Made by a program: the position numbers and the translations under genes
Shown: positions 1-64,000 of the stretch, one piece after another
How the letters are laid out: every line of letters starts with the position of its first letter
How positions within the stretch are numbered: the first letter of the stretch is position 1
Notes under the pieces: model-generated
What the model was told of the DNA's origin: nothing
Databases searched by the model: none
What the model saw: the letters and a program-made list of their open reading frames with translations, nothing else
Virus record (IMG/VR): IMGVR_UViG_3300024999_000030
Location: 124,001-188,000 of that record
Strand: one strand, 5' to 3'
Length of the DNA: 64,000 bases

Positions 1-2
1 GC

Positions 3-647
3 ACCGCTGCTCTTTTAGGTATTAATAAAGCCGCTAGGGTAACTTGCATTAAACCCAGTGGTACCACAAGTTTAGTGTTTGGTTGTTCATCTGGAATTCA
101 TGAATGGCACGATGAATATTATATTAGAAGAATGCGTATTGGTAAAAATGAAGAATTATACAAATATTTAAGTGAACATTGTCCAGATATTTTAGAAGAT
201 GATTTTTTTAAGCCTACTATTCAAGCGGTAATTAGTATTCCACAAAAGGCCCCAGAGGGAGCTATTTTAAGAAAACATAGTGATCCAATTAAACTTTTAG
301 AGCGCGTAAAAAAGTTTTCTCAAGAATGGGTTGTACCTGGACATAACGACGGTGATAACAGACATAATGTTTCGGTTACAGTTAGCTTAAAGGATGATGA
401 GTATCAAATTACTGGCGAGTGGTTATGGAAAAATAGGGACCATTATACTGGTATTACAGTGCTCCCGCTTGATGATCATTCGTATATGCAAATGCCCTTT
501 GAATCATGTACTGAAGAGGTGTATGATAAAATGTTACGTAAAATTAAAGATATTGATTTGTCTAAGGTTGTTGAGATAGACGACCACACCACGTTAACAG
601 AACAGGCGGCATGTGCTGGGGGAGCCTGCACTATTACCAGAGTATAA
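3..647 (+). CDS. nrdJ: Class II (adenosylcobalamin-dependent) ribonucleotide reductase, C-terminal part; 5' end lies outside the window
   Basis: Frame open from base 3: TAALLGINKAARVTCIKPSGTTSLVFGCSSGIH (KPSGT motif). C-terminal Cys pair AACAGGACTI is typical of monomeric class II RNR. Confidence 0.88.
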   Translation, partial: TAALLGINKAARVTCIKPSGTTSLVFGCSSGIHEWHDEYYIRRMRIGKNEELYKYLSEHCPDILEDDFFKPTIQAVISIPQKAPEGAILRKHSDPIKLLERVKKFSQEWVVPGHNDGDNRHNVSVTVSLKDDEYQITGEWLWKNRDHYTGITVLPLDDHSYMQMPFESCTEEVYDKMLRKIKDIDLSKVVEIDDHTTLTEQAACAGGACTITRV

Positions 648-676
648 TTGAAAAAAACCTATTTTAGAGTTATATT
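648..676 (+). promoter_or_regulatory. Sigma70-like phage promoter TTGAAA-N17-TATATT
   Basis: Exact 17-bp spacing; upstream of RBS taaggag and ATG 694. Confidence 0.6.
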
Positions 677-693
677 TACATAAGGAGAGCAAA

Positions 694-858
694 ATGACGA
701 GAGATCAGGTAAAATGTTCCCATTGCGGTGGAGACACAAAGTTTGTAAGAAAATATGAAACAGTGTATATATTTCAGTGTATTCTTTGTCGTAGAAAAAC
801 TCAAATTATGACTGAAATGATTAGGGAGCCGGAGAAGAAAAAGAATGAGAGGAAATAA
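694..858 (+). CDS. 54-aa zinc-ribbon protein (CxxC...CxxC), not in the ORF track
   Basis: MTRDQVKCSHCGGDTKFVRKYETVYIFQCILCRRK; RBS aaggag. Confidence 0.65.
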   Translation: MTRDQVKCSHCGGDTKFVRKYETVYIFQCILCRRKTQIMTEMIREPEKKKNERK

Positions 859-1369
859 TTCTAGTTTTATTCGTATTGGTGATGCTATTAAATCTTTCGT
901 GATTGTACCAGATACAGAACGGACTTATGTGTCGCATTATGTTAATATTGATGGTAAAAATCAAAAGCGAAATTGTCATTGTAATGCGACTTGTCCATAT
1001 TGCCTCAATGGAACGAGTACTTTTAAGGGAGTTTATGCTATTGCTTTAGCTGAAGGCGGTCAGCTTGGGTTTATTGATCTTAAACCCGGCTTGATTAAAC
1101 AGCTTAGTATAACCGCTGCAAAGGAAGGTGTTTCATTAGGTGTATTTTTAAATAAGCGTCTTTTGGGAGTTAGCAGAGAAATTAAAAATCATTATACTGA
1201 ATATCAAATCAATAGTACGATTTTAACTGATGCCGATCATGACGCTTTGATGCGCTCTATTTATGAGGGTAAAAATAGCGATACAATGATGAAATTAATG
1301 GAAAAATTAGAAACGTTAGTCGTTCCAGGATCGGAGAGAGAAGATGGCGGATTCGACAATCAAAATTAA
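845..1369 (+). CDS. Hypothetical Zn-binding protein, possibly gp32-like ssDNA-binding fold
   Basis: SHYVNIDGKNQKRNCHCNATCPYC resembles the H..C..CPxC Zn site of T4 gp32; acidic C-terminal tail. Confidence 0.3.
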   Translation: MRGNNSSFIRIGDAIKSFVIVPDTERTYVSHYVNIDGKNQKRNCHCNATCPYCLNGTSTFKGVYAIALAEGGQLGFIDLKPGLIKQLSITAAKEGVSLGVFLNKRLLGVSREIKNHYTEYQINSTILTDADHDALMRSIYEGKNSDTMMKLMEKLETLVVPGSEREDGGFDNQN

Positions 1370-1509
1370 TTCAAAGGATATTGAAACATTATATAATATT
1401 ATGATTAAGTATCAAGATTTTTTTATAGATTTAGCTAAAATCGGCGGCACAGAGCATGTACATGACTTCAACACGGTAGCTAAAATTATAAATGATATGT
1501 TGGAGCAGG

Positions 1510-1538
1510 TAGACAGTCATTAAAAATAATGTTATATT
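1510..1538 (+). promoter_or_regulatory. Promoter TAGACA-N17-TATATT
   Basis: Matches the window-wide consensus with one mismatch; upstream of ORF 1606. Confidence 0.45.
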
Positions 1539-1605
1539 TCTAAAGCTGTTCAGAAATGAACAGCTCTTTTCCTATTAATAATTGTTAATTTAGCGGAGGT
1601 GTCCT

Positions 1606-1893
1606 ATGGCGTGTGGCGGCTGTGGCGGTTATCGTAAAATTGAAAAACCGGCAGTTCAACAACCGGCGATTTCATCTGTTCCCCAACCTCTTCCACCCCC
1701 ACCCCCTCCTCCAATTTCGGTAACTTCTGTTCCTGGTACACCTACCCCTCCACCAAAACCCAAAACTGTGGTATTGGCTGTTTCATCCACTCCATCTAAA
1801 CCAGTGGACGCACAAGAGGCAGTAACAGACTTGATTAAAAAGAAAAGAGAAGCTCTTTTGGCTCTTAGGCGTAGTCAACAAAGACAATACTAA
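1606..1893 (+). CDS. Pro-rich hypothetical protein with N-terminal CGGCGG
   Basis: RBS gcggaggtg; poly-Pro tract. Confidence 0.65.
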   Translation: MACGGCGGYRKIEKPAVQQPAISSVPQPLPPPPPPPISVTSVPGTPTPPPKPKTVVLAVSSTPSKPVDAQEAVTDLIKKKREALLALRRSQQRQY

Positions 1894-1902
1894 GGAGAAA
1901 AA

Positions 1903-2172
1903 ATGCCAAGTTGTTGTTCTACAGGTTGCTCTTCAGGTTGTAATTCTAATACTTCTGAGTTACTCAAGGTCCCATTTGATGTTTTTGCCTTGACCCCAGA
2001 ATACTTTCAACCTAAACTCTATAATCAAAAACAATTTAATATGTTAAGTGAAACGGGAAAAAAACTATACATAGATAATATTGTGACTTTTAATTCTCTA
2101 TGTCGGGATGCGGAGCGTTTGGATTTATTAATTAATGAAAACGCCCCATGGTCGAATGACACGCAAAGCTGA
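1903..2172 (+). CDS. Hypothetical protein, Cys-rich N-terminus
   Basis: RBS aaggag; MPSCCSTGCSSGC. Confidence 0.6.
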   Translation: MPSCCSTGCSSGCNSNTSELLKVPFDVFALTPEYFQPKLYNQKQFNMLSETGKKLYIDNIVTFNSLCRDAERLDLLINENAPWSNDTQS

Positions 2173-2470
2173 GTTGTTATCAACTCTACAGTTAAGCGGC
2201 GGGAATACCATAGATGTCATTCGTAAGTCTCTCCCCAACTATAAAGTAGGGCAAATTGACCCAGGTGATGCTTCAGAATATAAGATATTTGTCTCATATG
2301 GTCAATCCCCAAAGGAACAGGCTATTACTACAATTCATGAATTAATTCATATCGTGGAATGTATGGTACAAGACGGAACACATTTACACGATCCAAACGA
2401 TTATGATTTGCTCGCTTATTTTATATATAATACCGTAGCTTCAGTGGAGAGCGCGGGAAAGGAGAATTGA
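2135..2470 (+). CDS. Small HExxH putative metallopeptidase
   Basis: TTIHELIH motif. Confidence 0.5.
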   Translation: MKTPHGRMTRKAELLSTLQLSGGNTIDVIRKSLPNYKVGQIDPGDASEYKIFVSYGQSPKEQAITTIHELIHIVECMVQDGTHLHDPNDYDLLAYFIYNTVASVESAGKEN

Positions 2471-3119
2471 GAATGAAACCTGCCGAAAGAAATTATGTAG
2501 TAAGATTATTTTTCAACAATGGATCTCATGAGCAGGTTAAATATGAGAACCAAACTGAAGCGACGACAGCTTATAATGCCATTACAGCTGCCGTGGAAAA
2601 TAGAAGTTATGTGGGCGAACTTACACTACATGATGGAACTAAATGTAGTTTTAGAGTGGGTCGTTTGGTTTACTGGAAAGTATTTCGTTACACAGAACCT
2701 TCTAAAGAAGAACGCGGAAGATAATTAATTTTTATAATTATAGTTCAAGAGCCCAGAATCTTTTCTGGGCTTTCTTGATTTTTATCAACAATAGTGTTAT
2801 ATTAATTTTGATTGGGGATGGAATGATTATAAAAGCTTATATTAAAGATGAGCCCTCATATATGAGATATGAGGCTTCGTATAGAATCCCAAGAAAACTA
2901 GTATATGCTTCCAATGTAATTATACTATTTTTGAGAGATGGCGCGTCTAAAATTATAAAATCCAGATTTAAACAACCCGAAGAAAAATTTGTTCCAAACT
3001 CCATTCAAAGAAGATGGTATTTACAGTCTTTGAAAATCAAAGATAGTGATTTAAAGTATCGTATAAATTCTATTTCATTTGGTATATCACAAAAAGATAT
3101 TGACTTTTTTGTGTTTTAA
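2467..3119 (+). CDS. Two hypothetical ORFs (2467-2724; ~2820-3119)
   Basis: ORF track; a hairpin terminator and a promoter lie between them. Confidence 0.5.
2747..2775 (+). terminator. Intrinsic terminator
   Basis: agcccagaa-tctt-ttctgggct followed by T-rich tract. Confidence 0.6.
2775..2803 (+). promoter_or_regulatory. Promoter TTGATT-N17-TATATT
   Basis: Exact spacing. Confidence 0.6.
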
Positions 3120-3128
3120 GATTATATT
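3100..3128 (+). promoter_or_regulatory. Promoter TTGACT-N17-TATATT
   Basis: Exact spacing; upstream of the GC-richer two-gene cassette. Confidence 0.7.
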
Positions 3129-3168
3129 AATAATGAGCACAATATGTGCAGATAGGAAGGAGAGAAGG

Positions 3169-3552
3169 ATGAATAAGAGTAAAAATAAGACTAAAACTAG
3201 CTCTACGCCGCCCCATAAGCTGACAGTAAAACAGGATTCTTTGTCGCGTCAGATTGAGAATATTTTGACGTCCAATGTCGGCTGCCGTAGCAATGACGTG
3301 CTGCTTTACACTACTCTACTTAACCGATATTTTGGAGTAGAAATTGCAGATGATCGCCTTATGCTTGATCTCAATGTAGCTAAGGTAGGCGGCTATCCTC
3401 CCCTGGAATCTGTGTCCCGCATTCGTCGGGCCTTCCAGGCTAAGGGCTGGTTCCACTCCACTACTCGCCGCGAGCAGTTTGTTCGGGCAACCAAAGTACG
3501 AAAGGGCTCGATTTCTAAGGTCGCTCTCAAGCGCCTCAGTAAGTCGAAGTAA
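3169..3552 (+). CDS. Basic hypothetical protein (possible DNA-binding)
   Basis: RBS aggagagaagg before ATG 3169; K/R-rich; GC-richer codon usage. Confidence 0.65.
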   Translation: MNKSKNKTKTSSTPPHKLTVKQDSLSRQIENILTSNVGCRSNDVLLYTTLLNRYFGVEIADDRLMLDLNVAKVGGYPPLESVSRIRRAFQAKGWFHSTTRREQFVRATKVRKGSISKVALKRLSKSK

Positions 3553-3566
3553 TGGGAGGTGATATT

Positions 3567-3821
3567 ATGAGCGCTGACGTCAAGGTTGCGGAGATTCGGG
3601 GCCTTAAGGTTAAGAAGGTTCTGACCTCAAAGAAAAAGTTGGAAATTACGTTTGAAGGCAAGGTGGACGAAGTAAGTGCAGTGGGAAAGACAATCGACGA
3701 GGCCGTAAGAGAGGCCAACAAGGCGTCTATGATGGAGCTTTGTACATCTATCAGTGTCTCGGTTATGCCAGATTCTGGAGAGACTGACGAAGAGAACGAT
3801 GGCGGAAAGAAAAGCAAGTAA
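3567..3821 (+). CDS. Hypothetical protein
   Basis: RBS ggaggtg before ATG 3567. Confidence 0.65.
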   Translation: MSADVKVAEIRGLKVKKVLTSKKKLEITFEGKVDEVSAVGKTIDEAVREANKASMMELCTSISVSVMPDSGETDEENDGGKKSK

Positions 3822-3841
3822 AGCCACGTAGGTTGTCTAAG

Positions 3842-3875
3842 CCGCCCTCTCCTCCCCGGGGAGGGCGGTATTTTT
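3842..3875 (+). terminator. Intrinsic terminator
   Basis: ccgccctc...gagggcgg followed by attttt. Confidence 0.6.
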
Positions 3876-3889
3876 ATTATGGAGGATTC

Positions 3890-4435
3890 ATGAAACTTAA
3901 TTATGTACAATGCCGTCCCTATGACGGTTATTTTGATGTGGGTAAACCTAAAGGCGATGCGGCGGTAGACCTAAGAGCTTTAGAGGTTCAAGCCTTAGAT
4001 ATGCGAGGTTGTTTGCCAATTATAAGTAAAATGGGGGTCCAAACTGGTGATTGGGGGCAACTAGATACAGAATATATTTTTGGACATGAAGATTATGGGC
4101 ATGTGTGGGAGCTTCGCCCCCATACCATGCATAAAATTTATACTGGCGTAAGGATTCACTTGGGAGATGGATATGAAGGTAAAATTTGTTTACGTTCTTC
4201 TAGTGGACTGCTTGGGCTTGTGATGCCTAATGCCCCTGCTTTAATTGATAGTCACTATGTTGGGGAACTTATTGTCCCAATATTAAACCCAATGTCATAT
4301 AGTATTTATATTGCTCCTGGTTCAAGATTTGCTCAATTGAGTGCATTGACTTTTGAACCAACGGAACCTATATTGGTTATGGAACTAGCAGAAACAGAGC
4401 GAGGCAGTAAGGGCTTTGGTTCTACAGGCGCTTAG
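3890..4435 (+). CDS. dut: Trimeric dUTPase
   Basis: LRSSSG, LIDSHYVGEL, RFAQL and C-terminal RGSKGFGSTG motifs; RBS ggagg before ATG 3890. Confidence 0.9.
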   Translation: MKLNYVQCRPYDGYFDVGKPKGDAAVDLRALEVQALDMRGCLPIISKMGVQTGDWGQLDTEYIFGHEDYGHVWELRPHTMHKIYTGVRIHLGDGYEGKICLRSSSGLLGLVMPNAPALIDSHYVGELIVPILNPMSYSIYIAPGSRFAQLSALTFEPTEPILVMELAETERGSKGFGSTGA

Positions 4436-4451
4436 AAAGAGAAGGTGATGA

Positions 4452-5771
4452 GTGGCAACAATCAACGTGATTAAGCTAAAAAATAAGCCAGTAGTAATTC
4501 ATTATCGAGCATTTGAAAAATGTTTTAGGATGCAATATGTTTTACCTTACGCTGGAGCTGCTCATGAAAAAATTCCCGGGCTTGCCCATGCAACTGAACA
4601 TATGTTGGTTTTCAATAAACTAGGAAATCATAATATAGCCAATGAAGCCGCAGCTACATTTGGAGTCAACATCAATGCCTTCACCGGTTTTGCAATGGCT
4701 GGTTTAGACGCATCTGGTGTCGTTTCCACTAAAGCTTTAGACGAAGTGGCTAGACAATGGTCCGCTCAACTTGTTAGTGAAAATTATACACAAGAAAATT
4801 GGAATTGTGAAAAAGAAATTATTAGAGCCGAAGCTCTTGATGCTGATAACACTGCGGCTTTTATTGATGTTTTTATGAGGGCTGTTACCCGAACCTCTCC
4901 AAGATACAAACAAGGTGTTATGATTGGTACTGATTTTTTGGATGGTATTTCAGTAGCCGATCTTCGTAAGGCTCATCAAAATTGGAACACCTGGGGAGAC
5001 CAAAGTTTCGTTCTTATTGTTGGCGATTTGTGTCCAGAGGATATTAATCGCTTTATGACGAAAATGGATTTTGGTAATTATAATGCCTCCCTTAAAGTTA
5101 AATTAGATAAAAGCAGACCCAAAGCTTACGATCAAAAAATGTCTACATGGTCATTAGCTAATTATACCTTATCTGGTATAGAGGCAAGACGATATCACTT
5201 TATGGAGGCCTCTGGTCCTTTGCTTGGGACGCAAGCGTGGTACGATATGTTGGCCATCGGTGGTCTCTTTTTCACTGGTGGTAATTCCAAAGCTCATAAG
5301 GTACTACGTGGAGACCATGGTATTTGTTATGACTGTGGTGGTTTAATTTCTCGGGTAGATGGTGGGGTAGTATTGGGTATTGAATATGCCATGGAAAAAA
5401 AGCTTACCACTGGCCCCAAAGATCATGAGTTGTTATCGAAAATTGTAAAACAAGCCGCTTCGGATGTAACTCCAGAAGCAGTAAAAATGATAGCCATGAA
5501 TATGAAAACTAATTATTGTTTAATTCACAATAGTATTGAAGATTTAGTTGACGCGTTGGGAGATGAATTAACTATCATGTCCTATGAAACAACCCTAGCT
5601 GAATTTCAAAAAAATGCAAAACTTTTGACGCTTGATAATAGATTAGCAATGTTGGATAATCTTAATGTTGGTAGGTTACAACACCTTGCTAATAGATTTT
5701 CTAAGAGTAAATATACTGTGCATTATTTTACAGAAAAATGTGAGCACATTAAGAAGGGAAAAAAGAAATGA
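4452..5771 (+). CDS. M16 (inverzincin/pitrilysin-like) Zn peptidase
   Basis: GLAHATEHML (HxxEH) with downstream EKEIIRAE. Confidence 0.78.
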   Translation: MATINVIKLKNKPVVIHYRAFEKCFRMQYVLPYAGAAHEKIPGLAHATEHMLVFNKLGNHNIANEAAATFGVNINAFTGFAMAGLDASGVVSTKALDEVARQWSAQLVSENYTQENWNCEKEIIRAEALDADNTAAFIDVFMRAVTRTSPRYKQGVMIGTDFLDGISVADLRKAHQNWNTWGDQSFVLIVGDLCPEDINRFMTKMDFGNYNASLKVKLDKSRPKAYDQKMSTWSLANYTLSGIEARRYHFMEASGPLLGTQAWYDMLAIGGLFFTGGNSKAHKVLRGDHGICYDCGGLISRVDGGVVLGIEYAMEKKLTTGPKDHELLSKIVKQAASDVTPEAVKMIAMNMKTNYCLIHNSIEDLVDALGDELTIMSYETTLAEFQKNAKLLTLDNRLAMLDNLNVGRLQHLANRFSKSKYTVHYFTEKCEHIKKGKKK

Positions 5772-6412
5772 AAATTATAGGAATTTCTGGAAAGGCAAGA
5801 AGCGGTAAAGACACTACTGCTAATTTTTTGAGAGATAAATATGGTTTTTCAGTGATTCATTTTGCTGACATTCTTTATGCGGAAACACAGGAAATTTATA
5901 AATATTGCACATTAGTGGTTGGCGACAATGCCGAATATACTGGTGTTAAATTAGAAAATGGAATTGTCGTACCGTTACCCTCATCTTTCCCGCCCTCTCT
6001 TTTAAGAGATGGAATGAAGGAAAAAAATGGTAATTTTTTACAATGGTGGGGAACTATTCGACGTAATTATTTTAAAAAAGACTATTGGGTTGAACGTGTT
6101 GAAGATACTTTAGCTAATTTTGAAGCCAATGGAATAAAAAATGTTGTTGTAGCTGATGTGAGACTTCTGAATGAAGCTAATTTTATTAAGGGTGTCAGGG
6201 GAAAATTATTGAGAACGATAAGGTATAATGCAGACGGAAGTCCATTTATTGATCCCAATCGTGATCCTAAACATGAATCAGAAATTGAATTAGATGATTA
6301 TCCTGATTTTGATGCTATTCTAATTAACTTACATGATATTCAATTTCTCTGCGATAGTGCCGAGGAATTGTTATTTAAAATTTTTCCAGATATAACATGT
6401 AACTTATCCTAA
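5768..6412 (+). CDS. Deoxynucleoside monophosphate kinase
   Basis: MKIIGISGKARSGKDT P-loop; LQWWGT, YWV, VVVADVR..NE, HESE motifs. Confidence 0.85.
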   Translation: MKIIGISGKARSGKDTTANFLRDKYGFSVIHFADILYAETQEIYKYCTLVVGDNAEYTGVKLENGIVVPLPSSFPPSLLRDGMKEKNGNFLQWWGTIRRNYFKKDYWVERVEDTLANFEANGIKNVVVADVRLLNEANFIKGVRGKLLRTIRYNADGSPFIDPNRDPKHESEIELDDYPDFDAILINLHDIQFLCDSAEELLFKIFPDITCNLS

Positions 6413-6421
6413 GGAGAAAAT

Positions 6422-8083
6422 ATGAGTACGCCCAAGAAAGTATATCTTAAAGAAGAAGCTCAGCGACTTTTAAGTAAAGGGGTAAATACAATTACAGATG
6501 TGGTGGCCTGCACTTTAGGTGCTCAAGGCCGAGTTGTAACTATTGACCGTGGCCGTTATGGTACTACCGTTACAAAAGATGGGGTCACTGTCGCCAATGA
6601 AACTATTTTGGAAGATCCAGCTGAAAATATCGGCGCCGACATGATAAGAACCGCCGCTAATACAACAAATGACACCGCTGGAGACGGGACCACCACCGCA
6701 GCAGTCTTAACTAGAGAAATCTATAATGAGGGTCGAAGGGCCATGGCAGTAGGTGTAAACATTGCCGAATTAAGACGTGGCATTAACGCCAGTAAGGATG
6801 TTGCTGTTTCAGAATTAAAACGTTTAGCTACTTCCGTGAAAGATGGTGATATTCAAAAAATTGCCACTATTTCTGCTAACAATGACGATATCACTGGGGC
6901 TATTATTGCAGAAGCAATTAACAGGGTTAATAACGGTGTAGTAACGGTTGAGTTATCTCAGACAGCTGAGACTTATTATTCTTTAACAGAGGGCTTCCAA
7001 TTTGACAAAGGATTACCAACACCATATTTTGTAACTGATCAAATTAGAAATATTACTGAGTTTGAAGATGCATATATTCTCATTACTATGCATAAATTGA
7101 TGGCCGCTGAACCATTGGTCAATTTATTGAATGAAGTTAGTAAATCTAAAAAACCTCTTTTAATTATTGCCGATGGCTTTAGTAATGAAGTTCTTCAAAC
7201 GCTTGTCTATAATAAAATGAAGGGCGCCGTACAAGTTGCCGCTGTAAGCACCCCAGGCTATGGTGAGGCTAAAATTCAACTTTGTGAAGATATGGCAGCT
7301 TTAACTGGAGCACAATTTGTAGACCCAGAGGTAACTAATATTAATGATGTTTCTTTGGCATATTGTGGTCAAGCTAAAAAAATCATTTGTACTAAATTTA
7401 GCACCACGATTATGGGTGGGGGCGGAAACAAAGAAGTAGTGGATCAACGTATGGATAGAATTAAATATGCGTTGGCTCAAGAGCATTTGGCTCCCTTTGA
7501 AATTGATCAACTTAGAGATAGATTAAGTAGATTGCAGGGCGCCGTTGCGGTTATTCATGTTGGTGGTCTTAACGAAGAAGAAGCGAATGAAGCTAAAGAT
7601 AGAGTGGAAGATGCTGTTCATGCCACTCAATCTGCTATGGAAGAGGGTATCCTTCCAGGTGGTGGTCTTGCTTTCCTATATGCTTCCAAGGCAGTGGAAA
7701 CGGCAATGGAAAATCAAGCACATAAAGATGCTAAAATTGGATTTGATATTATTCGGAAGGCTTTAAAGGCCCCATCGCGTCAAATTGCAGCAAATGCTGG
7801 CTTAGACCCAGCGACAGAAGCGGTCACTAAAGCACTAGAGGCTTATCCCCAGCAATATGGTTATGGTTTTAATGCTGCTACGGAACAATATTCTAATTTA
7901 ATAGATGATGGGGTAATTGACCCAGCAAAAGTGAGTAGAGCAGCTCTAGAAAATGCCGTATCTGTTGCCCTGCTTATGCTTACCACGGACGCTCTCCTTG
8001 TAGAAACTGCATTTAGAGAAGACGATCCTAGAGTGGATAAAGTGGCTCGCCCAAGGGTTATGATGCAAAAACACAATCAATAA
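6422..8083 (+). CDS. groEL: Group I chaperonin GroEL (phage-encoded)
   Basis: TLGAQGR, TKDGVTVA, AGDGTTTA, GFQFDKG, EEGILPGGG, GVIDPAKV motifs; no GGM tail. Confidence 0.96.
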   Translation: MSTPKKVYLKEEAQRLLSKGVNTITDVVACTLGAQGRVVTIDRGRYGTTVTKDGVTVANETILEDPAENIGADMIRTAANTTNDTAGDGTTTAAVLTREIYNEGRRAMAVGVNIAELRRGINASKDVAVSELKRLATSVKDGDIQKIATISANNDDITGAIIAEAINRVNNGVVTVELSQTAETYYSLTEGFQFDKGLPTPYFVTDQIRNITEFEDAYILITMHKLMAAEPLVNLLNEVSKSKKPLLIIADGFSNEVLQTLVYNKMKGAVQVAAVSTPGYGEAKIQLCEDMAALTGAQFVDPEVTNINDVSLAYCGQAKKIICTKFSTTIMGGGGNKEVVDQRMDRIKYALAQEHLAPFEIDQLRDRLSRLQGAVAVIHVGGLNEEEANEAKDRVEDAVHATQSAMEEGILPGGGLAFLYASKAVETAMENQAHKDAKIGFDIIRKALKAPSRQIAANAGLDPATEAVTKALEAYPQQYGYGFNAATEQYSNLIDDGVIDPAKVSRAALENAVSVALLMLTTDALLVETAFREDDPRVDKVARPRVMMQKHNQ

Positions 8084-8143
8084 TTGGGCACACCTATTAA
8101 TAAAACAAATTTAAAGTAGCATTTTAAAAAGAGAGGTACGCCC

Positions 8144-9541
8144 TTGAGTGCACGTAAAAATAGCTATGCATCTTATGACGATTTTTTACTAGATATTGGT
8201 GAATATTTTATAAGTTTAAACGCTGCGTTGTTTATGGAAACAGTACCTCCAACTGAAACAGCTAAAGCCTCTAAGAGAATAAAAACTTTAACGGGTTTAG
8301 TTGTTACGGCAACTACAGTTTCTACCTCAGCTAAAAAATTAAGAGTAATTGCGGAAAGGGAATATATAAAAATTGCAACAAAAATGAAAAGATCTTCAAA
8401 TCTTCCCACCACACAACTGATGTGTGATTTTCAATTATCAGAATTAGAAATGCTTATTCTTTTATATTTGTCATGGCAGGAAGTTGGGACTGACAATATT
8501 TTTATGTATATTAAAAATATCAGTCCAGTCCTTAAATTCTTTTCTAATAATGAAAAAGATGTAGTGTCTCGTTTAAAACTATTTAGTAATGATGCTAAAA
8601 TGATTAATGGCGGATTGTTGCATATCCAACAAAGTGAAAGTGCGCCTCTTGGGGCTTCTGATTTAATGGTGTTGGAGCCACTTAGAGAAATGTTAGCGGG
8701 GATGACGGATTATGATTTAGCGGTATTGCAACAAAAAAAGAAATGCAAAGACACATGTCAAACCGCTGGAACCATTACTCTTATAGCAAAAGAAGCTACT
8801 ATGGAACAGCTTCATATGACGGAAGCATATTTAAAACACTATAAAAAGATTTTTGTGGATTGGGCACTTGGGGAATCCATTCCATATGGAAGTGGTATGG
8901 TTATTTTATTTCATGGCCCCCCTGGCACAGGGAAAACCCTCGCCGCCCGTTATTTAGCCCAACGTTGCAAAAAAGAATTAATTGTAGTGGATTATGCTGA
9001 TTTACTTAATAAATATGTTGGTGAAACAGAAAAGAAAATTAAAGAAATGTTCAAACGCGCTGCAAAATCTGGAGCCGTGCTCCTAATTGATGAAGCTGAT
9101 AGTGTGATGCACGCTAGAGGCGATGATTCAAAGAGTTGGGAAATTTCACAGGTCAACGTATTGCTTCAGTGTGTGGAAGCTCATGATGGTGTGGTGATTT
9201 TAACTACCAATCGTGAGGAATTATTAGATAAAGCGTTAATGCGTCGTGTTATTCTTAAAGTAGCATTTGAAATGCCAGATGCTAGTCAACGCGCCAAAAT
9301 ATGGCAAACGATGCTTAAAGAGCAAGCAATTGATAAGGCGGTTGATTTTAAAATTTTAGGTGAAGAATTTATATATGCCGGTGGTAATATTAAAAATGCT
9401 GTGTTATTGGCGGCTATTCTTGCTGCCAACAAAGGTAAAGAGAAGATTGGTATGGATGATTTACGTGAAGCCGCTATGTTAGAAAAGAAAAAAGTTACAC
9501 CGAAGGGTTCTAAAATTGGCTTCATGGGCGAATCAAAATGA
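8144..9541 (+). CDS. AAA+ ATPase with large N-terminal domain (SpoVK/Vps4/Afp15-like)
   Basis: Walker A FHGPPGTGKT, KYVGETEK, Walker B LLIDEAD, ILTTN, Arg finger ALMRR, GGNIKN. Confidence 0.88.
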   Translation: MSARKNSYASYDDFLLDIGEYFISLNAALFMETVPPTETAKASKRIKTLTGLVVTATTVSTSAKKLRVIAEREYIKIATKMKRSSNLPTTQLMCDFQLSELEMLILLYLSWQEVGTDNIFMYIKNISPVLKFFSNNEKDVVSRLKLFSNDAKMINGGLLHIQQSESAPLGASDLMVLEPLREMLAGMTDYDLAVLQQKKKCKDTCQTAGTITLIAKEATMEQLHMTEAYLKHYKKIFVDWALGESIPYGSGMVILFHGPPGTGKTLAARYLAQRCKKELIVVDYADLLNKYVGETEKKIKEMFKRAAKSGAVLLIDEADSVMHARGDDSKSWEISQVNVLLQCVEAHDGVVILTTNREELLDKALMRRVILKVAFEMPDASQRAKIWQTMLKEQAIDKAVDFKILGEEFIYAGGNIKNAVLLAAILAANKGKEKIGMDDLREAAMLEKKKVTPKGSKIGFMGESK

Positions 9542-9768
9542 AAAACTATGGCATGTATATATCCTGTCCCGCTTGTAAAGGTGACAGATTTTGGATTGCT
9601 TCTATTACAGATTTAAGTAAATGTAGCAAAGACCTTGATTTTATTAATAAAATAGCTTATATTGTAGATGGAACTTGTGAACAGTGTAATCATTTAGTTG
9701 CAGATATAAATGAACTAGAGGCTCTGTTAATCGGTTCCGAAGGAACGGGGAATGATAGAAAAGATTGA
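9538..9768 (+). CDS. Small Zn-finger protein
   Basis: CPAC...CEQC. Confidence 0.55.
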   Translation: MKNYGMYISCPACKGDRFWIASITDLSKCSKDLDFINKIAYIVDGTCEQCNHLVADINELEALLIGSEGTGNDRKD

Positions 9769-10384
9769 TAAATTAATTTTTATAGACACCGAAACTACAG
9801 GTCTTAGTCCAACAACACATGAAATTATTGAAATTGGTATAGTGCAGGTGGACCCAATTACGCTTAACGATTTTGATCAAGCGGAATACAAAGTCTTACC
9901 TCAGAGCATTGCCACGGCTGATGAGCGAGCCTTAGCCATGAATCATTATTCGTTTATGTCTTGGCGAGGAGCAAAACCCTTTCAAGATGAGGTTGGCCCA
10001 TATCTTTCTAAATTAAGCACTCCTAAATCTATTATATGTGGACATAATATAAAATTTGATATAGCTTTTTTAGAATCAATGTACAGTAAATATTCGCCAG
10101 AGTTATCTTTTTCATATGGTGGAACTCTTGATACTCAGTCTCTGGCCAAACACTTAGCCGTTGCTACTCCATCGTATAGATTAGGAGTTTTGTGTCAGAA
10201 ATTTGGTGTTGAAATTGAAACCAGTAAACAACACAGTGCATTATATGATATTTTAGCTAATGTGGCGCTTTTTAAATCTATGTTTCGTAATTATAGTATT
10301 CCATTGTCCGAGGCCATCGTGTTGGGGCCCTGCGGAAAGAAAAATCAAAAGAAAATCATTACAGCCACAAAAACAGTGAGCTAA
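9752..10384 (+). CDS. DEDDh 3'-5' exonuclease (DnaQ/epsilon-like)
   Basis: IFIDTETTGL, GHNIKFD, HSALYD. Confidence 0.9.
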   Translation: MIEKIDKLIFIDTETTGLSPTTHEIIEIGIVQVDPITLNDFDQAEYKVLPQSIATADERALAMNHYSFMSWRGAKPFQDEVGPYLSKLSTPKSIICGHNIKFDIAFLESMYSKYSPELSFSYGGTLDTQSLAKHLAVATPSYRLGVLCQKFGVEIETSKQHSALYDILANVALFKSMFRNYSIPLSEAIVLGPCGKKNQKKIITATKTVS

Positions 10385-10398
10385 GAAAGGAAGACATC

Positions 10399-13300
10399 GT
10401 GGGATATAATAGTAAGGATATTAAGGTCCTTAAGGGCCTGGATCCTGTTCGTCAACGCCCTGGTATGTATATTGGAAACACGGATGACGAGACAGGAACT
10501 CATCAAACTGCATTTGAAATTATAGACAACGCAATAGACGAGGCCATGAACGGCTATGCCGATTTGGTCGCTGTCACCGTTCATGCGGATGGAAGTCTTT
10601 CTGTGCGCGATAATGGTCGGGGCGTGCCTGTGCAGATGCATCCTACCGAGAAAAAATATGGTGTTGATCTTGTTTTTACAGTACTTCATGCTGGCGGAAA
10701 ATTTGACGAACAGGCATATAAAACATCTGGTGGTCTTCACGGCGTGGGAGCCTCAGTGGTCAACGCTCTTTCTGAATGGCTTAAAGTTGAAGTAAAAAGA
10801 GATGGCAGGAAATATTTTAGAGAATATGCTAATGGTAATCCTATTGGCGAACTTCAGGATCTCGGTCCAAGTAAGAAAACCGGCACTATCGTTACATTTA
10901 AACCGAGCGTTAAGGTGTTTAGAAAGCCGGAATTTAGCTTTGAAATATTAAAAAATAGATTAGAAGAATTAGGCTTTCTCAATGAAGGCGTTGCTATTAA
11001 ATTAACCGATGAGCGCACCAATGAGGAATTTGAAGTTGGTCATAATGACGGTTTGAAACGTTTTGTGGAGAGAATTGAACCGAAGGCTCAAATTCTCACT
11101 CCTCTTATCCAAGTGTCTAGCGCCAAAGGCGAAAAAGTACGAGTGCGTTGTGCATTGCAGTGGAAGTTAGATTTTGATGGAGATAGGCTTCTCGCTTTTA
11201 CTAATAATATTCGTAATGGTGACGGCGGTACTCATGTAGTTGGTTTTAAAAATGTTTTAACACGATGTCTCACTAAAGCCCTAACGGGCAAAAAGGGAGC
11301 TAGCCTCGTTACTGGGGATGATGTTCGTGAGGGCCTTGTTGCTATTATTGATGTTAAAATGAGTGACCCTAAGTTTTCGTCTCAGGTTAAGTCAAAACTC
11401 GTTTCCGAAGAAGCTCGTACGGCATTGGAGAATATGTCTGGGGCCTTTGAAGATTATTTTGAAAAAAATCCAGCTCATTTAAATCGCGTAATGCAAAATG
11501 CCGTGAGAGCTGCGGAATCTAGGGAGGCAGCTCGTAAAGCAAGAGATTTATCTCGAAAGAAAAACGCAATGGATATCGGAGTTCTTCCTGGTAAATTAGC
11601 GGATTGTCAAAGTAAAGATCCAGCCATTAATGAATTATTCTTAGTTGAAGGAGATTCAGCCGGTGGAACAAGTAGACAGGGTAGGGATAGAAAATTTCAA
11701 GCGATTCTTCCATTGCGTGGTAAGGTAATCAACGCAGAAAAAGCGACCCTACATAAACTATTGGCAAATGAAGAAATTAAATCACTCATTGCTGCAATTG
11801 GAACTGGTATTGGAGAAAATTTCGATATTGAGCGTTTAAGATATCATAAGATTTGTATTATGACTGACGCCGATAGTGTTACTGGAGACACCCCCTTAAT
11901 GGTTTTTAATAAGGAAACCAAAGAAATGAAACTATATCGCACAGACGATTTTATTGATAATGTTTGTACGGATATTTCTAAATATCAGATAGTGGCATGT
12001 GATTTGAAACACAAGTCTTTTGGTTTTAGAAACTTACAACAAGTGTATAAGCATCCAAGTAAAAAGCAATTATTTAGAATTACAGATGACAATGGACATC
12101 ATGTAGATGTAACATCAGATCATAGTGTTTTTGTGTATCGGAAAGAAACAAGGTCATTTGAAGCCGTATCTACAGTGCGTCTTTCTGTCGAGGACCAACT
12201 CGTTTCATCTAGAGCTATACCAGATATTACAACAACAGAAATGAAAATTAATCCATATTTGCTTGGTTTATTTATTGGTCATGGGCAAGTAGATAGTCAA
12301 GGTCATTTCAAATTACTGCGTAGTACGAGATTTAAACAACGGGCTGTGGATTTCAACAGCTTACCAGCAGTAAAAATTACCACTACAGATAGAGTAGCTC
12401 AAACAGAAACGTTGGAATTTACCAATAAACGTATTTCAACAATGATATCCAGTTTTAATATTACTAAATCTGAATTACCAAATTGTTTGTATACGGCACC
12501 AACGGCCCAAAAATTAGCTTTTCTGCGTGGTTTATTGGAGTCATGCGCAGCGGTGATGGTTCACCAGGGTATATCTATTTGTGCTGAAGATTCATTGGCT
12601 ACTGGGTTGATCTATCTACTGAGACAATTTGGAGTGTCTCCAGCTATTCTTAGAGGTGGGGCCAAGGCATTAATCAATATTAAAATTAAAGATATGGCAT
12701 TCATTGCTGGGGCCTGGGATCATCATAAAGCAGTTAAAGATTTTGGTGATCTTGTTGCTCCATCCAAAGAATATGAATTGGTAAAAATTAAATCAATTGT
12801 GGAGCTTCCTCAACAACCATATGTTTACGATTTGTCTGTGGATGTGGATCAGAATTTTGTGGCAGGAACGGGAGCAACTCTCTTACACAACACCGATGGG
12901 GCCCACATTAAAACGCTATTGTTGACTTTCTTTTATCGACATATGCCAGAGTTAGTGAAAAAGGGACATATTTATATCGCTCAGCCGCCACTATATCGTT
13001 GTGTTATTCGTGGTAAGGTGCATTACATTTTGAACGATGGGGAATTAAGATTGTTTAAGGTAAAAGAAAAATATGGATTACTTAGAACTTATAAAAAGGG
13101 TAAAAAATATGCTTTTCCACAAGAACAAATTTTTGATATGCCAAAGGGAACTCTTTTATATTCAGATAAACTACTATTTGATGTTCCCATAGAAGATATT
13201 ATGAAACTAGTTACAGAACCAAGAGAAGATCTTAAGCTTCAGCGGTTCAAAGGGTTGGGAGAGATGGCAGCAGAACAATTAGCTGAAACCACTCTAAACC

Positions 13301-13443
13301 CATCTAGCAGAAGAATGTTACAAATTAAAATAGAATCAACAGAAGCTGCAGATAACATGATTACAACTTTGATGGGTGATGACGCAGAGGCTCGTCGCAC
13401 CTTTATTATGGAAAATTGCCAATTCGCTACTCCAGACGTGTGA
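10399..13443 (+). CDS. gyrB: DNA gyrase subunit B interrupted by an intein
   Basis: RPGMYIG, EIIDNAIDE, GGLHGVG, VEGDSAGG, PLRGK, IMTDAD|intein|TDGAHI, QRFKGLGEM. Confidence 0.95.
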   Translation: MGYNSKDIKVLKGLDPVRQRPGMYIGNTDDETGTHQTAFEIIDNAIDEAMNGYADLVAVTVHADGSLSVRDNGRGVPVQMHPTEKKYGVDLVFTVLHAGGKFDEQAYKTSGGLHGVGASVVNALSEWLKVEVKRDGRKYFREYANGNPIGELQDLGPSKKTGTIVTFKPSVKVFRKPEFSFEILKNRLEELGFLNEGVAIKLTDERTNEEFEVGHNDGLKRFVERIEPKAQILTPLIQVSSAKGEKVRVRCALQWKLDFDGDRLLAFTNNIRNGDGGTHVVGFKNVLTRCLTKALTGKKGASLVTGDDVREGLVAIIDVKMSDPKFSSQVKSKLVSEEARTALENMSGAFEDYFEKNPAHLNRVMQNAVRAAESREAARKARDLSRKKNAMDIGVLPGKLADCQSKDPAINELFLVEGDSAGGTSRQGRDRKFQAILPLRGKVINAEKATLHKLLANEEIKSLIAAIGTGIGENFDIERLRYHKICIMTDADSVTGDTPLMVFNKETKEMKLYRTDDFIDNVCTDISKYQIVACDLKHKSFGFRNLQQVYKHPSKKQLFRITDDNGHHVDVTSDHSVFVYRKETRSFEAVSTVRLSVEDQLVSSRAIPDITTTEMKINPYLLGLFIGHGQVDSQGHFKLLRSTRFKQRAVDFNSLPAVKITTTDRVAQTETLEFTNKRISTMISSFNITKSELPNCLYTAPTAQKLAFLRGLLESCAAVMVHQGISICAEDSLATGLIYLLRQFGVSPAILRGGAKALINIKIKDMAFIAGAWDHHKAVKDFGDLVAPSKEYELVKIKSIVELPQQPYVYDLSVDVDQNFVAGTGATLLHNTDGAHIKTLLLTFFYRHMPELVKKGHIYIAQPPLYRCVIRGKVHYILNDGELRLFKVKEKYGLLRTYKKGKKYAFPQEQIFDMPKGTLLYSDKLLFDVPIEDIMKLVTEPREDLKLQRFKGLGEMAAEQLAETTLNPSSRRMLQIKIESTEAADNMITTLMGDDAEARRTFIMENCQFATPDV
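11875..12891 (+). mobile_element. 339-aa intein (Ser1...His-Asn, +1 Thr) with degenerate LAGLIDADG endonuclease
   Basis: Block A SVTGDTP; block B VTSDHSVF; block F VYDLSV; block G LLHN/T; HEN-like blocks YLLGLFIGHG and FLRGLLESCA. Confidence 0.92.
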
Positions 13444-13450
13444 GGATAAA

Positions 13451-14500
13451 ATGTCGACTATCAATAAAATTATAGGTAAAGGACTAACATTTGATGATGT
13501 CTTGTTAGTGCCCGGTTATTCTGAAATATCTTCCCGTAATGATATTACGGTTAAAGCTCAGCTCCATCCCAATCTCTGTTTAACTGTGCCGGTTATTTCA
13601 GCTAACATGGACACAGTAACGGGTGAGGAGATGTGCCGGATTATGCATAAACATGGGGGATTGGGAATTCTACATAGGTTTGCTCCAGAAGCAGAATTAA
13701 TTTCAATTGTGGAGACCCTACAAGAAGATAAGGTTAGATTTGGTGTTTCCGTAGGGGTAAACCTAGATGATGAAAAGCTTTTTAATTTATATTTATCTCG
13801 TGGTATAAATATTTTTTGTGTAGACGTAGCCCACGCTCATCATCAAAAGGTTAGATATCGTTTGAGACACATTAGAAATGCTAAAAAAGATGCTATTATT
13901 ATTGCTGGAAATGTAGCCACTCTCGATGGAGCTAATTTTCTTGCAGAAAATGGAGCCGATATCATTAAAGTCGGGATTGGCCCAGGTTCGCTGTGCTCAA
14001 CCCGCATTATGACGGGTTGCGGAGTTCCCCAGCTCACCGCTATTATTGATTGCGACGTTATTAAACAGAACCATCCTCATGTTAAAATTTTAGCTGATGG
14101 TGGAATTCGTTATCCAGGTGACATCACTAAGGCAATCGCGGCAGGGGCTGATGCGGTTATGATTGGTGGTATGTTAGCTGGCACAGAACAAACTCCAGGT
14201 TTAATCATTAAGAAGGGCACACCATCTAGGCCATTACTATATAAACGCTATCGCGGTTCTGCTTCCATGGAAGCTAAATCGTCTTCTGGTCGAGATATTA
14301 AATTTATAGAAGGGGTTTCAACAGATATTCCATATAGAGGGGACGCTTCCCTCGTTATTGATGAGATTATAGATGGATTAAAATCTGGGTGTTCTTATGT
14401 TGGAGCTAGTAGTTTATTGGAATTACAGGCTAAGGGCAGATTTGTAGAGGTTACACATGCAAGTTATGTTGAGGGAACTCCCCACGGTTCAGGCTATTAA
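13451..14500 (+). CDS. guaB: IMP dehydrogenase/GMP reductase family enzyme, no CBS domains
   Basis: [56 protein letters not shown] vs GMPR cannot be resolved by eye (flap YRGSAS). Confidence 0.8.
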
Positions 14501-14541
14501 TAATAGAATATTGTTTTACGGATGAAAGCTGGAGGGATACC

Positions 14542-15258
14542 ATGTCAGACAATGAAGTAGCAGGTATTGTGACTCAATTAGAAAGTCTACATACTAAACA
14601 TAAGGTAAGTAGCTACATCGGGCTTGGATTAGTGTTGTTAATATTGTTTTTTGCTGGTGTTGGAGCTTATATGCTTATGGGTCAACTTAAGGATCAAGCT
14701 GCAACAAATCAACAACTCGCCGCAACGCAGCAGCAAATTACTGATAAATTACAAACAATAGATACAAATAATCAAATTATTTTTGACCTTAAAAAGGAAA
14801 TTCAAGATATTAAAACTCAACAACAAATTACCACTGCTAAATATGATGTTTTATTAACACAAGCTGGTAGACAACTTCCCCAGCCACAACAAGATGCCTT
14901 TTTCACCTCTCGTGGTTTTATTCCCTCTTATTATCAAACAGATGGTGGTAGATTGTTTGGATCACAGGCTACAGTTAAGCTTCAAACGGCAATTGTGGAA
15001 GGTGAGAAGTGTGAAGAGTTGTCTGCTCAAAAGGATATCGAAATTGTTAAAAAAGATAATCTTATCGATACATATCAGAAACAAGTAATTGAATATCAGG
15101 GTGTTGATGGATTAAGGCAAGAAGAATTTAAAATTGTTGATAATGAACTTAAAAAAACACAAAAAGAATTGCGACGTGAAAAAATTAAAAAGTGGTTATG
15201 GACGTGCGCTAGTATTTCCGCTGCGGGATATGTCGGGTATCAAGTCGGCCATAACTAA
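14542..15258 (+). CDS. Membrane-anchored coiled-coil protein (spanin-like architecture possible)
   Basis: N-terminal TM helix, Q/K/E heptads, hydrophobic C-terminus. Confidence 0.5.
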   Translation: MSDNEVAGIVTQLESLHTKHKVSSYIGLGLVLLILFFAGVGAYMLMGQLKDQAATNQQLAATQQQITDKLQTIDTNNQIIFDLKKEIQDIKTQQQITTAKYDVLLTQAGRQLPQPQQDAFFTSRGFIPSYYQTDGGRLFGSQATVKLQTAIVEGEKCEELSAQKDIEIVKKDNLIDTYQKQVIEYQGVDGLRQEEFKIVDNELKKTQKELRREKIKKWLWTCASISAAGYVGYQVGHN

Positions 15259-15271
15259 TGGGAGTTAACAA

Positions 15272-16169
15272 ATGGAAGGTTTAATTTTAAACATGTTAAG
15301 GGTTTCTGAATTCTTACATACCAATGAGAGGTTGGTGCTTGCTGGGACCATAGACAATGTTTTGGCCACCATTTTAAAATTTGCAGACATAGCTTTTGCC
15401 GAAAAAACCTTTTTTAAGAAATTAAAGGATATTATTTCCCACTATGGTCTTTCTTTCGATCAGGTTTTTTCCCAATTGGAAGCGTGGAAGACACAATTGG
15501 TACATATTGAATATGATTGGCGCATTGGTCTCCCTGAAGAAGAAATTGCTCGGGAAAAACCAGACTTTATGAAACGAGTTATTTTAGCAACAGATGAAAT
15601 TTATAATATTGCTAAGCCTTTTCATGGTGCAGTAGGAATGGAAAGTAAAAAATGGGGAGATATTATGCAATCCCCCGTTGAGACTTGGATGAAAAAATAT
15701 AAAGACTCTTTACAGAACAATGTCTAAAAAATATTTAGTTGCTAAAAACAGATTTACTCCTGGAACTCCTGGGTTAACCATTCAGGGTTTTCCAGGCTGC
15801 GATGTCCTAGCTGATTTTAAAAACTCAACCGGCGACAGTGTTTTAAAGGTAATGTCTAATGGGGAATTAGTATGGAAGGGAACTTCACAAATTTCAACTG
15901 ATTATTTTAAACATTTAAATATTTTTACACAAACATGCCTAGATACAATTCAAATTTTCATTGACAACCCCAATAATATTAATCATTGTAGGGTCGCTGA
16001 TATGGGGACTAATGGTGGTCATTGTGGTATGGAATTTCGCACTATGTGTTCATTTTTTGAACGACTACACGGCAAAGAAATGAAAATTATTGGAGAATTA
16101 TCTCAAGATCTTTTAACTTGTATTGAATTTGTAGCAGCATTTCAAACCGCCCAAGAAACCCCCCAATAG
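15272..16169 (+). CDS. Two hypothetical proteins (15272-15727, 15720-16169)
   Basis: ORF track; overlapping start/stop. Confidence 0.6.
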
Positions 16170-16178
16170 GACAATATA

Positions 16179-16421
16179 ATGATTGGAGAATTCATTGCTT
16201 TTGGCGTTGGGGGGCTTACTTTATTAGGTGCTTTTTTAAATGTTAAAAAGGTTCGTTTTTCATTTATAATATTCTCAATATGTAATATTTACTGGGCTGG
16301 TTATGATTTTTATTTGGGGGCAACGGCTCAAGGTTTTCTTATGTTAGCATTTTTAATAACGTCCATATATGGTTATTTTTCTTGGACAAAAGAACCAGAT
16401 GACAAAGACAATTTGATTTAA
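16179..16421 (+). CDS. Small 3-TM protein, PnuC-like
   Basis: LLGAFLNVKK..F..F...NIYW..........YGYFSW pattern. Confidence 0.5.
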   Translation: MIGEFIAFGVGGLTLLGAFLNVKKVRFSFIIFSICNIYWAGYDFYLGATAQGFLMLAFLITSIYGYFSWTKEPDDKDNLI

Positions 16422-16427
16422 ATATTA

Positions 16428-16450
16428 ACCGGGGTTGAGTCCCGGTTTTT
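16428..16450 (+). terminator. Intrinsic terminator
   Basis: accggg-gttgagt-cccggt followed by T tract. Confidence 0.65.
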
Positions 16451-16500
16451 TCATATATTAATAAGTTCCGTTGGAAGTAAACGTTTCTAGGAGATAAATC

Positions 16501-17358
16501 ATGTCTGATTATAAAGCTATCATTGTTAAATTAATTGATAAGGGCGCCCCTGCCGGCACACTTCTAGCCGCTTTGGAAACCAATAATCTTTTGGAAGTTG
16601 TTAATATCGCTATGGTGCACGACGTCACCGAAGAGGTTTTAGCGCTTAAAGAGGCTAAAGAAAGGGGACCACTCAATGAACCTAAATTACATAAAGAGGT
16701 TCCACTGCGTCCCATGGACCCCGAGGAATTAGCACGTAAGCAGCAACATAAAAAACATGTTTTTAATTTGGGACTCAAAAGGCTAACAACACCTAAAGAT
16801 ATAACAGAAGAAGAGGTAGAAAAAGAGAAATGTGATGATTTGCCCGTTAAAGCTAGTTCATATGAAATTTCAGATTTAATAATTACTGCCGATGTTCCTC
16901 CATTTTTACGTAATCTTTCTCCTGATGAACGTATCAAACGACTTAAAGAATTACAACGAGGATTGTCTCCCGAAGAGCTTCGAAAAAAAGAAGAAGAGGA
17001 AGCAGCTCACGCTCAAAAAGTGAAAGAAGAAGTTGAAAAAGAAAATACACCAAAAATAGAAGAGGAACCTAGACAACAGAGGCTTCCCATGGAGGCCTCT
17101 GAGCGTGTTCATTTAGTATTAGCAAAAGCTAAATCTAACCTTAAAGGACTAACTAAACACTGGAAAGAACACTTTAAAGGGCGCCCGAAAGGTAGTTTTA
17201 CCAAAGCAGTTAAAAAGCTTAAGGCACACGGTGTTGATAAACCTGAAGCTCTAGCCGCATATTGGGAACATAAGTCTACTGGTAAATGGCCAGCCGAAAA
17301 GGGTAAGAAAAAGAAAGCCACTATTACCTATCGCAAGAAAGAAGCTGGAATTAAATAA
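16501..17358 (+). CDS. Charged hypothetical protein (possibly virion-associated)
   Basis: RBS aggag; E/K-rich. Confidence 0.55.
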   Translation: MSDYKAIIVKLIDKGAPAGTLLAALETNNLLEVVNIAMVHDVTEEVLALKEAKERGPLNEPKLHKEVPLRPMDPEELARKQQHKKHVFNLGLKRLTTPKDITEEEVEKEKCDDLPVKASSYEISDLIITADVPPFLRNLSPDERIKRLKELQRGLSPEELRKKEEEEAAHAQKVKEEVEKENTPKIEEEPRQQRLPMEASERVHLVLAKAKSNLKGLTKHWKEHFKGRPKGSFTKAVKKLKAHGVDKPEALAAYWEHKSTGKWPAEKGKKKKATITYRKKEAGIK

Positions 17359-17359
17359 A

Positions 17360-17842
17360 ATGTGTCAAGCAAGTGTTGATATAGCATTAACGGTAATGGA
17401 GCGTTTGGAAAAATCCGCTTCAAAGTTATATAAGTTATTGTATTATACTTTTGATACTAAAGATGATGAAGCGGCTTTTTTATTTTATCGTATGCATTTA
17501 GAAGAAAAAACACACTGGCTTCTTGTCCAATATCTAAGGCGTATGGCTGATTCAATAGAAACTGAAATTGCCCCACAAGATACGAAAATATGTGTACAAA
17601 CACTTAAGCGTTATGCTGATAAAATAGACACCATTATTAGTGAAATTAAAAATCCATCAGTTGGAAATGCACTTACTTTAGCCCTACAGCTAGAAGAGGG
17701 TTATGCAATTTTATATAAAGAGACGATACAGGAATACTTTAAGCACCCGATAATGACCGATTTAGTTAATTCTCTTATCGAAGGCGACCACATTGAACAT
17801 CTTAAAAATTTTATTGATAATAGAAGTAATAGGTGGCGTTAA
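17360..17842 (+). CDS. Ferritin-like/rubrerythrin-like di-iron protein
   Basis: E...LY, EEKTH, ALQLEE..A.LY, EGDHIEH helical metal-ligand pattern. Confidence 0.65.
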   Translation: MCQASVDIALTVMERLEKSASKLYKLLYYTFDTKDDEAAFLFYRMHLEEKTHWLLVQYLRRMADSIETEIAPQDTKICVQTLKRYADKIDTIISEIKNPSVGNALTLALQLEEGYAILYKETIQEYFKHPIMTDLVNSLIEGDHIEHLKNFIDNRSNRWR

Positions 17843-17919
17843 TAATTTATTTAAAAATAAATTCCTACTGCGCTTGGACGAAAGAAAGTTCGGTAAGATA
17901 TTAGATGTAGGGGGAGTAT

Positions 17920-18255
17920 ATGGATATGATGGCGAAAATTACTTCCAGCTCTAAAGCCGTAATGGTGGCCACAAAAAACACAGCCAAAAGTACTTTTGTT
18001 CCCAAAAGGGGAGATAGAAAAACTCGTATGACCGTTCTCACTATGTTATTATTTCTAGCAATTAATGTATGGGCCATGACGAAGTATCAGGTTGATGTTG
18101 TGGAGGTTTTAAAGTTGAATGCAGATTTTATGTGGAAAGTGTTAACGGTTTTTGTTGCTGGTAACGGTGTATCGGCAATCGCCGATGGATTTGGTGGTAA
18201 ATCTAATAAGCCCCCAAGCCCAGCTTTTGATGCGGATGATCTTAAGGGAGATTAA
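17920..18255 (+). CDS. 2-TM membrane protein (holin-like candidate)
   Basis: Basic N-terminus, two hydrophobic helices. Confidence 0.4.
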   Translation: MDMMAKITSSSKAVMVATKNTAKSTFVPKRGDRKTRMTVLTMLLFLAINVWAMTKYQVDVVEVLKLNADFMWKVLTVFVAGNGVSAIADGFGGKSNKPPSPAFDADDLKGD

Positions 18256-18258
18256 CCA

Positions 18259-18723
18259 ATGGGACGTTTAGGACTTAAGGGCGGCGTTGGAGATAAACTT
18301 CAACCCGAAGATGTAGATAAAAAACAATTAGAAATGGGAATCAAGGTAGAGCAAGAGCACGTAAAACATAGTAAGTCTCTATCTAAGAAGGAAAAAGACG
18401 ACCTCGCTCGTGATATAGCTATGGATCACCTTGCTGAAATTTCCGACTATTATACAAGATTAAAAAAAATGGAAGAAGAGGCAAAAAAAGATAAAAATGT
18501 AGATGTAAAAGAAGATGAGGAACTGGAGAAAGAAGCTATTTTTGCTCCATGGCACACAACTGAACATCCATCTCAAATTCCCAAGGATGCACCAGTGTCA
18601 CCCATGCCTCAAATGCATCACAGGTATCCCGCCGATCAAGCAACTTGGCCCAAAGCTAAAGAAGAAATGATTAAAAGAGAAAAGCTTAAGGTAAAAGCCA
18701 GGAGAAAGAAGGAGTCGACGTGA
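18259..18723 (+). CDS. DUF5661-family protein
   Basis: GIKVEQEH...ARDIAMDHLAEISDYYTRLKKME. Confidence 0.8.
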   Translation: MGRLGLKGGVGDKLQPEDVDKKQLEMGIKVEQEHVKHSKSLSKKEKDDLARDIAMDHLAEISDYYTRLKKMEEEAKKDKNVDVKEDEELEKEAIFAPWHTTEHPSQIPKDAPVSPMPQMHHRYPADQATWPKAKEEMIKREKLKVKARRKKEST

Positions 18724-18984
18724 CAAAAGATGAAGTTTTAGCCTTTTTACCAGAAATGAGTATAGAAGAGTTATCTACCATTAAACATGAAATAAATAAG
18801 CTCATGTATGAACATAATAAAACTGGCTTAGATGAGATTCTAGCTAATCCGCCAAAAGCCTTAAAGAATCTAGAAACATTACAACTCCCCAGAGAAATTA
18901 AAGACGCCATGGAAATGAATAAAGAAGCAATTATGGCAGCCTATGGTGTGATGAGAAGTTTAGGATTAATTACGGAGATTGAAA

Positions 18985-19536
18985 ATGACCCCTCCCACAA
19001 GCCGAAAGACTGAAGAAACTAAACATACATTCAAAACTTTAGCTAAAAAAATGGGCTTGGACGAAGTATCTATTCCGTTTCAATGGATGTGGAAAATTGT
19101 AGCTGTGGTGTTTGCGGGTGGGATGGCTTGGGCTACTCTCTATGGTAGTGTATCTGGTTTAAAGCAAAAAAATTCCAATTTGGAATCTATTCAACAATCT
19201 CAAGCAATCCAAGTATATGCCATGCACGATGATTTGGTCACTATGAAAGGGCAGATGGACTTGTTGCAATTTAAAATGGATGAAATGTTAAAGCGCACCA
19301 ATCGGTCTGCAAGATTTACCTCCGCTGCAGAGTTAATGAGCTTACCCTCCCCAGAGGAAGCCCCTATAAAACACAAAACAACACAGTATGAAGTTGAAGA
19401 CGGGGAATCTCTTTGGGACGTGGCTAAGAAATTAAATGTATCTCCCGATAGTCTTATTAAAAGCAATCCAGATTTATTACAACCTGGAGCTAAATTTGGC
19501 AAAGGGTTGATTTTAAAATATGAGAAACAAACTTGA
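18985..19536 (+). CDS. TM + coiled coil + C-terminal LysM protein
   Basis: YEVEDGESLWDVAKKLNVSPDSLIKSNP LysM signature. Confidence 0.8.
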   Translation: MTPPTSRKTEETKHTFKTLAKKMGLDEVSIPFQWMWKIVAVVFAGGMAWATLYGSVSGLKQKNSNLESIQQSQAIQVYAMHDDLVTMKGQMDLLQFKMDEMLKRTNRSARFTSAAELMSLPSPEEAPIKHKTTQYEVEDGESLWDVAKKLNVSPDSLIKSNPDLLQPGAKFGKGLILKYEKQT

Positions 19537-19561
19537 CAATAACTGATTTAAAAGTTATATT
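19533..19561 (+). promoter_or_regulatory. Promoter TTGACA-N17-TATATT
   Basis: Exact spacing. Confidence 0.75.
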
Positions 19562-19574
19562 TATTTGAGGAAAG

Positions 19575-21129
19575 ATGAACAAAATTCAAATATACAGAGA
19601 AAAAGTGCTTATTGAATACTTACGTTCTTTACGTGAAATTGAGCAAGCTTTACTTGATAGCCCAAAAAAGATTTCTTTAGAACTTATAGATAAAATGAGT
19701 AATTTATTATATATGGACGCTACACCAGTTTGCGATGTGTGTTCCTATTCATGTCGGCAGGATGACACCTTACAACCTCACTGTTATATGGCAAGCTTAG
19801 CGACCACGAGCGTGAGGCATTTTTTGCATTTATATTCTATTACTTATGATCAGAAAACTGCTAGAAAACAAATATTGGAACAAATTCCCAAAGTGATTGT
19901 TGGGCTTATGGAAGTTCAAGCCCAAGTTATGGCACAATTTGGAGTTGAAAATGAGACTGTTTAAAATAGCTAGAGATGTTCTCACCCTTAGTCAAACATT
20001 TAATCCGAATGCCATTAGTAAAATGTTTCCTCCAGGACATCCCAATAAAAGCGAGGCTCAGAAATATAGAGAAGCAATAACTTTTTATTATACTGTATCC
20101 ACTCAAGTTCGTGGGGTCGACCAAGCCGCTAAGGCTAATTTATTTAATGAATGCGGTCAACTTCTTTCAAATATCCAAGCTGAACCATTAGATTCCTTTA
20201 TGGCTCATTTAAATGCTAAAATAGCAGAAATTAAGAGCGCCAAACTCACAGTGCGCCCTTTGATATGATAGGAGGAAATAAATGTCAAATAATGCACCAA
20301 TTGGAGATTATTCTTTAAATCAACCGGGGTATTACACAATAAAATCATATAATAATTGCATAGACAATCAAGATAGTTGTAATATTACCGCTTCAAGCGA
20401 CAATACGGAATGGCAAATGACGACATCCACAACCACAACCATCCCATACGCCACAACTAGCCTACCGTACACCGCTGCCACAGCCACCTATGGCCCGATT
20501 ATTCCCACAACTGGTAGTTGGAGTAGCAATGTAATATCTCTTAATGCGGAGGCAATGGTGGACGTTATAGACGGCTATGATATGCTTCCTATTTTCTTTG
20601 GAGATCAGTCGGCTTCAGCAAAAGCATTAGAAAGGCTTATTAGGCTTCATTATAAAAATAAAGATGAAATTGGTGAAAAAGTAAAGGAAGCAATTATCAA
20701 TAAAACTAATGCAGCATTAACATTACCCTGGTTGTTAGCATATCTTTTCTCTAAAAGATCAGAGCATGAAGCCTGTGCAGAGTATATAGAAGATATCTGT
20801 AGGGCTAATTTTATTAAAAGCAATGTCTTAACATTAGTAGGTTCCCATGGGAGCGTTTGGGAGGTTTTTACTAGCTATGAGGGAGACTTGACGCAGCTTG
20901 CATTAGAATTCTCTGCGTATTGTCAGACTATTTAAATTTTATGAAAATTTCTCTTAATATAGACATTAATGATAAACAATTAGCCCAATTGAAAGACGAG
21001 GCCCAAAAGAGCTTTAATAATTGGAGCGATACTTTTGTAGATTCTCGTCATGAAGACAATGGGTATTGGCCAACTCCATTAGAGCTTTTTGCCATACGGC
21101 TTTTATTGTTTGAATTAACAAAAGAATAA
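19575..21129 (+). CDS. Cluster of four hypothetical ORFs (19575-19964, ~19951-20268, 20282-20935, 20941-21129)
   Basis: ORF track; RBS aggagg before 20282. Confidence 0.55.
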
Positions 21130-21140
21130 AGATATCAACA

Positions 21141-21181
21141 TAGCCGTCATAAAGTTATTATGTATTTATGGCGGCTATTTT
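21141..21181 (+). terminator. Hairpin terminator
   Basis: atagccgtcataa...ttatggcggctat followed by ttt. Confidence 0.55.
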
Positions 21182-21196
21182 GCGTCTAAATTACGG

Positions 21197-21225
21197 TTGA
21201 CAATTTTATCAATAAGGGTTATATT
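21197..21225 (+). promoter_or_regulatory. Promoter TTGACA-N17-TATATT
   Basis: Exact spacing; upstream of the dnaJ operon. Confidence 0.75.
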
Positions 21226-21243
21226 ATTTAAGATGGAGGAAGT

Positions 21244-21633
21244 ATGCGACGGCCAAATAGCAATAAGTATGTGACAGTGGAAGCAATTAAAGCTTGGTTC
21301 TATTGGCATGAATGCGACATGTGCGGGGTGCGTTTTAAATTTGAACCTGGATATGATGTTTTTACACATTTAAAACTTACCCAACCAACTGAGAAAGAAA
21401 GAGAGTCGGGTATTCGTTGGAGATATGAATATCCCATTAAACAATGTGTTTGTGATAGTTGTGGAAAACGTCTTTTTGGAGTTAATCCATTTATGATTAC
21501 TCATCAAGATTTTCAGGATAGATTATTTAGAATTCACGATGGTCCGAAAATTGAAGAACAAATTCATGTTGAAAAAACTATGACAAATGCTCAACCTGGA
21601 TTAGTAGAAAGGGCTGCTTACAGCAGTAAATAA
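21244..21633 (+). CDS. Hypothetical Zn-binding protein
   Basis: CDMC...CDSC. Confidence 0.55.
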
Positions 21634-21635
21634 CA

Positions 21636-22652
21636 ATGAGTTATTATGAAGCTTTAGGTGTTACTAAAGAGGCAACGGCGGAAGAAATTAAAAAGGCATA
21701 TAGGGAAGCCGCTCTTAAGTATCATCCCGATAGAAATCCTGGTAACCAAGAAGCTGAAGATAAGTTTAAAGTTGTTTCTGAAGCGTATTCTATTTTATCT
21801 GATGTTGAAAAACGCAGACAATATGATATGGGTGGCCAGAGCTATGATTTAAATGATCATGAAATGTGGGACGCTTTTTTTCCAGGTTTCCGCCCTAATT
21901 ATGGAGCGCCCGGCTCTCATAGAAGAAATTGGCCAGCAAGAGATGTGGAAACTGTTCTAAATATTACTTTAGAAGAGGCTTTTAGTGGAGTTGATAAAGA
22001 AATTTCATATCGAGCGGACATACCATGCTCGACTTGTAATGGGACCGGAGATTCCTCTGGGTCTAGAGCACAATGCTCTCATTGTCGAGGAACTGGAATG
22101 GAAAGCTCAAGACGAGGCAATTTTGTTGTACAGCGTGCCTGCCCCATATGTGGTGGAGATGGAAATTCTATCACTAATAAATGTGGTAAATGTAATGGGA
22201 GAGGCAGTATTAAAGAAGATAAAATTGTATCTGTAACTATTCCCGCCGGAATTCCAAATAGGGCTCAAATGAGAGTTCCAAACCACGGTGGAACTGGTGG
22301 CTTCCCAGGTCATGAAACTGTGACTGGAGATTTATATGTAAATATTATCATTCAACCACATCCAGAATTTATAAGGCAGGGAGAAGATATTAATTATCAA
22401 TTAAATATCTCTCCAGCTAAAGCTACTCTTGGTGGTACTGTAGATTTAAGTAATTTTATGTTTCATGGAACTGTGAAAATTCCGCCAGGAACCGCCAGTG
22501 GAACTAAATTTGCCGTTCGAGGAAAGGGAATGCCAAAATTTCAAAATAAAGGTCGGGGAGACTTTTATTATGAAGTAATAATTGTTCCCAAGACCCAGTT
22601 AACTGACAAGGAAACTGAACTATATCGACAGTTATTGGAGATGGAACAATGA
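21636..22652 (+). CDS. dnaJ: Type I DnaJ co-chaperone
   Basis: J domain with HPD; four CxxCxGxG repeats; C-terminal IPAG and GKGMP motifs. Confidence 0.95.
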
Positions 22653-24687
22653 AGGAATGGAGAATTTATAAGGCAGATTTTAGTATAGATCCTAATCTTG
22701 GGGTACTTGTTTCCTGTTCTTATTTTGTTACTCAAGATGTAAGAGATATTCTGAAAAGTTTAAATTCCTTTTTTCTACAACAACTTAGGAATTTGGAGGC
22801 AACGGAAGATATTGGTCATTTTGTTTTGGTAAAATTATCTGATTCTGAAAGTAGTTTAATAAACAACGTATTTCCTATTTATGAAATTAAAACAATTGAA
22901 AATGACACGCCAGTAGTTTATTTTACTAATCATTTAGGTTGGGTAAAAGATTTGAACGTACAAGAAATTAGTTCCATTAAGTTAAAATATTCTGATGTCC
23001 ATATTATATATGAAGGAAAGGAGTAATCATGATGGGATCTATGAGTGCGGCTTATGAAAACAGACCACCGTCCAACAATACTGAATCTTTATCTGATCAA
23101 ATTAGTCGAAATTTAGATATGATAACGAGTAAAACCTTTAGTAGCGTAGTCGATTTATCTAATGAAGAGTTTGAATTAATGCAACGTAGTTTTATGTCAA
23201 CTTTAGGTGATGTTGAGCAATCTACTAACGCATTGTTGCATTATTTTAATGATATGGATTTTTATGAAGATTGGGCTGCCGCATTGTTAGCTGCAACTGA
23301 TACTGGATTAGAATGTGGTAGTAGTAACGTCCCAACTGAATTTATGCAAATCAAACATGCCTTATCTGGTGTTTTAATGTCTATTCAACTTTTTCATATT
23401 ATTGCTGATAAGGCTTCCAATTCAACTTTAATTAAAGACACATTAGATGCTCGTTCTCGTTCAGAATTGATTTCAGAGGCCAGAGATCGAGTGGCTGCTT
23501 TGCATAATGGCAATAAATATAATGGGTTGTTGAAAACGGCAAATTATGAATCTGAAAAAGTCAATATTTCTAAAATTTATCTCGAAAGAATGAATTTTAT
23601 TAGTCCAATCATTCTATTTTTTCCAGCATGGTCCGTTACAGCTAATCACAGTTTAAATTCTCAATTGAGGAACCTAATTGCTTCAGCTAATGCTAAGGGA
23701 ACCGTATCAATGATGCCTGACGCCCAAAGACTTATACAATTTATTAGTTTGGCTTCTAGAGTTAATTTTGACATATCTAATGTATCTCTTCAGCTTATAC
23801 GCTGGACAAAATAAAATAAGGAGAAAGAAAAATGGAAGAAAGTTTAGGTATTAAACAAGCTATTGCAGCGGTAGATGAGGCTATTAATGATACTAAATAT
23901 ATTGTATTAAATCCACCTCCGAAGCCAAAGGTAACTATGGCCCATGCTCTAACCCGTCGCCTTAATCGCGCTTTAGAACTACAGCGTAGAAATAAAGTGG
24001 CCTTTGCTAAACGTAGGGCTAAGAATAAAGTAGCCCGTATTAGTCGTAGGATGAATAGGAGTAAATAATTATGGGTATTCCACGTAAGATTAAACTTGGA
24101 AAGGTTCGCATACGCATTCCCCTCCCAAAGCGTTCTGGGAAAACTATGCTAACTAAATTAGATAAAAAGAATCGAGAACGTAAGAGCGGTTCTGAGTACC
24201 TTCAAGAAAGCCAAGAAGAGTGGGAAGTAGGTGAGGAAGAAGATGGAACTGAATCCGAGTGATAAAATGAAACTTGACTCTTTAATGAAAGAGAGAATGA
24301 AGCTTTTTAGTATGCTTTCTCAAGCCAAAGAAATGGCTTTAGATCCAGTTTTTGTTCGGCTTGCTAAGTTAGGTATGCCAGAACAAAGCACATTGGTAAG
24401 CGCTTATCAACAACCCTTATCTAATACCAAACTATATCCCATCGTTGAAATTATTCCTGAAATTGAACGGAGATTAATAGAGAATGAGCAGCTCATCAAC
24501 GCACTTGTGCCCGCTGTGTAAATCACAATGCTATATTTCAACTATAGTTGAAAGTAAATGTGTTTTATGTGACGAAGACTTAATTTATAATGGCAAACCT
24601 TTACAACTTTGTCATAAATGCGCAGTCAAATTTCAACGCTGCGCTTTATGTTCTGTGAAATTAATTGAAATTGAACAGGATAAATAA
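22649..24687 (+). CDS. Run of six hypothetical ORFs, including two short K/R-rich proteins (23832-24068, 24071-24262)
   Basis: ORF track; tight coupling. Confidence 0.55.
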
Positions 24688-24808
24688 GTGGAGAATAAGG
24701 AGCGAAAATGTATTGGATGCTCCCGGCTCCTACCTGTAGATTTCTTATTTTCACTTTGTGATGATTGTTTTATATATTATTTAGATTTTATTAAAAAGGG
24801 GCGTAACA

Positions 24809-25579
24809 ATGGGGCATAGTATAGTGCCAGAAGCTGAAGCAATTTTAGATCAATCGTTTCCCGTGTTAGATAAGGGGTTTATACGTTTAGTTGATTATAA
24901 TGGTAGCGATAGTCGTATTGTTCAGGCTGCTAGAGTCTCATATGGAAATGGTACTAAAACCATGCGTGAAGACGCTAAGCTTATTGATTATTTATTGAAA
25001 CATGAGCACATGTCGCCATTTGAGATGGTTAATTTTACATTCCACCTTAAGTTGCCAATTTTTGTTTTCAGGCAAATGGTTAGGCATCGAACAGCGCGAT
25101 TAAATGAGATTTCTGGTCGATATTCTGTACTGGAAGATGAGTTTTATGTCCCCAATCCAGGTGATATAAGATCACAAGATACTGTAAATAAACAAGGAAG
25201 ATCTGAAGAAATGCTGCCAGATGCACTTTTTCAATGTGCTGATTTTCATGATGAACAGATTAGGGACTATGCAGAATATAAACAGCGTGTAGACGCCGGA
25301 ATGGCCAGAGAATTAGCTCGTATCAACCTACCGGTTTCATTGTACACACAACTGTATTGGAACATTGATTTACGAAATCTGTTTAATTTTCTCAAATTAA
25401 GGCTGGATGTTCATGCTCAATATGAAATACGTGAATATGCAAGAGTTCTTATGGATTTAGTACAAAAGGTATCACCTATGGCCTTTGCTTCGTTTGAGGA
25501 ACATATTCTATATGCTATTAAGTTAAGTAGGTCAGAGGTGTTAGCTGTGGAAGGAAATTTTAAAATTGAAGAAAAATAA
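24809..25579 (+). CDS. thyX: Flavin-dependent thymidylate synthase
   Basis: AARVSY, HMSPFE, RQMVRHRTARLNEISGRY, LKLRLDVHAQYEIR. Confidence 0.95.
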   Translation: MGHSIVPEAEAILDQSFPVLDKGFIRLVDYNGSDSRIVQAARVSYGNGTKTMREDAKLIDYLLKHEHMSPFEMVNFTFHLKLPIFVFRQMVRHRTARLNEISGRYSVLEDEFYVPNPGDIRSQDTVNKQGRSEEMLPDALFQCADFHDEQIRDYAEYKQRVDAGMARELARINLPVSLYTQLYWNIDLRNLFNFLKLRLDVHAQYEIREYARVLMDLVQKVSPMAFASFEEHILYAIKLSRSEVLAVEGNFKIEEK

Positions 25580-26237
25580 TTTTAATATTTATGAAACTTG
25601 GTATGGTCGACGATTTAACGGCGCTGTAAGAAACATGAGAAGACAAATAGAAGCAGAAGAAGATAGAAAGATTATGGAGCTTTTGGATGCAGAAGTAATG
25701 GGTCTCAAAAAAGATGAAAGTAAGGATGGAGATGTATAATGAGAGTCCATATGATTATTTCTCATGTTAAATTAATTAAAGACGCAATTCCTAAAGACAA
25801 CGATAATTTTGCAGATATGGAAGTAAAGAGAAAGCTATGGGATAAATGGTCTAGAACAATAGACGTGGATGCTAGTATAGTTCCCCGTGCTGGAGATGCT
25901 GTTTATAATATATTTGATAATGGTGTGAGTTATATGGTTGCTACTGTTTCATGGGACTATCAATCGGAAACCCCCACAATTCGCGTTTTATTAGCGGATA
26001 TTCAAATTGAATTAAAATGAAAAAATTGAACGTTAAATATACATGGAAAATAAATAATCCACACAGGAAATATAGTGGCTCTACTCTTTTTGGGGTACAT
26101 TATTGCATTTTAAAACATAAACCAGTACACCCAAAAGAGGGTGATGCTTTAATTGATGTCGAAAAGTGGGAAATAGAAATATTCTTATTTGAAGAATGGC
26201 GCCCACTTGATTTTAATTTATTAGGAGGGCCTCCACT

Positions 26238-26492
26238 ATGACAAGAGAACCATCTTCTTCTGAAGTTTTAGCTCTTAGAGAGCGTTCAGGCGCTGGTATT
26301 ATGATTTGCAAGAAAGCCTTGGAGGTTTGTAATGGTGATTTTCTTTTAGCGGAGGGATATATCAAGTATTATGGTTGTGCCATCAACGTTCGCCCTAAAG
26401 AGGGGGAAATTGCTTCTGAGGCTTACGATAAATGGGTAATGGAAAAGGCTCAAGAGTGGAAAGATCTTAAATTAAAGAAGACTGTAAAGTGA
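26238..26492 (+). CDS. Stand-alone EF-Ts N-terminal (UBA-like) domain protein
   Basis: VLALRERSGAGIMICKKALEVCNGDFLLA vs EF-Ts [29 protein letters not shown]. Confidence 0.75.
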   Translation: MTREPSSSEVLALRERSGAGIMICKKALEVCNGDFLLAEGYIKYYGCAINVRPKEGEIASEAYDKWVMEKAQEWKDLKLKKTVK

Positions 26493-26833
26493 TTGCACCT
26501 ATTATTGTGGTAATAATTGTGCTCATAATTGGCTTCTTTGTTGACAAACTAGATAAACCAAACTCTCCTATTATTCTTACTTGGGCTTGGTTTTAAGGGG
26601 CAAGGATATCGTAAAAGCTTTCCAGTTCAAAAATAAGGAACACAAAATGGCAATTAAAGAATCATCAGATTCATCTTTTAGGAGTGTGTATCGTACTTGG
26701 CGTCGGCATGGTTTCAAACAGGTTATAGAATCGTATATTATACAACGTCCCAATATTTTAGTTAATTCGGTCTTTTCTACTTGGCAATCTTATATAATTA
26801 AAGAAATCACATATTACAAATTACAAAAATAAA

Positions 26834-26857
26834 GAAGGCCGCCACTTGGCGGCCTTC
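26834..26857. terminator. Bidirectional terminator hairpin at a convergent strand switch
   Basis: gaaggccgcca-ct-tggcggccttc. Confidence 0.75.
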
Positions 26858-26893
26858 AGGCTATGTCGTAACATAGTCGGGGATATTTGTTGT

Positions 26894-27874
26894 TTATTGC
26901 TGACTTAATTCATCTCTTAATCTAATTAAAACAGATAAAGCTAAATCTAATTTAGTTGCCTCTGTTCTTTTTCCATTTTCATCTAAGGTACCAGCTGTCA
27001 CATATAATAAATTAAATGCTCTTTGATTAAATTTAGTTGTCCAACTTGGGTATCTCACATCAATATCATCAGTAATCGGAACAACAGGCGTAGGCTTCTT
27101 TTTTACTCTTTCAATTTCCACATCATCTGTAGGTTCACTGATTGCTTTATCTAAAATTTGCCACGCTAACATTAAATCCGCTTGATTTTCTTCTGGTTCA
27201 TCTTCGCTAAAAATAGCGCTTTCTAAGTCTGATATTTGAAATGGAGAAAGGGTTAAAAGGAAATCTTTTAATTTTTTCGTGTTGGTCGAGCCCAATTCTC
27301 TCACTGCGGTTAACACTAAATCTACAACATTAATATCATTATCTATTTTATCTGCTTGAACTAATATTTTCACGGCAGCATCTAGTGTATTGGCTTTTTC
27401 ATATTCCCCACACTTATCTAAAGAATTAGATAAATTAATTAACCATCCGGCGATATTCACATTCTTCTCCTTTAGCAAGTCTTTGTTTTTCATCAAATCT
27501 ATGGTGCTTATAAGCGAAGAAAGTCTGTTTATTTCATTCTGAGTCATATATTTAAGTTTTTCATTTAGATGTTTCATGCTCTGGGCTCGCAGAAAACTAA
27601 GATATTTGAGTTGATATCTCCGCTTACCATCCCGTAGGACGTCTTTAACGGCCTCAGGATCGGCGTTAGAGATGATTTTCACATTCCCCACCGCCTCCAT
27701 TAGTTCCTCTTGGCTGAGGACCGCTGAATGGTCCCCCCTATGTAAAAGATTATAGGTCAACTTCTCCCTAATTACCTCTAGTGTGCCCGCCAATTGGAAA
27801 ATAGCCTCTTCTAAATCAGTATCGTGCATGCCGGGGAGAGTAGGTTGAGTGGGAGAAGTTAAAGATGACTTCAT
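26894..27874 (-). CDS. Hypothetical protein with repeated LD..G....A..LD helical motif
   Basis: LSNSLDKCGEYEKANTLD and AGTLDENGKRTEATKLD. Confidence 0.65.
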   Translation of the reverse strand: MKSSLTSPTQPTLPGMHDTDLEEAIFQLAGTLEVIREKLTYNLLHRGDHSAVLSQEELMEAVGNVKIISNADPEAVKDVLRDGKRRYQLKYLSFLRAQSMKHLNEKLKYMTQNEINRLSSLISTIDLMKNKDLLKEKNVNIAGWLINLSNSLDKCGEYEKANTLDAAVKILVQADKIDNDINVVDLVLTAVRELGSTNTKKLKDFLLTLSPFQISDLESAIFSEDEPEENQADLMLAWQILDKAISEPTDDVEIERVKKKPTPVVPITDDIDVRYPSWTTKFNQRAFNLLYVTAGTLDENGKRTEATKLDLALSVLIRLRDELSQQ

Positions 27875-27907
27875 AATATTAAGCTAAGACTATTAATAGG
27901 CGTAAAC

Positions 27908-27936
27908 TTGACTTTTATTATATATGGTGCTATATT
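27908..27936 (+). promoter_or_regulatory. Promoter TTGACT-N17-TATATT
   Basis: Exact spacing. Confidence 0.7.
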
Positions 27937-28123
27937 ACTATGGAGGGAAAAATGGATTTTTTTAATTTTAAACCAACAACTATTAAAGAAGTTTGGAATA
28001 ATTGGAAATTTAAAGCAATCGGGCAAGCGATGCTTAATCCTATTCGTCGCCAAATAGACTATGAGGGCCTATCTCGTAGAATTTTCAAGGTGGAGCCCTT
28101 ACCCGCAAAAAAGGATGATCCAG

Positions 28124-28507
28124 ATGGAACTTGATTTCATACGATATCTAATTGTCAATAAACGTGAATTATCAATCCCACAGCGGGACGGCTTGGCTAA
28201 GTTTTTGAAAAATTTAGATATGGCATTGGATTTATATTTAGAAAAACCGGATCAAGACTCTATTAAAGTGGTTCTCACTGCCCTAGCGGGTCCACGACGG
28301 AGTTTTGACGATATGAAGTATCCTAATTGTAATTTGACTATGTTATTTCGTTCATGTCGTGGTTGTCCATGTGTAACTGGACAACATCCCTATGAAGTGT
28401 GTAGTGCAATTATGGGTTGGTCTCAAATGCTACGTGGTGGCGACTGCTCTCCAGAACTTTTTCTTCACTTTATGCAACTCAAAGCCCAATTGGAAATAAT
28501 AAAATAA
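28124..28507 (+). CDS. Divergent Cys4-family paralog
   Basis: C..C..CPC...C...FLHFMQLKAQLE. Confidence 0.55.
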   Translation: MELDFIRYLIVNKRELSIPQRDGLAKFLKNLDMALDLYLEKPDQDSIKVVLTALAGPRRSFDDMKYPNCNLTMLFRSCRGCPCVTGQHPYEVCSAIMGWSQMLRGGDCSPELFLHFMQLKAQLEIIK

Positions 28508-28533
28508 GACCCGGTTTTTCAACCGGGTCTTTA
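28507..28533. terminator. Bidirectional terminator
   Basis: aagacccgg-tttttcaa-ccgggtctt. Confidence 0.7.
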
Positions 28534-28582
28534 TGTCACCATTGCTGGGAGCTGGCGACTGCCCCCAGAAGGATGACTCTTT

Positions 28583-28804
28583 TTAAAGCTCGTTCGCAGC
28601 GTTTTCAATGCGACCGAGGGCGGTAACCAAACCAATCTTCTTAGCACGAGCATACTGAAGCACGTCATGTAGAATCTTATGGTTGGTGTTCTCGATGCGA
28701 CCAATAGCCGTATACCAGCCAATCTTACGGGAGCGGGCATAGTTACGAATGGCCTTAGCGAGATCGTGGCGAGAGGGAACCGTGTTCTTAAGCTTATTAG
28801 ACAT
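28583..28804 (-). CDS. 73-aa basic protein with an internal duplication
   Basis: YARSRKIGWYTAIGRIEN / YARAKKIGLVTALGRIEN; RBS gaaaggagg. Confidence 0.75.
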   Translation of the reverse strand: MSNKLKNTVPSRHDLAKAIRNYARSRKIGWYTAIGRIENTNHKILHDVLQYARAKKIGLVTALGRIENAANEL

Positions 28805-28826
28805 TGTCTTTCCTCCTTTCATAGAT

Positions 28827-28855
28827 AATATAACTCTTATAATTAAAAAAGTCAA
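28827..28855 (-). promoter_or_regulatory. Promoter TTGACT-N17-TATATT
   Basis: Exact spacing on the - strand. Confidence 0.7.
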
Positions 28856-29531
28856 GTTTTTGATGGAATATGATTTTCATCTTCTGAATTTTTATCACCT
28901 AACGTTATATATCTATTGAAATATCTTTCGGCCCTATCTTTGTTCATAGATTCATATTCTTTTTTCCAAGTTTTTATCCATAAAAACTTAATTAATCTAT
29001 AAACTATATAGTTATCATTAAATCTATCATACACAAGTTTAAGCCTAGACATTGCAGCTCCCTTAATCTCCAAAGGCTTCCATTTGAGTGTCGTCAAATA
29101 CCATCACTTCATTTCCCATGGTATTTCCTGTGGGCTGTAATATATATCTTATAGCTGGTTTATCATTTAAGAAATGTTCTAACATAACAACTTTAACTTC
29201 CATAAGTTGATCATGCCAAAACACCAAGTCTCCTGGGCTGAACTTAACTAAATAATTTTGCATTTTTAGACTTCTTTTCTGTAGTAATAGTCGCATTACT
29301 AAGACAACTACTACGATTACGATATGATAATTCACCAATTAACTCTATGGCCCCACCCAAAAGGCCAATTGCTAAAATAATTAATAGTGCAATGTTCATA
29401 TTCTAAATCCACTTGAGATGGCTAAGATAGCTTTTAACGCCTCTTTAATTTTTTGTGCCCCCAAGTAGTGAAGCCATCTCCATTTAATATTTTTGTTCGG
29501 TGTCATTTATGTCTCCATGTTTATCTATAAC

Positions 29532-29628
29532 AATATAATTCAAAACAGAAAAGAAGTCAATATTCATTAATATTATTTAATTTTATTGATTAGTTGTATT
29601 TGACAATTAATCATTTGATAGTTATATT
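29532..29628. promoter_or_regulatory. Divergent promoter pair: TTGACT-N17-TATATT (-, 29532-29560) and TTGACA-N17-TATATT (+, 29600-29628)
   Basis: Back-to-back consensus matches. Confidence 0.7.
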
Positions 29629-29954
29629 TTATGTGGAGATGACTATGTTTCCTATTTGGTTTAAACGAGCTATGCATCTAGAAAAAGAAGGTAAAGTTTC
29701 ACAAGCTTTAAACCTCATCTACGGTAATATGGATTGGTTACTTGAAAAAGATAGATTTGAAGATTGTAATCTTCTCCTAATAGAGAGCATGAAACATAAA
29801 CTTTCCGTACATATAGTTTTAGCTCTTTTAACAACTACCCTCCCTGCAGCTCATTTACTTTCTTCTCGCGCTTTGTTTTATAAGGAAAGTACAAAAAAGC
29901 TTATTGAGGATGGAGAAATAACGTTCGGTCTATTAGATGGTTTAGAATCATAAT

Positions 29955-31000
29955 ATGAATAAACGTAATATGTCACGTCTTATTAAACAGTTGGAATTAG
30001 TCGCTCTAGATAGTGGAGAAATAGCAAAAAAACTAATTAAATGGGAGAATGGAAATCCAGCATGTGTATTATGGGAGACGTATAGTGATGTTTTTATGGA
30101 ACAATCTCGTTTTTGTCGAAGGTGCCCCGCTAAGTTAGAAGCTGGTAGGTCAAAATGTCAACTGCAACGGTACATTGAAGGTGAAATTAATGAAGGTTCA
30201 TTTTTATTATTAGTTATAGAAATGATTGCATATTTGAAAGTGAGAAGTGATGACAAAATATCTTAAAAAATTAATTGAACTTAAAAACTCTCATAATTTT
30301 AATGTAGAGTCTTTTAATGAGATTTATACTCAAGCCTCTGAAGAAGATAATAAAAAAATACCCTTTGCCATAGCCTTTATCGGATGTGATCAGATATGTA
30401 GTGCTTGCGTGTTTATGTCCCCAGACGAAATGAAACGCACTCCATGTATAATTGGTGAATTAGCTTTTTCTTTAAAAGAAATGAAAAATTGTGATGATAA
30501 TCAATATGAGGCCTTTAGGCTTTTAAAGCTAATACAATTTCAAGCCGCTTTGGAGATATATGAATCCAATCATTCGTTCGGGCGAATCTGAAACAACTCA
30601 GGATAGAATAACTCGACTTAAGGATAAAGCGTTGGCAAAAGAAGCTGTGCTTGTTTCTTATAAAATAATTGAAGCATTTAAAATGGATCCAACTTTAGAA
30701 AATGCCATTCGGATTACATATGCATTATATCCAAATGATAGTTTAGGTCCTGAAAATAGATCAGGAATATTTATTAATGGATGTGCTCTTCTACGTGCTC
30801 ACGGTGGTGAAAATTGGAGTTGTAATAAGTGTTGTTGGCAACATGAAAAACTATGTGATTTGTTATCTTTAATTAATCCAAACATATCCCTCATAGAAAA
30901 AGAAGAAATGCTTGGTAGAGTTCTGATGGCGGCAATTGAAATGCAGGTAACGCTTAGGGTTCATCCAGCTTTTTGTTGGGTGTTTATGGGTATGCCTTGA
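29955..31000 (+). CDS. Three tandem divergent Cys4-family paralogs (29955-30266, 30247-30591, 30560-31000)
   Basis: CxxC..C cores followed by L(I)EMIAYL / LIQFQAALE / AIEMQVTL helices. Confidence 0.6.
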
Positions 31001-31025
31001 TTTTTTATTAATTGTGTCTTATATT
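30997..31025 (+). promoter_or_regulatory. Promoter TTGATT-N17-TATATT
   Basis: Exact spacing. Confidence 0.55.
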
Positions 31026-31201
31026 GTTGTCTGGGAGATTATGGTTTTAATCAATAGTATATTCTACCAATCAATGTACTATTGATATTAATAAGATTGG
31101 GTATTTGAACGAGGCCCCAGGCACTGCTTAAATATATGGCAATTCGCCAAGGCAAAAAATAATAATTATATATATTTAATGTTTATCTCCCAGATAACAA
31201 A

Positions 31202-31230
31202 AAGAGGGCCGTTTCCGGCCCTCTTATTTT
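31202..31230. terminator. Bidirectional terminator
   Basis: aagagggcc-gtttcc-ggccctctt with A/T tracts on both sides. Confidence 0.7.
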
Positions 31231-31246
31231 TTGTTAATGCATTTAG

Positions 31247-31864
31247 TTATTTACCTAGAATATTTACTCGTTGTTTCTTTTTCAATACAGGCACAATGAT
31301 TTCTAACATACCATTGTCTTTAAACTCAGCTGTACTGCTCTCCACATCGAATGGTCCATTTAAACCAATTTCAACTCTGTTTTTACCTTTGGGAATTTCA
31401 TTTAAAACGATGAATTTAATGTCATTTTGCGCGTCTTCTTGGGTAACTGGCTCAGGTTTGATTTCAATTGTAATTTTAGCTCCCTCCATAAAAACACTTA
31501 CATCTTCTTTGGGTACACCTGGCACAGCCGCCAGGATATGGAGTTTTTCTAAAATTCTATCTTCATTGGCCTCTCTGATGATTCGTAATTTTGGATATGT
31601 GCCATGTACCCAAATGTTTCCATCGTTGTTATTAATTTCCCTGTAATTGGAGTTAAGTCCTGTTTTGTTAGTCGGTAAATCTAGGTTTGAATTGGTTGGA
31701 TTTGGAATCATTTTATTCCCACGAAAAGGTTCCCAGTAAACTGGGGCGAAGTCTGTGCCAAACTGCCTGTCGATTGCGGTCAGCATGTCTAAGATATCGT
31801 TGTTAAAAACAGCATTAAATAATGGGGGGCGTTCAAGAAAACGGGTGTTATTTTTGGTGCTCAT
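31247..31864 (-). CDS. Hsp20/alpha-crystallin small heat-shock protein
   Basis: AVPGVPKEDVSV...ITIE...AEFKDNGMLEIIVP; RBS ggagg. Confidence 0.82.
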   Translation of the reverse strand: MSTKNNTRFLERPPLFNAVFNNDILDMLTAIDRQFGTDFAPVYWEPFRGNKMIPNPTNSNLDLPTNKTGLNSNYREINNNDGNIWVHGTYPKLRIIREANEDRILEKLHILAAVPGVPKEDVSVFMEGAKITIEIKPEPVTQEDAQNDIKFIVLNEIPKGKNRVEIGLNGPFDVESSTAEFKDNGMLEIIVPVLKKKQRVNILGK

Positions 31865-32007
31865 TTTAATACCTCCTACCTTCAGTAAGGTTTTGCGTCC
31901 CCGCTAAGGTAACGCCGTTATCTGCCTTTGGCTAGATAACGTTTGCACGTGCAAGATATTAAAATTTTATTAATAGGCGTTATAAATCTATATAGTTAAG
32001 CCTTAAG

Positions 32008-32036
32008 TTGATTTTACATGAGTTAGGAATTATATT
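32008..32036 (+). promoter_or_regulatory. Promoter TTGATT-N17-TATATT
   Basis: Exact spacing. Confidence 0.65.
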
Positions 32037-32051
32037 GTTACTGAGGATGTA

Positions 32052-32624
32052 ATGATAGATCCAACTAATATTACAAAATACGATAGAACCGACGAGGAGT
32101 TAGAAGAGTTTATCGTTTTCTCTATTTTAGTGGCTGGGCACAATGCAAAGAACACTGCTATGGGCTTAGAACGCTTTCTAGGGGCCTTTAGGGACGCGAA
32201 ACCATTCCGAGTGATAGACGGACACGTAAAAGCAGGAACTCTTGTCCTGGCGCTCAAGAACGCGGGAATAGGCTGTCAAACAATAAGGGCTAAATCTCTT
32301 CAATCTCTTCTAGAAAGCCATTTAGACTTAAGAACCTGCACGGTAGATCAATTAGAACAAATTTCTGGTGTGGGCCCCAAGACATCTCGATTCTTCATTT
32401 TACACTCCAGGCTCAATGCGAGAGTAGCAGCTTTAGATGTTCATATCCTTAGATATCTTAAATCTTTGGGATATAATGTGCCCACCGTGACTCCAACTGG
32501 AAAGAATTATCGTAAGATTGAAGAAATATTTTTACAAGAAGCAGATAAAAGTGGAATGACCGTTGCGGATTTCGATTTATTTATTTGGAATATGAGTACG
32601 GCCAAGAAAATAAAAAATGTGTAA
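32052..32624 (+). CDS. HhH-GPD DNA glycosylase/lyase, Ogg-like
   Basis: LEQISGVGPKTSRFF (HhH with Lys) and ALDVHILRYL. Confidence 0.75.
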   Translation: MIDPTNITKYDRTDEELEEFIVFSILVAGHNAKNTAMGLERFLGAFRDAKPFRVIDGHVKAGTLVLALKNAGIGCQTIRAKSLQSLLESHLDLRTCTVDQLEQISGVGPKTSRFFILHSRLNARVAALDVHILRYLKSLGYNVPTVTPTGKNYRKIEEIFLQEADKSGMTVADFDLFIWNMSTAKKIKNV

Positions 32625-33431
32625 AATATTAAATGAAATAATAGAACATCCTGAAATATTAGACAATAACAATTATAGATCAAGGGAATTCTGTGTACAT
32701 TCCTGTGATGGTTGTTGTTTAGTTATAAATTGGGAATTAGGTATAGTCGACTTAACTGAGGCTCAATTTTTATTAAGATGTATTGAAAAAAGAGCTGAGT
32801 TAGAAATTAGTCCTTCGGTTTCTCAATAGTAAAATTAATTTCAAAAAACTCAACGGGCACCGTTAATTGTATGTTAACGGTGACCGTTCTTTCTTTGTTA
32901 TATATATAATTTGCCCACGTTCGTGAGGTGGTCATTCTGAATTATTGCCCTCCCACGTAACGATTTCCCATGGCTCAATTTTATGTTGAAGTTTAATCTT
33001 TTTTAAGATCATTCGAACATCTTCTAGTGAGCGCCAGGTATCGTTTTCGAAATATGACACCCTTTCCCATTTTTCTTCTATTTTCCAGAAAAGAAATTTA
33101 TGAGCCGGAACAAATTTTTGAATTTGATATATGTAATCACCATTGTCATCGTTGTACTGTCGTTGTCTTTGAATTCTATAAATGAAATCTTCCATTGTTT
33201 TATTCCTCTATAATAATATTGTCGATGTTATTAAGTGGAAAGATAAATTGAGATTTATCTTTATATACAATAAAACATCCGTTCAAGTAAGCATATGGTA
33301 CGGCGCTTTTAACTACGGTAATAACCGTATCTTCGTGATCTGAAAACATATATTGATGAGCCGCTCCGATATTCGTGTGAACAACAATTCTCTTTACCAT
33401 TTTATTTCTCCTTTTTATTTCATCCTTAATC

Positions 33432-33460
33432 AATATAATTATAAATCATGAAATAGTCAA
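33432..33460 (-). promoter_or_regulatory. Promoter TTGACT-N17-TATATT
   Basis: Exact spacing. Confidence 0.65.
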
Positions 33461-36400
33461 TGTATTTATTTAGATTCATTAAACGCTTCCATCACACCTT
33501 TCCACCAAGTATTTGGGCTGTTCCATTCCCACCACATATTTTGTCTCATCCAAAAACTCCAAATCTGGCGCACACTGAATGATGTCTTATTGGGCATGTG
33601 AGAGGGTTTCATTGTTTAAAACCCATCAAATAATGTTTGTAGGGAGATGGGATCTGAAGTTTCAAATGAAGCACATTCTTCTGCGGAATAGCGTGGGCTC
33701 ATCCATCCAATAACTTTAAAAAATTTAGTAGTGATTCCGTCTGTAATAAGAACTTTAATTGTCGCTCCCCTATTTCCAACCGGACGATCACCGATCCCTA
33801 AGTCATAATAACTACCTGCTTTCTCGGCTGCGGATTCAAAACTATCCGCTTCAAAGTCAATATAAAATGAAGAATTATCTGAATTAACAATTATAGCTTT
33901 AATTTTCAAATTTCCTCCTATCTACTTGGTGTTGGTGATTTTGCTTCCCGTCTCATTTTATAGAGATGCCAATTAATATAGATGGAGGCATCTCTATCTC
34001 TATGGTGAGACAAATCCAATTGATCACTAAGCCACTCAACAACAGAGGTCTTATTTTTACTCATTTTTCTTCTGTTTTTATGTCTTTTAATTTTTTAAAT
34101 AAGTCATGTGTTTTAGCCGCAGCTATTTTAAACGAGCAACCTAATTCTTGATTCTTTAATATGGAATTTACAAGAGCTTCTCTAAATTTCTTGTCACGCT
34201 CATATGCAATCCATTTCCACCAAGTTTTATTTATCGTTCGTTTAATAATCGTTGCCATCTTGTGCCTTCTTCAAGACTTCCATCACTTCATTTGCGTACC
34301 TCTTAGCAGCGTCTAAGTCCTCTTGAGTCCATATTTTTTGCTTTTTACGACAAGCAATGTCACGTTTTCTATCTAACTCTTCGGTGCTTTGTTTATCAAT
34401 TAATTTAGAGTGTAATTCTGTATTTTCGCTCATATTTTCTCCGTAAGTGAACATTTCCATATAGTATTTAAATCATATGGCTCTTCATCGGTTTGAAATT
34501 TAGCACCACACTCACAAACGATAGTGCAATTTATCTCTTTTGATAATTCGTAATAAATATTAGTTGCCGCTTGTTTAATATTACAAATTGGACAATCTAT
34601 ATGATTATGCACTACTTCTTTACAATCACAACAACAAAGCTCACGTGTAATTGTTAATCTTCCGCTCCAAGAGTATTTCCATGTGTCTTGGGTGCTAGTC
34701 ATCGCTCTTTTTACATGACCTGGTAATTAAATCATATTTCATATTTATTATATCTGAAATACTAATTGTAATATGAGATGTTATGGTAAATACAGGCATC
34801 TTTACATATTTATTGGAAAACTTATACCATGTATTTTTAATAGTGGGGGGCTTTATTTCTTTAGCAGTAGGCATTTTCATTGTTACCAGAGCCCCTTAAG
34901 TCGCATTGCCGCTTCCATAGATTTTTTCAAATCTATATAATACAACCACCTTTTCCATGTTTGTGCAATTCTCATAAACTTATCCTTCGTAATAATATAA
35001 GATTTATCACTATAATAGTCAAGGTGAGATGAAATAATGCCGAATGGAACGTTCATATTCAAACTGTTTTCGTAATTGCCACGTAGCGCTAATTGTAAGT
35101 ACAATATATTCTGTTTTTAATTTTCCATCAGTGGTTATTTCACAAACAGTATATGGCCAACCAACTCTACTAATCCATTCTGTAAATTCTTTATCGATCA
35201 TAACGTTGAAATTCTTCTCCTGTAAAAGTTTTGACTATTACATATATAAACCAGGTGTCTTTAATATTACGACTTAATATTTTTTTCATTATATTATTGT
35301 TTTAATTTAATTTTATAAATACATATTACTTATTTTAATACAATATTGTCCAGTTTTCTTTCTAATGTGATCTGCTTTATATTTCCACCAAACACTAGCT
35401 ATGCTTGGATTTTTATCTTTAAATATTTTTGCTATAATTTTCATTATTTGTCTCATTAGGGTTTTTTCCCAACGCCGCGTCTTTTCGTTGCCATGGCACG
35501 GGCTCGACCATGATTTCGCCATACAATACTATCAGTGGGAATATCATGAAATATACAATATTTATACCAATTACAATCGATGTTATGGCGTGTTCTTTTT
35601 TTATCTTGAAACGATTGATATAAGCTTCCACAAATGCGTAAAAAGAGGCAACTGCTATAGCTAAACATAAGAGGTCCATTTATTTATTCCTCTTTAGTTT
35701 CCAAAGATGATGAATTGGTGTAGTTGGATCCATGCGAATATCATTATACTGTTTCCAATATCTCCAATTAAATTTAGTATTTATATATAAAGTAACACCC
35801 TTAATAGTACTTGCGGGCATTTGAATTTTAATCCAAGAAGAGAAGGACATCATGACACTATCTCCTTAGTCAACTTTCGATAATAAAGCCAAAGGCACCA
35901 CGTCCTTTTGGCGTATCTGAATGAATATATATGAGAAGGTGATCCTTTGGCCATCCGCCAAGATGTCTATCTCCCCCAGCTACTTCAAGCGCAGAAATCC
36001 ATTGGGAAAAAGATATCATTCTTCTCTCTTTTTTTAAAATCTTTTTCTATTTGCCATAAAATCCAATTATCATAAATATTAATAATTAGATCTGTGTCTA
36101 AATTTACTGATTCTATTTGTCGACGAATCCAGTCAGAATATTTTTGTCTTAATTTTACATCAACCACGATGGCCCACTCTCCCTTAGGATTTTTTACTTA
36201 TCCACCGCCAAAGCCAAGTGTTAAAGATACAAATATTTAAATTTTGGTGTGGCCAATTTAACTTTTGATTAATTAATTTAACATATTTAAGATCTAATTC
36301 TTTTTCGTTCATTTGTCGTCTTTATGGCTTCGTTTATGGCTTCGTGGCTTGTATAATAATTTCGAAGTCTCCAGGTTGACTCTGGTGTGTCGTCATGCGC

Positions 36401-37770
36401 ATAATCAAAACGTCCACCAGAATCAACCGACATTATCCATTTTTTCCATTCCTTAAATGTCATCTTTTTACTTCCACCCATTTATCACTTGGACTGGGGT
36501 GTTCGGTTAACTCTCTCTTAATCCACGACTCAGCCGCCCACAATCCCCCAAAATATATAGTCTTGTCTTCGGCTCCAGTTACATCTACCCAATCGTAGCT
36601 GGCGTATGGCGATGGAGTGAGATTTAATCGTGGGGTCCATTTCCATTCTTGAATCTTATATCTTTCTCCATTTGTAACAATCCTGAATCTAGTACCAATT
36701 GGCCTAACATATGGATGTTCTGGAATTTCTGGAATATTTATTTCTGATGGAATTGATTGATTAGCTTGAAATCTTCCTTGAGTAATATTGGAATTAGAGT
36801 GCCCCTTAATGGTATATGTGGTCTTACCCAAGTCAGTTTTTCCAAAACAATAAATAATCGTTATAACTAAACCTATAAAAAACATAATCATTGCAATATT
36901 AGTAGCTTGAGCTTTATTCATATTATTTATCTTTCTTTTGTGTGGAACAAATAACGGTTGCCCCATATATGGTGGCTATGTGTCCAGATTGAATCATTTC
37001 TCTTTTTATTGCAGCAATTTTATTACGAGTTTCCCACTGTTTCCATGTGTTGAAAATATTAGGTTTCGTCTTTTTATATTTAAGGGAGTGCCAATCTTTC
37101 CAGTCTTTCATGCTACCACTCTATATATTTTAAATTCTTGATTAATGTCCATCACACTACATATAATTGTTCCAATATTATATTTTCCATTTGCGTTACT
37201 CAGCGCCCGCTTTCGGGTGGCCACATGATAAATCATCCAAGCATAAAGAATTGAATTATAACGAATGTTAATAAACTTATTCATATTACCACCCTATAAA
37301 TTATGCATTTATTATTATTGCGAATTGTTAACATTGAACCTGGAAATAAATCATATTTATTTGAACAGCTAAGCCAAGTGTGTATAACAGAACCGAATGA
37401 TATAAATTTTGTCATTTTATTCGGTTTCTCTTAATTTTTCAAGTCTTTTGGCGTGTTCAATCATCCAAGGTTCAATATCAATCTTACGAGTGAAGGCTGC
37501 GGCATATAAAGCTCCGAGACTGTCTTTAGGTGCTCCCTCTTTAACACATATTTCAATTATTTTAATTAGCAAGTCAGTTTGCCTTGCGGTTAAACTTTCA
37601 GATAATTCGCTTACAACTTCTACGTCAGTCATTTTATTTCCTTATATCATTAGATTAAATTATTTCTCTTTTTATTGTGGCTATTTTAATGGAAATTTTC
37701 CATTAAAATAAAACCTAATAAACCAATAATGTTTCCAGGTACTCTTAATTGTTGGGGCCCACGTTTTACA

Positions 37771-37833
37771 ATTAGTATCTAAAATTTTAATATCCGAATT
37801 ATAATTGATATCTAAAATTTTAATATCCGAATT
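37771..37833. repeat. 33-bp-period tandem duplication (tatctaaaattttaatatccgaatt x2) encoding NSDIKILD x2
   Basis: Seen directly in the sequence and in ORF 37681-37863. Confidence 0.85.
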
Positions 37834-37859
37834 AAACGCCGTACCTAAATCAATAATCG

Positions 37860-38369
37860 TCAAAATTCTTTTCCATCACAATAACGATGAATGTTAATCA
37901 ATTCTATATCAACTGAGCGGACAAGAACATCGGCTTCTTCAAGCATAATTACAGATCGTTCATGCGAGGCTTTCCAATTTTCCCATTTACCGAGTTCTTT
38001 CATGTGTTTTTCCCAGCCTGAATCAATAATAATCTCTTTGATACCAACCTGAATAATAGCCCTGGCACAATCAGCGCAGGGAAAAGCACTAATATAGATT
38101 CGGCATCCTTTTAAAGATACACCCTCACGAGCCGCAGAATAAATGGCATTGCGTTCGGCGTGTTCCATCCAAAAGTATTTTTCTCCATTTTCACGAGATT
38201 GTCTTTCAGAAACATCATCTTTAATACCACGAGGAAATGAATTATATCCGGTGGCCTTTACTATATTATCTCTATTTACAACTATTGCACCGATATGGGT
38301 GTTTTGATCTTTACTTCTCGTGGAAAGTAAGTGTACAAAATTTAGAAAGTAATTATCCCAGTCATTCAT
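37860..38369 (-). CDS. dCMP deaminase
   Basis: WDNYF, RSKD, GYN, HAERNA, PCADC. Confidence 0.92.
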   Translation of the reverse strand: MNDWDNYFLNFVHLLSTRSKDQNTHIGAIVVNRDNIVKATGYNSFPRGIKDDVSERQSRENGEKYFWMEHAERNAIYSAAREGVSLKGCRIYISAFPCADCARAIIQVGIKEIIIDSGWEKHMKELGKWENWKASHERSVIMLEEADVLVRSVDIELINIHRYCDGKEF

Positions 38370-38388
38370 TTAATAACCTCTCAGTTTA

Positions 38389-38417
38389 AATATAATCCCT
38401 GGCTATCAGAATGTCAA
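38389..38417 (-). promoter_or_regulatory. Promoter TTGACA-N17-TATATT
   Basis: Exact spacing; upstream of the dCMP deaminase. Confidence 0.7.
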
Positions 38418-39558
38418 TACTGGGTGGCATAAATAACACAAAAGCTCCCAAAGGGAGCCCGCCCGGCCCAATACCCTTTTTCTTGCTACTCCTTTGAGTG
38501 TCGAACCCAACTACCCTTCAATAACTCATTGTACATATATTCAGTTTTTTGGCCCTCGAAATATAATTTAAACCTAATCCATTTAAGCCAATTATTTCGA
38601 ATTGACGCCTGTTGTTTATTATATTTAGTATATTTGGCCCAAGCCGAAAATTCTGACATATTATTCCTCGTCCCTTAATCTTAAGCTTAATCGCCATCTT
38701 ATAATCATTATTTTAAAAACATATCCCTTCCACATTTGAATTATTGAATTAGATTTTATTTCATTAATATCTATCATGAATTAAAATTCATTCCTTATAA
38801 ACCTATCAAAGTATTGCCATAATCTCCAATTTTGAGAAATGGTAATTTTACCCAAGATCTCCTTCGCAGCCTGGGGCTGCCAGCTATTAGCCCATTTACC
38901 AAAAGACTTGATCATCTATTTGTTTCCTATCTTATAAATCTATTGAAATATCTCCACATTCTCCAATTTTGAATAATAGTGATATTATTTTTTGGTGTTT
39001 TGCTTTTAGTCAACCAATGACCAGCGGACCAAATACTGAAAGACGTCATCTTGTCCATTCGTCTCCATACATGTTATAGTTTTTCCATAAATACCAAATC
39101 TTCCATGTTGGCATATTACCGTTACATAAAAAAGCAACCCAATCGTTGTAAGAAAAGGTAAGAAGCCATTTATCATTATATAATAAAAGTGGTTGAGGAA
39201 ACATGTACCCTCCATGAATATTCTCAATCCATATTTTAAAACTTGGCTCTTTCATCTATTCCTTCCTAAGTAAGCCCGCTCGCCTATATTATACCATTCC
39301 CACTCTTCCCAAGTCCGAGATATGTTTAATATTTCAGTAATACCAGCAATTTGCAACCATTCCTGAAAGGTTCTATTAATCAAATTAAATTCCTTTATGT
39401 TAATGGTCTCTAGTATAATTAAGGCCGCTGTACCATTTCCACTCTTCCCAAGTCCGAAATGTATTTAACGCTTCAATAGTGTTAATAACCTGTAACCATT
39501 CCTGAAAGGTTATCTTTTCTTGAAAGGTTGTTTTAGTCAAATTAACTTCCTTAAAAAC

Positions 39559-39587
39559 AATATAACTTATAAATAATAATTTGTCAA
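39559..39587 (-). promoter_or_regulatory. Promoter TTGACA-N17-TATATT
   Basis: Exact spacing. Confidence 0.7.
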
Positions 39588-42466
39588 TTCCCTAAAGTAG
39601 AGCGCCAAAGATAAAAAATCCAAACATAACGAATACTCATTTTCGTATTAAACTTATATCAAAAAAACTAATACCATGAATAATTCTATAGCGATCATAA
39701 TAAAACTTCGTCCAAGTTTTATGAATGCTCATTCTTTTTTGATCTCCGTGATGCAATCACCATTGCAATTGGCCAAAATGAAAAATTAAGACAATATACT
39801 AAAAATAACGCAGGAAGAGAACTATTGTTAGGGTATTCTTCTCGCTGTCTTTTTACTGCATAACCACCCCAAAACACACCCGTTACTATATAACTCCATG
39901 TTAAATAATGTAGTAATGTCCAAATCATTTTAAATTCTCCTTTTAAATTATTATTTTTCCACTTGTATTGTTTCTTCGCCTTGTATTGTTTCTTCGCCAA
40001 GGCGGATTATATGTCGTATTTATATAAATATGTTGACTTGCCCTCCATCTTAAATTTGATATATAATTTTGCCAAGTTTGAAAAATGTAACGTTTAGGCT
40101 TATCAGTACGATAAGTCCTATAAAATATAATTATTATAGCTAAAATAATAAAACCTTCCGTTATTGCCCAAAATGCAAGTGGGTTCATTTAAACTCCAAA
40201 AGATAGGCATTTTGATTTCTTCTTTTAAAGAATGAGTAATATAACATTGATTCCATTAATTTTCTCCTTTAACCTGGTATTTCTTCTTTTAGCATAAAAA
40301 GGGTTTAGGGAATAATATTTATCAATATACCAGATGCGTCTTGTTGGTTCTGTGCAACATATACTTTATAATCTTCGTAATGTATAAGATCAGCTTGAAT
40401 AAGCCAATTCAATGTAAATAATATTTCTTCTCGTAGGCGCTGATGAAGCTCATGATCATTTTTGAAACATCTATACTTCTTTGATAAAAAATTAATAAGA
40501 TCTTGTTCCACGTCTCCATCTTCGTCTGGAGAACTGAAATAAAATAAGGAAGGATCTTGAAGCATCCATGCCCCTTTAGTGCTAAATATTTCTGGTTTCA
40601 TTTTGTCATCCTCATTACCCTTTTCCCACCTACCCAATGTATTATTTGACCATAGCGTATAAACCATGACCAATGAGACCAAATAGTGGCAATAGTGAAG
40701 GGCTGTAGATAGGGGCAGCTCAATCTCATCCATTCTGAAAAAGTAACTTTTTGTAACTCTGAACGTTTCATCTATTATATTTTTCCGTTTCTCTTTTTGT
40801 GTGTATAAATTCTAAATAAGCTTGCCAATTTTTATAAACGGTTGGAGTAAGATATAAGTCTTTATTCTTTAGAAACATTATAAGATCTGCAAAAATAAAA
40901 TCATTTGCCATGAGTCCAAGTCTCCGTCTCCAGGAAATCACTTCCCATACAATACCATATCCAGGTCCAATAAATGCTAGATCCCCTACGCATGACTCTT
41001 CACATAGTGCTTCGCGTTATATGATACCCAAACCCACTTAATCGTTCCCCGTTTAATTAAGATGAGGGCCCTTTTAAAGGAAGTCTCAATAATCTGATTA
41101 GTCTGATTTAAATTCATACTTCCATGGTTGAACATAATCTGAAAGTTTATCAGGGGACATATACCACATACTTTGTTGATATACTTTCCAATAAAACCAA
41201 GTTTGAGACGGATTATCCCCAAGAACAATTCCTGGTTGATATCTACATTGTTTAGCCAACCACTCATTAAAGGTTAATTTTTCAAAAAAACCCATATTTA
41301 GCTCCGTGAAAATTTATATGTCTGATATACCTTCCAAATCATCCAAGTTCCTCCTGGAGTGTCGAACTTCCCCCAGGTTCCTCTCCATCGCCATCTCTTA
41401 ACCCATTCATTAAAGGTTAACTTAGTAGAAGGATTCAAGTTCCACCTCTCTATTAACATGAGTATTAAAATATACCCAGAGCGCCCAAGTTTGATCTGGG
41501 GTGTCCGTTATCACATAGTTCTTTGTTTCAGAAATACAAGCCTCCAGCCATTCACCAAACGTCATTTAAGATTACTCTTGAAAATATAATGAAAATATAT
41601 CCAGAGTGACCAAGTTTGATGTGGGGTGTCTATGTAATTCGTTCTTGAGACATAATTTTCTAACCATTGATTAAATGTCATATTCTATTTCCGCCCCACA
41701 TTAAATCCCTCATATAGGGTCCAAAGCTTCCAGGTTCCACATATGGTTTTTCTAGCTAAATCAAAATTTATATTATTCCATTCACCATACCATTTATTTT
41801 CGCCAACTACTGTAATCCATTGATTAAATGTCATAAGCTCACTTTTTAACGAGTTTATTAAGAATGATATAATTATACCAGGTCCAAGAAACAGGGATGC
41901 TGGATTTAATTACAACATACTTATCATATAAAGACTCACAATAAAGAAATAAGAAAAATAAGAGTAAAATTATCATCAGTCTTAAAGTACCTTTACTGCT
42001 TCTATAAGTTTCTGTTTAATTTGTAGAAATTCCTCTTCATTGCTTTGATATTTAGAATTCATATAGCAAAGTAAATCAGAGGGGGAACCTAAATTATACT
42101 CGATGTTCCATTCCCAATCTTTACTGTCTGCCTTTAAGGTCAATTGAATTGCCGTATGCTGATGTTCCTCAATTTTACCATAAATTACTGAATCATCATC
42201 TAACATTAGATTATGCTTATAATAATAAGGAAGCTCAATATCTATTTCCTTTTGAATTGTGGTTTTCTCAGGTACTATAAATCTAGCCATTTTTATCTCT
42301 CCTTTATCTTTCTGATCTATATTCTTCTGGCTCATCACTATCGTTTTTCTCTATAGATATATAATAGCCAGCCCGACAAAATATCTTATGAATGCAATTT
42401 TCACATGCCTGTTTATTATTGATAAGTTTAGTACAAATAGCATAAGTAATGTCTTTCATAGGTAAT

Positions 42467-42495
42467 AATATAAGATATAATCAATCAAAAATCAA
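42467..42495 (-). promoter_or_regulatory. Promoter TTGATT-N17-TATATT
   Basis: Exact spacing; upstream of ORF 41982-42338. Confidence 0.6.
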
Positions 42496-43903
42496 GGCAT
42501 AATCTAAAATCTTGTCCTATGCCCGACTGACACAAGATATAATTGATATATGTTCCAATTCCATGTGATATTGATTTTCTCGGGTCTAATAACTAATTCG
42601 AGCCAATCATGAAAAGATATATCATAAAAGGATATTGTAGAGTTATTCATTCTTTTGCCTCTTTAATAGAAGTTGACAAGATACCATTTAAATATATGCC
42701 AAGTTCTAAAAATACTGACTCCATTTTTATGTGTAGTATTCTTCATATTAATCAACTATATCATACCACATATGCATCCCAAGTCCATTTAATATTAAGA
42801 CTATCCCGTTTATTATGTTTCATAATTATATCACACCATTCTTTTATATGTTCTCATGTTTTCTAATTGATATTTTATACCATTGAAACATATTCCAATT
42901 CCATTCAATATTTCTATTAGAGGGTGCTGTTAAAATTACTTTAAGCCATTCATTGAAAGAAGGGATTTTCATATCAAGTTTTCTCCAATTATATAAGACT
43001 TATAGGTTCTATATAACGACCAAGTCCATTTTATAGGAATAATACCCCTATAAGAATCAACTCCGTTTACATTAAGCCATGTCTTATATGTCATCTTCTG
43101 AAATATAGACACCAGTACCTCCACAAACGGCACAATCCTCATTTAAGTAATCTTTACCAGTACCAGTGCAATTATCGCATTCTTTGGTAGTCCAGGTTCG
43201 CGTATCTGCACTAGTTTTCCAGTAATAATAAAAGCCCCATGTATCAGCTATTGCAGTGGCTATGATAAGAGTACCAATCCTTTATGTCTATATTGTCGCC
43301 ATACATTTATAATATAGTAATTTTGTTTATCCATATAATATGATGAATAAGGTATGCCAATCATAAGTAATAATACACACAATAAAAGGAAATATTCTAA
43401 ACCATTCATCCAGCCCATTGCCGCTCCATTAAATCCATTAAAAATGAATCCATGTATATAGGCTCCACATTCTACGAATAGAGATAACTTGATATTTAGG
43501 AAGCCTATCAGTACCAAAATTCAATTGATACCACTTAGTTCTCTTATACTGTTCTAAATTTATCTTAGCCTTCATATTACCTCTCATAGATAAAGCCATA
43601 CATAAAAAGCCCATACCTTACGAATGGATGTTTTTTCTGTAGGTTTATTATCACATAGCCATAGATTCAATAATTGTTTAAAGGTAACCATGATATATCT
43701 CCTTATCCAAAAATTCTAAGCCATATGTATATACGCCATCTTCTATGAATAGACATAAATTTATTTCCTAAAATAGGACACTCCATCTGTATGAAATCTT
43801 TGCCACATATACCATCCATATGTATCCCATGTCCAAGAGATAGAAATAGCTTTATTGCAAAGGGCGAATACACATACTAAGGAATTCTTTAAAAGTTAGC
43901 ATT

Positions 43904-44374
43904 CTATCTCTTCATCTCTAAAAGAGCGGCTAGTTCCAAGAAAGTAAGGATACTGGTTTCATTCATATTAGTATTCATCATAATATCACAATCTATAAGG
44001 ATATAAGTTCCCCGAGAAGCATCAGTATATAGATTAGTATTAGGAATGGCATCTTTTAGTATTCTAGTTTTACTCCATGGGCACTCAGAACAATTTAATA
44101 TATTATTATCCGTAAGTATACAAGTCGGATTCTTTATATCATTATGCCGAGTAATACTTCCACGTGCAGCTCTCCATTTATGATCTGGATTAACTATTTC
44201 TTCTGCTTGTTTAAAGTGTTTAATATACTGTCTATTGATGTTATTAAGAGAATTACACCACTCTTCCCCTTTGTTTTCTTCAGTTACACATGATTCAAAG
44301 TCGCGTATGTATGAATGTATACGGTAGAGGGTTGAGTCGATAATGTAAGATTTATGTGTTGACTGTTCGCTCAT
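43904..44374 (-). CDS. Divergent Cys4-family paralog
   Basis: C...CSECPW...C...ILTFLELAALLE. Confidence 0.55.
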   Translation of the reverse strand: MSEQSTHKSYIIDSTLYRIHSYIRDFESCVTEENKGEEWCNSLNNINRQYIKHFKQAEEIVNPDHKWRAARGSITRHNDIKNPTCILTDNNILNCSECPWSKTRILKDAIPNTNLYTDASRGTYILIDCDIMMNTNMNETSILTFLELAALLEMKR

Positions 44375-44389
44375 TATGGCCTCACTATC

Positions 44390-44418
44390 AATATAATTTG
44401 AACGTTGTTAATTGTCAA
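44390..44418 (-). promoter_or_regulatory. Promoter TTGACA-N17-TATATT
   Basis: Exact spacing; heads the long leftward transcription unit. Confidence 0.72.
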
Positions 44419-44574
44419 GTAAGAGTCGATGATAATTAAATAAGGATAATAATGGGGCCGCCGTTAAGAGGATACTGTATAGGATTGATATGGGTATTGT
44501 ATGGATATTGGGTATTTAAACAGGAGGTTATAAAGAGATCGGTGTAATAATGTAAAGGCTTATGAATACTGAAT

Positions 44575-44890
44575 AAGTGAGTCATTTATGACACAGTATA
44601 ATAATAAGATAAGTGAAATAATATAGAGAGGAGTTAGGAGAGAGTTAGGAGAGAGATACTGAGTTGTGTCTACAAAAATGACACATGTGACTTAAATGAC
44701 ACACTGGCGTATAATAGATAAGTGAAATTTATAATGAAATGACATTAAGATAACTATTAGATACTGGTAAAAGTGAGTCATTTATGACACACTTTACTAA
44801 TAGTATGAGCGGTTAAGTGCGATAATATGAGATAATATGAAGAATATATACTGATAATCAACATGTGACAAAAATGACTCACTTTCACTT
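44575..44890. repeat. Iteron-like cluster: aagtgagtcatttatgacac x2 (44575-44594, 44771-44790) plus an inverted variant (~44860-44889)
   Basis: Identical 20-mers with internal palindrome gtcat-tt-atgac, in an AT-rich non-coding divergent region. Confidence 0.75.
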
Positions 44891-45088
44891 AAGTTGTGAA
44901 AATACTACCCCCCAGACAATAAGAGTCTGAGGTAATATCAGTATCTCCCCGCCCTAAGTCTAAGCCAAGCATCAAGCGACTTACACTTGTAAAGAGTTTG
45001 GCCAGTATCAAAGTATAGCGTGACGCTGTGTCATGCTAGATACTGGCGCGAGTGTAAGAGACTTAGATACTGGCCAAAGGAGTTAAAG

Positions 45089-45481
45089 ATGGCTAACATC
45101 TTGAGCATGAAGGGCTTGGGCGTCAAGGTTACCGTCAAGGTAATCAAGAAGCACAAGTTCGTGGACGGTTCTCCCGAGCTGTCCCACAAGGGCGAGTACA
45201 CTCTCACCCTGTCGGCGGGGTCCAAGTCCGTCTCTACTAAGTGCGTGGGGACGGGCGAGTTGTTCGCCAAGTGCTACGCCATGATGAGCGTGCACTTCCC
45301 CAAGAGCTATGCTAAGTTCCAGGCCATCAGCAAGGTGGAGAAGGCCGCGAACAAGGCGAAGGCGAAGGCGAACCACAAGGCGAAGAAGGCGGCGGCCAGC
45401 GGCGTGGACTTGAAGAGCCTCGCCGCACTCCTCAACCGGGCGAAGAAGGGCAACGGTAAGATGCTGGCCCTGTTCCTCTAA
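45089..45481 (+). CDS. Highly basic Lys/Ala-rich protein, paralog 1
   Basis: RBS aaggag; GC-rich codons; aligns by eye with 56703-57104. Confidence 0.8.
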   Translation: MANILSMKGLGVKVTVKVIKKHKFVDGSPELSHKGEYTLTLSAGSKSVSTKCVGTGELFAKCYAMMSVHFPKSYAKFQAISKVEKAANKAKAKANHKAKKAAASGVDLKSLAALLNRAKKGNGKMLALFL

Positions 45482-45659
45482 GCCAGTATCTCATCATCTT
45501 TCCAGTATCTTATTATAGATACTGACACAATCTAAAGTAACTCATGGGTGGGTTAGTATAATACTAACCCTCTCTGGTCAGTATTCTCCCACCTGCGCGT
45601 GGTACTGACTGCTGATAGATACTGGTCTATCACAACGGGAGAAGATAAGGAGGAGTAAG

Positions 45660-45830
45660 ATGGGACAAGCTAGACAAAGGGGAACCCGGGAACAGCGTGT
45701 CGAACAAGCCCAAGGCCGCAAAGTCGGGGTGCCGGTTAACCTCACGGCACAGCTCCAGCGTAACTTCAGTAACAAAAGGAGTTTCCGTGAGTCGTTGTTC
45801 ACTCGGCTCACTCGTCTCTTTCGCTCTTAA
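45660..45830 (+). CDS. 56-aa basic protein, not in the ORF track
   Basis: RBS aaggaggag; MGQARQRGTREQR... Confidence 0.65.
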   Translation: MGQARQRGTREQRVEQAQGRKVGVPVNLTAQLQRNFSNKRSFRESLFTRLTRLFRS

Positions 45831-46027
45831 GGGGCAGCATCTCAATCATCTGCCTTGACCTCAGTACGTTGAAGTGCTCTGAGGCTAAGTAGGACTAGGA
45901 CTCTCTTATAGTAGAGCCAGCCTACCCCCAAATATAGCCAGTATCCAGAGCTGGTCGATCAGTATCTTAATTACTTAGATATTGGTCGGCCATAATGTGG
46001 GTACTGTATATAGTGGTGTGTGTTTGA

Positions 46028-46199
46028 ACCATACCACATATAGACAGAAAGATGGGTTTTGAGAAAAATGAGATCTAATACCTATAGTTAGTTAGTATCT
46101 CATTGTATAATACTGGCGCTATAATTAAGTATGTCTATATGTAGTGGTGTTAGTAAAGACCATACCACATATAGACAGAAAGATGGGTTTTGAGAAAAA
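46028..46199. repeat. 41-bp direct repeat (46028-46068, 46159-46199) with a partial third copy at ~46223
   Basis: accataccacatatagacagaaagatgggttttgagaaaaa seen twice. Confidence 0.9.
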
Positions 46200-46317
46200 A
46201 CAGTTGTGGTGTGTTATAAAGACACTACCACATATAGTAGTGTAACATAACAGCGCCAGTAATAAAGATACTAGCTAAACCATATGATACTGGATAAACC
46301 AACGGAGGGAAACCACA

Positions 46318-49300
46318 ATGGCTTATCATAAGTCTCAACGCCGCAATCTCAAACCTACAACCATCAGACAGTATCATTATGCTGTAAGCCGGCTTCTCAA
46401 TGCTTGCCCTCCCAATCTTCTCATACAAGTTATGAAAATGATTCGGGCAGGAGCAAAGACTTACCCAGTGTCTAAGATTCAATCTTTCATGGCCGGTAGT
46501 GGATTCTACATGTATTCACGAGAGATTAACAAAGCCATCAACGCTATGCAATGGGGATTATGCCCGCCTCAATATCGCATCTCCAAGAATAATCGCTGGT
46601 ATTTGGATACATTCCCTCAAGAGCCTGGACCGGTTGCTTATGCTGCCATGGAAACGGTCAGTATCAATCATCCAATTACTGCCCCCACACTTCAACCTGC
46701 CATGAACATTGTGTAAATAAAGATACTGGTCTGTAATTCTACCAGTATCTTACCTTCGCCGCCTAGTTACTTTGCATAGTGCAGGGAAACTTCGGCGCGA
46801 TCATAGGCTAATACAAGGAGGACAATATGGATTACGGGTAGCTAAGCTCAAACCTTAATTCAGTGTCTAGAGATGGCGGTCAGTATCGTCCAGTACAAAT
46901 GATTATAAACACTGGGATACTGGCCGTCACACTGTAGATACTGGACAAAACTTTCAATAGGAGGAGGCTACAATGGCCTACACACTATATAATCCACCGA
47001 CTAAGTGGTGGAAAAGGCAACACAGTATCACAATAACTATCTGGCCTAAGTGGTTAGCTCAGAAGCTTTGCAATCACTCTGCACCTAAACCTTCATGGAT
47101 TACTTCAAACACTTGCTACTCTTGCCCGGACTGTTACACTCTTATGATTCCTCCAGGAGCAGTCACCACGAAGGAATAGGGAGCGAGGTGAACGATGAAC
47201 GAGCAACCCAATAGTTCCATCTCAATCGTCCGTTACTCCAGAGATGGCTTCGTGGCTAAACGGCAGTCCAAACATATGTATAATGTTTGGCATGAGCTGT
47301 TTAAGTTTAATAGCCATGACATGCCAGAACATCTTCGTGGTGTCAGCGTAGAAGCACACCATAAGATCGTCCCTTTCTATCGTGAACACCTCGCTGATTT
47401 TAACTGGGGCATCTGGGTATTCATAGAGGGACACGATAACATGATGTCTCTCAATCATCTGCACGGTCAAGATAGGATGGGGCTTAAGCGTTGGACTGCT
47501 GTAATTCCCAGTAACACAGAGGTTTACGGTGTGGGGTGGGATGTCATTGTCTCTATTAGTGATTTCATTCCACAGATGTTCGGCTGCTTCATACCCAAAC
47601 GAAACATTCCTCTCATCACGGATATCAAGTGTGACGATGAATGTGATGTGGAGTTAGAGCTAGAGAGGTATGACTGGGAGCGTGAAGAAGAGAATCGCAT
47701 GCTCCGTTGTGGGTATTAGAAAGGAGGTGTCTTAAGTTGCCAGTCTTCATCGTTCAACAACTCGAAGGCGTCCACTGGTTTGATTCCGGTGATCATGGGG
47801 CCTGTCTGACGCGAATCCTTTCCAGCCAGAGAGAGGGGCTGGAGTTTGCGAGGGATGTTACCAGACGAACACAATTCGAAACCCGAGTAGTGGAGACAGA
47901 CAAAAACCGAATTGTTTACAACGTCTGGTCTCCGCACGCTCCATAACAATCCGTTCTTCACAGAGTACTCCTGTTAAAGGGAGTACTCAATCCCGTCAAT
48001 GTATACTAGCTGGTGGGACGGGGTAAGAGCACAATATATAGTAGTGCTCAGGCTAGTATGCCACAACATATAGGAGAACACATGAACATCAGTCGGCGTA
48101 AGAGGGGTTACATAAATCAGAGAGGAGGATAACAATGAATAGGGCTGATGTCCTCTTGATACTGGACGAAAAGTTTGCCAAGAAGGTGACGGATGAATAC
48201 AAGAAACGCACTGGATACAGTAATGTAATCGGTAGCGTTTCTAGCAATATGAAAGTCTTTATCCCCATCATTAAAGATATTCTTGATGATGGGCTTCGTG
48301 TACAAGAAGAAAACGAAAGAGAGGTGCGACATGATAAAAGTTGAACCGATGGAACCGCTGGACACAGAAAACTACGCCGTGCCCTTGAATCCTTTTCATC
48401 AAGACATATACAGTATGGGGACGACGCTGGGGACAAACGTGACGGTGATGTACGGAAATCATACTCACACTCATCAACCTTACATCATCGTTGTTAACCT
48501 GGATACTGGCGAACGAATCAAGATCGCTTTCTGAAAGGGAGGTGTGTCATGAACGAAAAGGAAAAGAACAGGATGCGACGATTATTGGAAATGGCTTATT
48601 TGTTTGCATGGGGTCCAGATGGTACGGCTGACCGCAGAGATGAATGGTGGGAACTTAAAGCTTTACTTCCCAACGTAGGAACGATGTGTTATGGTGGTAA
48701 TGGTAAATTCCGATGGGACGAATGAGCCAAATAGGTTCAGTTCTTTTTCATAAGGAGGCGTGCCATGGAACCGATCTTTGTTAACAATTGGGGCGAAATA
48801 CGAGGCGGTATCTCAGTGGATGAAGTCTTGAAGGGGGATGGTAAGCTAGCTGGCTTTACTGTCTCTGGCAAGAATCAAGATGGTAAGGAGTTCTGCATTG
48901 ACTTCTTCGTTCATGTTGGTGCCAAAAACATCACCATCACTTGCAGCTAAGGGAGGAGGAACTACATGGAATGGAAAGTCGTTGATACTGGCGATGAAAT
49001 CACCATCGTTCCTGAAACCCGCAATCTCCCCGGCAAAGTTCTTTTCGTCGGAACCTCAGTGGATTGCGATGAATATCTATATGAACTGAGCAACGACGAA
49101 TAACCTAACCCCATAAGGAGGCTCAACATGGAATGCGGATATCTAATTGCGTGGGTCGGTCCTTGTAAAAGCCAACCATCGGACGACAGTTCGTGCCGAT
49201 GTGACAAACACAAGGACAAAGTCTGTGCATCTTGTGGTGCTCCAGCCACTCAGGAATGCGATACGACGGGACAGTTCGTTTGTGGTGCTCCTCTCTGCAA

Positions 49301-50004
49301 CGATTGCGAGCACACCATCGCAGAAGACGGAACCAATGGTGGGGTTGGTTTCGTTCAACTCTCTCCCCTCCCACCGGGCTACAAGCCACACTGCAAGAAA
49401 ACGGAACAGAAATTCACCCCCTGGTTCATGAGGCCACTTTCGGAGAGCTAAGGAGGCTCGACATGCCACTAAAACCTGGCGATCGTTTACCCCGTGCTAA
49501 GGTAGATATCATGGACCTTAGCGAAGTGATGGATGAGGATATGAGGGGTAAGTTGGACACCCTTCGCACCCTCACTCCTCCTAAGCCCAACCTGTTTCAA
49601 CTGGAAGGAGGACCGGCGGATGGATAGAAAAGATCGAATCATCCAGCGCCAGAACAATGAAATACTGCTAATGGAGCTTCGTCTAGAGGAACTGGAAAGG
49701 ACCCTCGGTGAAGCGGTTAATCTCATCCAAGAAATCCACACAGAGATGATGACCGAGCTTCATACCTGTGCTCTGTTCGATGATAAGGTCTGGGTCATCG
49801 ATCAAGAATTGGCAATGGCCCACGCTGCCTTTGAGGAGGATATGGCAAAGGGCCTTGAGACACTTCAAGACGATGAAAGGTCAGATGGCGTACTGGATTC
49901 ATGAAGCAGAGCAGGGAGAGGCATCTGGATATCTTGGTCCCGATAAGAGTGAAGAGTTTCTCAGTAGGATCCTTAACAAGCTGGATGTGCCTCCAGAGGA
50001 TTAA
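46318..50004 (+). other. Cluster of ~14 short hypothetical ORFs with strong SD sites, including Cys-rich Zn-finger 49128-49451
   Basis: aggagg-type RBS before nearly every start. Confidence 0.6.
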
Positions 50005-50054
50005 ACCAGTATCTCTATAGTCTTAAAGATACTGGCGAAGTAATAGATACTGAG

Positions 50055-50920
50055 CATGGATGACACGTGACTCAGTTCTATAGGTAAGCCTAGCATATAG
50101 CATGTAGCGTCTCCTATAAGAGGCACGTGACTATATGTTGTCGGATGGTGGCTAGGCATGTCGGGTAGCAGGCGGGTGGCTAATCCGATACTTCAGTTTC
50201 AATCATCGCACGTCACCTACTAAATAAGTGGTACGGCGGTAGTTGATTAGAGCCCATTTTAATCGCGTGACGATGATTCAGGGTAGGTCCAGTGACTCCT
50301 GCAATACACTTACCTCTGACGGGCTGATAACCCCTCATGCGAGTAATGTGACGGGAGACCATAGCACATGAATGCCCTTATCCCTATAGGGGACGGAACG
50401 TATGTGACTATGAGAATCGTCCAGAGTAAGAGCCTGGATGATAGGAGAGACGCGTAAGCGACTCTAAAGACTGGACGAATTAGACGGCAGGTGGGTGGCC
50501 AGTCTAATGGGTTTGCAAAACTATTCTACTGCATGGAGGGACGGCAAAAGCCCTTCCCAGTTTCCGTTAAGCGGTGCTGACCGTGACGGTGGAATAGTTT
50601 AAAGGGTAGGCTTAGAAATATACCACATGGAGAAGACACCCCAATCGAGTGGAGTCAGTCATATAGATGGCCTGTGATGGTATAGGGGCTTATGGAGAGT
50701 AAGCCAGGCTAAGCGGTTAGGGTGAGCAGGTGAGTGGCTTCCTAACACTTAAGTTAAACTGGTGTCTATCATATAGGTAGCGTCCGGTAGAGTCCGGTGT
50801 GTATGATGGGCCAGGAAAGGTAAGCGAGGAGATGGCATCGTAGATGTGGGAGTTTTCTTCCTATGGTGCAGATTAGGCGGTCCTCGCGTGGCGTCAGCAG
50901 GTGGGTGGCAGGCGCTCTCG
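50055..50920 (+). ncRNA. Candidate large structured non-coding RNA (~870 nt)
   Basis: No ORF >=60 aa in the track; many nested stems with G-U pairs; four GC-AGGYGRGTG-GC stem-loops. Confidence 0.72.
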
Positions 50921-50943
50921 GAATAATATGAAAGGAGGCGGCT

Positions 50944-51294
50944 ATGACTTCAAGAGAAAATCTTCAAAGAATTAATGAAGCAATCAAAGCCGCTAAACAT
51001 TTAATTAAACACCCCCATAGTAAATCGGCATGGGGGAGTTTAGATTATAACACTCTGCCAATAGGCAATTATTCATCAAAAGGATTTACTTGTCCAATAA
51101 GTTGTGATAATTGTCCACTGGCATTGGGAATAACTCCGTTGAATCTTCCTGAGTTTATTTGTGAGGGTAATGCCCATGACATTATAATGGAAAAACAAAT
51201 CATGGGAGAGGTTATATTACTTCTCATTCAATTTGTGGCCACTATGGAAGTAGTCCAGGAGGATATTAAAAGGGGCCAAGGAGGTACAACATGA
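50944..51294 (+). CDS. Cys4-family paralog
   Basis: CPISCDNCPL...FIC...GEVILLLIQFVA. Confidence 0.8.
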   Translation: MTSRENLQRINEAIKAAKHLIKHPHSKSAWGSLDYNTLPIGNYSSKGFTCPISCDNCPLALGITPLNLPEFICEGNAHDIIMEKQIMGEVILLLIQFVATMEVVQEDIKRGQGGTT

Positions 51295-51593
51295 GAAAAT
51301 TAAATAATAAAGAAAGACGAGCACAGATAGAAGCAGTAAAACAATTATTAGATGACGTTAAAGATATTTATCTTTGGAGATAATTACATTCTGTTACTGG
51401 ATTCTTTAATTCAATAGATTTCTGTCCGGACCTTCCTGGTCAAATTTTAAGGTGTCTGCATTGTCCCTTAAGATTGAACTCAGCAACTCATTTATGTCGA
51501 TATAGACATCAGAATTATAAGGAAGTCATAATATCGGATGGTGAAATAACCATTAGGCTTCTGGAGTTTCTAGCCTATATACAAATAACCTAA
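51291..51593 (+). pseudogene. Cys4-family paralog with in-frame TAA at 51381-51383
   Basis: ...IYLWR*LHSVTG...CPDLPGQILRCLHCPLR...HLCRY...DGEITIRLLEFLAYIQ. Confidence 0.8.
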
Positions 51594-51609
51594 CGAAAGG
51601 AGGCTTCAG

Positions 51610-52023
51610 GTGAGAAAATGTAATGGATGTAAGCAGACCAAAGATGAATATTACATGCTTAAACCTGAAGTCTGGATACAGGCATGTATGAAGCCCGTTA
51701 AAAACATCCCAGTAATATCTGTCCTACGCATGCTTTGTGTATCATGTGTAGAAAAGAGACTGGGAAGGGAACTTAACTGGCGGGACTTTGCTCTTTGCCG
51801 ACTTAACTTGGACCCATCTGAACCGAGAACGGCTATACTTCAAGATCGAATGAGTGGTATAACCAATCGCCTTCCACAGTGGTTCTTCAATAGATACGGT
51901 GAAGATCAATGGGATGTGTCGGCCTTAGCTTATGGATGGCCACTGAGAGGAGGATGCAATGAAAAACACACCGATAGAAAAAGCAAAGCGGGCGGCGGAG
52001 TATCTAATCAAGCATCCTCATAG
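51610..52023 (+). CDS. Hypothetical phage protein
   Basis: C..C, YML...VW, LCVSCVEKRLGREL...DF. Confidence 0.6.
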   Translation: MRKCNGCKQTKDEYYMLKPEVWIQACMKPVKNIPVISVLRMLCVSCVEKRLGRELNWRDFALCRLNLDPSEPRTAILQDRMSGITNRLPQWFFNRYGEDQWDVSALAYGWPLRGGCNEKHTDRKSKAGGGVSNQASS

Positions 52024-53528
52024 TAGAATCGCTTGGGCTATGTTAAGCGATAATACTTCTCCTTCGTGGGGCAATAAACTAATTCGGTGTCCATTTGATT
52101 GTTATAACTGCCCATTAAGAACTGGCGCAAATGAATTAGGTCTTCAGACATATATATGTGGTAAGTCTGATTTTGAATCCAAGAGTGGTAATTTATTCGG
52201 AGAGGTTATATTGTACCTCATCCAATTTGTTGCTTTTGTGGAAGCGTTTCAAGGGGCAAAGCCATGATAATCACATTTAAAAGTGTCATCAACATGCCTG
52301 ATTAGATTCATTGCCTTTGCTCAGGTGGAAGTGGAGGATTCCCATGAAAGTCCCAGATAAAGAGGATAGGCAATTACAACTCACGACGATTTACGACCTG
52401 ATAAATAACTTGGATGATCCCAAGTATTGGAGAAGACTTTGGAACGTTACTGGGGGGCACTATGAGGAGCCAAAAGCAGAATGGAAAGATTTTTGTCCAT
52501 CTATTGATGGTTCGCTCCGGTGCTATAATTGCCCCCTTCGAGTGTTGGGTGAACATTATCAAGTCAACTATCTCTGTCGCCATAGTGGTTCTAACAAACC
52601 TGATCCAGCTAATGGAGAAGTCCTTCGTAGGTTATTGGAGTTTCTAGCCTACTCACAATTATAAGGAGGGTCCAAATGAAATGAGAGGATATGAAATAAG
52701 GACCCAGGAACAAATGGAACATCAAATAAAAGTAGCCCAAGCATTACTTAACGACTTAAGTAATGTGAATCTATGGAAGGAACTGTCTCGTATAACTGGA
52801 CTACAACCAGTCGTAGTAAGTAAAACTAGATTAACTAAGACTGATTACTGTCCAGGTTTATCCGTCTCAACTCCCTCACGGTGTAAAATCTGTCCTCTTT
52901 GTCTCCCTAGAGCCCAAGTACCTGGACAAACTTCAAAATGGGATTACTATCTCTGCCGAAGGTATATGTCTCATGAAAAATTGTGTCCAGAGATAGAAGA
53001 TGGGGAAGCGACTCGTAGGCTATTGGAATTCATAGCCTTCATACAAATACAACCCGACTCATAGGAGGTGACGATGAAAATCTCTCGCGTTCCATCACAG
53101 TTCGCCCCTGGTCGCTACAACGATGAATTCGTTTATAGGGAGGTGATCATGAAGCATGGTGTTACATGACCAACTCAAATAGTACAACCCCCATCAAAAT
53201 CATCAAAGAAATCCCTGAAGAACAAATCAAAGCAGCCCAGTATCTAATCAATCACATTGATGATCCTGAAGGCTGGAAACGCTTGCAGGAAGTAACTGGT
53301 GATACTGGGATCTTTGAATCCACAATCGATCACTGTGGCGACAATGCATACTCTGGAAGGCTGCCACAGATCACATGTTCAGCGTGTCCCCTCAGGGTAG
53401 AAAGTAGCACATATCTCTGCCGATATAGTCACCCAAATTATCCTCATGTCAATATGGAGGACAGTGCGATAATTCTGAAACTGATAGAGTTTATCGCATA
53501 TGTTCAAACAGTTTTTCCTAAGGCATGA
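51959..53528 (+). CDS. Four tandem Cys4-family paralogs (51959-52267, 52344-52664, 52681-53064, 53166-53528)
   Basis: C..CxxCPL..Y(L/I)C..GE...L(L/I)(E/Q)F(I/L/V)A in each. Confidence 0.8.
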
Positions 53529-53846
53529 GATATACTTGGAAGGAATGCAGAGAGTTAATTAGCTGCTGCACTTAAAGTAGTAGCTAAGCCACGATCCAAG
53601 AAAGCCTGGAAGGAACTGGGTAAAGTTACTGGTGTGAATTATCGCACACCCGACAATAGTCTAGTCGGGAAAGAAGTCGATTTTTGTAAGAAGGCTTGTT
53701 CCAAATGTCCCTTGTATGTAAAGAGAGCGGTATACATTTGCCGCAAGGACATTTGGCCAGAAATGTTGATAGACGTTAGTGAGGGCGAAATCCTTCGTCA
53801 CTTGCTAGAGTTTATCGCTCACATCCAAATACAGGAGGAGCAGGAC
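53525..53846 (+). pseudogene. Cys4-family paralog with a +1 frameshift near 53560 and no stop before ORF 53847
   Basis: ATGA overlap start MRYTWKECRELI; other frame continues AAALKVVAKPRSKKAWKELGKVTG...CSKCPL..YIC..EGEILRHLLEFIA. Confidence 0.65.
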
Positions 53847-53984
53847 ATGGCAAACGCATCTCAACTCCGTCGGGCCAAAGCGAACAAACTCACCGCCACC
53901 CAGGAACGCAAGCAGTCTCTCAAGGCTAATCGTGTCTTCGGACAGACGAGGACGACGATGCCAAGGAAGTCCAAGAGCCGTTAG
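53847..53984 (+). CDS. 45-aa basic peptide with its own RBS
   Basis: ggaggag then ATG; MANASQLRRAKANK. Confidence 0.55.
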   Translation: MANASQLRRAKANKLTATQERKQSLKANRVFGQTRTTMPRKSKSR

Positions 53985-54108
53985 TCTCCGTTAGTATTCA
54001 GAGCCAGTGGGCCAGTATCTTATAATGTAACAATCTCAACAATGAGATACTGGCTCATTGTAATGTGGATACTAACTCTGGGGCGAAAGTTTAAATGGGA
54101 GGTGGACA

Positions 54109-54768
54109 ATGGAAAAACTGATATTGCCCCTGATGAAGCCCGACCCGAAACAAATAGCAAAGGAAATGAACATAATGAACATGAAGACGGTCGGAAGCAA
54201 TTATCTTGAGAATCTCTTTCGGCCCCCAGGATATGCAAAGCTTATCATCACTGCCACCATTCAATTCATGAATACTCAATTTCCCAAGGATACTGGGCTG
54301 ATTGTTACTGGACTTAGCGGAAGTTTACTGGGATATGCCATCATGCTCTTGGGTGGTATTCCAGTAGCCTTTGTCCGTAAGGATGATGAACATTCTCATG
54401 GTGAAAGGATTGAAGGTATCCTCGCAAAGAAAGTCGTGTTCTTTGACGACTTCATTGCTAGGGGGACGACCTTTTTAAATATTCAAACGGCCATCCAGAA
54501 ACACAATCACATATTATCCAGCAAGGTTAAATTTGCTGGCTCTTTCTTCTGGTCATATTTCGATGTTATGTGTAAGGAAGAAGTTGCCAAGAACGGTCCC
54601 GTGTTTCGACTTCAGGTTGCCCGTTCTCCTGGGTCAAGTTATATCCAACGCTGGAACGATCATGACTCTAGGTGGAAGCTTCTTGAAAAATACAAGCTAG
54701 GATCCTATGACGATCCTTCTTGGAAACAACCTCCCAAGGAAATCAACTTATCTGGCGATGCTGTGTAA
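54109..54768 (+). CDS. Type I phosphoribosyltransferase (orotate PRTase-like)
   Basis: VAFVRK..HSHG..IEG and PRPP-binding VVFFDDFIARGTT. Confidence 0.75.
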   Translation: MEKLILPLMKPDPKQIAKEMNIMNMKTVGSNYLENLFRPPGYAKLIITATIQFMNTQFPKDTGLIVTGLSGSLLGYAIMLLGGIPVAFVRKDDEHSHGERIEGILAKKVVFFDDFIARGTTFLNIQTAIQKHNHILSSKVKFAGSFFWSYFDVMCKEEVAKNGPVFRLQVARSPGSSYIQRWNDHDSRWKLLEKYKLGSYDDPSWKQPPKEINLSGDAV

Positions 54769-55048
54769 TTAAACTACAACCAAGGAGGTGGGAATGAACA
54801 TAAGAAAACTGGAAGTCATCCGGCAGGTATATCGTCGGGCATTCCTGGATCAGTCTCATACCTTTAAATTGAAAGACCGGCTCCAACGCATCTCTCAATT
54901 GAACGGCAAGAATGCTGAAGGAACAACAGTCTTCTTCGTTCGGGCATTTAAGACTGGGTGTGGTGGGGGTGTTTACTACGAGATTATCAAGGAAACGGAG
55001 AACAAAGACATCCCCCATATAAACTGTCTTTCCTGAAGGGATAAGACG

Positions 55049-55258
55049 ATGGTACTGGCAGACTTCAAACCTGGCGACCGGGTTAAGGTCGTGTCGGAAG
55101 AGAACTGGGGCAACCGCAAGAACCTCGTGAATAAGACGGGGGTGGTTGTTAAGACCATGAACGTCCATAAGGATGGCGTGGTGATGGTTAACATGGACGA
55201 CAGAAGGTGGAGACAGCAGACCTTCTATCCGTCCCAACTCAGTATCGTCCAGGACTAG
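55049..55258 (+). CDS. Single KOW/SH3-like beta-barrel protein
   Basis: FKPGDRVKV....TGVVV....VMVNMD. Confidence 0.55.
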   Translation: MVLADFKPGDRVKVVSEENWGNRKNLVNKTGVVVKTMNVHKDGVVMVNMDDRRWRQQTFYPSQLSIVQD

Positions 55259-55748
55259 GAAGAGTTAACAGGTCGTGGTCAAACTCCCAGTGATGGTTTG
55301 GGCATAAGATGTGAGTGTTTTTCGGCCCATTAATTTCCCCTAGAGTCATAGGCACTGGACACTTTGATATGGCTATGATGTGAGCGACTTCAACATGCTT
55401 ACTGTAGCCACACACCTGACATCCCTTGCTTAATCTCTCTCGATTCCAGCGCCTGGCTAATCCCCTAATGCCCGAATACCTATTAGCGGGTAAACCTTTG
55501 CTTGTCTTGTGGCCATTGAGGTGTTCTTCAAGAGTAGATGACTTCAATTTTGCGGCAAGTTTATCTATCTCTTTCCTACATGGCAGGCAAAATGTTCTCC
55601 TGCTGGTACATGGTCCTCCACATTTAGCACATTTATGCTCTGGCTTGCGTTTAGGGTGGCGTAGATTGTTGTAGGTTGCGGCACAAGATTTAGAACAGAA
55701 CTTGTCATTGTCATGGGACTTTAAACACTGGGGACATTGCTTCTGCAT
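55239..55748 (-). CDS. HNH endonuclease with N-terminal Zn fingers
   Basis: FCSKSC; CQVCG...EVAHI...N...LCPNHHWEFD; RBS aaggag. Confidence 0.85.
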   Translation of the reverse strand: MQKQCPQCLKSHDNDKFCSKSCAATYNNLRHPKRKPEHKCAKCGGPCTSRRTFCLPCRKEIDKLAAKLKSSTLEEHLNGHKTSKGLPANRYSGIRGLARRWNRERLSKGCQVCGYSKHVEVAHIIAISKCPVPMTLGEINGPKNTHILCPNHHWEFDHDLLTLPSPGRY

Positions 55749-55809
55749 GTTAATCTCCTTTGAACACACTATATACTGTTTTATTAATATAGCGTGTTCA
55801 AATCTTTTT

Positions 55810-55885
55810 GGGTCGTTAGCTTAGCATTGAAAGCCATCGGCTCATAACCGATAGATCACAGGTGAGAATCCTGTACGACCCACCA
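55810..55885 (+). tRNA. tRNA with CAT anticodon (elongator Met or Ile2), atypical elbow
   Basis: Acceptor gggtcgt/acgaccc + ACCA; anticodon arm atcgg-ctcataa-ccgat; T arm acagg-tgagaat-cctgt. Confidence 0.85.
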
Positions 55886-55886
55886 T

Positions 55887-55961
55887 GGGCCCGTAACTCA
55901 ATGGTAGAGTATCGCCCTTTTAAGGCGAGAGTTGAGGGTTCGAGTCCCTCCGGGCCCACCA
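55887..55961 (+). tRNA. tRNA-Lys(TTT)
   Basis: Acceptor gggcccg/cgggccc + ACCA; tcgcc-cttttaa-ggcga; TTCGAGT. Confidence 0.95.
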
Positions 55962-55999
55962 CTTATCTTATACAGGCGAACGCCAGGAAGGAGGTAACC

Positions 56000-56380
56000 G
56001 TGCCGTGCGATTGCGGTAATTGCCATTTCGGATTCAACTGTTCCAAAGAGTGGCAGACTCTCCACCCCGGAACGACCTGGTACGCCTGCGAGTTCTGCGG
56101 ACTCTATCAGGCTTCAGCTCCCATGTGTAACAAGTGCGAGCTGCAGGAGGAAGAGACCAAGTCCGGTATGAAGAGGTACGAGTTCCAGCGGCGCTCCCCA
56201 TTCTCTGGTAAGATTCACACCATGACCATCCAGATGACGGAGCAGCAGTTCGCGGAACTCTCCCAGCCCAACGGTCGTCACATCCAGGACATCCTCCCCC
56301 ATTGCACCCCCGATGAGAGGGAGTTCATCATGACCGGTATCACTCCCGAGGAATGGGAGCAGACCTTCGGGAAGAAGTAG
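56000..56380 (+). CDS. Cys-rich N-terminus plus conserved phage domain (IQ...P...EREF..TG.T..EW)
   Basis: RBS ggaggt before GTG 56000. Confidence 0.65.
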   Translation: MPCDCGNCHFGFNCSKEWQTLHPGTTWYACEFCGLYQASAPMCNKCELQEEETKSGMKRYEFQRRSPFSGKIHTMTIQMTEQQFAELSQPNGRHIQDILPHCTPDEREFIMTGITPEEWEQTFGKK

Positions 56381-56387
56381 TTACTTT

Positions 56388-56473
56388 GCGGCTGTGGTGG
56401 AATGGCATACACTACAGACTTAAAATCTGTCGGTCGTAAGACCTTGCGGGTTCGAATCCCGCCAGCCGCACCA
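56388..56473 (+). tRNA. tRNA-Leu(TAA), long variable arm
   Basis: Acceptor gcggctg/cagccgc + ACCA; acaga-cttaaaa-tctgt; TTCGAAT. Confidence 0.95.
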
Positions 56474-56702
56474 GCCCTTCCCAGTATCTCTTTCGTCCGA
56501 ACCGATAGGATACTGTCTCTGGCATTTCCCAAGGTGGAGATGCTGTATAATCGTAAGACCCACGGTAATGTATAGAGAGGATAAGCCTACTCTATCTATT
56601 GTGGGGACGGAGTAGTACCGCATTCCAGTATTAAAATGAGTCCAGGATACTGGTCTTGCGGAAACTTAAACTGGACCAAAGATCATAGGGGTTTTACAAC
56701 AA

Positions 56703-57104
56703 ATGAATATTCTCAACCAGAAAGGCCTCGGCGTGAAGTTCGTGGTTAAATGCACCAGGAAGGCAGTCTTCATCGAGGGTTCGCCCGAGAAGTCTTCCAA
56801 GGGGCATTACAACCTCACCGTCAGCGCCGGCGCCAAGAAGTTCTCCACGACCTGCATTGGTTCGGGAGAGCTGTTCGCTAAGGCATGGGCGATGTTGGCT
56901 GCCCACTTCCCCGCCGCCTATAAGAAGGCGACGGCCATCTCCAAGCAGCAGCGCGATGAAAACCGCGCCAAGGCAAAGACCACCCGGAAGGCGAAGAAGT
57001 CCGCTGCCTCCGGCGCCGATGTCAAGACGCTGCTTCAGGCTCTTGCTCGTCAGGGTAAGGGCAAGGGTAAGGGCAACGGTAAGCTTGTTGCCCTCTTCCT
57101 GTAG
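56703..57104 (+). CDS. Highly basic Lys/Ala-rich protein, paralog 2
   Basis: Shares NIL..KGLGVK, GSPE.S.KG, GELFAK, ASG.D.K.L, GNGK..ALFL with 45089-45481. Confidence 0.8.
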   Translation: MNILNQKGLGVKFVVKCTRKAVFIEGSPEKSSKGHYNLTVSAGAKKFSTTCIGSGELFAKAWAMLAAHFPAAYKKATAISKQQRDENRAKAKTTRKAKKSAASGADVKTLLQALARQGKGKGKGNGKLVALFL

Positions 57105-57124
57105 TCGGAACTTTTAATCCGGCT

Positions 57125-57345
57125 ACCCACAATCTGAATTAACCCCCGGAGGGTCCCTGACGGGACCCTTCAATCCTGCCGGTGTCCCGTCGCTCGTGGG
57201 GCAGGGTAAGCAGACTTTATAGTTTGCAGGCGATGGGAAAGAAGTTCGGTTAGTGTCATTAGACACTAAGAAAGGTAGGTGCCGATGAAGCAGAGTTTTA
57301 AGGCTTAGTCTATTGGTAGACTATAGCCGGCACCACAGGCGATAC
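57125..57345 (+). ncRNA. Candidate structured RNA or leader
   Basis: Hairpins agggtccc/gggaccct, ttagtgtc/gacactaa, ggtgccg/cggcacc enclosing tagtcta/tagacta. Confidence 0.4.
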
Positions 57346-57384
57346 TCAACGACTTAGAGTTTTATCTCCACACAGGAGGTTACG

Positions 57385-57648
57385 ATGAGCGAAACCAAAG
57401 GTACTCTCGGTAGCGTTTTGGCAAAAGCCCTTCACAACACCCCCATCGAAGCCCGGCTCAAGGAAGAGAAGTTCAATGCTTCCCAGCGGGAATGGCTCAA
57501 GGACATCCTCATGCGCGACTTGAGGTTGGTGGAACCCAAGGTTCTGGGAGACGCCATTCATGAGGCTTCCGTCCGAATCAACAAGGGTGAAAACGAGTGG
57601 CGACTGCTCCGCGACAAAGCTGTTCGAGCACTCTCTCTTCGCAAGTAA
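57385..57648 (+). CDS. Hypothetical protein
   Basis: RBS caggagg; GC-rich codons. Confidence 0.7.
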   Translation: MSETKGTLGSVLAKALHNTPIEARLKEEKFNASQREWLKDILMRDLRLVEPKVLGDAIHEASVRINKGENEWRLLRDKAVRALSLRK

Positions 57649-57849
57649 GTTAACCTTCACTTAGTCTACTCCGGATAGGTCGGCCAGGTACATTCGCCGG
57701 GATTATCTTGGAGGTGGGGTAGGCATTGGCATAGAACTATGTGGGTGAGAACGGTCGTAAGGCCCGGAGTGACCACATATCATTAGTTATGTCATGTAAG
57801 CCCTATCCCTTTAAGGCTTTACCAGTATCAACCTTCGTAGGAGACAGAC

Positions 57850-58614
57850 ATGAGAAGGCGCAATCCTAAGGTATTAGTACTGGATGGGGAGGTTGTCGGG
57901 AGGCCCAGCGAAGTAGACTGCATGAACCACAATAGAATCGAGTGTATCAACGAGGAAAGGTTCAATGCTGACACTGACAAGATGAAGCTTCACGTTCTCA
58001 TCTATGACTTCCTTCTCAGGTGTCTCCCCATCTCTTCCAATTTCTCTCCGGTGGCCAGGCTTCTCTCTCTTTGTGGACCGGAACTCGAAGGACACCACAC
58101 CCTGTGGATGGAAGCCATTGAGAGACATAAGATGAGGTGTGTCACGCCCGCATTCATTGAGAGAAGCAGCGAGGTCATCAAAAAGAACCACCTCATCGAT
58201 AAGGCGGTTAAGTGTAAAGCCACTTTGATCGAGGGAAGCGTCGAAGACTACATCGGTTACGGGTTTAACTGCCTCGATCTGGATTACTGTGGGAACTTCA
58301 AGTCTATGGCCAAGTTCCTCTTTTCTTCTCTGAACAGGAACTTGATGCCTCCCTCTCTTACTATTCATGTTACTAGTGGATATAGGGGGAAAGATAAGGA
58401 CGGGGGAAATGGTGTGACCGCTGAGGAACGGGACGACATTATGCACCGTCTCGATAAGCTCATGTACCGCAAGTTTTACACGAAAGGCTCGGCGTGGGAA
58501 GAGCCGACGAAGGAGACGTTGGACGAGGAAAGTGGTAAGAAGGGACAGGCGATGAGATGCTTCTGTCGTTCTTATCACAGAAACTACGCTCGGATTGCTC
58601 GGGAACTTTCTTAA
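57850..58614 (+). CDS. Putative class I SAM-dependent methyltransferase-fold protein
   Basis: LLSLCGP motif I-like, acidic IE, FNCLDLDYCG motif IV-like. Confidence 0.4.
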   Translation: MRRRNPKVLVLDGEVVGRPSEVDCMNHNRIECINEERFNADTDKMKLHVLIYDFLLRCLPISSNFSPVARLLSLCGPELEGHHTLWMEAIERHKMRCVTPAFIERSSEVIKKNHLIDKAVKCKATLIEGSVEDYIGYGFNCLDLDYCGNFKSMAKFLFSSLNRNLMPPSLTIHVTSGYRGKDKDGGNGVTAEERDDIMHRLDKLMYRKFYTKGSAWEEPTKETLDEESGKKGQAMRCFCRSYHRNYARIARELS

Positions 58615-58739
58615 TCACCTATGGCCGGTATGTCCCATGGGTTGTGTCACTTATCTATTGGCAGCGAGATAGTCTATGAGCCGGTATCTTCAACGGTGGA
58701 AACACTCACGAAGACACTGGACATGATGGGGGCAGAATC

Positions 58740-61225
58740 ATGAAATTAAACCACTTCGGTCCTGTAGTTTCCAGAAAGGTCTGGGAAGCGAAGGCCGCTG
58801 GTAAGACGGAAGTCTCTCTCACGATGGAGGAACTGGAAGCCATTAGCGAGAAGATTTCCTCCTTGGACCGTACTGCCGCAACCTACTTCGACCTGCTGAG
58901 CGACGAGGACAAGAAGAAGGTATGCGGCGAGATGTTCAAGGACCCTAACTGATGGACCTTCATCCCTTTCGGACAATCTCGGCCCTGAAGAAAGAGTTAT
59001 CTGCCGAGCGTAAACTAAGGGAGGAGCGTGAGGTTCTTTACCAGGACGCTCTGAGGAATAACTACTGGCTACACAAGCAGAATGAAGCCATGGGATTGGC
59101 TCATGCTGCTAAGGTCCAGTCTCTTACGGCTGAGATTGTCTGGCTCAGTAATCAGAGTCGGGCCTATTACAAACTCTCTGAAGCATACGGCCAGAGAGTA
59201 CTTATGTTACTGGCTAAGAAGATTAACCAGTAACTCCATCATGCGGACGATCATGGAAGATACTTGGCGCATGTATTCAGGATTGCCGGTGAAGAATAGG
59301 TTTTATCCTGCGTATTCATATCACAACAAGGATAAGAGCACTCTTCACCGCCGTAAGAAGAACCGACTGGCCCAGGCTTCTCGCAAGGCCAATAGGAGAA
59401 AGTGATGGCCGAGTGCAGATATCGCCCGACTGAAAGGGCGGGGCTTTACTTCATGGTCTTCATCATCCTTCTCTACATTCTTGACTTGAGTTGGACGACA
59501 GAGAAGATGGAGAAAGACCTGGCAGCCGTAAAGGCAGCCGTCGTGAAGGCTGAAGCACCCGAAGTTAAGAAGTAACGGATGCAGTATGATTAGCATCCAA
59601 CTTCTCGGGCAGGGAGACACCATTCTCCCAACAGATTGGTGTCGGCCTTTGGACTATTTATACACTGAGTTTGGGGAACTGCACCTTACCAATGCCTACA
59701 GCGGCAAACCCATCAATCATCTTCGGTGGCTCAGGGTAAGTGATGTGCTGGGGGACTGTTGGTTTGGTAAAACGGTTGGGCAGTATCATTCCTTTCCGGG
59801 TGCTGGCTTCTTAGAATTCGTAAGAGGCCACATCCCTCCATCCCACCAGTTTGATACTTGCAGGGGGACATGATGATACTGAATGAAGACGGCCTGAAGA
59901 AACATTGGAAGGCCATTCCGAAACGGCGCAAGAAGATACTCCTGAAGTTGATGGAGGAGTACATCGACTCGAAGAACAAGTGGGCGAAGAAGGCCAGGAA
60001 AGGCCGATAGGAGACGATGGTGAAGTTCCTTCAGACCCTCGCGCTTTTTCTGAAGTATAAGGCTGAGGAACTGTGGAAACCGGTTCTCGGCTTTACGATT
60101 CTAATCCTGTTCTGCTGGGGAGACAAGTGGCTCTTCTGTGACTACCTGAACTTGACGGGAGTCGATGCGGTTGTTATTCCACTTGGCTTGCTGTTCTGGG
60201 TTTTGTGTGCCATCTGGGCCAAGACGGCATGTGTGTATCTTTACCATCGTCTGCGGTCGGATGTGTACAATTACGGTAGTGCGGACGAGTGGATGTTAAT
60301 TACTGGCATCTATGCCGGCTTTATCACCAGTGCTGTTACTTTCCCCTGGGCCGCTGAGATGGCGGATAAGGATACTGCCTTTGCCGGTCCATTTCTCGCT
60401 GGCATTCTAGCCAGTCTGCTTGTTGGTGGTGGCCTTCTACTCCTTAACATCTTCCTGGGTATCGCCGATGGTACTTGGAAGTTTATCCGCTCCAACTGGG
60501 ACCGAGCAAAGTGGGCCGTGGAACATAAGGAATATGTCAAGGAGATGGAAGAGGACGAGAAGTAACAACCACAAAGGAGAACCCCATGACTACCAAGGCG
60601 ACGCTCTGTCTCATCTGTGGTCTCCCCATCAAACAGTCGGGCAAGGATAACATCCATCCCAAGTGTCAGCCGAAGCCCGCCAAGTTGAAGAACTAGTAAC
60701 ATGAAGCGCCTGTTCAGTTATCTACAGTATCTATTCCGTAGGGAGACACTGGCACGGGAAATCCAAAGGCTTAATTCTCCCTTCATGAAGTATCGTGAAG
60801 CGGTAGACGAAGCCGAGTTTTGGATGTCGTTCTCTAAGGGGTAACTCATGGATCCAAACACCGGACAAGTTATCGTTGTATTGGCGGGGTTTGCTTTAAT
60901 TGGTTTTTGCGCATGGTTGGCATACAAAAGACAAAAACTAATTAAGTAGCCGGAGGAAAACATGAGCGGATTTAAATATGTTGTTTTCCAAATGGCAACT
61001 GAAATCGAAGAGATTACTCTCTTTGCAACCACGCTATCACACAGGGAGATGTCGCAAGCCTTCTGTTCCTATTTTCGTGGGGCAAAGCCAATCCGCGCTG
61101 GGTTCTGCGGTGTTGGTGTCGATGGTACAATGGGAGCTTATGGAGACAGTGAGTCACTAAAATTGAAGTCAGACCCCGTAGTGGACTCTAGGATGTTAAA
61201 CAACATTAACTATAGGGGTTTCTGA
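58740..61225 (+). other. Run of short hypothetical ORFs, including multi-TM protein 60017-60565
   Basis: ORF track; coupled starts. Confidence 0.55.
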
Positions 61226-62556
61226 TGGAAGAAATCAAAGTAGGGAGTCATGTTCAATTCAGGACTAAACGCCTACATGGCGTGATTGGAAAGGTTCATG
61301 CTATTTTCGATTCTTTAACCAGTGACCCACTCGCTAGAGTAGAATGGGAAGATGGTTTGGGCGGACTTTTCAAGATTAGTTCCCTTATTTTAATTCATGT
61401 AATTCCATCCATTCGTGAAGTCAAATTTAAAGTCGGGGCCAAGATTACTTGTAATGGAAGAGAGGGAACCTGGATCGACGGCCTGAAGAATAAAGTTGGA
61501 AGGGTTGTGGGTGGCGGAATCAATGGAAAAAATAATGTCTTAGTTGATTTCGATGAGATGGGCCGATGGTGGGTAGACTTAGATGGGCTTACCCTAGTCG
61601 AAGATCCACCTGAAGAAACTTACCAATTCAAATGCGGCGACTGCGTTAAACTTAAAGGCGGAAGCCGGATAACTGGAAAGGTTATGGGTCTTAACGACTG
61701 TGGCCCCACCGTCAAATGGCCCAATGGTACAGAAAGTCTGTGCCCATCTAGTCTTTTGACTCTCGTCATCATCTCTAAGTTTAATGTCGGGGATGCCGTT
61801 ATGACCCACAATGGTTATACTGGCAAGGTGGTGAGGGTCTATGTTTCATTTGACAATCACGCTGTCAAATATTTGGTTCGGTGGGATTGGTCTGGTAAGG
61901 AAGGTTGGAGAAACGAAGACACCATTTCTCAATCCAATCGTTTTTCACTTCACTCTATTGTTCCCATCTTTGGGCAAATCGTTCAACATGCCAATGGAAA
62001 ATTTGGGAGAATCAAAAGTCACAGGAGGGTCCCACAGCTGGGATGTGAGAATGGTAAGGTTCAGTATCAAGTATACTGGCCTCGCCTAGCTGAGACCTCC
62101 TGGTGGGATCCTGACGACCTTAAATCAGCTCACGAGTGGAAACACAAAAGGATGTTCATCTTGTGTGACCGAGTTTCGGACTGGCGAGGCAACTTGGGTA
62201 CGATTGTTAGAATTAACAATCCTTCCCAAACCACAACTCAAGATAATTCAGATCAAATTCTTACCGTCTTATGGGACGATGGTACGAAAAATCTTATTGC
62301 CCCCTGGCACATCCAACTCACAAGCCTTCCTTCTAAAGGAGATAACATGAACCCGAAAGATACCGATTCTTCCTCTTCAAATAGTACAACCCCCACCGCC
62401 CATTTAGTTTATGGGAATGGCAAATCCTACTTCTTCTTAACCGAAGCTGCTGCGAGAGTCTTTGCTGAAAAACAAACCGCTGAAACTGGGGTTGATCATC
62501 TTCTCTTTGAGAAAAAAGCCAAGTGTTCTCCCCACAGAAATGTAGCCTGGGAATAG
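61225..62556 (+). CDS. Protein of ~6 tandem KOW/SH3-like repeats
   Basis: Repeated F(K/N)xG(D/A/S)xV...G(K/R)V...V.(W/F)D units. Confidence 0.7.
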   Translation: MEEIKVGSHVQFRTKRLHGVIGKVHAIFDSLTSDPLARVEWEDGLGGLFKISSLILIHVIPSIREVKFKVGAKITCNGREGTWIDGLKNKVGRVVGGGINGKNNVLVDFDEMGRWWVDLDGLTLVEDPPEETYQFKCGDCVKLKGGSRITGKVMGLNDCGPTVKWPNGTESLCPSSLLTLVIISKFNVGDAVMTHNGYTGKVVRVYVSFDNHAVKYLVRWDWSGKEGWRNEDTISQSNRFSLHSIVPIFGQIVQHANGKFGRIKSHRRVPQLGCENGKVQYQVYWPRLAETSWWDPDDLKSAHEWKHKRMFILCDRVSDWRGNLGTIVRINNPSQTTTQDNSDQILTVLWDDGTKNLIAPWHIQLTSLPSKGDNMNPKDTDSSSSNSTTPTAHLVYGNGKSYFFLTEAAARVFAEKQTAETGVDHLLFEKKAKCSPHRNVAWE

Positions 62557-62563
62557 AAGACCA

Positions 62564-63660
62564 TATGGACAGAGAAACGGTTACAGAAATTGGACTTTGG
62601 ACTGTTCGCATCCTTCTTGTTATTGGAGGAATCGTGGGCGGGATCTTAGGTAGTCCAACAGTTATAGGTTTTTGTGTGGTTGGCCTAATGCTCACCATTT
62701 TCTTCTTGTAGGCAACTATGAAACAAGTCATAGACACCACTAAAGTTTACGGTGCAATTGCCTTACTCTTGTTCTTTTCATTATGGTTATGGGAGCAATG
62801 TTAGCTTCTGTAGCCTGTAGTAATTCTTCCACTCCCCCGGTTATTATCCCAGACACCTGGACGGTGTTCTATATTGGTGACGATGTACTTTGTAGAGGAA
62901 CCCGCATCATTACCTATGAGGGCTGTGAGTATTTGATTACTGGGTTTCATGGTGGGTTTACTCTTTGCCATAAAGGAAACTGTAAAAAACCCCATTCACA
63001 TCTATGCTCCCGTTAAGAGGGAATCGGTAGGGCCATAATGCCAGCCTATTGCATTTGTATAGATAATGGCGTCAGTTGCAAACACCATGAGGGCTCTGGA
63101 TGTAAATTTCTTTCGGGAGATTGTGTTCCGATTGAAATGCAAGTCCCCAGTCAATCGTCTCGTGTTCTTTTGGTTGTTCCCATAGAAAACTGTCATGCAC
63201 CACAATTAGAACAACATGTGGTATTCTTTCATGGGAATGACTGGCATAAATCCATTTCCTAAAATCAGGGAGGATAACCACAATGCCCCTATGTAAAAAA
63301 TGCAGGGAATCTAAGGAACATTGCTTTCACACGACAGCCGACGAATGTACAAGGGTGATGAGACTCGCATACGGATATGGTAAGTGCGATAACCCTCAAG
63401 AACATCATGACTTCATTCCAGAGGAAACTTTGGAAGAAGAAGTTGTTAGACTGAAAAAAGAAGCGTGGGAGATAACAAAACAAAACACCGTTATTCATAA
63501 TCGTTTAACCGCGCTGGGGAAAACAGAAAGCACCTGAGAAAAGCTCTTTCGTTTTATGCTGAGGAGTCCAATTGGTTGGAACAGGAAACGGGTATCGGAA
63601 TGATACCCAGTGATGCTGTTTCTGACTCTGGTAAACATGCTCGTATTGCGCTGAGGGAGA
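62564..63660 (+). other. Short hypothetical ORFs (membrane peptides and Cys-rich peptides)
   Basis: ORF track. Confidence 0.5.
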
Positions 63661-63664
63661 AGCC

Positions 63665-63844
63665 ATGACCAAGTGGGAACACAAAGAAGTGACCTTTACG
63701 ACGGGTAACTTAGCAAACACACTGTCTAATTGGGGACGGCAGGGATGGGAATTGGTATCTGTTGTGAGATCAACAACCGCAGATCCCAATAATCGAGCCT
63801 ATCTCAAGAGGCCAGTCCAAGAAACCGATGAGACTAATTCTTAG
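63665..63844 (+). CDS. DUF4177-like small protein, not in the ORF track
   Basis: MTKWEHK...LSNWGRQGWELVSV...YLKRP. Confidence 0.7.
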   Translation: MTKWEHKEVTFTTGNLANTLSNWGRQGWELVSVVRSTTADPNNRAYLKRPVQETDETNS

Positions 63845-64000
63845 TCTTCCCTTCGTCGTGTATCTCTACCGTCAGTATCTCTTTGCCAAAGCTTATTTAC
63901 TTTGGGAGATACTGAATGTCCAGGATCGTTGGTTGCTTGTGTGTCCCTTTGAACAGACAATCAACGATGAGTTCTGTGATATCATGGAGAGACTCGACTT

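What the first reader, a model, noticed from the sequence alone, without database searches (positions are those of the whole stretch)
45089..57104. Two paralogous histone-like basic proteins in matching regulatory contexts
Seen: 130- and 133-aa paralogs 11.6 kb apart, with a beta-rich N-half, a Lys/Ala-rich linker and a conserved GNGK..ALFL end. Each is preceded by octamer inverted pairs and followed by cacaatct.aa.taac (~45527, ~57128). They have among the most GC-rich codons in the window. Inference: abundant early DNA-binding proteins, and the best candidates for the octamer's cognate factor.
Basis: partly seen in the sequence, partly recalled or inferred. Interest (0 to 1): 0.6.

Follow-up and report, generated by a model that had tools for sequence, protein, structure and literature searches.

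The report
Orphan basic protein pair, jumbo phage

Summary
Two genes, 45089-45481 (130 aa) and 56703-57104 (133 aa), encode paralogs with 57% identity (E 2e-39). Both are preceded by CCAGTATC/GATACTGG pairs. Both are followed by a 16-mer that occurs only twice in the 332,730-bp genome. They rank first and second of 447 ORFs for GC3 (0.90 and 0.77; genome mean 0.32).

The family is tiny. A profile search of 1.84 billion representatives found two real relatives. There were no Pfam, PHROG or NCBIfam matches. Two paralogs also occur in related phage contigs, where they again have top-ranked GC3.

Two AlphaFold models agree on the architecture:
- a Lys/Ala-rich helix
- a Gly/Lys linker of variable length
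- a nearly invariant GNG..ALF(L/P) C-terminal tip

I found no HU/IHF-like or other DNA-binding fold.

The octamer is a block-wide hairpin cassette with covarying flanks. It is not specific to these two genes.

My best reading is an abundant, probably early, low-specificity nucleic-acid binder. The fold slightly favours RNA over DNA. The tethered tip would dock on a partner, and the private flanking elements would serve autoregulation. "Histone-like" rests on composition alone. "Octamer factor" is untested.

The parts
45089..45481 (+). Paralog A, 130 aa, pI 10.2, GC3 0.90 (rank 1 of 447). AAGGAG ribosome-binding site 7 nt upstream; stop codon TAA.
56703..57104 (+). Paralog B, 133 aa, pI 10.5, GC3 0.77 (rank 2 of 447). 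Stop codon TAG.
44997..45078 (+). Large hairpin just 5' of A. Its 18-nt arms contain CCAGTATC (45002) and GATACTGG (45066), and a further GATACTGG at 45039 lies inside. It ends 10 nt before the ATG. RNA fold -39.5 kcal/mol, z -6.5. The 230 nt upstream of A are 88% identical to L003, against 74% for the CDS.
56481..56516 (+). Octamer pair upstream of B (CCAGTATC ... GATACTGT, one mismatch), directly after tRNA-Leu.
56625..56653 (+). Second octamer pair upstream of B (CCAGTATT ... GATACTGG, one mismatch), ending 49 nt before the ATG. The fold of this stretch is no better than its shuffles (z -0.45).
45483..45525 (+). Octamers directly after the stop of A: CCAGTATC at 45483 and 45502, GATACTGA at 45518. 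The last two form an 8-bp hairpin.
45526..45541 (+). Private 16-mer CACAATCTAAAGTAAC, predicted unpaired between two hairpins.
45550..45570 (+). Perfect 10-bp hairpin after the 16-mer of A. No T-run follows it.
   Evidence: (I16)
57102..57125 (+). 8-bp hairpin that includes the stop codon of B. It is conserved in L003.
57128..57143 (+). Private 16-mer CACAATCTGAATTAAC, predicted unpaired between two hairpins. The same 16-mer follows both paralogs in L003.
57148..57171 (+). GC-rich 10-bp hairpin after the 16-mer of B, with 4 compensatory pair changes against L003. No T-run follows. Further conserved pairing extends to about 57245.
57385..57648 (+). 87-aa gene of unknown function, next to a family member in G000, L003 (94% identical), L004 and L015. 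A possible functional partner.
44575..44884 (.). Context: four copies of a 20-nt near-palindrome (AGTGAGTCATTTATGACACA) in the 700-bp strand-switch intergenic region upstream of A. Conserved in L003 and L004.
55810..56473 (+). Context: tRNA-Met, tRNA-Lys(UUU) and tRNA-Leu(UAA) upstream of B.

Best explanation
A and B belong to a lineage-restricted orphan family of 14-kDa, strongly basic proteins. The phage makes them in very large amounts from the block of small genes that starts at the strand switch, most likely early and with host tRNAs.

Each protein has four parts:
- a compact roughly 70-residue alpha/beta domain with dsRBD-like topology
- a Lys/Ala-rich helix carrying about +9 net charge
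- a Gly/Lys linker whose length varies between members
- a nearly invariant hydrophobic C-terminal tip, GNG(K)xxALF(L/P)

The most likely mechanism is bulk, low-specificity binding of nucleic acid through the basic helix and the globular domain. The fold favours structured RNA (mRNA hairpins or ribosomal RNA) somewhat over B-DNA. The tethered tip would act as a short docking peptide for a partner protein or a neighbouring protomer.

Each gene is its own unit bracketed by hairpins. Each carries a private, conserved 16-mer displayed between two hairpins. Together with the unusually conserved 5' flank, this element is probably where expression of the gene is controlled, plausibly by the protein itself.

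Shown here: paralogy, the restricted distribution, the codon bias, the predicted architecture, and the conserved flanking elements. Inferred: abundance, timing, nucleic-acid binding, the docking role of the tip, and autoregulation.
For: Real, conserved genes:
- Eight family genes were found, in G000 and four related contig groups (L003, L004-L007, L010, L015). They split into an A-type and a B-type clade with 93/95 support.
- Two copies are present wherever enough context is visible: G000, L003, and L004-L007.

Extreme G/C-ending codon use in three lineages:
- G000: ranks 1 and 2 of 447 ORFs.
- L003: ranks 1 and 2 of 32 genes (0.98).
- L004: ranks 2 and 3 of 34 genes.
- Chaperone genes, GyrB and bS21 of the same genome have GC3 of 0.24-0.31.

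Charge: pI 10.2 and 10.5, with +9 net charge on residues 71-105.

Fold:
- Two independent models (pLDDT 72-73 overall, 80-88 in the N-domain) give the same topology.
- Below them come ribosome hibernation factors and uS5, which are also RNA binders.

Tethered tip:
- Linker indels span up to 8 residues, while G-N-G and A-L-F are invariant.
- The tail is disordered in both models.
- No other ORF in the genome ends this way.

Constrained flanks:
- The 230 nt upstream of A are 88% identical to L003 and those upstream of B are 80%, against 74% and 71% for the coding sequences.
- The 16-mer occurs only after the two paralogs, also follows both L003 paralogs, and a related motif follows the L010 and L015 genes.
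- The hairpin-16mer-hairpin layout shows compensatory changes.
Against: - No binding of any kind was tested.
- The dsrm HMM does not match, even at E<=10 within this genome.
- The canonical KKxAK motif at the start of helix 2 is replaced by ELFAKAW (read; the motif itself is from my own knowledge).
- The best-matching dsRBDs are the degenerate, protein-binding type (Staufen RBD5, Loquacious dsRBD3). A purely protein-binding role therefore remains possible.
- Codon bias could partly reflect the compositional regime of the block rather than expression level.
- No RNA run holds this phage, so neither abundance nor timing has been observed.
Confidence: 0.4

Rival explanations
1. One reading: classical histone-like (nucleoid-associated) proteins that coat or bend double-stranded DNA of the phage or the host, as phi29 p6 or SPO1 TF1 do.
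For: The proteins are small and very basic, and the Lys/Ala-rich stretch recalls H1/Hc1/HupB tails. Abundance is inferred from codon bias. Two diverged paralogs are retained, which recalls the HU alpha/beta and IHF pairs. phi29 p6 is a precedent for an abundant early viral histone-like protein (PMC4974454).
Against: No sequence match to any nucleoid-protein family. tblastn against 50,697 phage records found nothing. Neither Foldseek nor the exhaustive structural search brought up HU/IHF, H-NS, Alba, Sso7d or similar folds; the N-domain matches RNA-binding or protein-binding dsRBDs instead. The Lys/Ala segment is a single predicted helix of about 30 residues, not a repeat array.
Confidence: 0.22
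2. Sequence-specific factor for the octamer. The proteins recognise CCAGTATC/GATACTGG, either as DNA or as the stem of RNA hairpins whose 11-14 bp length suits one dsRBD, and so control the whole block through termination, antitermination, processing or mRNA stability.
For: Family and octamer co-occur in every related contig, including short contigs of 746 bp and 1,993 bp. The octamer forms convergent pairs 17:1, and the outer flanks covary, so a hairpin is selected. The fold is dsRBD-like. A is the first gene of the block, and each paralog is followed by a single-stranded motif plus hairpin, a layout that recalls lambda nut sites (my own knowledge).
Against: The co-occurrence is by common descent and is not independent. 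dsRBDs read shape far more than sequence, and the canonical RNA-contact motifs are absent here. Very high abundance is unusual for a sequence-specific regulator. The octamer flanks many other genes equally. In the GATACTGG orientation it is over-represented on the sense strand 15-55 nt before start codons, which would fit a promoter-terminator cassette read by host RNA polymerase. No phage RNA polymerase or sigma factor was found.
Confidence: 0.12
3. Host-takeover protein that acts mainly through protein-protein contact. The C-terminal peptide plugs a host hub, for example the beta sliding clamp (xLxLF-like motif), the DnaK substrate site or a protease adaptor. Alternatively the protein sits on the ribosome, like the abundant early jumbo-phage protein PhiKZ014.
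For: The tip is nearly invariant behind a flexible linker, the typical architecture of a short linear docking motif. [LIMV][VLIMT]ALF resembles the clamp-binding pentapeptide QL[SD]LF without the Gln (my own knowledge). The best fold matches are protein-binding type-B dsRBDs, followed by ribosome hibernation factors and uS5. There is weak similarity of the basic helix to bS21 (E 0.16). PhiKZ014 shows that very abundant early jumbo-phage proteins can target ribosomes (PMC10914614).
Against: No partner is known and the host is unknown. The phage has no clamp of its own. The bS21 similarity is not significant, and the bS21 HMM finds the genome's real bS21 gene elsewhere but not these genes. A net charge of about +19 to +21 argues for a nucleic-acid contact as well.
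Confidence: 0.16
4. Virion internal protein. A basic protein packaged with the DNA, either to neutralise charge or to be injected, and highly expressed like structural genes.
For: Basic, small and apparently abundant.
Against: The genes lie in a block of small ORFan genes without any recognisable structural gene. That block uses a codon regime different from the rest of the genome. No capsid-targeting or cleavage motif was seen. Capsid genes could not be located for comparison.
Confidence: 0.06

Closest known systems
Double-stranded RNA-binding domain (dsRBD, Pfam PF00035), especially degenerate type-B dsRBDs (Staufen RBD5, Loquacious dsRBD3, TRBP dsRBD3)
Phage phi29 protein p6 (viral histone-like protein); SPO1 TF1 and HU family
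   Same: Small, apparently abundant, probably early phage proteins that would act in bulk on nucleic acid (PMC4974454).
   Different: No sequence similarity. A different predicted fold. p6 is acidic to neutral and binds through bendability patterns as dimers. DNA binding is not shown for this family.
PhiKZ014, the abundant early ribosome-binding protein of jumbo phage PhiKZ
   Same: A jumbo-phage orphan protein among the earliest and most abundant products, acting on RNA (it clamps the 5S rRNA end) by charge-based contacts, with an unstructured C-terminal part (PMC10914614).
   Different: No homology. PhiKZ014 is much larger and multi-domain. Ribosome binding is only a hypothesis for this family.
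Bacterial SSB C-terminal tip and beta-clamp-binding motifs (tethered short linear motifs)
   Same: A nucleic-acid-binding body, then a flexible linker of variable length, then an invariant terminal peptide. The peptide resembles xLxLF (motif from my own knowledge).
   Different: The SSB tip is acidic (DDDIPF), whereas here the run-up is basic. The Gln of the clamp motif is missing. No partner was tested.
PeSL promoter-terminator cassettes of T4-type phages (for the octamer hairpins, not for the proteins)
   Same: Conserved-sequence stem-loops that separate small, variable, early-type ORFs (PMC2839356, PMC4122927).
   Different: A different sequence. No sigma-70 consensus is enriched in the block. 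Promoter activity is not shown.

Membership tests
HU/IHF bacterial histone-like proteins (PF00216) | Sequence match to the family HMM | tested here: not met
   No Pfam hit at E<=10 for any of 7 members. No NCBIfam hit either.
HU/IHF bacterial histone-like proteins (PF00216) | Helical dimerisation body with protruding beta-ribbon arms | tested here: not met
   The models show beta-beta-beta-alpha plus one long helix. No HU/IHF chain appears among the Foldseek or exhaustive structural matches.
H1/Hc1/HupB-type Lys/Ala-repeat DNA-binding tails | Tandem AKKA/PAKK-type low-complexity repeats that bind DNA | tested here: inconclusive
   There is one Lys/Ala-rich stretch of about 30 residues with +9 net charge, predicted helical. 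No repeat array and no Pfam match. DNA binding cannot be tested here.
dsRBD (PF00035) | alpha-beta-beta-beta-alpha fold of about 65-70 residues | tested here: inconclusive
dsRBD (PF00035) | Match to the dsrm HMM | tested here: not met
   No hit by hmmscan at E<=10. No hit in a six-frame search of the genome at E<=10, while the control rang in 10 genomes.
dsRBD (PF00035) | Conserved RNA-contact motifs (GPxH loop, KKxAK at helix 2) | tested here: not met
   The alignment shows EGxPE in the loop and ELFAKAW at the helix start. The motif definitions are from my own knowledge.
Ribosomal protein bS21 (PF01165) | Match to the family HMM | tested here: not met
   The HMM finds the phage's real bS21 at G000:277409-277564 (E 2e-18) but not the paralogs at E<=10. 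The profile search against PDB bS21 gives E 0.16, not significant.
phi29 p6-type viral histone-like protein | Sequence homology | tested here: not met
   tblastn of A against 50,697 phage records found no match. No PHROG at a meaningful E-value.
phi29 p6-type viral histone-like protein | Multimeric coating of dsDNA, shown biochemically | not testable with these tools
   Needs purified protein.
Beta-clamp-binding proteins | QL[SD]LF-type pentapeptide that docks in the clamp pocket | tested here: inconclusive
   The C-terminus [LIMV][VLIMT]ALF[LP] fits xLxLF but lacks Gln. The phage encodes no clamp. The host is unknown and binding was not modelled.
PeSL-like promoter-terminator cassette (octamer element) | Conserved intergenic stem-loop between small early ORFs | tested here: met
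   There are 17 convergent exact pairs against 1 divergent. The sites are mostly intergenic. Outer flanks covary: mean extra pairing 1.78 against 0.84 +/- 0.14 with shuffled partners.
PeSL-like promoter-terminator cassette (octamer element) | An early promoter embedded in the cassette | tested here: inconclusive
   Sigma-70-like sites are not enriched (25 found against 22.5 expected). GATACT resembles a -10 hexamer and is in excess on the sense strand. No conserved -35 element lies at a fixed distance.

The most novel reading that the evidence does not exclude
The pair is the protein half of a phage-specific RNA regulon. A dsRBD-like, highly abundant protein would recognise the conserved-sequence hairpins that punctuate the early block, and/or the private 16-mer-plus-hairpin module behind its own genes. 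Through its tethered C-terminal peptide it would recruit or block a host machine such as RNA polymerase with Nus factors, an RNase, or the ribosome. The result would be a nut/N-like or mRNA-protecting system built from parts with no known homologs.
Probability: 0.12. Interest if true: 0.75.

Novelty: new variant of a known kind. Interest (0 to 1): 0.45.

Why it matters
Jumbo phages from groundwater are known almost only from sequence, and their early genes are mostly orphans. These two genes stand out by an objective measure: they have the strongest codon bias of 447 ORFs, and the same holds in related phages. They are therefore likely to be among the phage's most abundant products.

Their modular build offers a tractable entry point into how an uncultivated giant phage takes over its host. 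The parts are a small folded domain, a basic helix and a tethered invariant peptide, together with unusually conserved private flanking elements.

If the partner of the C-terminal tip is a conserved host hub, the peptide could be a useful probe. If the proteins read the block-wide hairpins, this would be a new post-transcriptional control system. If they are plain charge-neutralising binders, the finding is ordinary.

Tried and rejected
Searches that found nothing:
- Pfam, PHROGs and NCBIfam scans of all members gave no consistent hit.
- The word-based protein search found only two relatives.
- The exhaustive profile search of 1.84 billion representatives found two real relatives, one a fragment, plus one low-complexity false hit of 1,035 aa. 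This search has no length filter, so the domains were not searched separately.
- megablast and tblastn against phage records found no match.
- The IMG/VR scan found nothing beyond the phage itself.
- The metagenome scan found only the same phage and one new short contig.
- The ESM Atlas by features (whole protein and residues 1-72) gave no usable hit. The Atlas by shape gave TM <= 0.43.
- Foldseek against PDB and BFVD gave nothing at E <= 0.001.
- Rfam found only the three tRNAs.

Complex prediction: the A+B heterodimer job gave a score of 0.00 and the verdict "no answer". It is not evidence either way.

Ideas tested and dropped:
- bS21 kinship was rejected.
- Read-through of the stop codon into the 16-mer: the 16-mer's TAA/TGA is in frame with both G000 genes but out of frame in both L003 orthologs, so I treat it as coincidence (sequences).
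- A C-terminal motif shared with other phage proteins, as in T4 clamp clients: no other ORF ends this way.
- A phage clamp, T7-type or multisubunit RNA polymerase, or sigma-70: none detected.
- Capsid families PF07068 and PF05065, sought for a codon-bias comparison with a late gene: not found.

Expression data: only DNA runs from groundwater and soil hold the sequence and no RNA run does.

No genetic code other than table 11 was applied, although the genome carries a tRNA with anticodon CUA. Orthologs end at the same residue with TAA or TAG, so TAG is read as a stop here.
Full report
**Setting**

The window is bases 124,001-188,000 of a 332,730-bp virus record that CheckV rates as complete. 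The same sequence is held by groundwater metagenome runs; no RNA run holds it.

The genome carries 29 tRNAs, a bS21 gene, GroEL, DnaJ, an AAA ATPase and an intein-containing GyrB. No T7-type or multisubunit RNA polymerase, sigma-70, or sliding clamp was detectable.

At about window 44 kb transcription switches from the minus strand to the plus strand, and GC rises from 31-35% to 43-53%. The same step occurs in related contigs.

**Checking the observation**

Both ORFs exist as described. They are 57% identical (E 2e-39) and are the only two copies in the genome.

The alignment of seven family members confirms the conserved N-terminus, the Lys/Ala-rich middle and the GNG..ALF end.

The octamer CCAGTATC occurs 28 times in the window against 1.24 expected. 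Twenty-six of those lie between 43.9 and 57.8 kb, and only 12 further copies occur in the remaining 269 kb of the genome.

Pairs of the octamer do precede both genes, but they precede many other genes of the block as well. That part of the "matching context" is generic to the block.

The 16-mer CACAATCTNAANTAAC is different. It occurs exactly twice in the genome, 45 and 24 nt after the two stop codons, and it also follows both orthologs in the related contig L003. A similar ACAATCTTAAAGT motif follows the family gene in L010 and L015.

In both paralogs the 16-mer is predicted to be single-stranded between two hairpins. The distal hairpin of B shows four compensatory pair changes against L003.

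- GC3 is 0.90 and 0.77, ranks 1 and 2 of 447 ORFs (mean 0.32, sd 0.10).
- Lys is encoded by AAG 44 times and by AAA twice, against 29% AAG elsewhere in the genome.

**Distribution of the family**

The word-based search found two non-self relatives. The exhaustive profile search of 1.84 billion representatives found two real ones, one of them a fragment, plus a false low-complexity hit. The metagenome scan added one more short contig.

Context is visible in three lineages:
- G000 and L003 each have an A-type and a B-type copy, 11.6 and 8.3 kb apart.
- L004-L007 have a tandem pair of B-type copies that are 88% identical.

The A and B clades separate with 93/95 support, so the duplication is older than the split between these phages.

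In every lineage the family genes are at or near the top for GC3: L003 ranks 1 and 2 of 32, L004 ranks 2 and 3 of 34. This repeated pattern argues for selection on translation, meaning high expression with a host tRNA pool that prefers G/C-ending codons. A one-off transfer would not explain it.

The non-coding 5' flanks are more conserved than the coding sequences: 88% against 74% for A, and 80% against 71% for B.

**What the proteins look like**

They weigh 13.8 and 14.1 kDa, with pI 10.2 and 10.5.

Two AlphaFold models, one per paralog and built on alignments of 4 and 7 sequences, agree (pLDDT 72-73 overall, 80-88 in the first 80 residues):
- three strands, then a 15-residue helix
- then a long helix carrying the Lys/Ala run
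- then a disordered tail

Foldseek found nothing significant in PDB or BFVD.

- The dsrm HMM does not match.
- The characteristic Lys-rich start of helix 2 reads ELFAKAW instead.

No nucleoid-protein fold or family appeared anywhere.

A weak profile match of the basic helix to bS21 (E 0.16) is not supported. The bS21 HMM finds the phage's genuine bS21 elsewhere in the genome and ignores these genes.

The tail is the most suggestive feature. The Gly/Lys linker varies by up to eight residues, while G-N-G and A-L-F are invariant. No other ORF in the genome ends this way. This is the usual build of a tethered docking peptide.

**The octamer**

Exact pairs are convergent 17 times and divergent once, across the window and three related contigs. 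Loop lengths run from 8 to 56 nt.

The bases just outside the octamer are complementary more often than with shuffled partners: mean 1.78 against 0.84 +/- 0.14. The sequences themselves differ, for example GGGG/CCCC, AGAAGA/TCTTCT and TTTGG/CCAAA.

That is the behaviour of a hairpin with a conserved stem. A fixed-spacing operator would not show it.

The GATACTGG orientation is in excess on the sense strand (41 against 24) and often lies 15-55 nt before a start codon.

The closest known thing is the PeSL promoter-terminator cassette of T4-type phages (PMC2839356, PMC4122927).

None of this points specifically to A or B as the factor that reads the octamer. None of it excludes that either.

**Interpretation**

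I commit, at a confidence of about 0.4, to an abundant and probably early nucleic-acid binder with a tethered docking tip and private control elements. The fold tilts the substrate towards structured RNA.

The rival readings are:
- a classical dsDNA histone-like role: 0.22
- a host-hub or ribosome binder: 0.16
- an octamer-specific factor: 0.12
- a virion internal protein: 0.06

PhiKZ014 (PMC10914614) and phi29 p6 (PMC4974454) are the functional precedents for the RNA and DNA versions respectively.

The heterodimer test returned no verdict.

**Novelty**

The family has no detectable relatives outside a handful of groundwater and soil phage contigs, and the domain combination has not been described. 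The kind of thing it is, a small, basic, abundant phage protein, is familiar.

Noticed in passing
window 43949-57829 (and L003, L004-L007, L010, L015): The octamer CCAGTATC/GATACTGG is a block-wide hairpin cassette. It occurs 28 times in the window against 1.24 expected. Exact pairs are convergent 17:1, the outer flanks covary, and GATACTGG is in excess on the sense strand. It resembles the T4 PeSL promoter-terminator cassettes.
   Followed up: partly
window 44575-44884: Four copies of a 20-nt near-palindrome (AGTGAGTCATTTATGACACA), about 90-110 nt apart in alternating orientation, in the strand-switch intergenic region. The motif is conserved in L003 and L004. It looks like a true operator or an origin iteron set.
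   Followed up: partly
window 50944-53984; L003:5091-7356; L004:5842-12842: Tandem array of Cys-rich paralogs of about 105-125 aa. There are 6 copies here and 5 genes at the matching position in L003 (3 matched by BLASTP). L004 carries a run of about 21 same-sized tandem genes, 4 of which BLASTP linked to the window copies. No known family.
   Followed up: partly
window 57385-57648: An 87-aa gene that lies next to a family member in G000, L003, L004 and L015. It is 94% identical between G000 and L003, more conserved than the paralogs, and also GC3-rich. No Pfam or PDB match.
   Followed up: partly
window 44000 onward; L003 and L005: Sharp compositional and codon-usage step at the strand switch: GC goes from 31-35% to 43-53%, and 20 of the 25 highest-GC3 ORFs of the genome lie in 169-188 kb. 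The step is conserved in related phages, which suggests a separate codon regime for this block.
   Followed up: partly
G000:C1:11061-33549 and 14708-14783: A cluster of 26 tRNA genes far from the window, including one with anticodon CUA (amber-reading). No recoding was assumed or tested.
   Followed up: no
G000:C1:277409-277564: A phage-encoded ribosomal protein bS21 (PF01165, E 2e-18).
   Followed up: no
window 6422-8083, 8144-9541, 10399-13443, 13376-14500, 21636-22652: GroEL-type chaperonin, AAA ATPase, GyrB interrupted by an intein, an IMPDH/GMP-reductase-like enzyme, and a full DnaJ. This is an unusually rich chaperone and metabolism set for a phage.
   Followed up: no
window 57172-57250: Beyond the terminator-like hairpin after B, a further conserved and partly covarying structure is shared with L003. 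No Rfam match. It may be a small structured RNA or a long 3' UTR.
   Followed up: partly
window 55239-55769 (minus strand) and 54109-54768: An HNH endonuclease gene (PF13391, E 1.4e-9) on the opposite strand, directly beside the tRNA-Met/Lys pair. A phosphoribosyltransferase-like gene lies just upstream.
   Followed up: no

Follow-up and report, generated by a model that had tools for sequence, protein, structure and literature searches.

The gene-free stretch at positions 50046-50916 (+ strand) of the 64,000-nt window encodes a highly structured, previously undescribed RNA of about 870 nt, which is composed of four tandem copies of one structural unit. The window, meaning the whole stretch of DNA analysed here, is part of IMGVR_UViG_3300024999_000030, a 332,730-bp contig of an uncultivated groundwater phage. 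Only one related phage was found to carry the same RNA, and this new RNA class rests on two sequences and no expression data. We place the probability that it is a genuine + strand modular RNA at about 0.9. Its function is inferred only. We favor a multivalent binding scaffold or sponge, probably co-transcribed with the downstream genes for Cys4 proteins, at about 0.4-0.45 for the mechanism and 0.45 for the statement as a whole.

Genomic setting and evidence for a folded RNA

The same phage genome was assembled repeatedly from Rifle aquifer groundwater metagenomes (PRJNA268031), and the region studied here is identical in six other assemblies. The window encodes a GroEL-type chaperonin, an AAA ATPase, a GyrB-like topoisomerase with an intein, a thymidylate synthase, and three tRNAs. 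From 44 to 55 kb nearly all genes are small, located on the + strand and without known relatives. Between the stop codon at 50002-50004 and the ATG at 50944, the longest ORFs are 52 aa (- strand) and 42 aa (+ strand). Gene callers used on four public assemblies of the same phage also left this stretch empty. The G + C content is 0.50, higher than that of the flanks (0.36-0.45), and the cumulative GC skew has no turning point here.

An earlier note, made from the sequence alone, proposed that this stretch is a + strand structured RNA of about 870 nt, either a new member of the large phage RNAs such as GOLLD and ROOL or a new class. All stems listed in that note are present, namely GCCTAGC 50088/GCTAGGC 50151 enclosing ATATAG/CTATAT, AATCATCG 50201/CGATGATT 50271, CATAGCACAT/ATGTGACTATG (50360-50412), ATCGTCCAG/CTGGATGAT (50416-50442), AAACTATTC 50518/GAATAGTTT 50592, ATACCA/TGGTAT (50620/50678), and GCGAGGA 50824/TCCTCGC 50881 enclosing GCATCGTAG/CTATGGTGC. 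The + strand folds to a minimum free energy of -349.2 kcal/mol against -303 +/- 8 for dinucleotide shuffles (z = -5.7), whereas the - strand reaches only -263.8 kcal/mol (z = -2.85). In addition, GTGAC occurs 7 times against 0.5 expected.

Scanning against Rfam 15 (4227 models) gave no match to this stretch at gathering thresholds, and only three noise hits (E 2.7-9) were obtained with permissive filters. Membership in GOLLD or ROOL is excluded, because neither covariance model matches, and no match was found to OLE, raiA, HEARO, tmRNA, RNase P, or group I and group II introns. ARAGORN likewise finds no tRNA or tmRNA in 50005-50943. The proposal of a new class in the earlier note is supported, whereas the tandem repetition of one unit was not foreseen in it. 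The RNA also probably sits in the 5' part of the transcript of the downstream genes, so that an independent noncoding RNA is not established.

A homologous RNA in a related phage

A profile of the six paralogous Cys-rich proteins encoded just downstream found one foreign relative among 5.8 billion proteins. Its contig (L003, from JGI 3300005259; 172,952 bp) carries a 770-nt gene-free stretch (9231-10000) in the same position, with the order of a 95-aa protein, a hairpin, the gap, and then the Cys-protein paralogues. The two phages are syntenic but diverged, as the upstream proteins are 29% identical and the downstream ones 51%. Nevertheless, the two gene-free stretches align colinearly and share perfect blocks of 13-18 nt. 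Nucleotide comparison (blastn) of 49900-51000 found similarity inside the gene-free stretch only, not in the short coding stretches at either end. The L003 copy also folds better on the + strand (-278.5 against -235.2 kcal/mol), and gives only one noise hit in Rfam (E 5.5). Neither phage keeps an ORF or a reading frame across the region.

No further homologue of the RNA was found in the collections searched. Comparison of the region with 50,697 phage records by blastn gave no match. Scans of viral contigs with RNA motifs (B-loop pairs at three spacings, a 17-mer, a 15-mer, linker plus B, and A plus linker), together with a protein-based scan, returned only the source contig plus chance hits. 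A metagenome scan, in which L003 itself did not turn up, returned three copies of the same phage and 23 other matches with no similarity to the RNA, which we take as chance. A further scan, which is not exhaustive, returned G + C-rich chance hits or a 16-nt minisatellite. Moreover, profile searches of the 5.8 billion proteins with the downstream, the upstream and a nearby conserved protein found only the window phage, L003, and one 2.3-kb fragment, indicating that the clade is rare in current data. Full-text literature searches found no description of such an RNA. A DNA-conserved stretch between the tRNAs (55961-56388), initially suspected to be a second noncoding RNA, is a conserved protein gene.

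Architecture of the repeated unit

We folded the domains of each RNA separately and compared them, which shows that both RNAs are tandem arrays of one unit, with four copies in the window and three in L003. Each unit starts with an A module, a stem of 5-14 bp continued by the helix 5'-CAYG(N)/(N)CGUG-3' with a bulged A on the 3' strand, often closing a three-way junction. A single-stranded purine linker AGG(G)UARG follows, directly after which starts a long-range helix P. In units I-III helix P encloses a second A module, whereas in unit IV it encloses hairpins Q and R instead. After 1-4 nt the unit ends in a B hairpin of about 10 bp with a bulged or mismatched A, closed by G-C and C-G pairs, which displays the conserved 9-nt loop AGGNGGGUG.

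Unit I (50049-50190, 142 nt) is present in the window phage only. It contains the A hairpin Ia (50049-50076), the linker AGGUAAG (50082-88), helix P(I) (50088-94/50151-57) enclosing the A hairpin Ib (50095-50136), and the B1 hairpin (50159-50190) with the loop AGGCGGGUG (50170-78). The unit is bounded by the direct repeats GATACTG (50046) and GATACTT (50186). Unit II (50201-50508) begins with the A module IIa (50201-50278), a three-way junction with the stem AAUCAUCG/CGAUGAUU followed by CACGU/GCGUG, a bulged A at 50270, and two inner hairpins. Its counterpart at L003 9297-9361 has two compensatory pairs in the stem. The linker AGGGUAG (50280-50286) is part of a 16-nt block identical in both phages. 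Helix P(II) (50287-50476) is formed by GUCCAGU 50287-93 and ACUGGAC 50470-76, and encloses the A module IIb (50296-50357), the window-only A hairpin IIc (50360-50412), hairpin HpY (50416-50442), and hairpin HpX (50446-50465). The B2 hairpin (50479-50508) carries the loop AGGUGGGUG (50489-97) and a bulged A at 50501.

Unit III (50518-50746) starts with the A module IIIa (50518-50600), a three-way junction with a 14-bp stem, CAUGG/CCGUG, and a bulged A, which shows 4 compensatory pairs against L003 9553-9625. The linker AGGGUAG (50603-50609) is followed by helix P(III) (50610-50714), formed by GCUUAG 50610-15 and CUAAGC 50709-14, which encloses the A module IIIb (50619-50684) and a hairpin at 50687-50705. 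The B3 hairpin (50716-50746) has the loop AGGUGAGUG (50728-36). Unit IV (50759-50916) begins with a degenerate A-type hairpin IVa (50759-50814), the L003 counterpart of which (9778-9879) is canonical apart from a bulged U. The linker AGGUAAG (50818-24) leads into helix P(IV), GCGAGGA 50824-30/UCCUCGC 50881-87, which encloses helix Q (50835-43/50861-69) and hairpin R (50848-52/50857-61). Relative to L003 (GUUGGCC/GGCCGAC), P(IV) has 5 of 7 pairs changed on both sides. The B4 hairpin (50890-50916), with the loop AGGUGGGUG (50899-50907) and 4 compensatory pairs, is the last conserved structure.

Two of the perfectly conserved blocks pair with each other to form P(II), and two others form P(III). 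When window 50287-50478 and L003 9373-9510 are folded on their own, both minimum-energy structures close with P(II) and contain the same series of elements, with one extra A hairpin in the window. Independent folds of the P(III) domains also give the same inner order in both phages.

Covariation and modularity

Across 24 homologous helix segments, 121 base pairs were matched by hand, among which 78 are unchanged, 14 changed on one side, 29 changed on both sides with pairing kept, and none is broken. The arms were trimmed to the paired parts, so the zero is partly by construction, although the count of double changes is not affected. Sliding the 3' partners by 1-3 nt leaves 1-3 double changes and 80-92 broken pairs. 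The pairs include 25 G-U cells, and 21 of the 121 pairs would break on the opposite strand because they are G-U, in line with a + strand RNA. Without curation, RNAalifold on the raw MAFFT alignment of the whole RNA gives -116.0 kcal/mol against -33.8 +/- 4.8 for column shuffles, about 17 sd beyond them, and finds 38 compensatory pairs against a mean of 19 and a maximum of 29 in the shuffles. For unit III the energies are -46.9 against -11.7 +/- 3.5. The reverse complement scores worse in each case. RNAalifold recovers unaided the whole unit III architecture (IIIa, P(III), IIIb, a hairpin, and B3), as well as B4 and hairpin R.

The seven B hairpins of the two RNAs all fold alike. In one common register 80% of cells pair against 60% in shuffles, and the covariation score is 0.54 against 0.21, with 0 of 500 shuffles as high. 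A covariance model of the B hairpin, run with filters off over both strands of the window and L003 (84 kb), finds these seven and nothing else up to E = 1. A descriptor of the A module matches 6 times in the 939 nt, against 21 times in the remaining ~126 kb of both strands (about 0.16 expected). In L003 it matches 4 times in 770 nt, against 4 elsewhere in ~39 kb. Moreover, hairpins are exchanged between units, as window B2 and L003 B3 are 97% identical although they sit in different units.

Ends and expression signals

The hairpin at 50006-50035, CCAGUAUCU-N12-AGAUACUGG, lies directly after the stop codon of the upstream ORF and is conserved in L003 at 9243-9273. The earlier note described it as an inverted octamer pair right after which the RNA starts. 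It is a 9-bp hairpin and is not specific to this RNA. AGATACTGG and its complement occur 60 times in the window against 12.7 expected, almost all between 43.9 and 57 kb, and 42 times in L003 against 4.5 expected. The usual arrangement is a hairpin CCAGTATCT-N-AGATACTGG just after a stop codon, then a second GATACTG 18-27 nt further on, which lies 15-45 nt before the next ribosome-binding site (compare 45039/45066 and 46916/46937, and 6514/6541 and 9265/9283 in L003). We infer that this is the gene-boundary signal of the phage, a termination or processing hairpin plus a promoter or 5'-end element.

The RNA locus has the canonical GATACTG pair (50028-34 and 50046-52), which is the likely start of the transcription or processing unit, but the next start codon is 890 nt away (712 nt in L003). 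After B4 there is neither such a signal nor an intrinsic terminator before the Shine-Dalgarno (SD) sequence AGGAGG (50933-38) and the ATG (50944) of the first of six paralogous Cys4 protein genes. The RNA is therefore probably made as the 5' part of the transcript that also encodes the Cys4 proteins.

Possible function

The RNA repeats the same exposed 9-nt loop 3-4 times and the same bulged-A helix 6-8 times. The simplest reading is a multivalent platform, in which each motif binds one copy of the same partner, most simply a protein, either phage-encoded or a host factor that is titrated. Unit number could therefore change (3 versus 4) without destroying function, and unit I is absent from L003 and flanked by direct repeats in the window. 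Against this reading, unit IV lacks a second A module. The conserved neighborhood makes the private family of Cys4 proteins (six copies here, at least four in L003) the first candidates and suggests a testable ribonucleoprotein. However, nothing identifies them as RNA-binding, since they have no Pfam or PHROG match, the AF2 model (pLDDT 70) shows a predicted helical bundle with a Cys loop, and no PDB fold matches with E < 1. The mechanism is inferred only. Large, intricately folded RNAs without a known function are rare, and each new class has so far revealed unexpected biology. The novelty here is at the level of RNA class and architecture, whereas the kind of function may yet turn out to be a familiar one, such as a sponge, a scaffold or a leader. 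The repeat design offers seven near-identical loops and about ten near-identical helix motifs, and single units of 142-158 nt are small enough for structure determination.

Other readings appear less likely, although the first three below stay open. The structure might be the untranslated leader of the Cys4-protein operon, controlling its translation or stability by binding the operon's own products, as in ribosomal-protein or T4 translational operators, or by masking the ribosome-binding site. In both phages it has the same strand as the gene and lies immediately adjacent to it, and the gene-start signal lies upstream of the RNA. In addition, the 3' arm of hairpin R (CUUCCU 50857-62) is complementary to the SD AGGAGG, with a matching change in L003 (CUCCCU with AGGGGG). 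However, this pairs a purine run with a pyrimidine run and could be fortuitous, and B4 ends 16 nt before the SD and does not include it. At 0.77-0.87 kb with 3-4 repeated units, the RNA is far larger than any described bacterial or phage leader, and the gain or loss of whole units is odd for a switch. Still less likely is an RNA-only architecture as in ROOL, GOLLD, and OLE, in which kissing loops and A-minor contacts by the bulged A's fold the units into a closed pseudo-symmetric particle or a homo-oligomer. The RNA lies 4.9 kb from a tRNA cluster, as is typical for ROOL and GOLLD, and bulged A's and conserved loops are the elements used for bridges in those cages (10.1101/2024.12.08.627333). 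The motif CACYY, complementary to GGGUG of the B loop, is enriched, occurs four times per RNA and is positionally conserved in modules IIb and IIIb, so that the repeated motifs could make intramolecular or intermolecular RNA-RNA contacts. It does not covary cleanly, however, as window B3 GAGUG against CACCC gives an A.C mismatch. The differing unit numbers and the range of unit sizes (142-308 nt) also fit poorly with a closed symmetric body.

A transcript cut into 3-4 stable RNAs of 140-310 nt, resembling a tRNA cluster or a CRISPR or ToxI-type repeat array, is also unlikely. The units are self-contained, since no helix spans two units in the curated model, unit number varies between the two phages, and GAUAC(U/A)G precedes every unit in L003 and units I and II in the window. 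However, some GAUACUG copies are simply the 5' strand of A-module stems (L003 9380 and 9650), and window units III and IV lack the motif. The RNA is not a ToxI-like array of near-identical short (~36 nt) repeats next to an endoribonuclease toxin gene, because the repeat search finds only 9-22-nt motif families with 171-319-nt spacing and the neighboring proteins have no Pfam or PHROG nuclease match. An anti-SD decoy is not convincing either, as loop position 4 varies among U, C, and A. Only the A version (L003) gives GGAGG, whereas the window versions place U or C opposite U of the CCUCC target. A DNA-level element, such as a replication origin or regulatory region with iterons, or a decayed gene is the least likely. 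The region is ORF-free and carries repeated short motifs (GATACTG, GTGAC, and the 13-nt B core), but the double substitutions preserve pairing rather than sequence, the pairing is strand-specific, and the skew and the lack of a conserved frame argue against it. More speculatively, and unlikely on present evidence, the RNA may define a new architectural principle for large natural RNAs, with 3-4 tandem copies of a single ~150-300-nt fold acting as an intramolecular counterpart of the ROOL/GOLLD homo-oligomers, or as a high-valency decoy by which a huge phage captures a host machine or defense factor during infection.

Comparison with known RNAs

GOLLD (RF01998) is a large (>800 nt), intricately folded RNA of unknown function, encoded by phages and prophages, often near tRNA genes, and assembles into 14-mers (10.1101/2024.12.08.627333). 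Similarly, a tRNA Met-Lys-Leu cluster (55810-56473) lies 4.9 kb downstream of the RNA described here, although this context is not sufficient for membership. GOLLD has a universally conserved 3' domain and a variable 5' domain, not tandem copies of one unit. ROOL (RF03087) is also a large phage or prophage RNA near tRNA islands with no known protein partner. It is ~580 nt with intertwined 5' and 3' regions and pseudoknots and forms an octameric cage, whereas the RNA here is beads on a string with a variable number of beads.

The protein-sponge RNAs of the CsrB/RsmZ type provide the working analogy for the proposed mechanism, as one transcript carries many similar hairpins exposing the same short purine motif in the loop, with a copy number that varies between species. 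Those RNAs are simple hairpin strings of 100-350 nt with GGA loops, while the units here are 142-308 nt with junctions and long-range helices. The window loops are AGGCGGGUG, AGGUGGGUG (twice), and AGGUGAGUG, and GGA is present in only 2 of 7 loops, both in L003 (AGGAGGGUG), so that the RNA is not a CsrB-type GGA sponge. No CsrA-type partner is implied. OLE (RF01071) is a ~600-nt ornate RNA that works as a ribonucleoprotein with proteins encoded next to it, analogous to the conserved pairing of this RNA with the Cys4 gene family. It shares no sequence or structure similarity with the present RNA, and it is bacterial (Bacillota), not phage-borne, and not built of repeats.

Repeated motifs and possible exchange between the units

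The 9-mer AGATACTGG and its complement are strongly over-represented in both phages, occurring 60 times against 12.7 expected in the window and 42 times against 4.5 expected in the related phage contig L003. In the window they are found almost entirely in the region 43900-57000 (for example, at 45483-45525, 46721-46750, 50006-50052, and 54012-54053), whereas in L003 they occur throughout. The copies form hairpins just after stop codons and are also present as single or double copies 15-45 nt before start codons, and together they probably represent the phage's own gene-boundary, promoter or processing signal. Within the structured RNA, unit I, which is absent from L003, is bounded by the direct repeats GATACTG and GATACTT (50046-50192), consistent with the gain or loss of a whole unit by recombination between these motifs. 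In addition, the B2 hairpin of the window RNA (50478-50509) is 97% identical over 30 nt to the B3 hairpin of L003 (9731-9762), although the flanking conserved blocks place the two hairpins in different units. This observation suggests exchange (gene conversion) between the repeated units.

Neighboring genes

A private family of ~105-127-aa proteins is encoded at 50944-53984 in the window and at 10001-12266 in L003, with six tandem paralogues in the window and at least four in L003. These proteins contain four invariant Cys (CP...C..CPL...C) and a conserved C-terminal helix (GE..L.LLEFIA). They have no Pfam or PHROG match, and the AF2 model (pLDDT 70) is a predicted helical bundle with no PDB match. 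Moreover, a short frame between the first two of these Cys4 genes (51384-51590) is 48% identical over 62 aa to the L003 paralogue at 11880-12263, and is probably a truncated or decayed seventh family member.

A tRNA Met-Lys-Leu cluster has a 123-aa Cys-rich ORF wedged between tRNA-Lys and tRNA-Leu (window 55810-56473 and 56009-56380; L003 14021-14681). This stretch is about 93% identical at the DNA level between the two phages and is among the most conserved stretches of the shared region. It is a protein gene, not a second ncRNA. An HNH endonuclease gene (55239-55769, - strand) lies next to it. Elsewhere in the window, the GyrB-type topoisomerase gene (10399-13443) encodes 1014 aa and carries an intein (Pfam Intein_splicing, residues 527-831), which is located after the Toprim domain.

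Follow-up and report, generated by a model that had tools for sequence, protein, structure and literature searches.

The DNA analyzed here (the window, 64,000 nucleotides) is part of the 332,730 bp IMG/VR contig UViG_3300024999_000030, with which the region is identical, and identical copies are present in several assemblies and runs of groundwater metagenomes (2014-2017). The window encodes GroEL, DnaJ, an AAA ATPase, IMP dehydrogenase and a GyrB homologue with an intein (10399-13443, 1014 aa; the splicing domain spans residues 527-831), and the best match of its GroEL belongs to a 735 kb uncultured phage. This set of chaperone and enzyme genes, taken with the GroEL match, identifies the source as a huge phage of approximately 333 kb from groundwater. 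At 45 kb the GC content jumps from about 0.33 to about 0.5, and the genes run rightward from that point on. The divergent intergenic region in which leftward genes give way to rightward genes (44375-45019) coincides with this jump and holds several GTGAGTCATTTATGACACA-like and AAATGACACA motifs, probably repeats that serve as operators or promoters.

The longest gap in the window without an ORF of at least 60 aa lies at 50005-50943 (939 nt) and has a GC content of 0.48 and a GC skew of +0.21. It is preceded by genes for a conserved 53-aa product and a 94/95-aa product, and is followed by an array of Cys-rich paralogs, a basic protein and a phosphoribosyltransferase. No Pfam family was matched by the ten neighboring ORFs, and no toxin, reverse transcriptase, Cas or transposase genes were found nearby. 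Three tRNA genes (Met-CAT, Lys-TTT and Leu-TAA; 55810-56473) lie 5 kb downstream, past the phosphoribosyltransferase-like gene. The features of the gap and of the gene that follows it are as follows, all on the + strand.

50006-50014 / 50027-50035, +: hairpin P1 of the 5' element, strands CCAGUAUCU and AGAUACUGG, followed by the second GATACT box at 50046-50051
50050-50137, +: two tandem hairpins, 60 nt apart, each with CAUG/CGUG and a bulged A; pairings read from the sequence
50050-50075, +: first tandem hairpin, CUGAG-CAUG...CGUG-A-CUCAG
50094-50137, +: second tandem hairpin, CAUAUAG-CAUG...CGUG-A-CUAUAUG
50161-50188, +: G-loop hairpin W1, UCGGGUAGC-AGGCGGGUG-GCUAAUCCGA
50199-50508, +: module M1
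50201-50212 / 50266-50278, +: M1 helix Pb, AAUCAUCG-CACG and CGUG-A-CGAUGAUU
50280-50287, +: M1 linker, AGGGUAGG
50287-50293 / 50470-50476, +: M1 helix Pa, GUCCAGU and ACUGGAC
50479-50508, +: M1 G-loop hairpin W2
50509-50746, +: module M2
50518-50536 / 50581-50600, +: M2 helix Pb, CAUGG/CCGUG with a bulged A
50603-50610, +: M2 linker, AGGGUAGG
50610-50615 / 50709-50714, +: M2 helix Pa, GCUUAG and CUAAGC
50620-50630 / 50672-50683, +: M2 inner helix Pd, AUACCA-CAUGG and CUGUG-A-UGGUAU
50716-50746, +: M2 G-loop hairpin W3
50747-50916, +: module M3, a degenerate module copy
50766-50774 / 50801-50809, +: M3 helix Pb, CUAUCAUAU and GUAUGAUGG
50810-50823, +: M3 purine-rich linker, ending in AAAGGUAA
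50824-50829 / 50882-50887, +: M3 helix Pa, GCGAGG and CCUCGC
50890-50916, +: M3 G-loop hairpin W4
50931-50938, +: SD, AAAGGAGG
50944-51294, +: first Cys-rich gene, ATG at 50944, 116 aa

Four copies of the 13-mer GCAGGYGRGTGGC lie on the + strand of the window (50168, 50487, 50726 and 50897), and all of them fall within 50168-50909, inside the ORF-free gap. Only 0.05 copies are expected by chance in 64 kb, none of 100 shuffles gave four, and no further copy was found in the window with one mismatch permitted. The initial annotation had listed these 13-mers together with their flanking stems; its positions and letters are exact and the stems that it quoted are correct. Successive copies are spaced by 319, 239 and 171 nt, and the repeat family is 13-17 nt long. 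Folded in isolation, each of the four segments forms a hairpin in which a G-C and a C-G pair close a 9-nt loop, with energies of -8.3 to -9.8 kcal/mol.

The product of the first Cys-rich gene has a single relative outside the source phage, 51% identical, on a 172,952 bp JGI contig (L002). The 770-nt gap upstream of this relative (9231-10000) is likewise non-coding and aligns with the region in the window, and the gene order described above is common to both phages. The short ORFs of the two gaps are not homologous and no conserved ORF was found in the region; a protein-coding gene or repeat protein was rejected on this ground, together with the absence of ORFs at the 60-aa cut-off. L002 carries three G-loops, at 9520, 9740 and 9963, as one copy of GCAGGCGGGTGGC and two of GCAGGAGGGTGGC, on stems that differ from one another. 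Eleven of the 13 positions in the loop and closing pairs are the same in all seven copies, giving the loop consensus A-G-G-N-G-R-G-U-G closed by two G-C pairs (individual loops AGGCGGGUG, AGGUGGGUG, AGGUGAGUG and AGGAGGGUG), while the stems differ in sequence and are uniform in length, with 9-10 stacked layers in 7/7 hairpins. The initial annotation's observation of a conserved loop on non-conserved stems is thus supported, as is selection at the RNA level: L002 adds three further copies, whose stems differ by compensatory changes. Its description of the stems as unrelated holds for their sequences, but the hairpins do not stand alone: each is the last element of one of a series of tandem homologous modules. 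Blocks of 16-18 nt, including AGCGACTCTAAAGACTGG, AGGGTAGGTCCAGTGA and AGGCTAAGCGGTTAG, are identical between the two RNAs beside a flanking protein that is only half identical, an observation that we count in favor of selection on the RNA.

Both RNAs begin with P1 and the second GATACT box, followed by three tandem homologous modules. The P1 stem is identical in L002 (9244-9272), where the second GATACT box stands at 9283. In each module, CAYG follows the 5' strand of helix Pb and leads into an inner domain, which is succeeded by CGUG, one bulged nucleotide (A, except for a single U) and the 3' strand of Pb; the second half of the module consists of the linker AGG(G)UAGG, helix Pa around a second inner domain, 1-3 nt, and the G-loop hairpin. 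M1 was delimited with verified coordinates and its L002 helices keep their pairing through compensatory changes; M2 is supported by an inverted repeat, the alignment fold, the helix comparison and the signature count. The signature CGTG[AT]CG..AGG(G)TAGG, present in M1 as CGTGACG..AGGGTAGG, has two copies in the window and three in L002, all of them on the + strand and inside the RNAs, against 0.005 expected per 64 kb; the L002 counterpart of M3 has it in full (CGUG-U-CGACAGU-AGGUAGG), with Pa formed by UUGGCC/GGCCGA. A second recurring element is the CAYG/YGUG helix with a U.G wobble and a 3' bulged A, of which there are about seven in the window RNA and five in L002. Its YGTGAC string occurs six times in the region against 0.32 expected, in every case as the 3' strand of a bulged-A helix. 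A kink-turn or C/D-box reading of the UGAUGA and CGUGAC strings was dropped, as the opposite strand lacks the required GA, and a pairing of the loops with the recurring UCACCUA motif was dropped for want of covariation with the L002 loop variants.

The window RNA has an additional 5' part (50040-50198) that appears in the alignment as an insertion relative to L002 and comprises the two tandem hairpins, in which CACGTGACT recurs at 50064 and 50124, and W1, a fourth G-loop without a positional counterpart in L002. Near W1, the almost identical segments GUCGGAU (50141-50147) and GUCGGGU (50160-50166) can each pair with AUCCGAU (50183-50189). The competing fold buries the G-loop, is the one adopted in the minimum free energy (MFE) structure of the whole region and has no equivalent in L002; this alternative pairing may act as a switch. 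W2 and the L002 hairpin L2 (9732-9761) are alike at 30/31 nt although they belong to non-orthologous modules (M1 in the window, M2 in L002), which suggests copying or gene conversion among modules.

The pairing was assessed over 16 helices that are present in both sequences and were chosen by hand, with verified coordinates. Their 86 orthologous pairs divide into 58 identical, 7 with a change on one side that still pair, 21 compensatory and 0 broken, counts that represent one pairwise comparison between two distinct sequences over helices of our own choosing. When the 3' strands were slid by 1-3 nt as a control, 1-4 pairs were compensatory and 60-69 broken. RNAalifold run on the raw alignment gave double changes at 37/123 pairs. 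The helices contain 14 G.U pairs and no A.C oppositions, which identifies the folded molecule as the + strand RNA. The fold z-score of the window is also stronger on the + strand (-5.7, against -2.85 on the - strand); for L002 the scores are good on both strands. When the whole RNAs (939 nt in the window) were folded without constraint, the G-rich segments found distant partners and did not form the local hairpins (W2 with 50878-50894 and, in L002, L1 with the L2 hairpin and L3 with 9457-9474). These long-range pairings were dropped, as the partners are not homologous between the two phages. With only the two closing pairs of each loop imposed, the window RNA loses 14.7 of its 349 kcal/mol and the L002 RNA 5.9 of its 307 kcal/mol, and the folds obtained in this way reproduce the module model. 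Since the MFE partners are not homologous and the forced pairs are cheap, the comparative evidence favors formation of the local G-loop hairpins. Taken together, these results make it very probable that 50005-50943 specifies a real, selected, structured RNA.

This structured RNA of about 0.9 kb, on the + strand, is previously undescribed; its family, which is absent from Rfam, is known from two members, each carried by a huge phage of subsurface water. The window gave no Rfam match at the gathering score, and cmscan with permissive filters and E up to 10 returned only chance-level matches for either RNA (sR58, CRISPR-DR9, MIR162_1 and Yar_2). No covariance model in Rfam 15 for riboswitches, T-boxes, ribozymes, introns, tmRNA or RNase P matches, nor do those for GOLLD, ROOL, OLE, raiA or HEARO. 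A CRISPR repeat mimic acting as an RNA anti-CRISPR does not fit an RNA in which the loop is conserved and the stems are not; the sole CRISPR-DR match (E = 7.6) falls on the - strand of another part of the region. Searches with the flanking proteins yielded L002 as the sole true relative, with nothing further from the upstream protein, and blastn of both RNAs against 50,697 phage records gave no match. Beyond these protein and blastn searches, relatives were sought by exact-pattern scans only. In IMG/VR, patterns of two G-loops at four spacings, two conserved blocks or a single extended loop recovered the source phage and chance matches only, and the module signature, sought in GTDB genomes, yielded 11 chance matches in coding DNA and no RNA. 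A metagenome scan for two G-loops 197-227 nt apart returned 37 loci, three of which are the source phage at 100% identity; the remainder were rejected, some as coding repeats of the PD40 type (FSPDSRRVAY), which share nothing else with the RNA, and some as tandem repeats of other kinds. The 13-mer in fact recurs every ~117 nt in many unrelated bacterial contigs (L147, L149, L158, L161, L163, L172 and L174) because it encodes part of this PD40/TolB-type beta-propeller repeat, a pitfall for pattern searches with the 13-mer.

The RNA leads directly into the Cys-rich array: the end of W4 is 15 nt from the SD of the first gene, and the spacing in L002 is about as close. The array (50944-53984 in the window, 10001-12266 in L002, and also present in L180, L184 and L189) consists of 6-7 paralogs of 100-127 aa, which align through an invariant C...C..CP(L)...C pattern and a C-terminal LLEFIAYIQ-like helix. 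The paralogs have no Pfam match. An AlphaFold model of the Cys-rich protein is a helical bundle (pLDDT 87) with no PDB neighbor at E below 1, and the protein was dropped as a candidate RNA binder, the confident helical model having neither a PDB neighbor nor a recognizable RNA-binding domain. A profile of the family led to a third phage (Ga0373634_0000569) with dozens of tandem paralogs, within 10 kb of which there is no RNA of this kind, no large gap and no RNA motifs; an apparent module signature in this phage proved to be the HCxxGxxRS phosphatase active site. As the family occurs there without the RNA, and has no structural neighbor, the link between RNA and protein is positional only.

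The 5' edge of the RNA coincides with an element composed of the inverted repeat CCAGTATC...GATACTGG and, after 10-21 nt, a second GATACT, which also precedes window genes at 45003, 46881 and 54013 and is found at four places in L002, including that before the RNA:

45003-45071, window: CCAGTATC...GATACTGG with GATACT
46881-46942, window: the same element
50007-50051, window: the same element, at the 5' edge of the RNA
54013-54073, window: the same element
6514-6546, L002: the same element
7911-7971, L002: the same element
9244-9288, L002: the same element, before the RNA
14719-14752, L002: the same element

The elements stand before rightward genes, with an SD and start codon 20-40 nt past the second GATACT, and GATACT resembles a -10 hexamer. 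They are probably promoters or regulatory hairpins of this phage group, to judge from their sequence and placement, and we infer that the transcript probably starts just after the GATACT boxes, near 50050. In the window, the extended string GATACTG has 27 copies on the + strand and 22 on the - strand. No terminator-like site was found on the + strand of 50005-50943; with none before the first Cys-rich gene, the RNA may be a long leader, a processed product or both. No RNA run was found to contain the region, and four metatranscriptome runs yielded zero reads on it.

We tentatively favor, at somewhat less than even odds, a reading in which the RNA is a multivalent platform that presents one type of loop to a partner in trans. 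A + strand transcript of about 0.9 kb would start after the GATACT boxes near 50050 and run toward the first Cys-rich gene. Each module would fold on itself into two helix domains joined by the purine-rich AGG(G)UAGG linker and would end in a 9-10-layer hairpin displaying the AGGNGRGUG loop, so that one transcript could show three or four identical G-rich loops and bind several copies of one type of partner. Candidate partners are proteins and pyrimidine-rich RNAs, among the latter the 3' tail of 16S rRNA and regulatory RNAs rich in C. In favor of this reading we count the excess and conservation of the loop, the compensatory pairing, the strand signal, the module signature, the identical blocks, the uniform stems, the shared gene order and the lack of a conserved ORF. 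Against this reading, unconstrained folds pair the loops elsewhere, the neighboring proteins have no recognizable RNA-binding domain, shuffled loops pair with the anti-SD just as well, and the comparative support comes from the single pair of sequences and the hand-chosen helices described above.

Conserved loops in large RNAs are often internal tertiary contacts and not binding sites for outside partners. The G-loops could in the same way dock into a conserved receptor in their own or a neighboring module, or in a second molecule of the RNA, to form a particle that is compact or homo-oligomeric, as with ROOL, GOLLD and OLE, a reading that we regard as somewhat unlikely. It would suit an RNA that is large and helix-rich with strong fold z-scores, and the recurring CAYG/YGUG helices, with their U.G wobble and bulged A, are candidate receptors: their YGTGAC strands are the second conserved element to recur in the region, far above expectation, and a uniform stem length is what would be expected if the loop must reach a fixed receptor. 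RNA-only assemblies are, moreover, known for large phage-linked RNAs (PMC12286853). However, no complementary or covarying partner for the loop was found, and the variable N tracks nothing visible, although seven loops are too few for such a test. Neither RNA matches the ROOL, GOLLD, OLE or raiA models, to which tandem modules are foreign.

A cis-acting role is quite unlikely as the main function, although the RNA may possibly serve also as leader of the downstream Cys-rich array. In this model the SD-like loops would be 30S standby or capture sites, or a decoy, setting translation of the array; the short distance from W4 to the SD in both phages, with no intervening terminator, would be in keeping with it, as would the GGAGG-type SDs of the phage's own genes. 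Every loop is able to form pairs with GAUCACCUCCUUA, with energies from -7.9 to -10.3 kcal/mol (the real RBS reaches -11.6), and in the best register AGG-N-GGGUG pairs with CACCUCCU, leaving the variable N as a bulged base. The match of AGGUGA to the anti-SD complement, noted in the initial annotation, is real as sequence, but 27-46% of permutations of the same nine loop letters pair with the anti-SD as well or better, so that the complementarity follows from G-richness alone. It was dropped as specific evidence, and the anti-SD was kept as a possible partner. The center of the presumed SD helix is also the least conserved position of the loop, a three-module structure of 0.8-0.9 kb far exceeds the needs of a standby site, and the anti-SD is that of an assumed host 16S. 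Finally, that the repeats act as DNA (origin iterons, a packaging site or operators, the hairpins being incidental) is very improbable: four 13-mers in the same orientation within a long non-coding region, with GATACT boxes at its 5' edge, would fit such a role, but an AT-rich unwinding region is absent at this GC content and skew, and the repeat flanks stay complementary through 21 compensatory changes, with G.U and never A.C, which indicates a single-stranded + strand fold and not recognition of duplex DNA.

The RNA shares its display of loops with sponge RNAs and its size and ornateness with GOLLD and ROOL, and matches none of them in the features that define membership. The initial annotation had likened it to CsrB and to phage pseudo-ToxI RNAs. 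In CsrB, RsmY and RsmZ, as here, several short purine-rich motifs sit in hairpin loops on stems of unrelated sequence and many copies of a partner could be bound. The motif itself differs, however: these RNAs present A(N)GGA, whereas the 9-nt loops here carry AGGNGRGUG, and AGGA is present in only 2/7, both of them AGGAGGGUG loops of L002. The number of sites is also smaller (3-4 compared with 5-22), they end conserved modules of 170-310 nt in place of simple hairpins, there is no link to CsrA, and no Rfam model matches; the analogy thus fails. That with ToxI extends to a repetitive, phage-borne RNA that could titrate a protein and goes no further. ToxI consists of head-to-tail units of ~34-36 nt near the ToxN endoribonuclease or mimicking its partner, while the repeats here are 171-319 nt apart and alike only in the loop and a few blocks, and no ToxN/AbiE-like endoribonuclease gene was found beside the RNA among the ten neighboring ORFs, none of which has a Pfam family. 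The RNA may nevertheless act as a sponge, decoy or scaffold, as inferred in the initial annotation.

GOLLD, ROOL and OLE resemble the RNA in size class (0.6-0.9 kb), dense conserved structure and association with phages (PMC12286853). GOLLD and ROOL often occur near tRNA genes in phages (PMC12286853), and the three tRNA genes lie 5 kb downstream here. Unlike those RNAs, to which neither member has covariance-model similarity at E up to 10, the present RNA consists of homologous modules in tandem, in which one loop recurs.

Staphylococcus aureus RNAIII and similar RNAs carry one motif on several loops of a long RNA and base-pair with their targets. The polarity there is opposite, since C-rich loops pair with SDs, whereas the G-rich loops here would pair with pyrimidine-rich targets.

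There are few large structured RNAs with a conserved architecture, and the ones studied so far (GOLLD, ROOL, OLE and raiA) have yielded surprises that include RNA-only assemblies. The RNA described here is as large as these and matches none of them, and its build of three tandem modules, each ending in the same loop, is unusual. Huge phages carry many genes for the takeover of translation, and to our knowledge almost nothing is known of their non-coding RNAs. Multivalent display could be extended to a bolder proposal, that the RNA represents a new class of large, modular RNAs of phages and is its first member: its triplicated, self-folding module, with one and the same G-rich loop on display, would capture several copies of a host component during infection. 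Candidates for this component are the 30S subunit, bound by the 3' tail of its 16S rRNA, regulatory RNAs rich in C, and proteins of defense or translation. We consider this combined proposal unlikely as it stands; were it true, the RNA would be an RNA-only takeover or counter-defense device without known relative. The modular build offers an experimental handle, as the loops can be mutated singly or together. A ribosomal or defense-factor partner would mean a new phage use of RNA against the host, tertiary contacts would mean a new fold suited to structural work, and there is a fair chance of greater novelty once the partner or the three-dimensional structure is known.

A minor observation concerns the Cys-rich array itself. 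The paralog at 51291-51593 of the window contains an in-frame TAA (51381-51383) at a position occupied by R or E in other paralogs (YLWR*LHSVTG compared with YWRRLWNVTG), and none of the three tRNAs is a suppressor. The ORF is likewise 30 aa long on a short contig of independent origin (L179), and the interrupted paralog represents either a pseudogene or a read-through or recoding event.

What the first reader, a model, noticed from the sequence alone, without database searches (positions are those of the whole stretch)
50944..53846. Tandem array of seven Cys4 paralogs immediately downstream of the large RNA
Seen: 100-127 aa proteins with an N-helix IKAA..L(I)..P....(A)W..L..VTG, a core C-x(2-9)-CxxCPL-x(5-12)-Y(L/I)C and a C-helix GE...L(L/I)(E/Q)F(I/L/V)A; the loops between are highly variable. 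The first RBS lies ~15 nt after the RNA's last stem and no terminator is visible, suggesting co-transcription. Inference: a diversified Zn-binding family. RNA plus array may form one ribonucleoprotein or anti-defence system. I do not recognise the family.
Basis: partly seen in the sequence, partly recalled or inferred. Interest (0 to 1): 0.78.

Follow-up and report, generated by a model that had tools for sequence, protein, structure and literature searches.

The report
Phage-only Cys4 helical protein gene array
A giant groundwater phage carries a tightly packed row of five intact and two broken copies of a small four-cysteine protein that has no known relatives. The same family reaches about 50 copies in another phage that lacks the neighbouring RNA, so it looks like an expandable set of accessory proteins, not a partner of that RNA.

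Summary
The array is real, but it is not seven intact genes. Five copies are intact: P1, P3, P4, P5 and P6. P2 has an in-frame TAA. P7 has lost its start through a frameshift and has also lost its stop. Two unrelated small ORFs sit inside the array.

The family has four invariant cysteines and no match in Pfam, PHROGs, NCBIfam, PADLOC, PDB sequences or 50,697 GenBank phage records. AlphaFold2 models (pLDDT 79-81) show a small helical bundle with a Cys4 knuckle. No fold search found a specific relative.

Across about 15 billion proteins the family appears in three phage lineages plus three short contigs. One lineage carries about 50 copies, including a 38-gene tandem run, and no homologue of the RNA is adjacent to them. 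Two further members lie elsewhere in this window.

The upstream 0.9-kb region is a real structured RNA (z -5.8; 35 compensatory pairs against one relative). It carries four hairpins with an AGGNGRGUG loop. The RNA, the array and a very basic 45-aa gene lie between two copies of a conserved stem-loop that resembles the promoter-terminator cassettes of T4-like phages. Co-transcription is therefore plausible.

An obligate RNA-protein complex is not supported. My best reading is a birth-and-death family of metal-stabilised binder proteins for host takeover or counter-defence. Function is inferred, not shown.

The parts
50006..50053 (+). Upstream boundary element. It is a stem-loop (stem CCAGTATCT / AGATACTGG) followed by a third half-site, AGATACTGA, and starts right after the stop codon of an overlapping upstream ORF (49768-50004; the conserved 94-aa gene ends at 49904).
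   Evidence: Fold z -4.7. The same stem sequence sits at the same place in L001 (z -5.8). The motif occurs 8 times in the window against 0.02 expected, all at 45-64 kb.
50054..50930 (+). ORF-free structured RNA, or a long leader. It holds four hairpins with a 9-nt AGGNGRGUG loop, at 50159-50190, 50479-50508, 50716-50746 and 50890-50916.
   Evidence: MFE z -5.78. No Rfam match even at E<=10. 104 consensus pairs, 35 of them compensatory against L001. The loop motif occurs 4 times against 0.05 expected, only here. All hairpins fold alike. It is not a decayed paralog.
50944..51294 (+). P1, 116 aa, intact. Subclade A1, with C-x3-C-x2-C-P-L spacing.
   Evidence: (50% identity to L001 10001-10318).
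51291..51593 (+). P2, a pseudogene. It has an in-frame TAA at 51381-51383, and its start overlaps the P1 stop (ATGA).
   Evidence: The same base is present in contigs from other runs.
51610..52023 (+). Unrelated 137-aa CxxC...CxxC ORF inserted in the array. It overlaps the P3 start by 65 nt.
   Evidence: phrog_6053, E 1.4e-8. It does not match the family HMM.
51959..52267 (+). P3, 102 aa, intact. Subclade A1.
   Evidence: AF2 model: pLDDT 80.6, pTM 0.75.
52344..52664 (+). P4, 106 aa counted from the ATG, intact. Subclade A2.
52681..53064 (+). P5, 127 aa, intact. Subclade A2.
   Evidence: (43% identity to L001 11529-11879).
53074..53169 (+). Unrelated 31-aa ORF with its own SD. Its stop overlaps the P6 start (ATGA), and P6 has no SD of its own.
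53166..53528 (+). P6, 120 aa, intact. Subclade A2.
   Evidence: Ortholog of L001 11907-12266 (47-50% identity; tree support 100/96). AF2 model: pLDDT 78.5, pTM 0.72.
53545..53846 (+). P7 remnant. The SD-preceded ATG at 53545 is out of frame. The family frame opens after a stop at 53556-53558 and has no stop at its C-terminal end.
   Evidence: Gene callers start it at GTG 53634 (P0006).
53847..53984 (+). 45-aa very basic protein (pI 12, charge +11.5) with its own AGGAGG SD. In L001 it is a separate gene.
   Evidence: (50% identity).
54012..54053 (+). Downstream boundary element: the same CCAGTATCT...AGATACTGG stem-loop.
28061..28507 (+). Distant family member outside the array, 148 aa.
   Evidence: Iterated family HMM, E 7e-12.
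29955..30266 (+). Distant family member outside the array, 103 aa.
   Evidence: Family HMM E 5.5e-4 on first pass and 1e-8 after iteration. It falls in clade A of the tree, on a long branch.

Best explanation
Shown: the locus is an operon-like cassette in the accessory, higher-GC part of a 333-kb groundwater jumbo phage. It holds five intact and two decaying copies of a phage-restricted family of about 100-130 aa. Each protein is predicted to be a small cytoplasmic helical bundle: two N-terminal helices and one long C-terminal helix. The middle segment is pinned by four invariant cysteines. The flanking loops (C1-C2 and C3-C4) vary in length and sequence. The copies arose by old tandem duplications. 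The A1 and A2 subclades predate the split of three phage lineages. The family evolves by birth and death: two pseudogenes here, and about 50 copies in another lineage.

Inferred: the Cys4 site binds a structural metal, Zn most likely and Fe-S possible. Each paralog binds a different protein target in the infected cell, so the family acts as a host-takeover or counter-defence toolkit. Its size is tuned by duplication and loss, helped by recombination at the repeated stem-loop cassettes. The upstream structured RNA is a separate conserved element, probably transcribed in the same unit or serving as its long leader. It is not a required partner of the family.
For: - Family and invariant residues.
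- No known family: Pfam, PHROGs, NCBIfam and PADLOC; PDB sequences (only spurious Cys-pattern hits); GenBank phages.
- Rarity: 16 hits among 1.84e9 representatives; add nothing outside the same phages.
- Expansion elsewhere: a run of about 38 genes plus a run of about 8 plus single copies in one phage.
- Real genes under selection: dN/dS 0.21-0.75 among recent paralogs. Orthologs between this phage and L001 keep 43-50% identity, the same as flanking genes.
- Fold. Only generic helical-bundle matches, Z<=6.2.
- Operon features.
- Bracketing elements. Similar composite promoter-terminator stem-loops (PeSLs) drive gene shuffling in the variable regions of T4-like phages (PMC4122927, PMC2839356).
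- Tandem amplification of counter-defence loci in a phage has a precedent (PMC13096335).
- Family without the RNA.
Against: - No target, metal, expression or phenotype is known, and the host is unknown.
- dN/dS gives no gene-wide sign of positive selection. Orthologs are not evolving faster than their neighbours. Both weaken an arms-race reading.
- The P1-type gene directly follows the RNA in both phages that have the RNA. The RNA's predicted closing helix touches the P1 SD region, with compensatory changes. Some functional link for P1 therefore remains possible.
- The Cys-loop part of the P6 model has low confidence (pLDDT 55-59).
Confidence: 0.42

Rival explanations
1. The Cys4 proteins are transcription regulators of the phage's own programme. 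They might be DNA-binding factors that read the AGATACTGG half-sites of the repeated stem-loop cassettes. Alternatively they might bind the host sigma factor or RNA polymerase, as WhiB-like or zinc anti-sigma proteins do.
For: The proteins are small and helical with a 4-Cys metal site. Eight of 17 clade-A members have C-x3-C-x2-C spacing, reminiscent of the H-x3-C-x2-C of zinc anti-sigma factors. The CAGTATC...GATACTG element and the family occur together in all three phage lineages, including just upstream of the 38-gene array at L008 2388-2420.
Against: No Pfam hit to WhiB, zf-HC2 or any DNA-binding family. The spacing is not conserved across the family. Net charge runs from -5 to +4. Up to about 50 divergent paralogs against one conserved DNA motif is hard to reconcile with a single regulator role. 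The co-occurrence is equally explained by shared ancestry of the three phages.
Confidence: 0.2
2. The structured RNA and the Cys4 proteins form one ribonucleoprotein: the paralogs dock on the four AGGNGRGUG hairpin loops, and the complex acts in counter-defence or translation control.
For: The order RNA then P1-type gene is conserved in the only relative that has the RNA. The unit is bracketed by two cassette elements. The hairpin loops are conserved while their stems vary, as expected for a recognition site. The RNA's closing helix reaches the P1 SD region.
Against: The family, both subclades A1 and A2, occurs without the RNA beside it in another lineage (only part of that phage's contig was held) and elsewhere in this window. 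In L001 a cassette element separates the RNA and P1 from the other three paralogs. The paralogs are near-neutral or acidic, whereas the adjacent 45-aa protein (pI 12) is a better RNA-binding candidate. Synteny in one related phage is not independent evidence.
Confidence: 0.12
3. The four cysteines hold an Fe-S cluster, and the proteins act as redox or Fe-S sensing modules instead of structural-zinc binders.
For: C-x3-C-x2-C-P in 8 of 17 clade-A members, and CP-x2-CP in clade B, resemble Fe-S ligand motifs. One member gives a weak hit to FhuF_C 2Fe-2S (E 0.0028).
Against: The C1-C2 spacing varies from 3 to 15 residues. No Fe-S family matches. Only one weak hit among 59 members.
Confidence: 0.1

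Closest known systems
WhiB-like (Wbl) proteins of actinobacteria and their phages
   Same: Small (80-120 aa), mostly helical cytoplasmic proteins whose fold is organised by four cysteines around a metal centre. They are often encoded by phages and act by binding a host protein.
   Different: No Pfam match. The C3-C4 spacing is 10-21 residues, not 5. There is no G[VI]WGG turn and no basic tail. The metal is unknown.
Zinc anti-sigma (ZAS, H-x3-C-x2-C) domains
   Same: A helical bundle with a metal site that includes an x3 / x2 spaced triad. Eight of 17 clade-A members have C-x3-C-x2-C.
   Different: Cys stands in place of His. The spacing is not conserved across the family. The fourth ligand lies downstream, not upstream. 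There is no zf-HC2 hit and no structural match above noise.
PeSL promoter-terminator cassettes and the small ORFs they flank in variable regions of T4-like phages (PMC2839356, PMC4122927)
   Same: A conserved stem-loop is repeated at intergenic positions of a variable, small-ORF-rich region and brackets gene cassettes. This offers a route for duplication, loss and exchange.
   Different: The sequence is different (CCAGTATCT / AGATACTGG). Promoter activity is untested. The phages are a 333-kb jumbo phage and its relatives, not shown to be T4-type.
Multigene families and gene 'accordions' of large DNA viruses, and SegB-driven amplification of counter-defence loci in phage T6 (PMC13096335)
   Same: Tandem paralog arrays in accessory regions whose copy number differs greatly between related viruses, with pseudogenes among them.
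   Different: No link to any host defence is shown here. The duplications in this window are old (23-46% identity), not recent amplifications.
Large ornate phage-associated RNAs (GOLLD, ROOL)
   Same: The neighbouring RNA is about 0.9 kb, highly structured, phage-borne, and lies a few kb from a tRNA cluster.
   Different: No Rfam match at any threshold. It sits directly in front of a coding operon and may be a leader.

Membership tests
WhiB-like (PF02467) | Profile match to the Wbl family | tested here: not met
   No Pfam hit for any of 59 members at E<=1. Only one weak PHROG hit to a WhiB-like regulator (E 0.085-0.14).
WhiB-like (PF02467) | Cys spacing C-x(14-22)-C-x2-C-x5-C and a G[VI]WGG turn (from my own knowledge of the family) | tested here: not met
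   C3-C4 is 10-21 residues and C1-C2 is 3-15. No GVWGG-like motif in the alignments.
WhiB-like (PF02467) | Binds a [4Fe-4S] cluster | not testable with these tools
   Needs purified protein.
Zinc anti-sigma factors (zf-HC2) | H-x3-C-x2-C motif and a profile match | tested here: not met
   No Pfam hit. The -4 position is Cys in 8 of 17 members and is absent at that spacing in the rest.
Any solved or predicted fold family | Structural match clearly above background | tested here: not met
   Foldseek against PDB, AFDB clusters, Swiss-Prot and BFVD: nothing below E 0.9. VIA-align best Z 6.2 and 6.1, on generic helical bundles and below the tool's stated noise level for helical models. The atlas search gave only generic bundles.
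DUF5685 (lead from ESM Atlas features) | Profile match | tested here: not met
   Feature score only 0.83-0.86. No Pfam DUF5685 hit for any of 59 members.
PeSL-like promoter-terminator cassette (for the bracketing elements) | Conserved stem-loop repeated at intergenic sites of a variable region | tested here: met
   8 matches (7 distinct sites) against 0.02 expected, all at 45-64 kb and after stop codons or tRNA-Leu. The element is also present in L001 and L008.
PeSL-like promoter-terminator cassette (for the bracketing elements) | An early promoter adjoining the stem-loop, and terminator activity | tested here: inconclusive
   A third half-site follows 8-20 nt after most stem-loops, and two sites have a TGTATAAT / TGTACAAT box. 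The sigma-70 scan shows no enrichment. No U-tract. No transcript data.
Rfam RNA families, including GOLLD and ROOL (for the neighbouring RNA) | Covariance-model match | tested here: not met
   Nothing at gathering score. Only chance-level hits at E<=10.
Type III toxin-antitoxin (repeat RNA plus protein) | Tandem direct-repeat RNA upstream of an endoribonuclease toxin | tested here: not met
   No tandem repeat in 49900-54100 apart from a 23-nt chance repeat. The proteins match no toxin family.

The most novel reading that the evidence does not exclude
The four conserved AGGNGRGUG hairpin loops of the upstream RNA are docking sites for Cys4 paralogs, at least the P1 type. RNA and proteins would then assemble into a multivalent phage ribonucleoprotein. 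The RNA-free arrays in other phages would be a secondary, protein-only use of the same scaffold.
Probability: 0.1. Interest if true: 0.8.

Novelty: new variant of a known kind. Interest (0 to 1): 0.55.

Why it matters
Expanded paralog arrays are the hallmark of host-interaction genes in large DNA viruses, but they are rarely documented in phages. This family has no sequence or fold relatives and is confined to a few uncultured phages. Its copy number ranges from a handful to about 50 per genome, with pseudogenes and a fused two-domain copy. It is therefore a clear case of birth-and-death evolution in a phage accessory region. If the paralogs prove to be binders of host defence or takeover targets, the conserved scaffold with variable loops would be a natural library of small metal-stabilised inhibitors. 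The neighbouring uncatalogued 0.9-kb structured RNA, and the shared stem-loop cassettes that bracket the unit, each deserve a study of their own.

Tried and rejected
- L003, found by the RNA pattern in IMG/VR, is a chance match inside a dCMP deaminase gene.
- The metagenome scan with the RNA pattern returned only this phage's own contigs.
- The profile search against PDB sequences gave only flavivirus E-protein hits on a Cys-rich stretch. I judged these spurious.
- The DUF5685 lead from ESM Atlas features has no profile support.
- A six-frame translation of the RNA region does not match the family HMM, so the RNA is not a decayed gene copy.
- Four more ORFs that look like the family by eye (30247-30591, 30560-31000, 32617-32829, 43904-44374 on the minus strand) reach only 21% hhalign probability. 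They are not counted as members.
- No RNA run holds the locus. The DNA contigs laid on it show no variants.
- dN/dS scans found no gene-wide positive selection.
- A single structure line for all seven hairpins was not possible because the bulge register differs, so pair counting on A10 was dropped.
- Stop-codon recoding was rejected as an explanation for the TAA in P2, because TAA, TAG and TGA all end neighbouring genes.
Full report
**What is in the sequence**

The window is part of IMGVR_UViG_3300024999_000030, a 332,730-bp phage contig from groundwater metagenomes. The phage encodes GroEL, topoisomerase II and AAA ATPases. GC content rises from 0.31-0.39 before about 44 kb to 0.43-0.53 after it.

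Between 50944 and 53846, on the + strand, lie seven units of one protein family. Five are intact:
- P1, 50944-51294
- P3, 51959-52267
- P4, 52344-52664
- P5, 52681-53064
- P6, 53166-53528

Two are broken:
- P2 (51291-51593) has an in-frame TAA at 51381-51383, in the conserved W-x-x-L motif. The base is identical in contigs from independent runs. TAA, TAG and TGA all end neighbouring genes, so this is a nonsense mutation and not recoding.
- P7 has a stop at 53556-53558 in its own frame. The only ATG preceded by a Shine-Dalgarno (SD) sequence, at 53545, is in another frame. P7 also lacks a stop at the family's C-terminal end and runs into the next gene.

Two unrelated ORFs are inserted in the array. 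One is 51610-52023 (phrog_6053). The other is a 31-aa ORF at 53074-53169 whose stop overlaps the start of P6.

All genes have strong AGGAGG-type ribosome-binding sites, short gaps or ATGA overlaps, and no terminator-like site between them. There is no repeat at the DNA level, so the duplications are old.

**Is it a family?**

Yes. Pairwise BLASTP E-values among the copies run from 7e-25 to 4e-6. In a 10-sequence alignment with a relative, the invariant positions are W, L, T, four Cys (C...C-x2-C-P-L...C), and the L, F and A of the C-terminal helix. The loops C1-C2 (3-15 residues) and C3-C4 (10-21 residues) vary in length and sequence.

**Relatives**

The family matches nothing in:
- Pfam, PHROGs, NCBIfam or PADLOC
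- PDB sequences
- 50,697 GenBank phage records

A full HMMER pass over 1.84 billion representative proteins found 16 hits. Word-indexed searches added nothing outside the same phages.

Genomic contexts show three phage lineages plus three short contigs:
1. This phage.
2. L001, a 173-kb contig with the same synteny.
3. A phage represented by a 72.8-kb and a 27-kb contig (loci L005, L008, L011 and others). It carries a run of about 38 consecutive genes of 92-141 aa (L008 2608-14449), a second run of about 8, and several single copies.

An iterated HMM over the fetched loci collects 61 members. These include two more in this window (28061-28507 and 29955-30266) and a fused two-domain gene in L008.

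The tree separates two clades:
- Clade A ('CxxCPL', 18 rows, support 100/99) holds all window array copies, four L001 copies and five copies of the third phage.
- Clade B (41 rows) is almost entirely the third phage's own expansions.

Within clade A, subclade A1 (P1, P3) and subclade A2 (P4-P7) each include a member from the third phage. These duplications therefore predate the split of the three lineages.

Orthologs between this phage and L001 are 43-50% identical, the same as flanking genes. Recent paralogs in the third phage have dN/dS of 0.21-0.75. These are real genes under purifying or relaxed selection, with no gene-wide sign of positive selection.

**Fold**

AlphaFold2 with the 56-59-sequence family alignments gives consistent models:
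- P6: pLDDT 78.5, pTM 0.72
- P3: pLDDT 80.6, pTM 0.75

Each model has two N-terminal helices, a middle segment with a short helix at CxxC and a small beta-hairpin carrying the cysteines, and a long C-terminal helix.

Foldseek against PDB, AFDB clusters, AFDB Swiss-Prot and BFVD finds nothing below E 0.9. VIA-align over 48,161 chains peaks at Z 6.2 and 6.1, on generic helical bundles. That is below the tool's own stated noise level for helical models. The ESM Atlas shape search gives only generic bundles. I could not read model coordinates, so the geometry of the four Cys is not verified.

Net charge ranges from -5 to +4 and pI from 5.2 to 8.9. The proteins have no signal peptide or hydrophobic segment.

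**The RNA and its link to the array**

The region 50054-50930 has no ORF and folds far better than shuffles (z -5.78). It is conserved in blocks with L001. RNAalifold finds 104 consensus pairs, 35 of them with compensatory changes. No Rfam family matches, and the region is not a decayed gene copy.

The RNA carries four hairpins of identical architecture with a 9-nt AGGNGRGUG loop. L001 has three.

The predicted closing helix pairs 50258-50266 with 50920-50935, next to the SD of P1, and shows compensatory changes in L001. That rests on two sequences only.

The RNA motif and an nhmmer profile of the RNA find nothing in the loci of the third phage. There, even the closest relatives of P1 (L011 8001) and of P4-P7 (L005 8001) have ordinary genes immediately upstream. 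Only about 40 kb of that phage's 72.8-kb contig was held, so an RNA elsewhere in it cannot be excluded.

**A new observation bearing on co-transcription**

A stem-loop with the stem CCAGTATCT / AGATACTGG occurs eight times in the window (0.02 expected). All copies lie at 45-64 kb and at intergenic positions, after stop codons or after tRNA-Leu. Each is usually followed 8-20 nt later by a third half-site.

One copy sits at 50006-50053, just before the RNA. The next is at 54012-54053, just after the 45-aa basic gene. There is none in between. The same element occurs in L001 and in the third phage, including directly upstream of the 38-gene array (L008 2388-2420).

This resembles the composite promoter-terminator stem-loops (PeSLs) that flank small ORFs and mediate shuffling in the variable regions of T4-like phages (PMC2839356, PMC4122927). 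It makes a single transcription unit of RNA, array and basic gene plausible in this phage. In L001, however, one such element (11067-11107) separates the RNA and P1 from the three A2 paralogs. No RNA run holds the locus, so none of this could be checked against transcripts.

**Interpretation**

- Shown: a new, phage-restricted Cys4 helical family; its tandem organisation; two pseudogenes; its large expansion elsewhere; its occurrence with no RNA homologue adjacent; a real structured RNA upstream; and the bracketing elements.
- Inferred: metal binding (Zn or Fe-S undecided), protein-target binding, a host-takeover or counter-defence role, and co-transcription.

I put 0.42 on the binder-toolkit reading, 0.2 on phage transcription regulators, 0.12 on an RNP with the RNA, and 0.1 on Fe-S or redox proteins. 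The remainder is unassigned.

Tandem amplification of counter-defence loci in phages has a recent precedent (PMC13096335). The lack of accelerated evolution between orthologs is a real weakness of the arms-race reading.

**Verdict**

The 'diversified metal-binding family' reading stands. The 'RNA plus array is one system' reading meets half of its own refutation criterion (the family occurs without the RNA) but retains a small probability for the P1-type gene.

The family is a new variant of a known kind of viral feature, the expanded accessory paralog family. It has no detectable relative in sequence or fold.

Noticed in passing
window 45003-63914 (8 sites); L001 6478, 6987, 9245, 11067, 13752, 14690; L008 269, 2388: A conserved stem-loop (CCAGTATCT ... 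AGATACTGG, often with a third half-site 8-20 nt downstream) is repeated at intergenic sites of the higher-GC accessory region in three phage lineages. It looks like a PeSL-type promoter-terminator cassette. The half-site has 60 matches with up to one mismatch, against 12.7 expected.
   Followed up: partly
window 50054-50930: An uncatalogued structured RNA of about 0.9 kb (z -5.8; 35 compensatory pairs against L001; no Rfam hit). It has four hairpins displaying an AGGNGRGUG loop that resembles a Shine-Dalgarno sequence. Repeated CGUGAC motifs pair with each other in the consensus fold.
   Followed up: partly
window 53847-53984; L001 12512-12682: A conserved 45-56-aa extremely basic protein (pI 12) closes the unit. 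In the window it is in frame with the stop-less P7 remnant, so a fusion product is possible. It is a better nucleic-acid-binding candidate than the Cys4 proteins.
   Followed up: partly
window 54109-54768; L001 12761-13291: A phosphoribosyltransferase-like gene (phrog_2068, E 1e-9; weak PRTase hits in Pfam, NCBIfam and PADLOC) is conserved just downstream of the unit.
   Followed up: partly
window 55239-56473: An HNH endonuclease gene on the minus strand (PF13391, E 1.4e-9) lies beside a tRNA-Met / tRNA-Lys / tRNA-Leu cluster. The stem-loop element follows tRNA-Leu here and in L001.
   Followed up: no
L008 2608-14449; L005 4127-6917: Another phage holds a run of about 38 tandem family genes plus a second run of about 8. 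These include near-identical neighbours and one fused two-domain gene (L008 10292-10933).
   Followed up: yes
window 30247-30591, 30560-31000, 32617-32829, 43904-44374 (-): Four more small ORFs show a C...CxxC...C pattern and a C-terminal amphipathic helix like the family's. Profile comparison gives only 21% probability, so kinship is unproven.
   Followed up: partly
window ~44000: GC content jumps sharply from 0.31-0.36 to 0.43-0.53 and stays high to the end of the window. The jump coincides with the region that carries the stem-loop cassettes.
   Followed up: no
window 49128-49451: A 107-aa Cys-rich ORF (13 Cys) lies upstream of the unit. It matches no family in Pfam, NCBIfam or PADLOC.
   Followed up: no
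window 6422-8083 and 10399-13443: The phage encodes its own GroEL-like chaperonin (phrog_5725, E 9e-135) and a topoisomerase II large subunit (phrog_543, E 2.5e-156).
   Followed up: no
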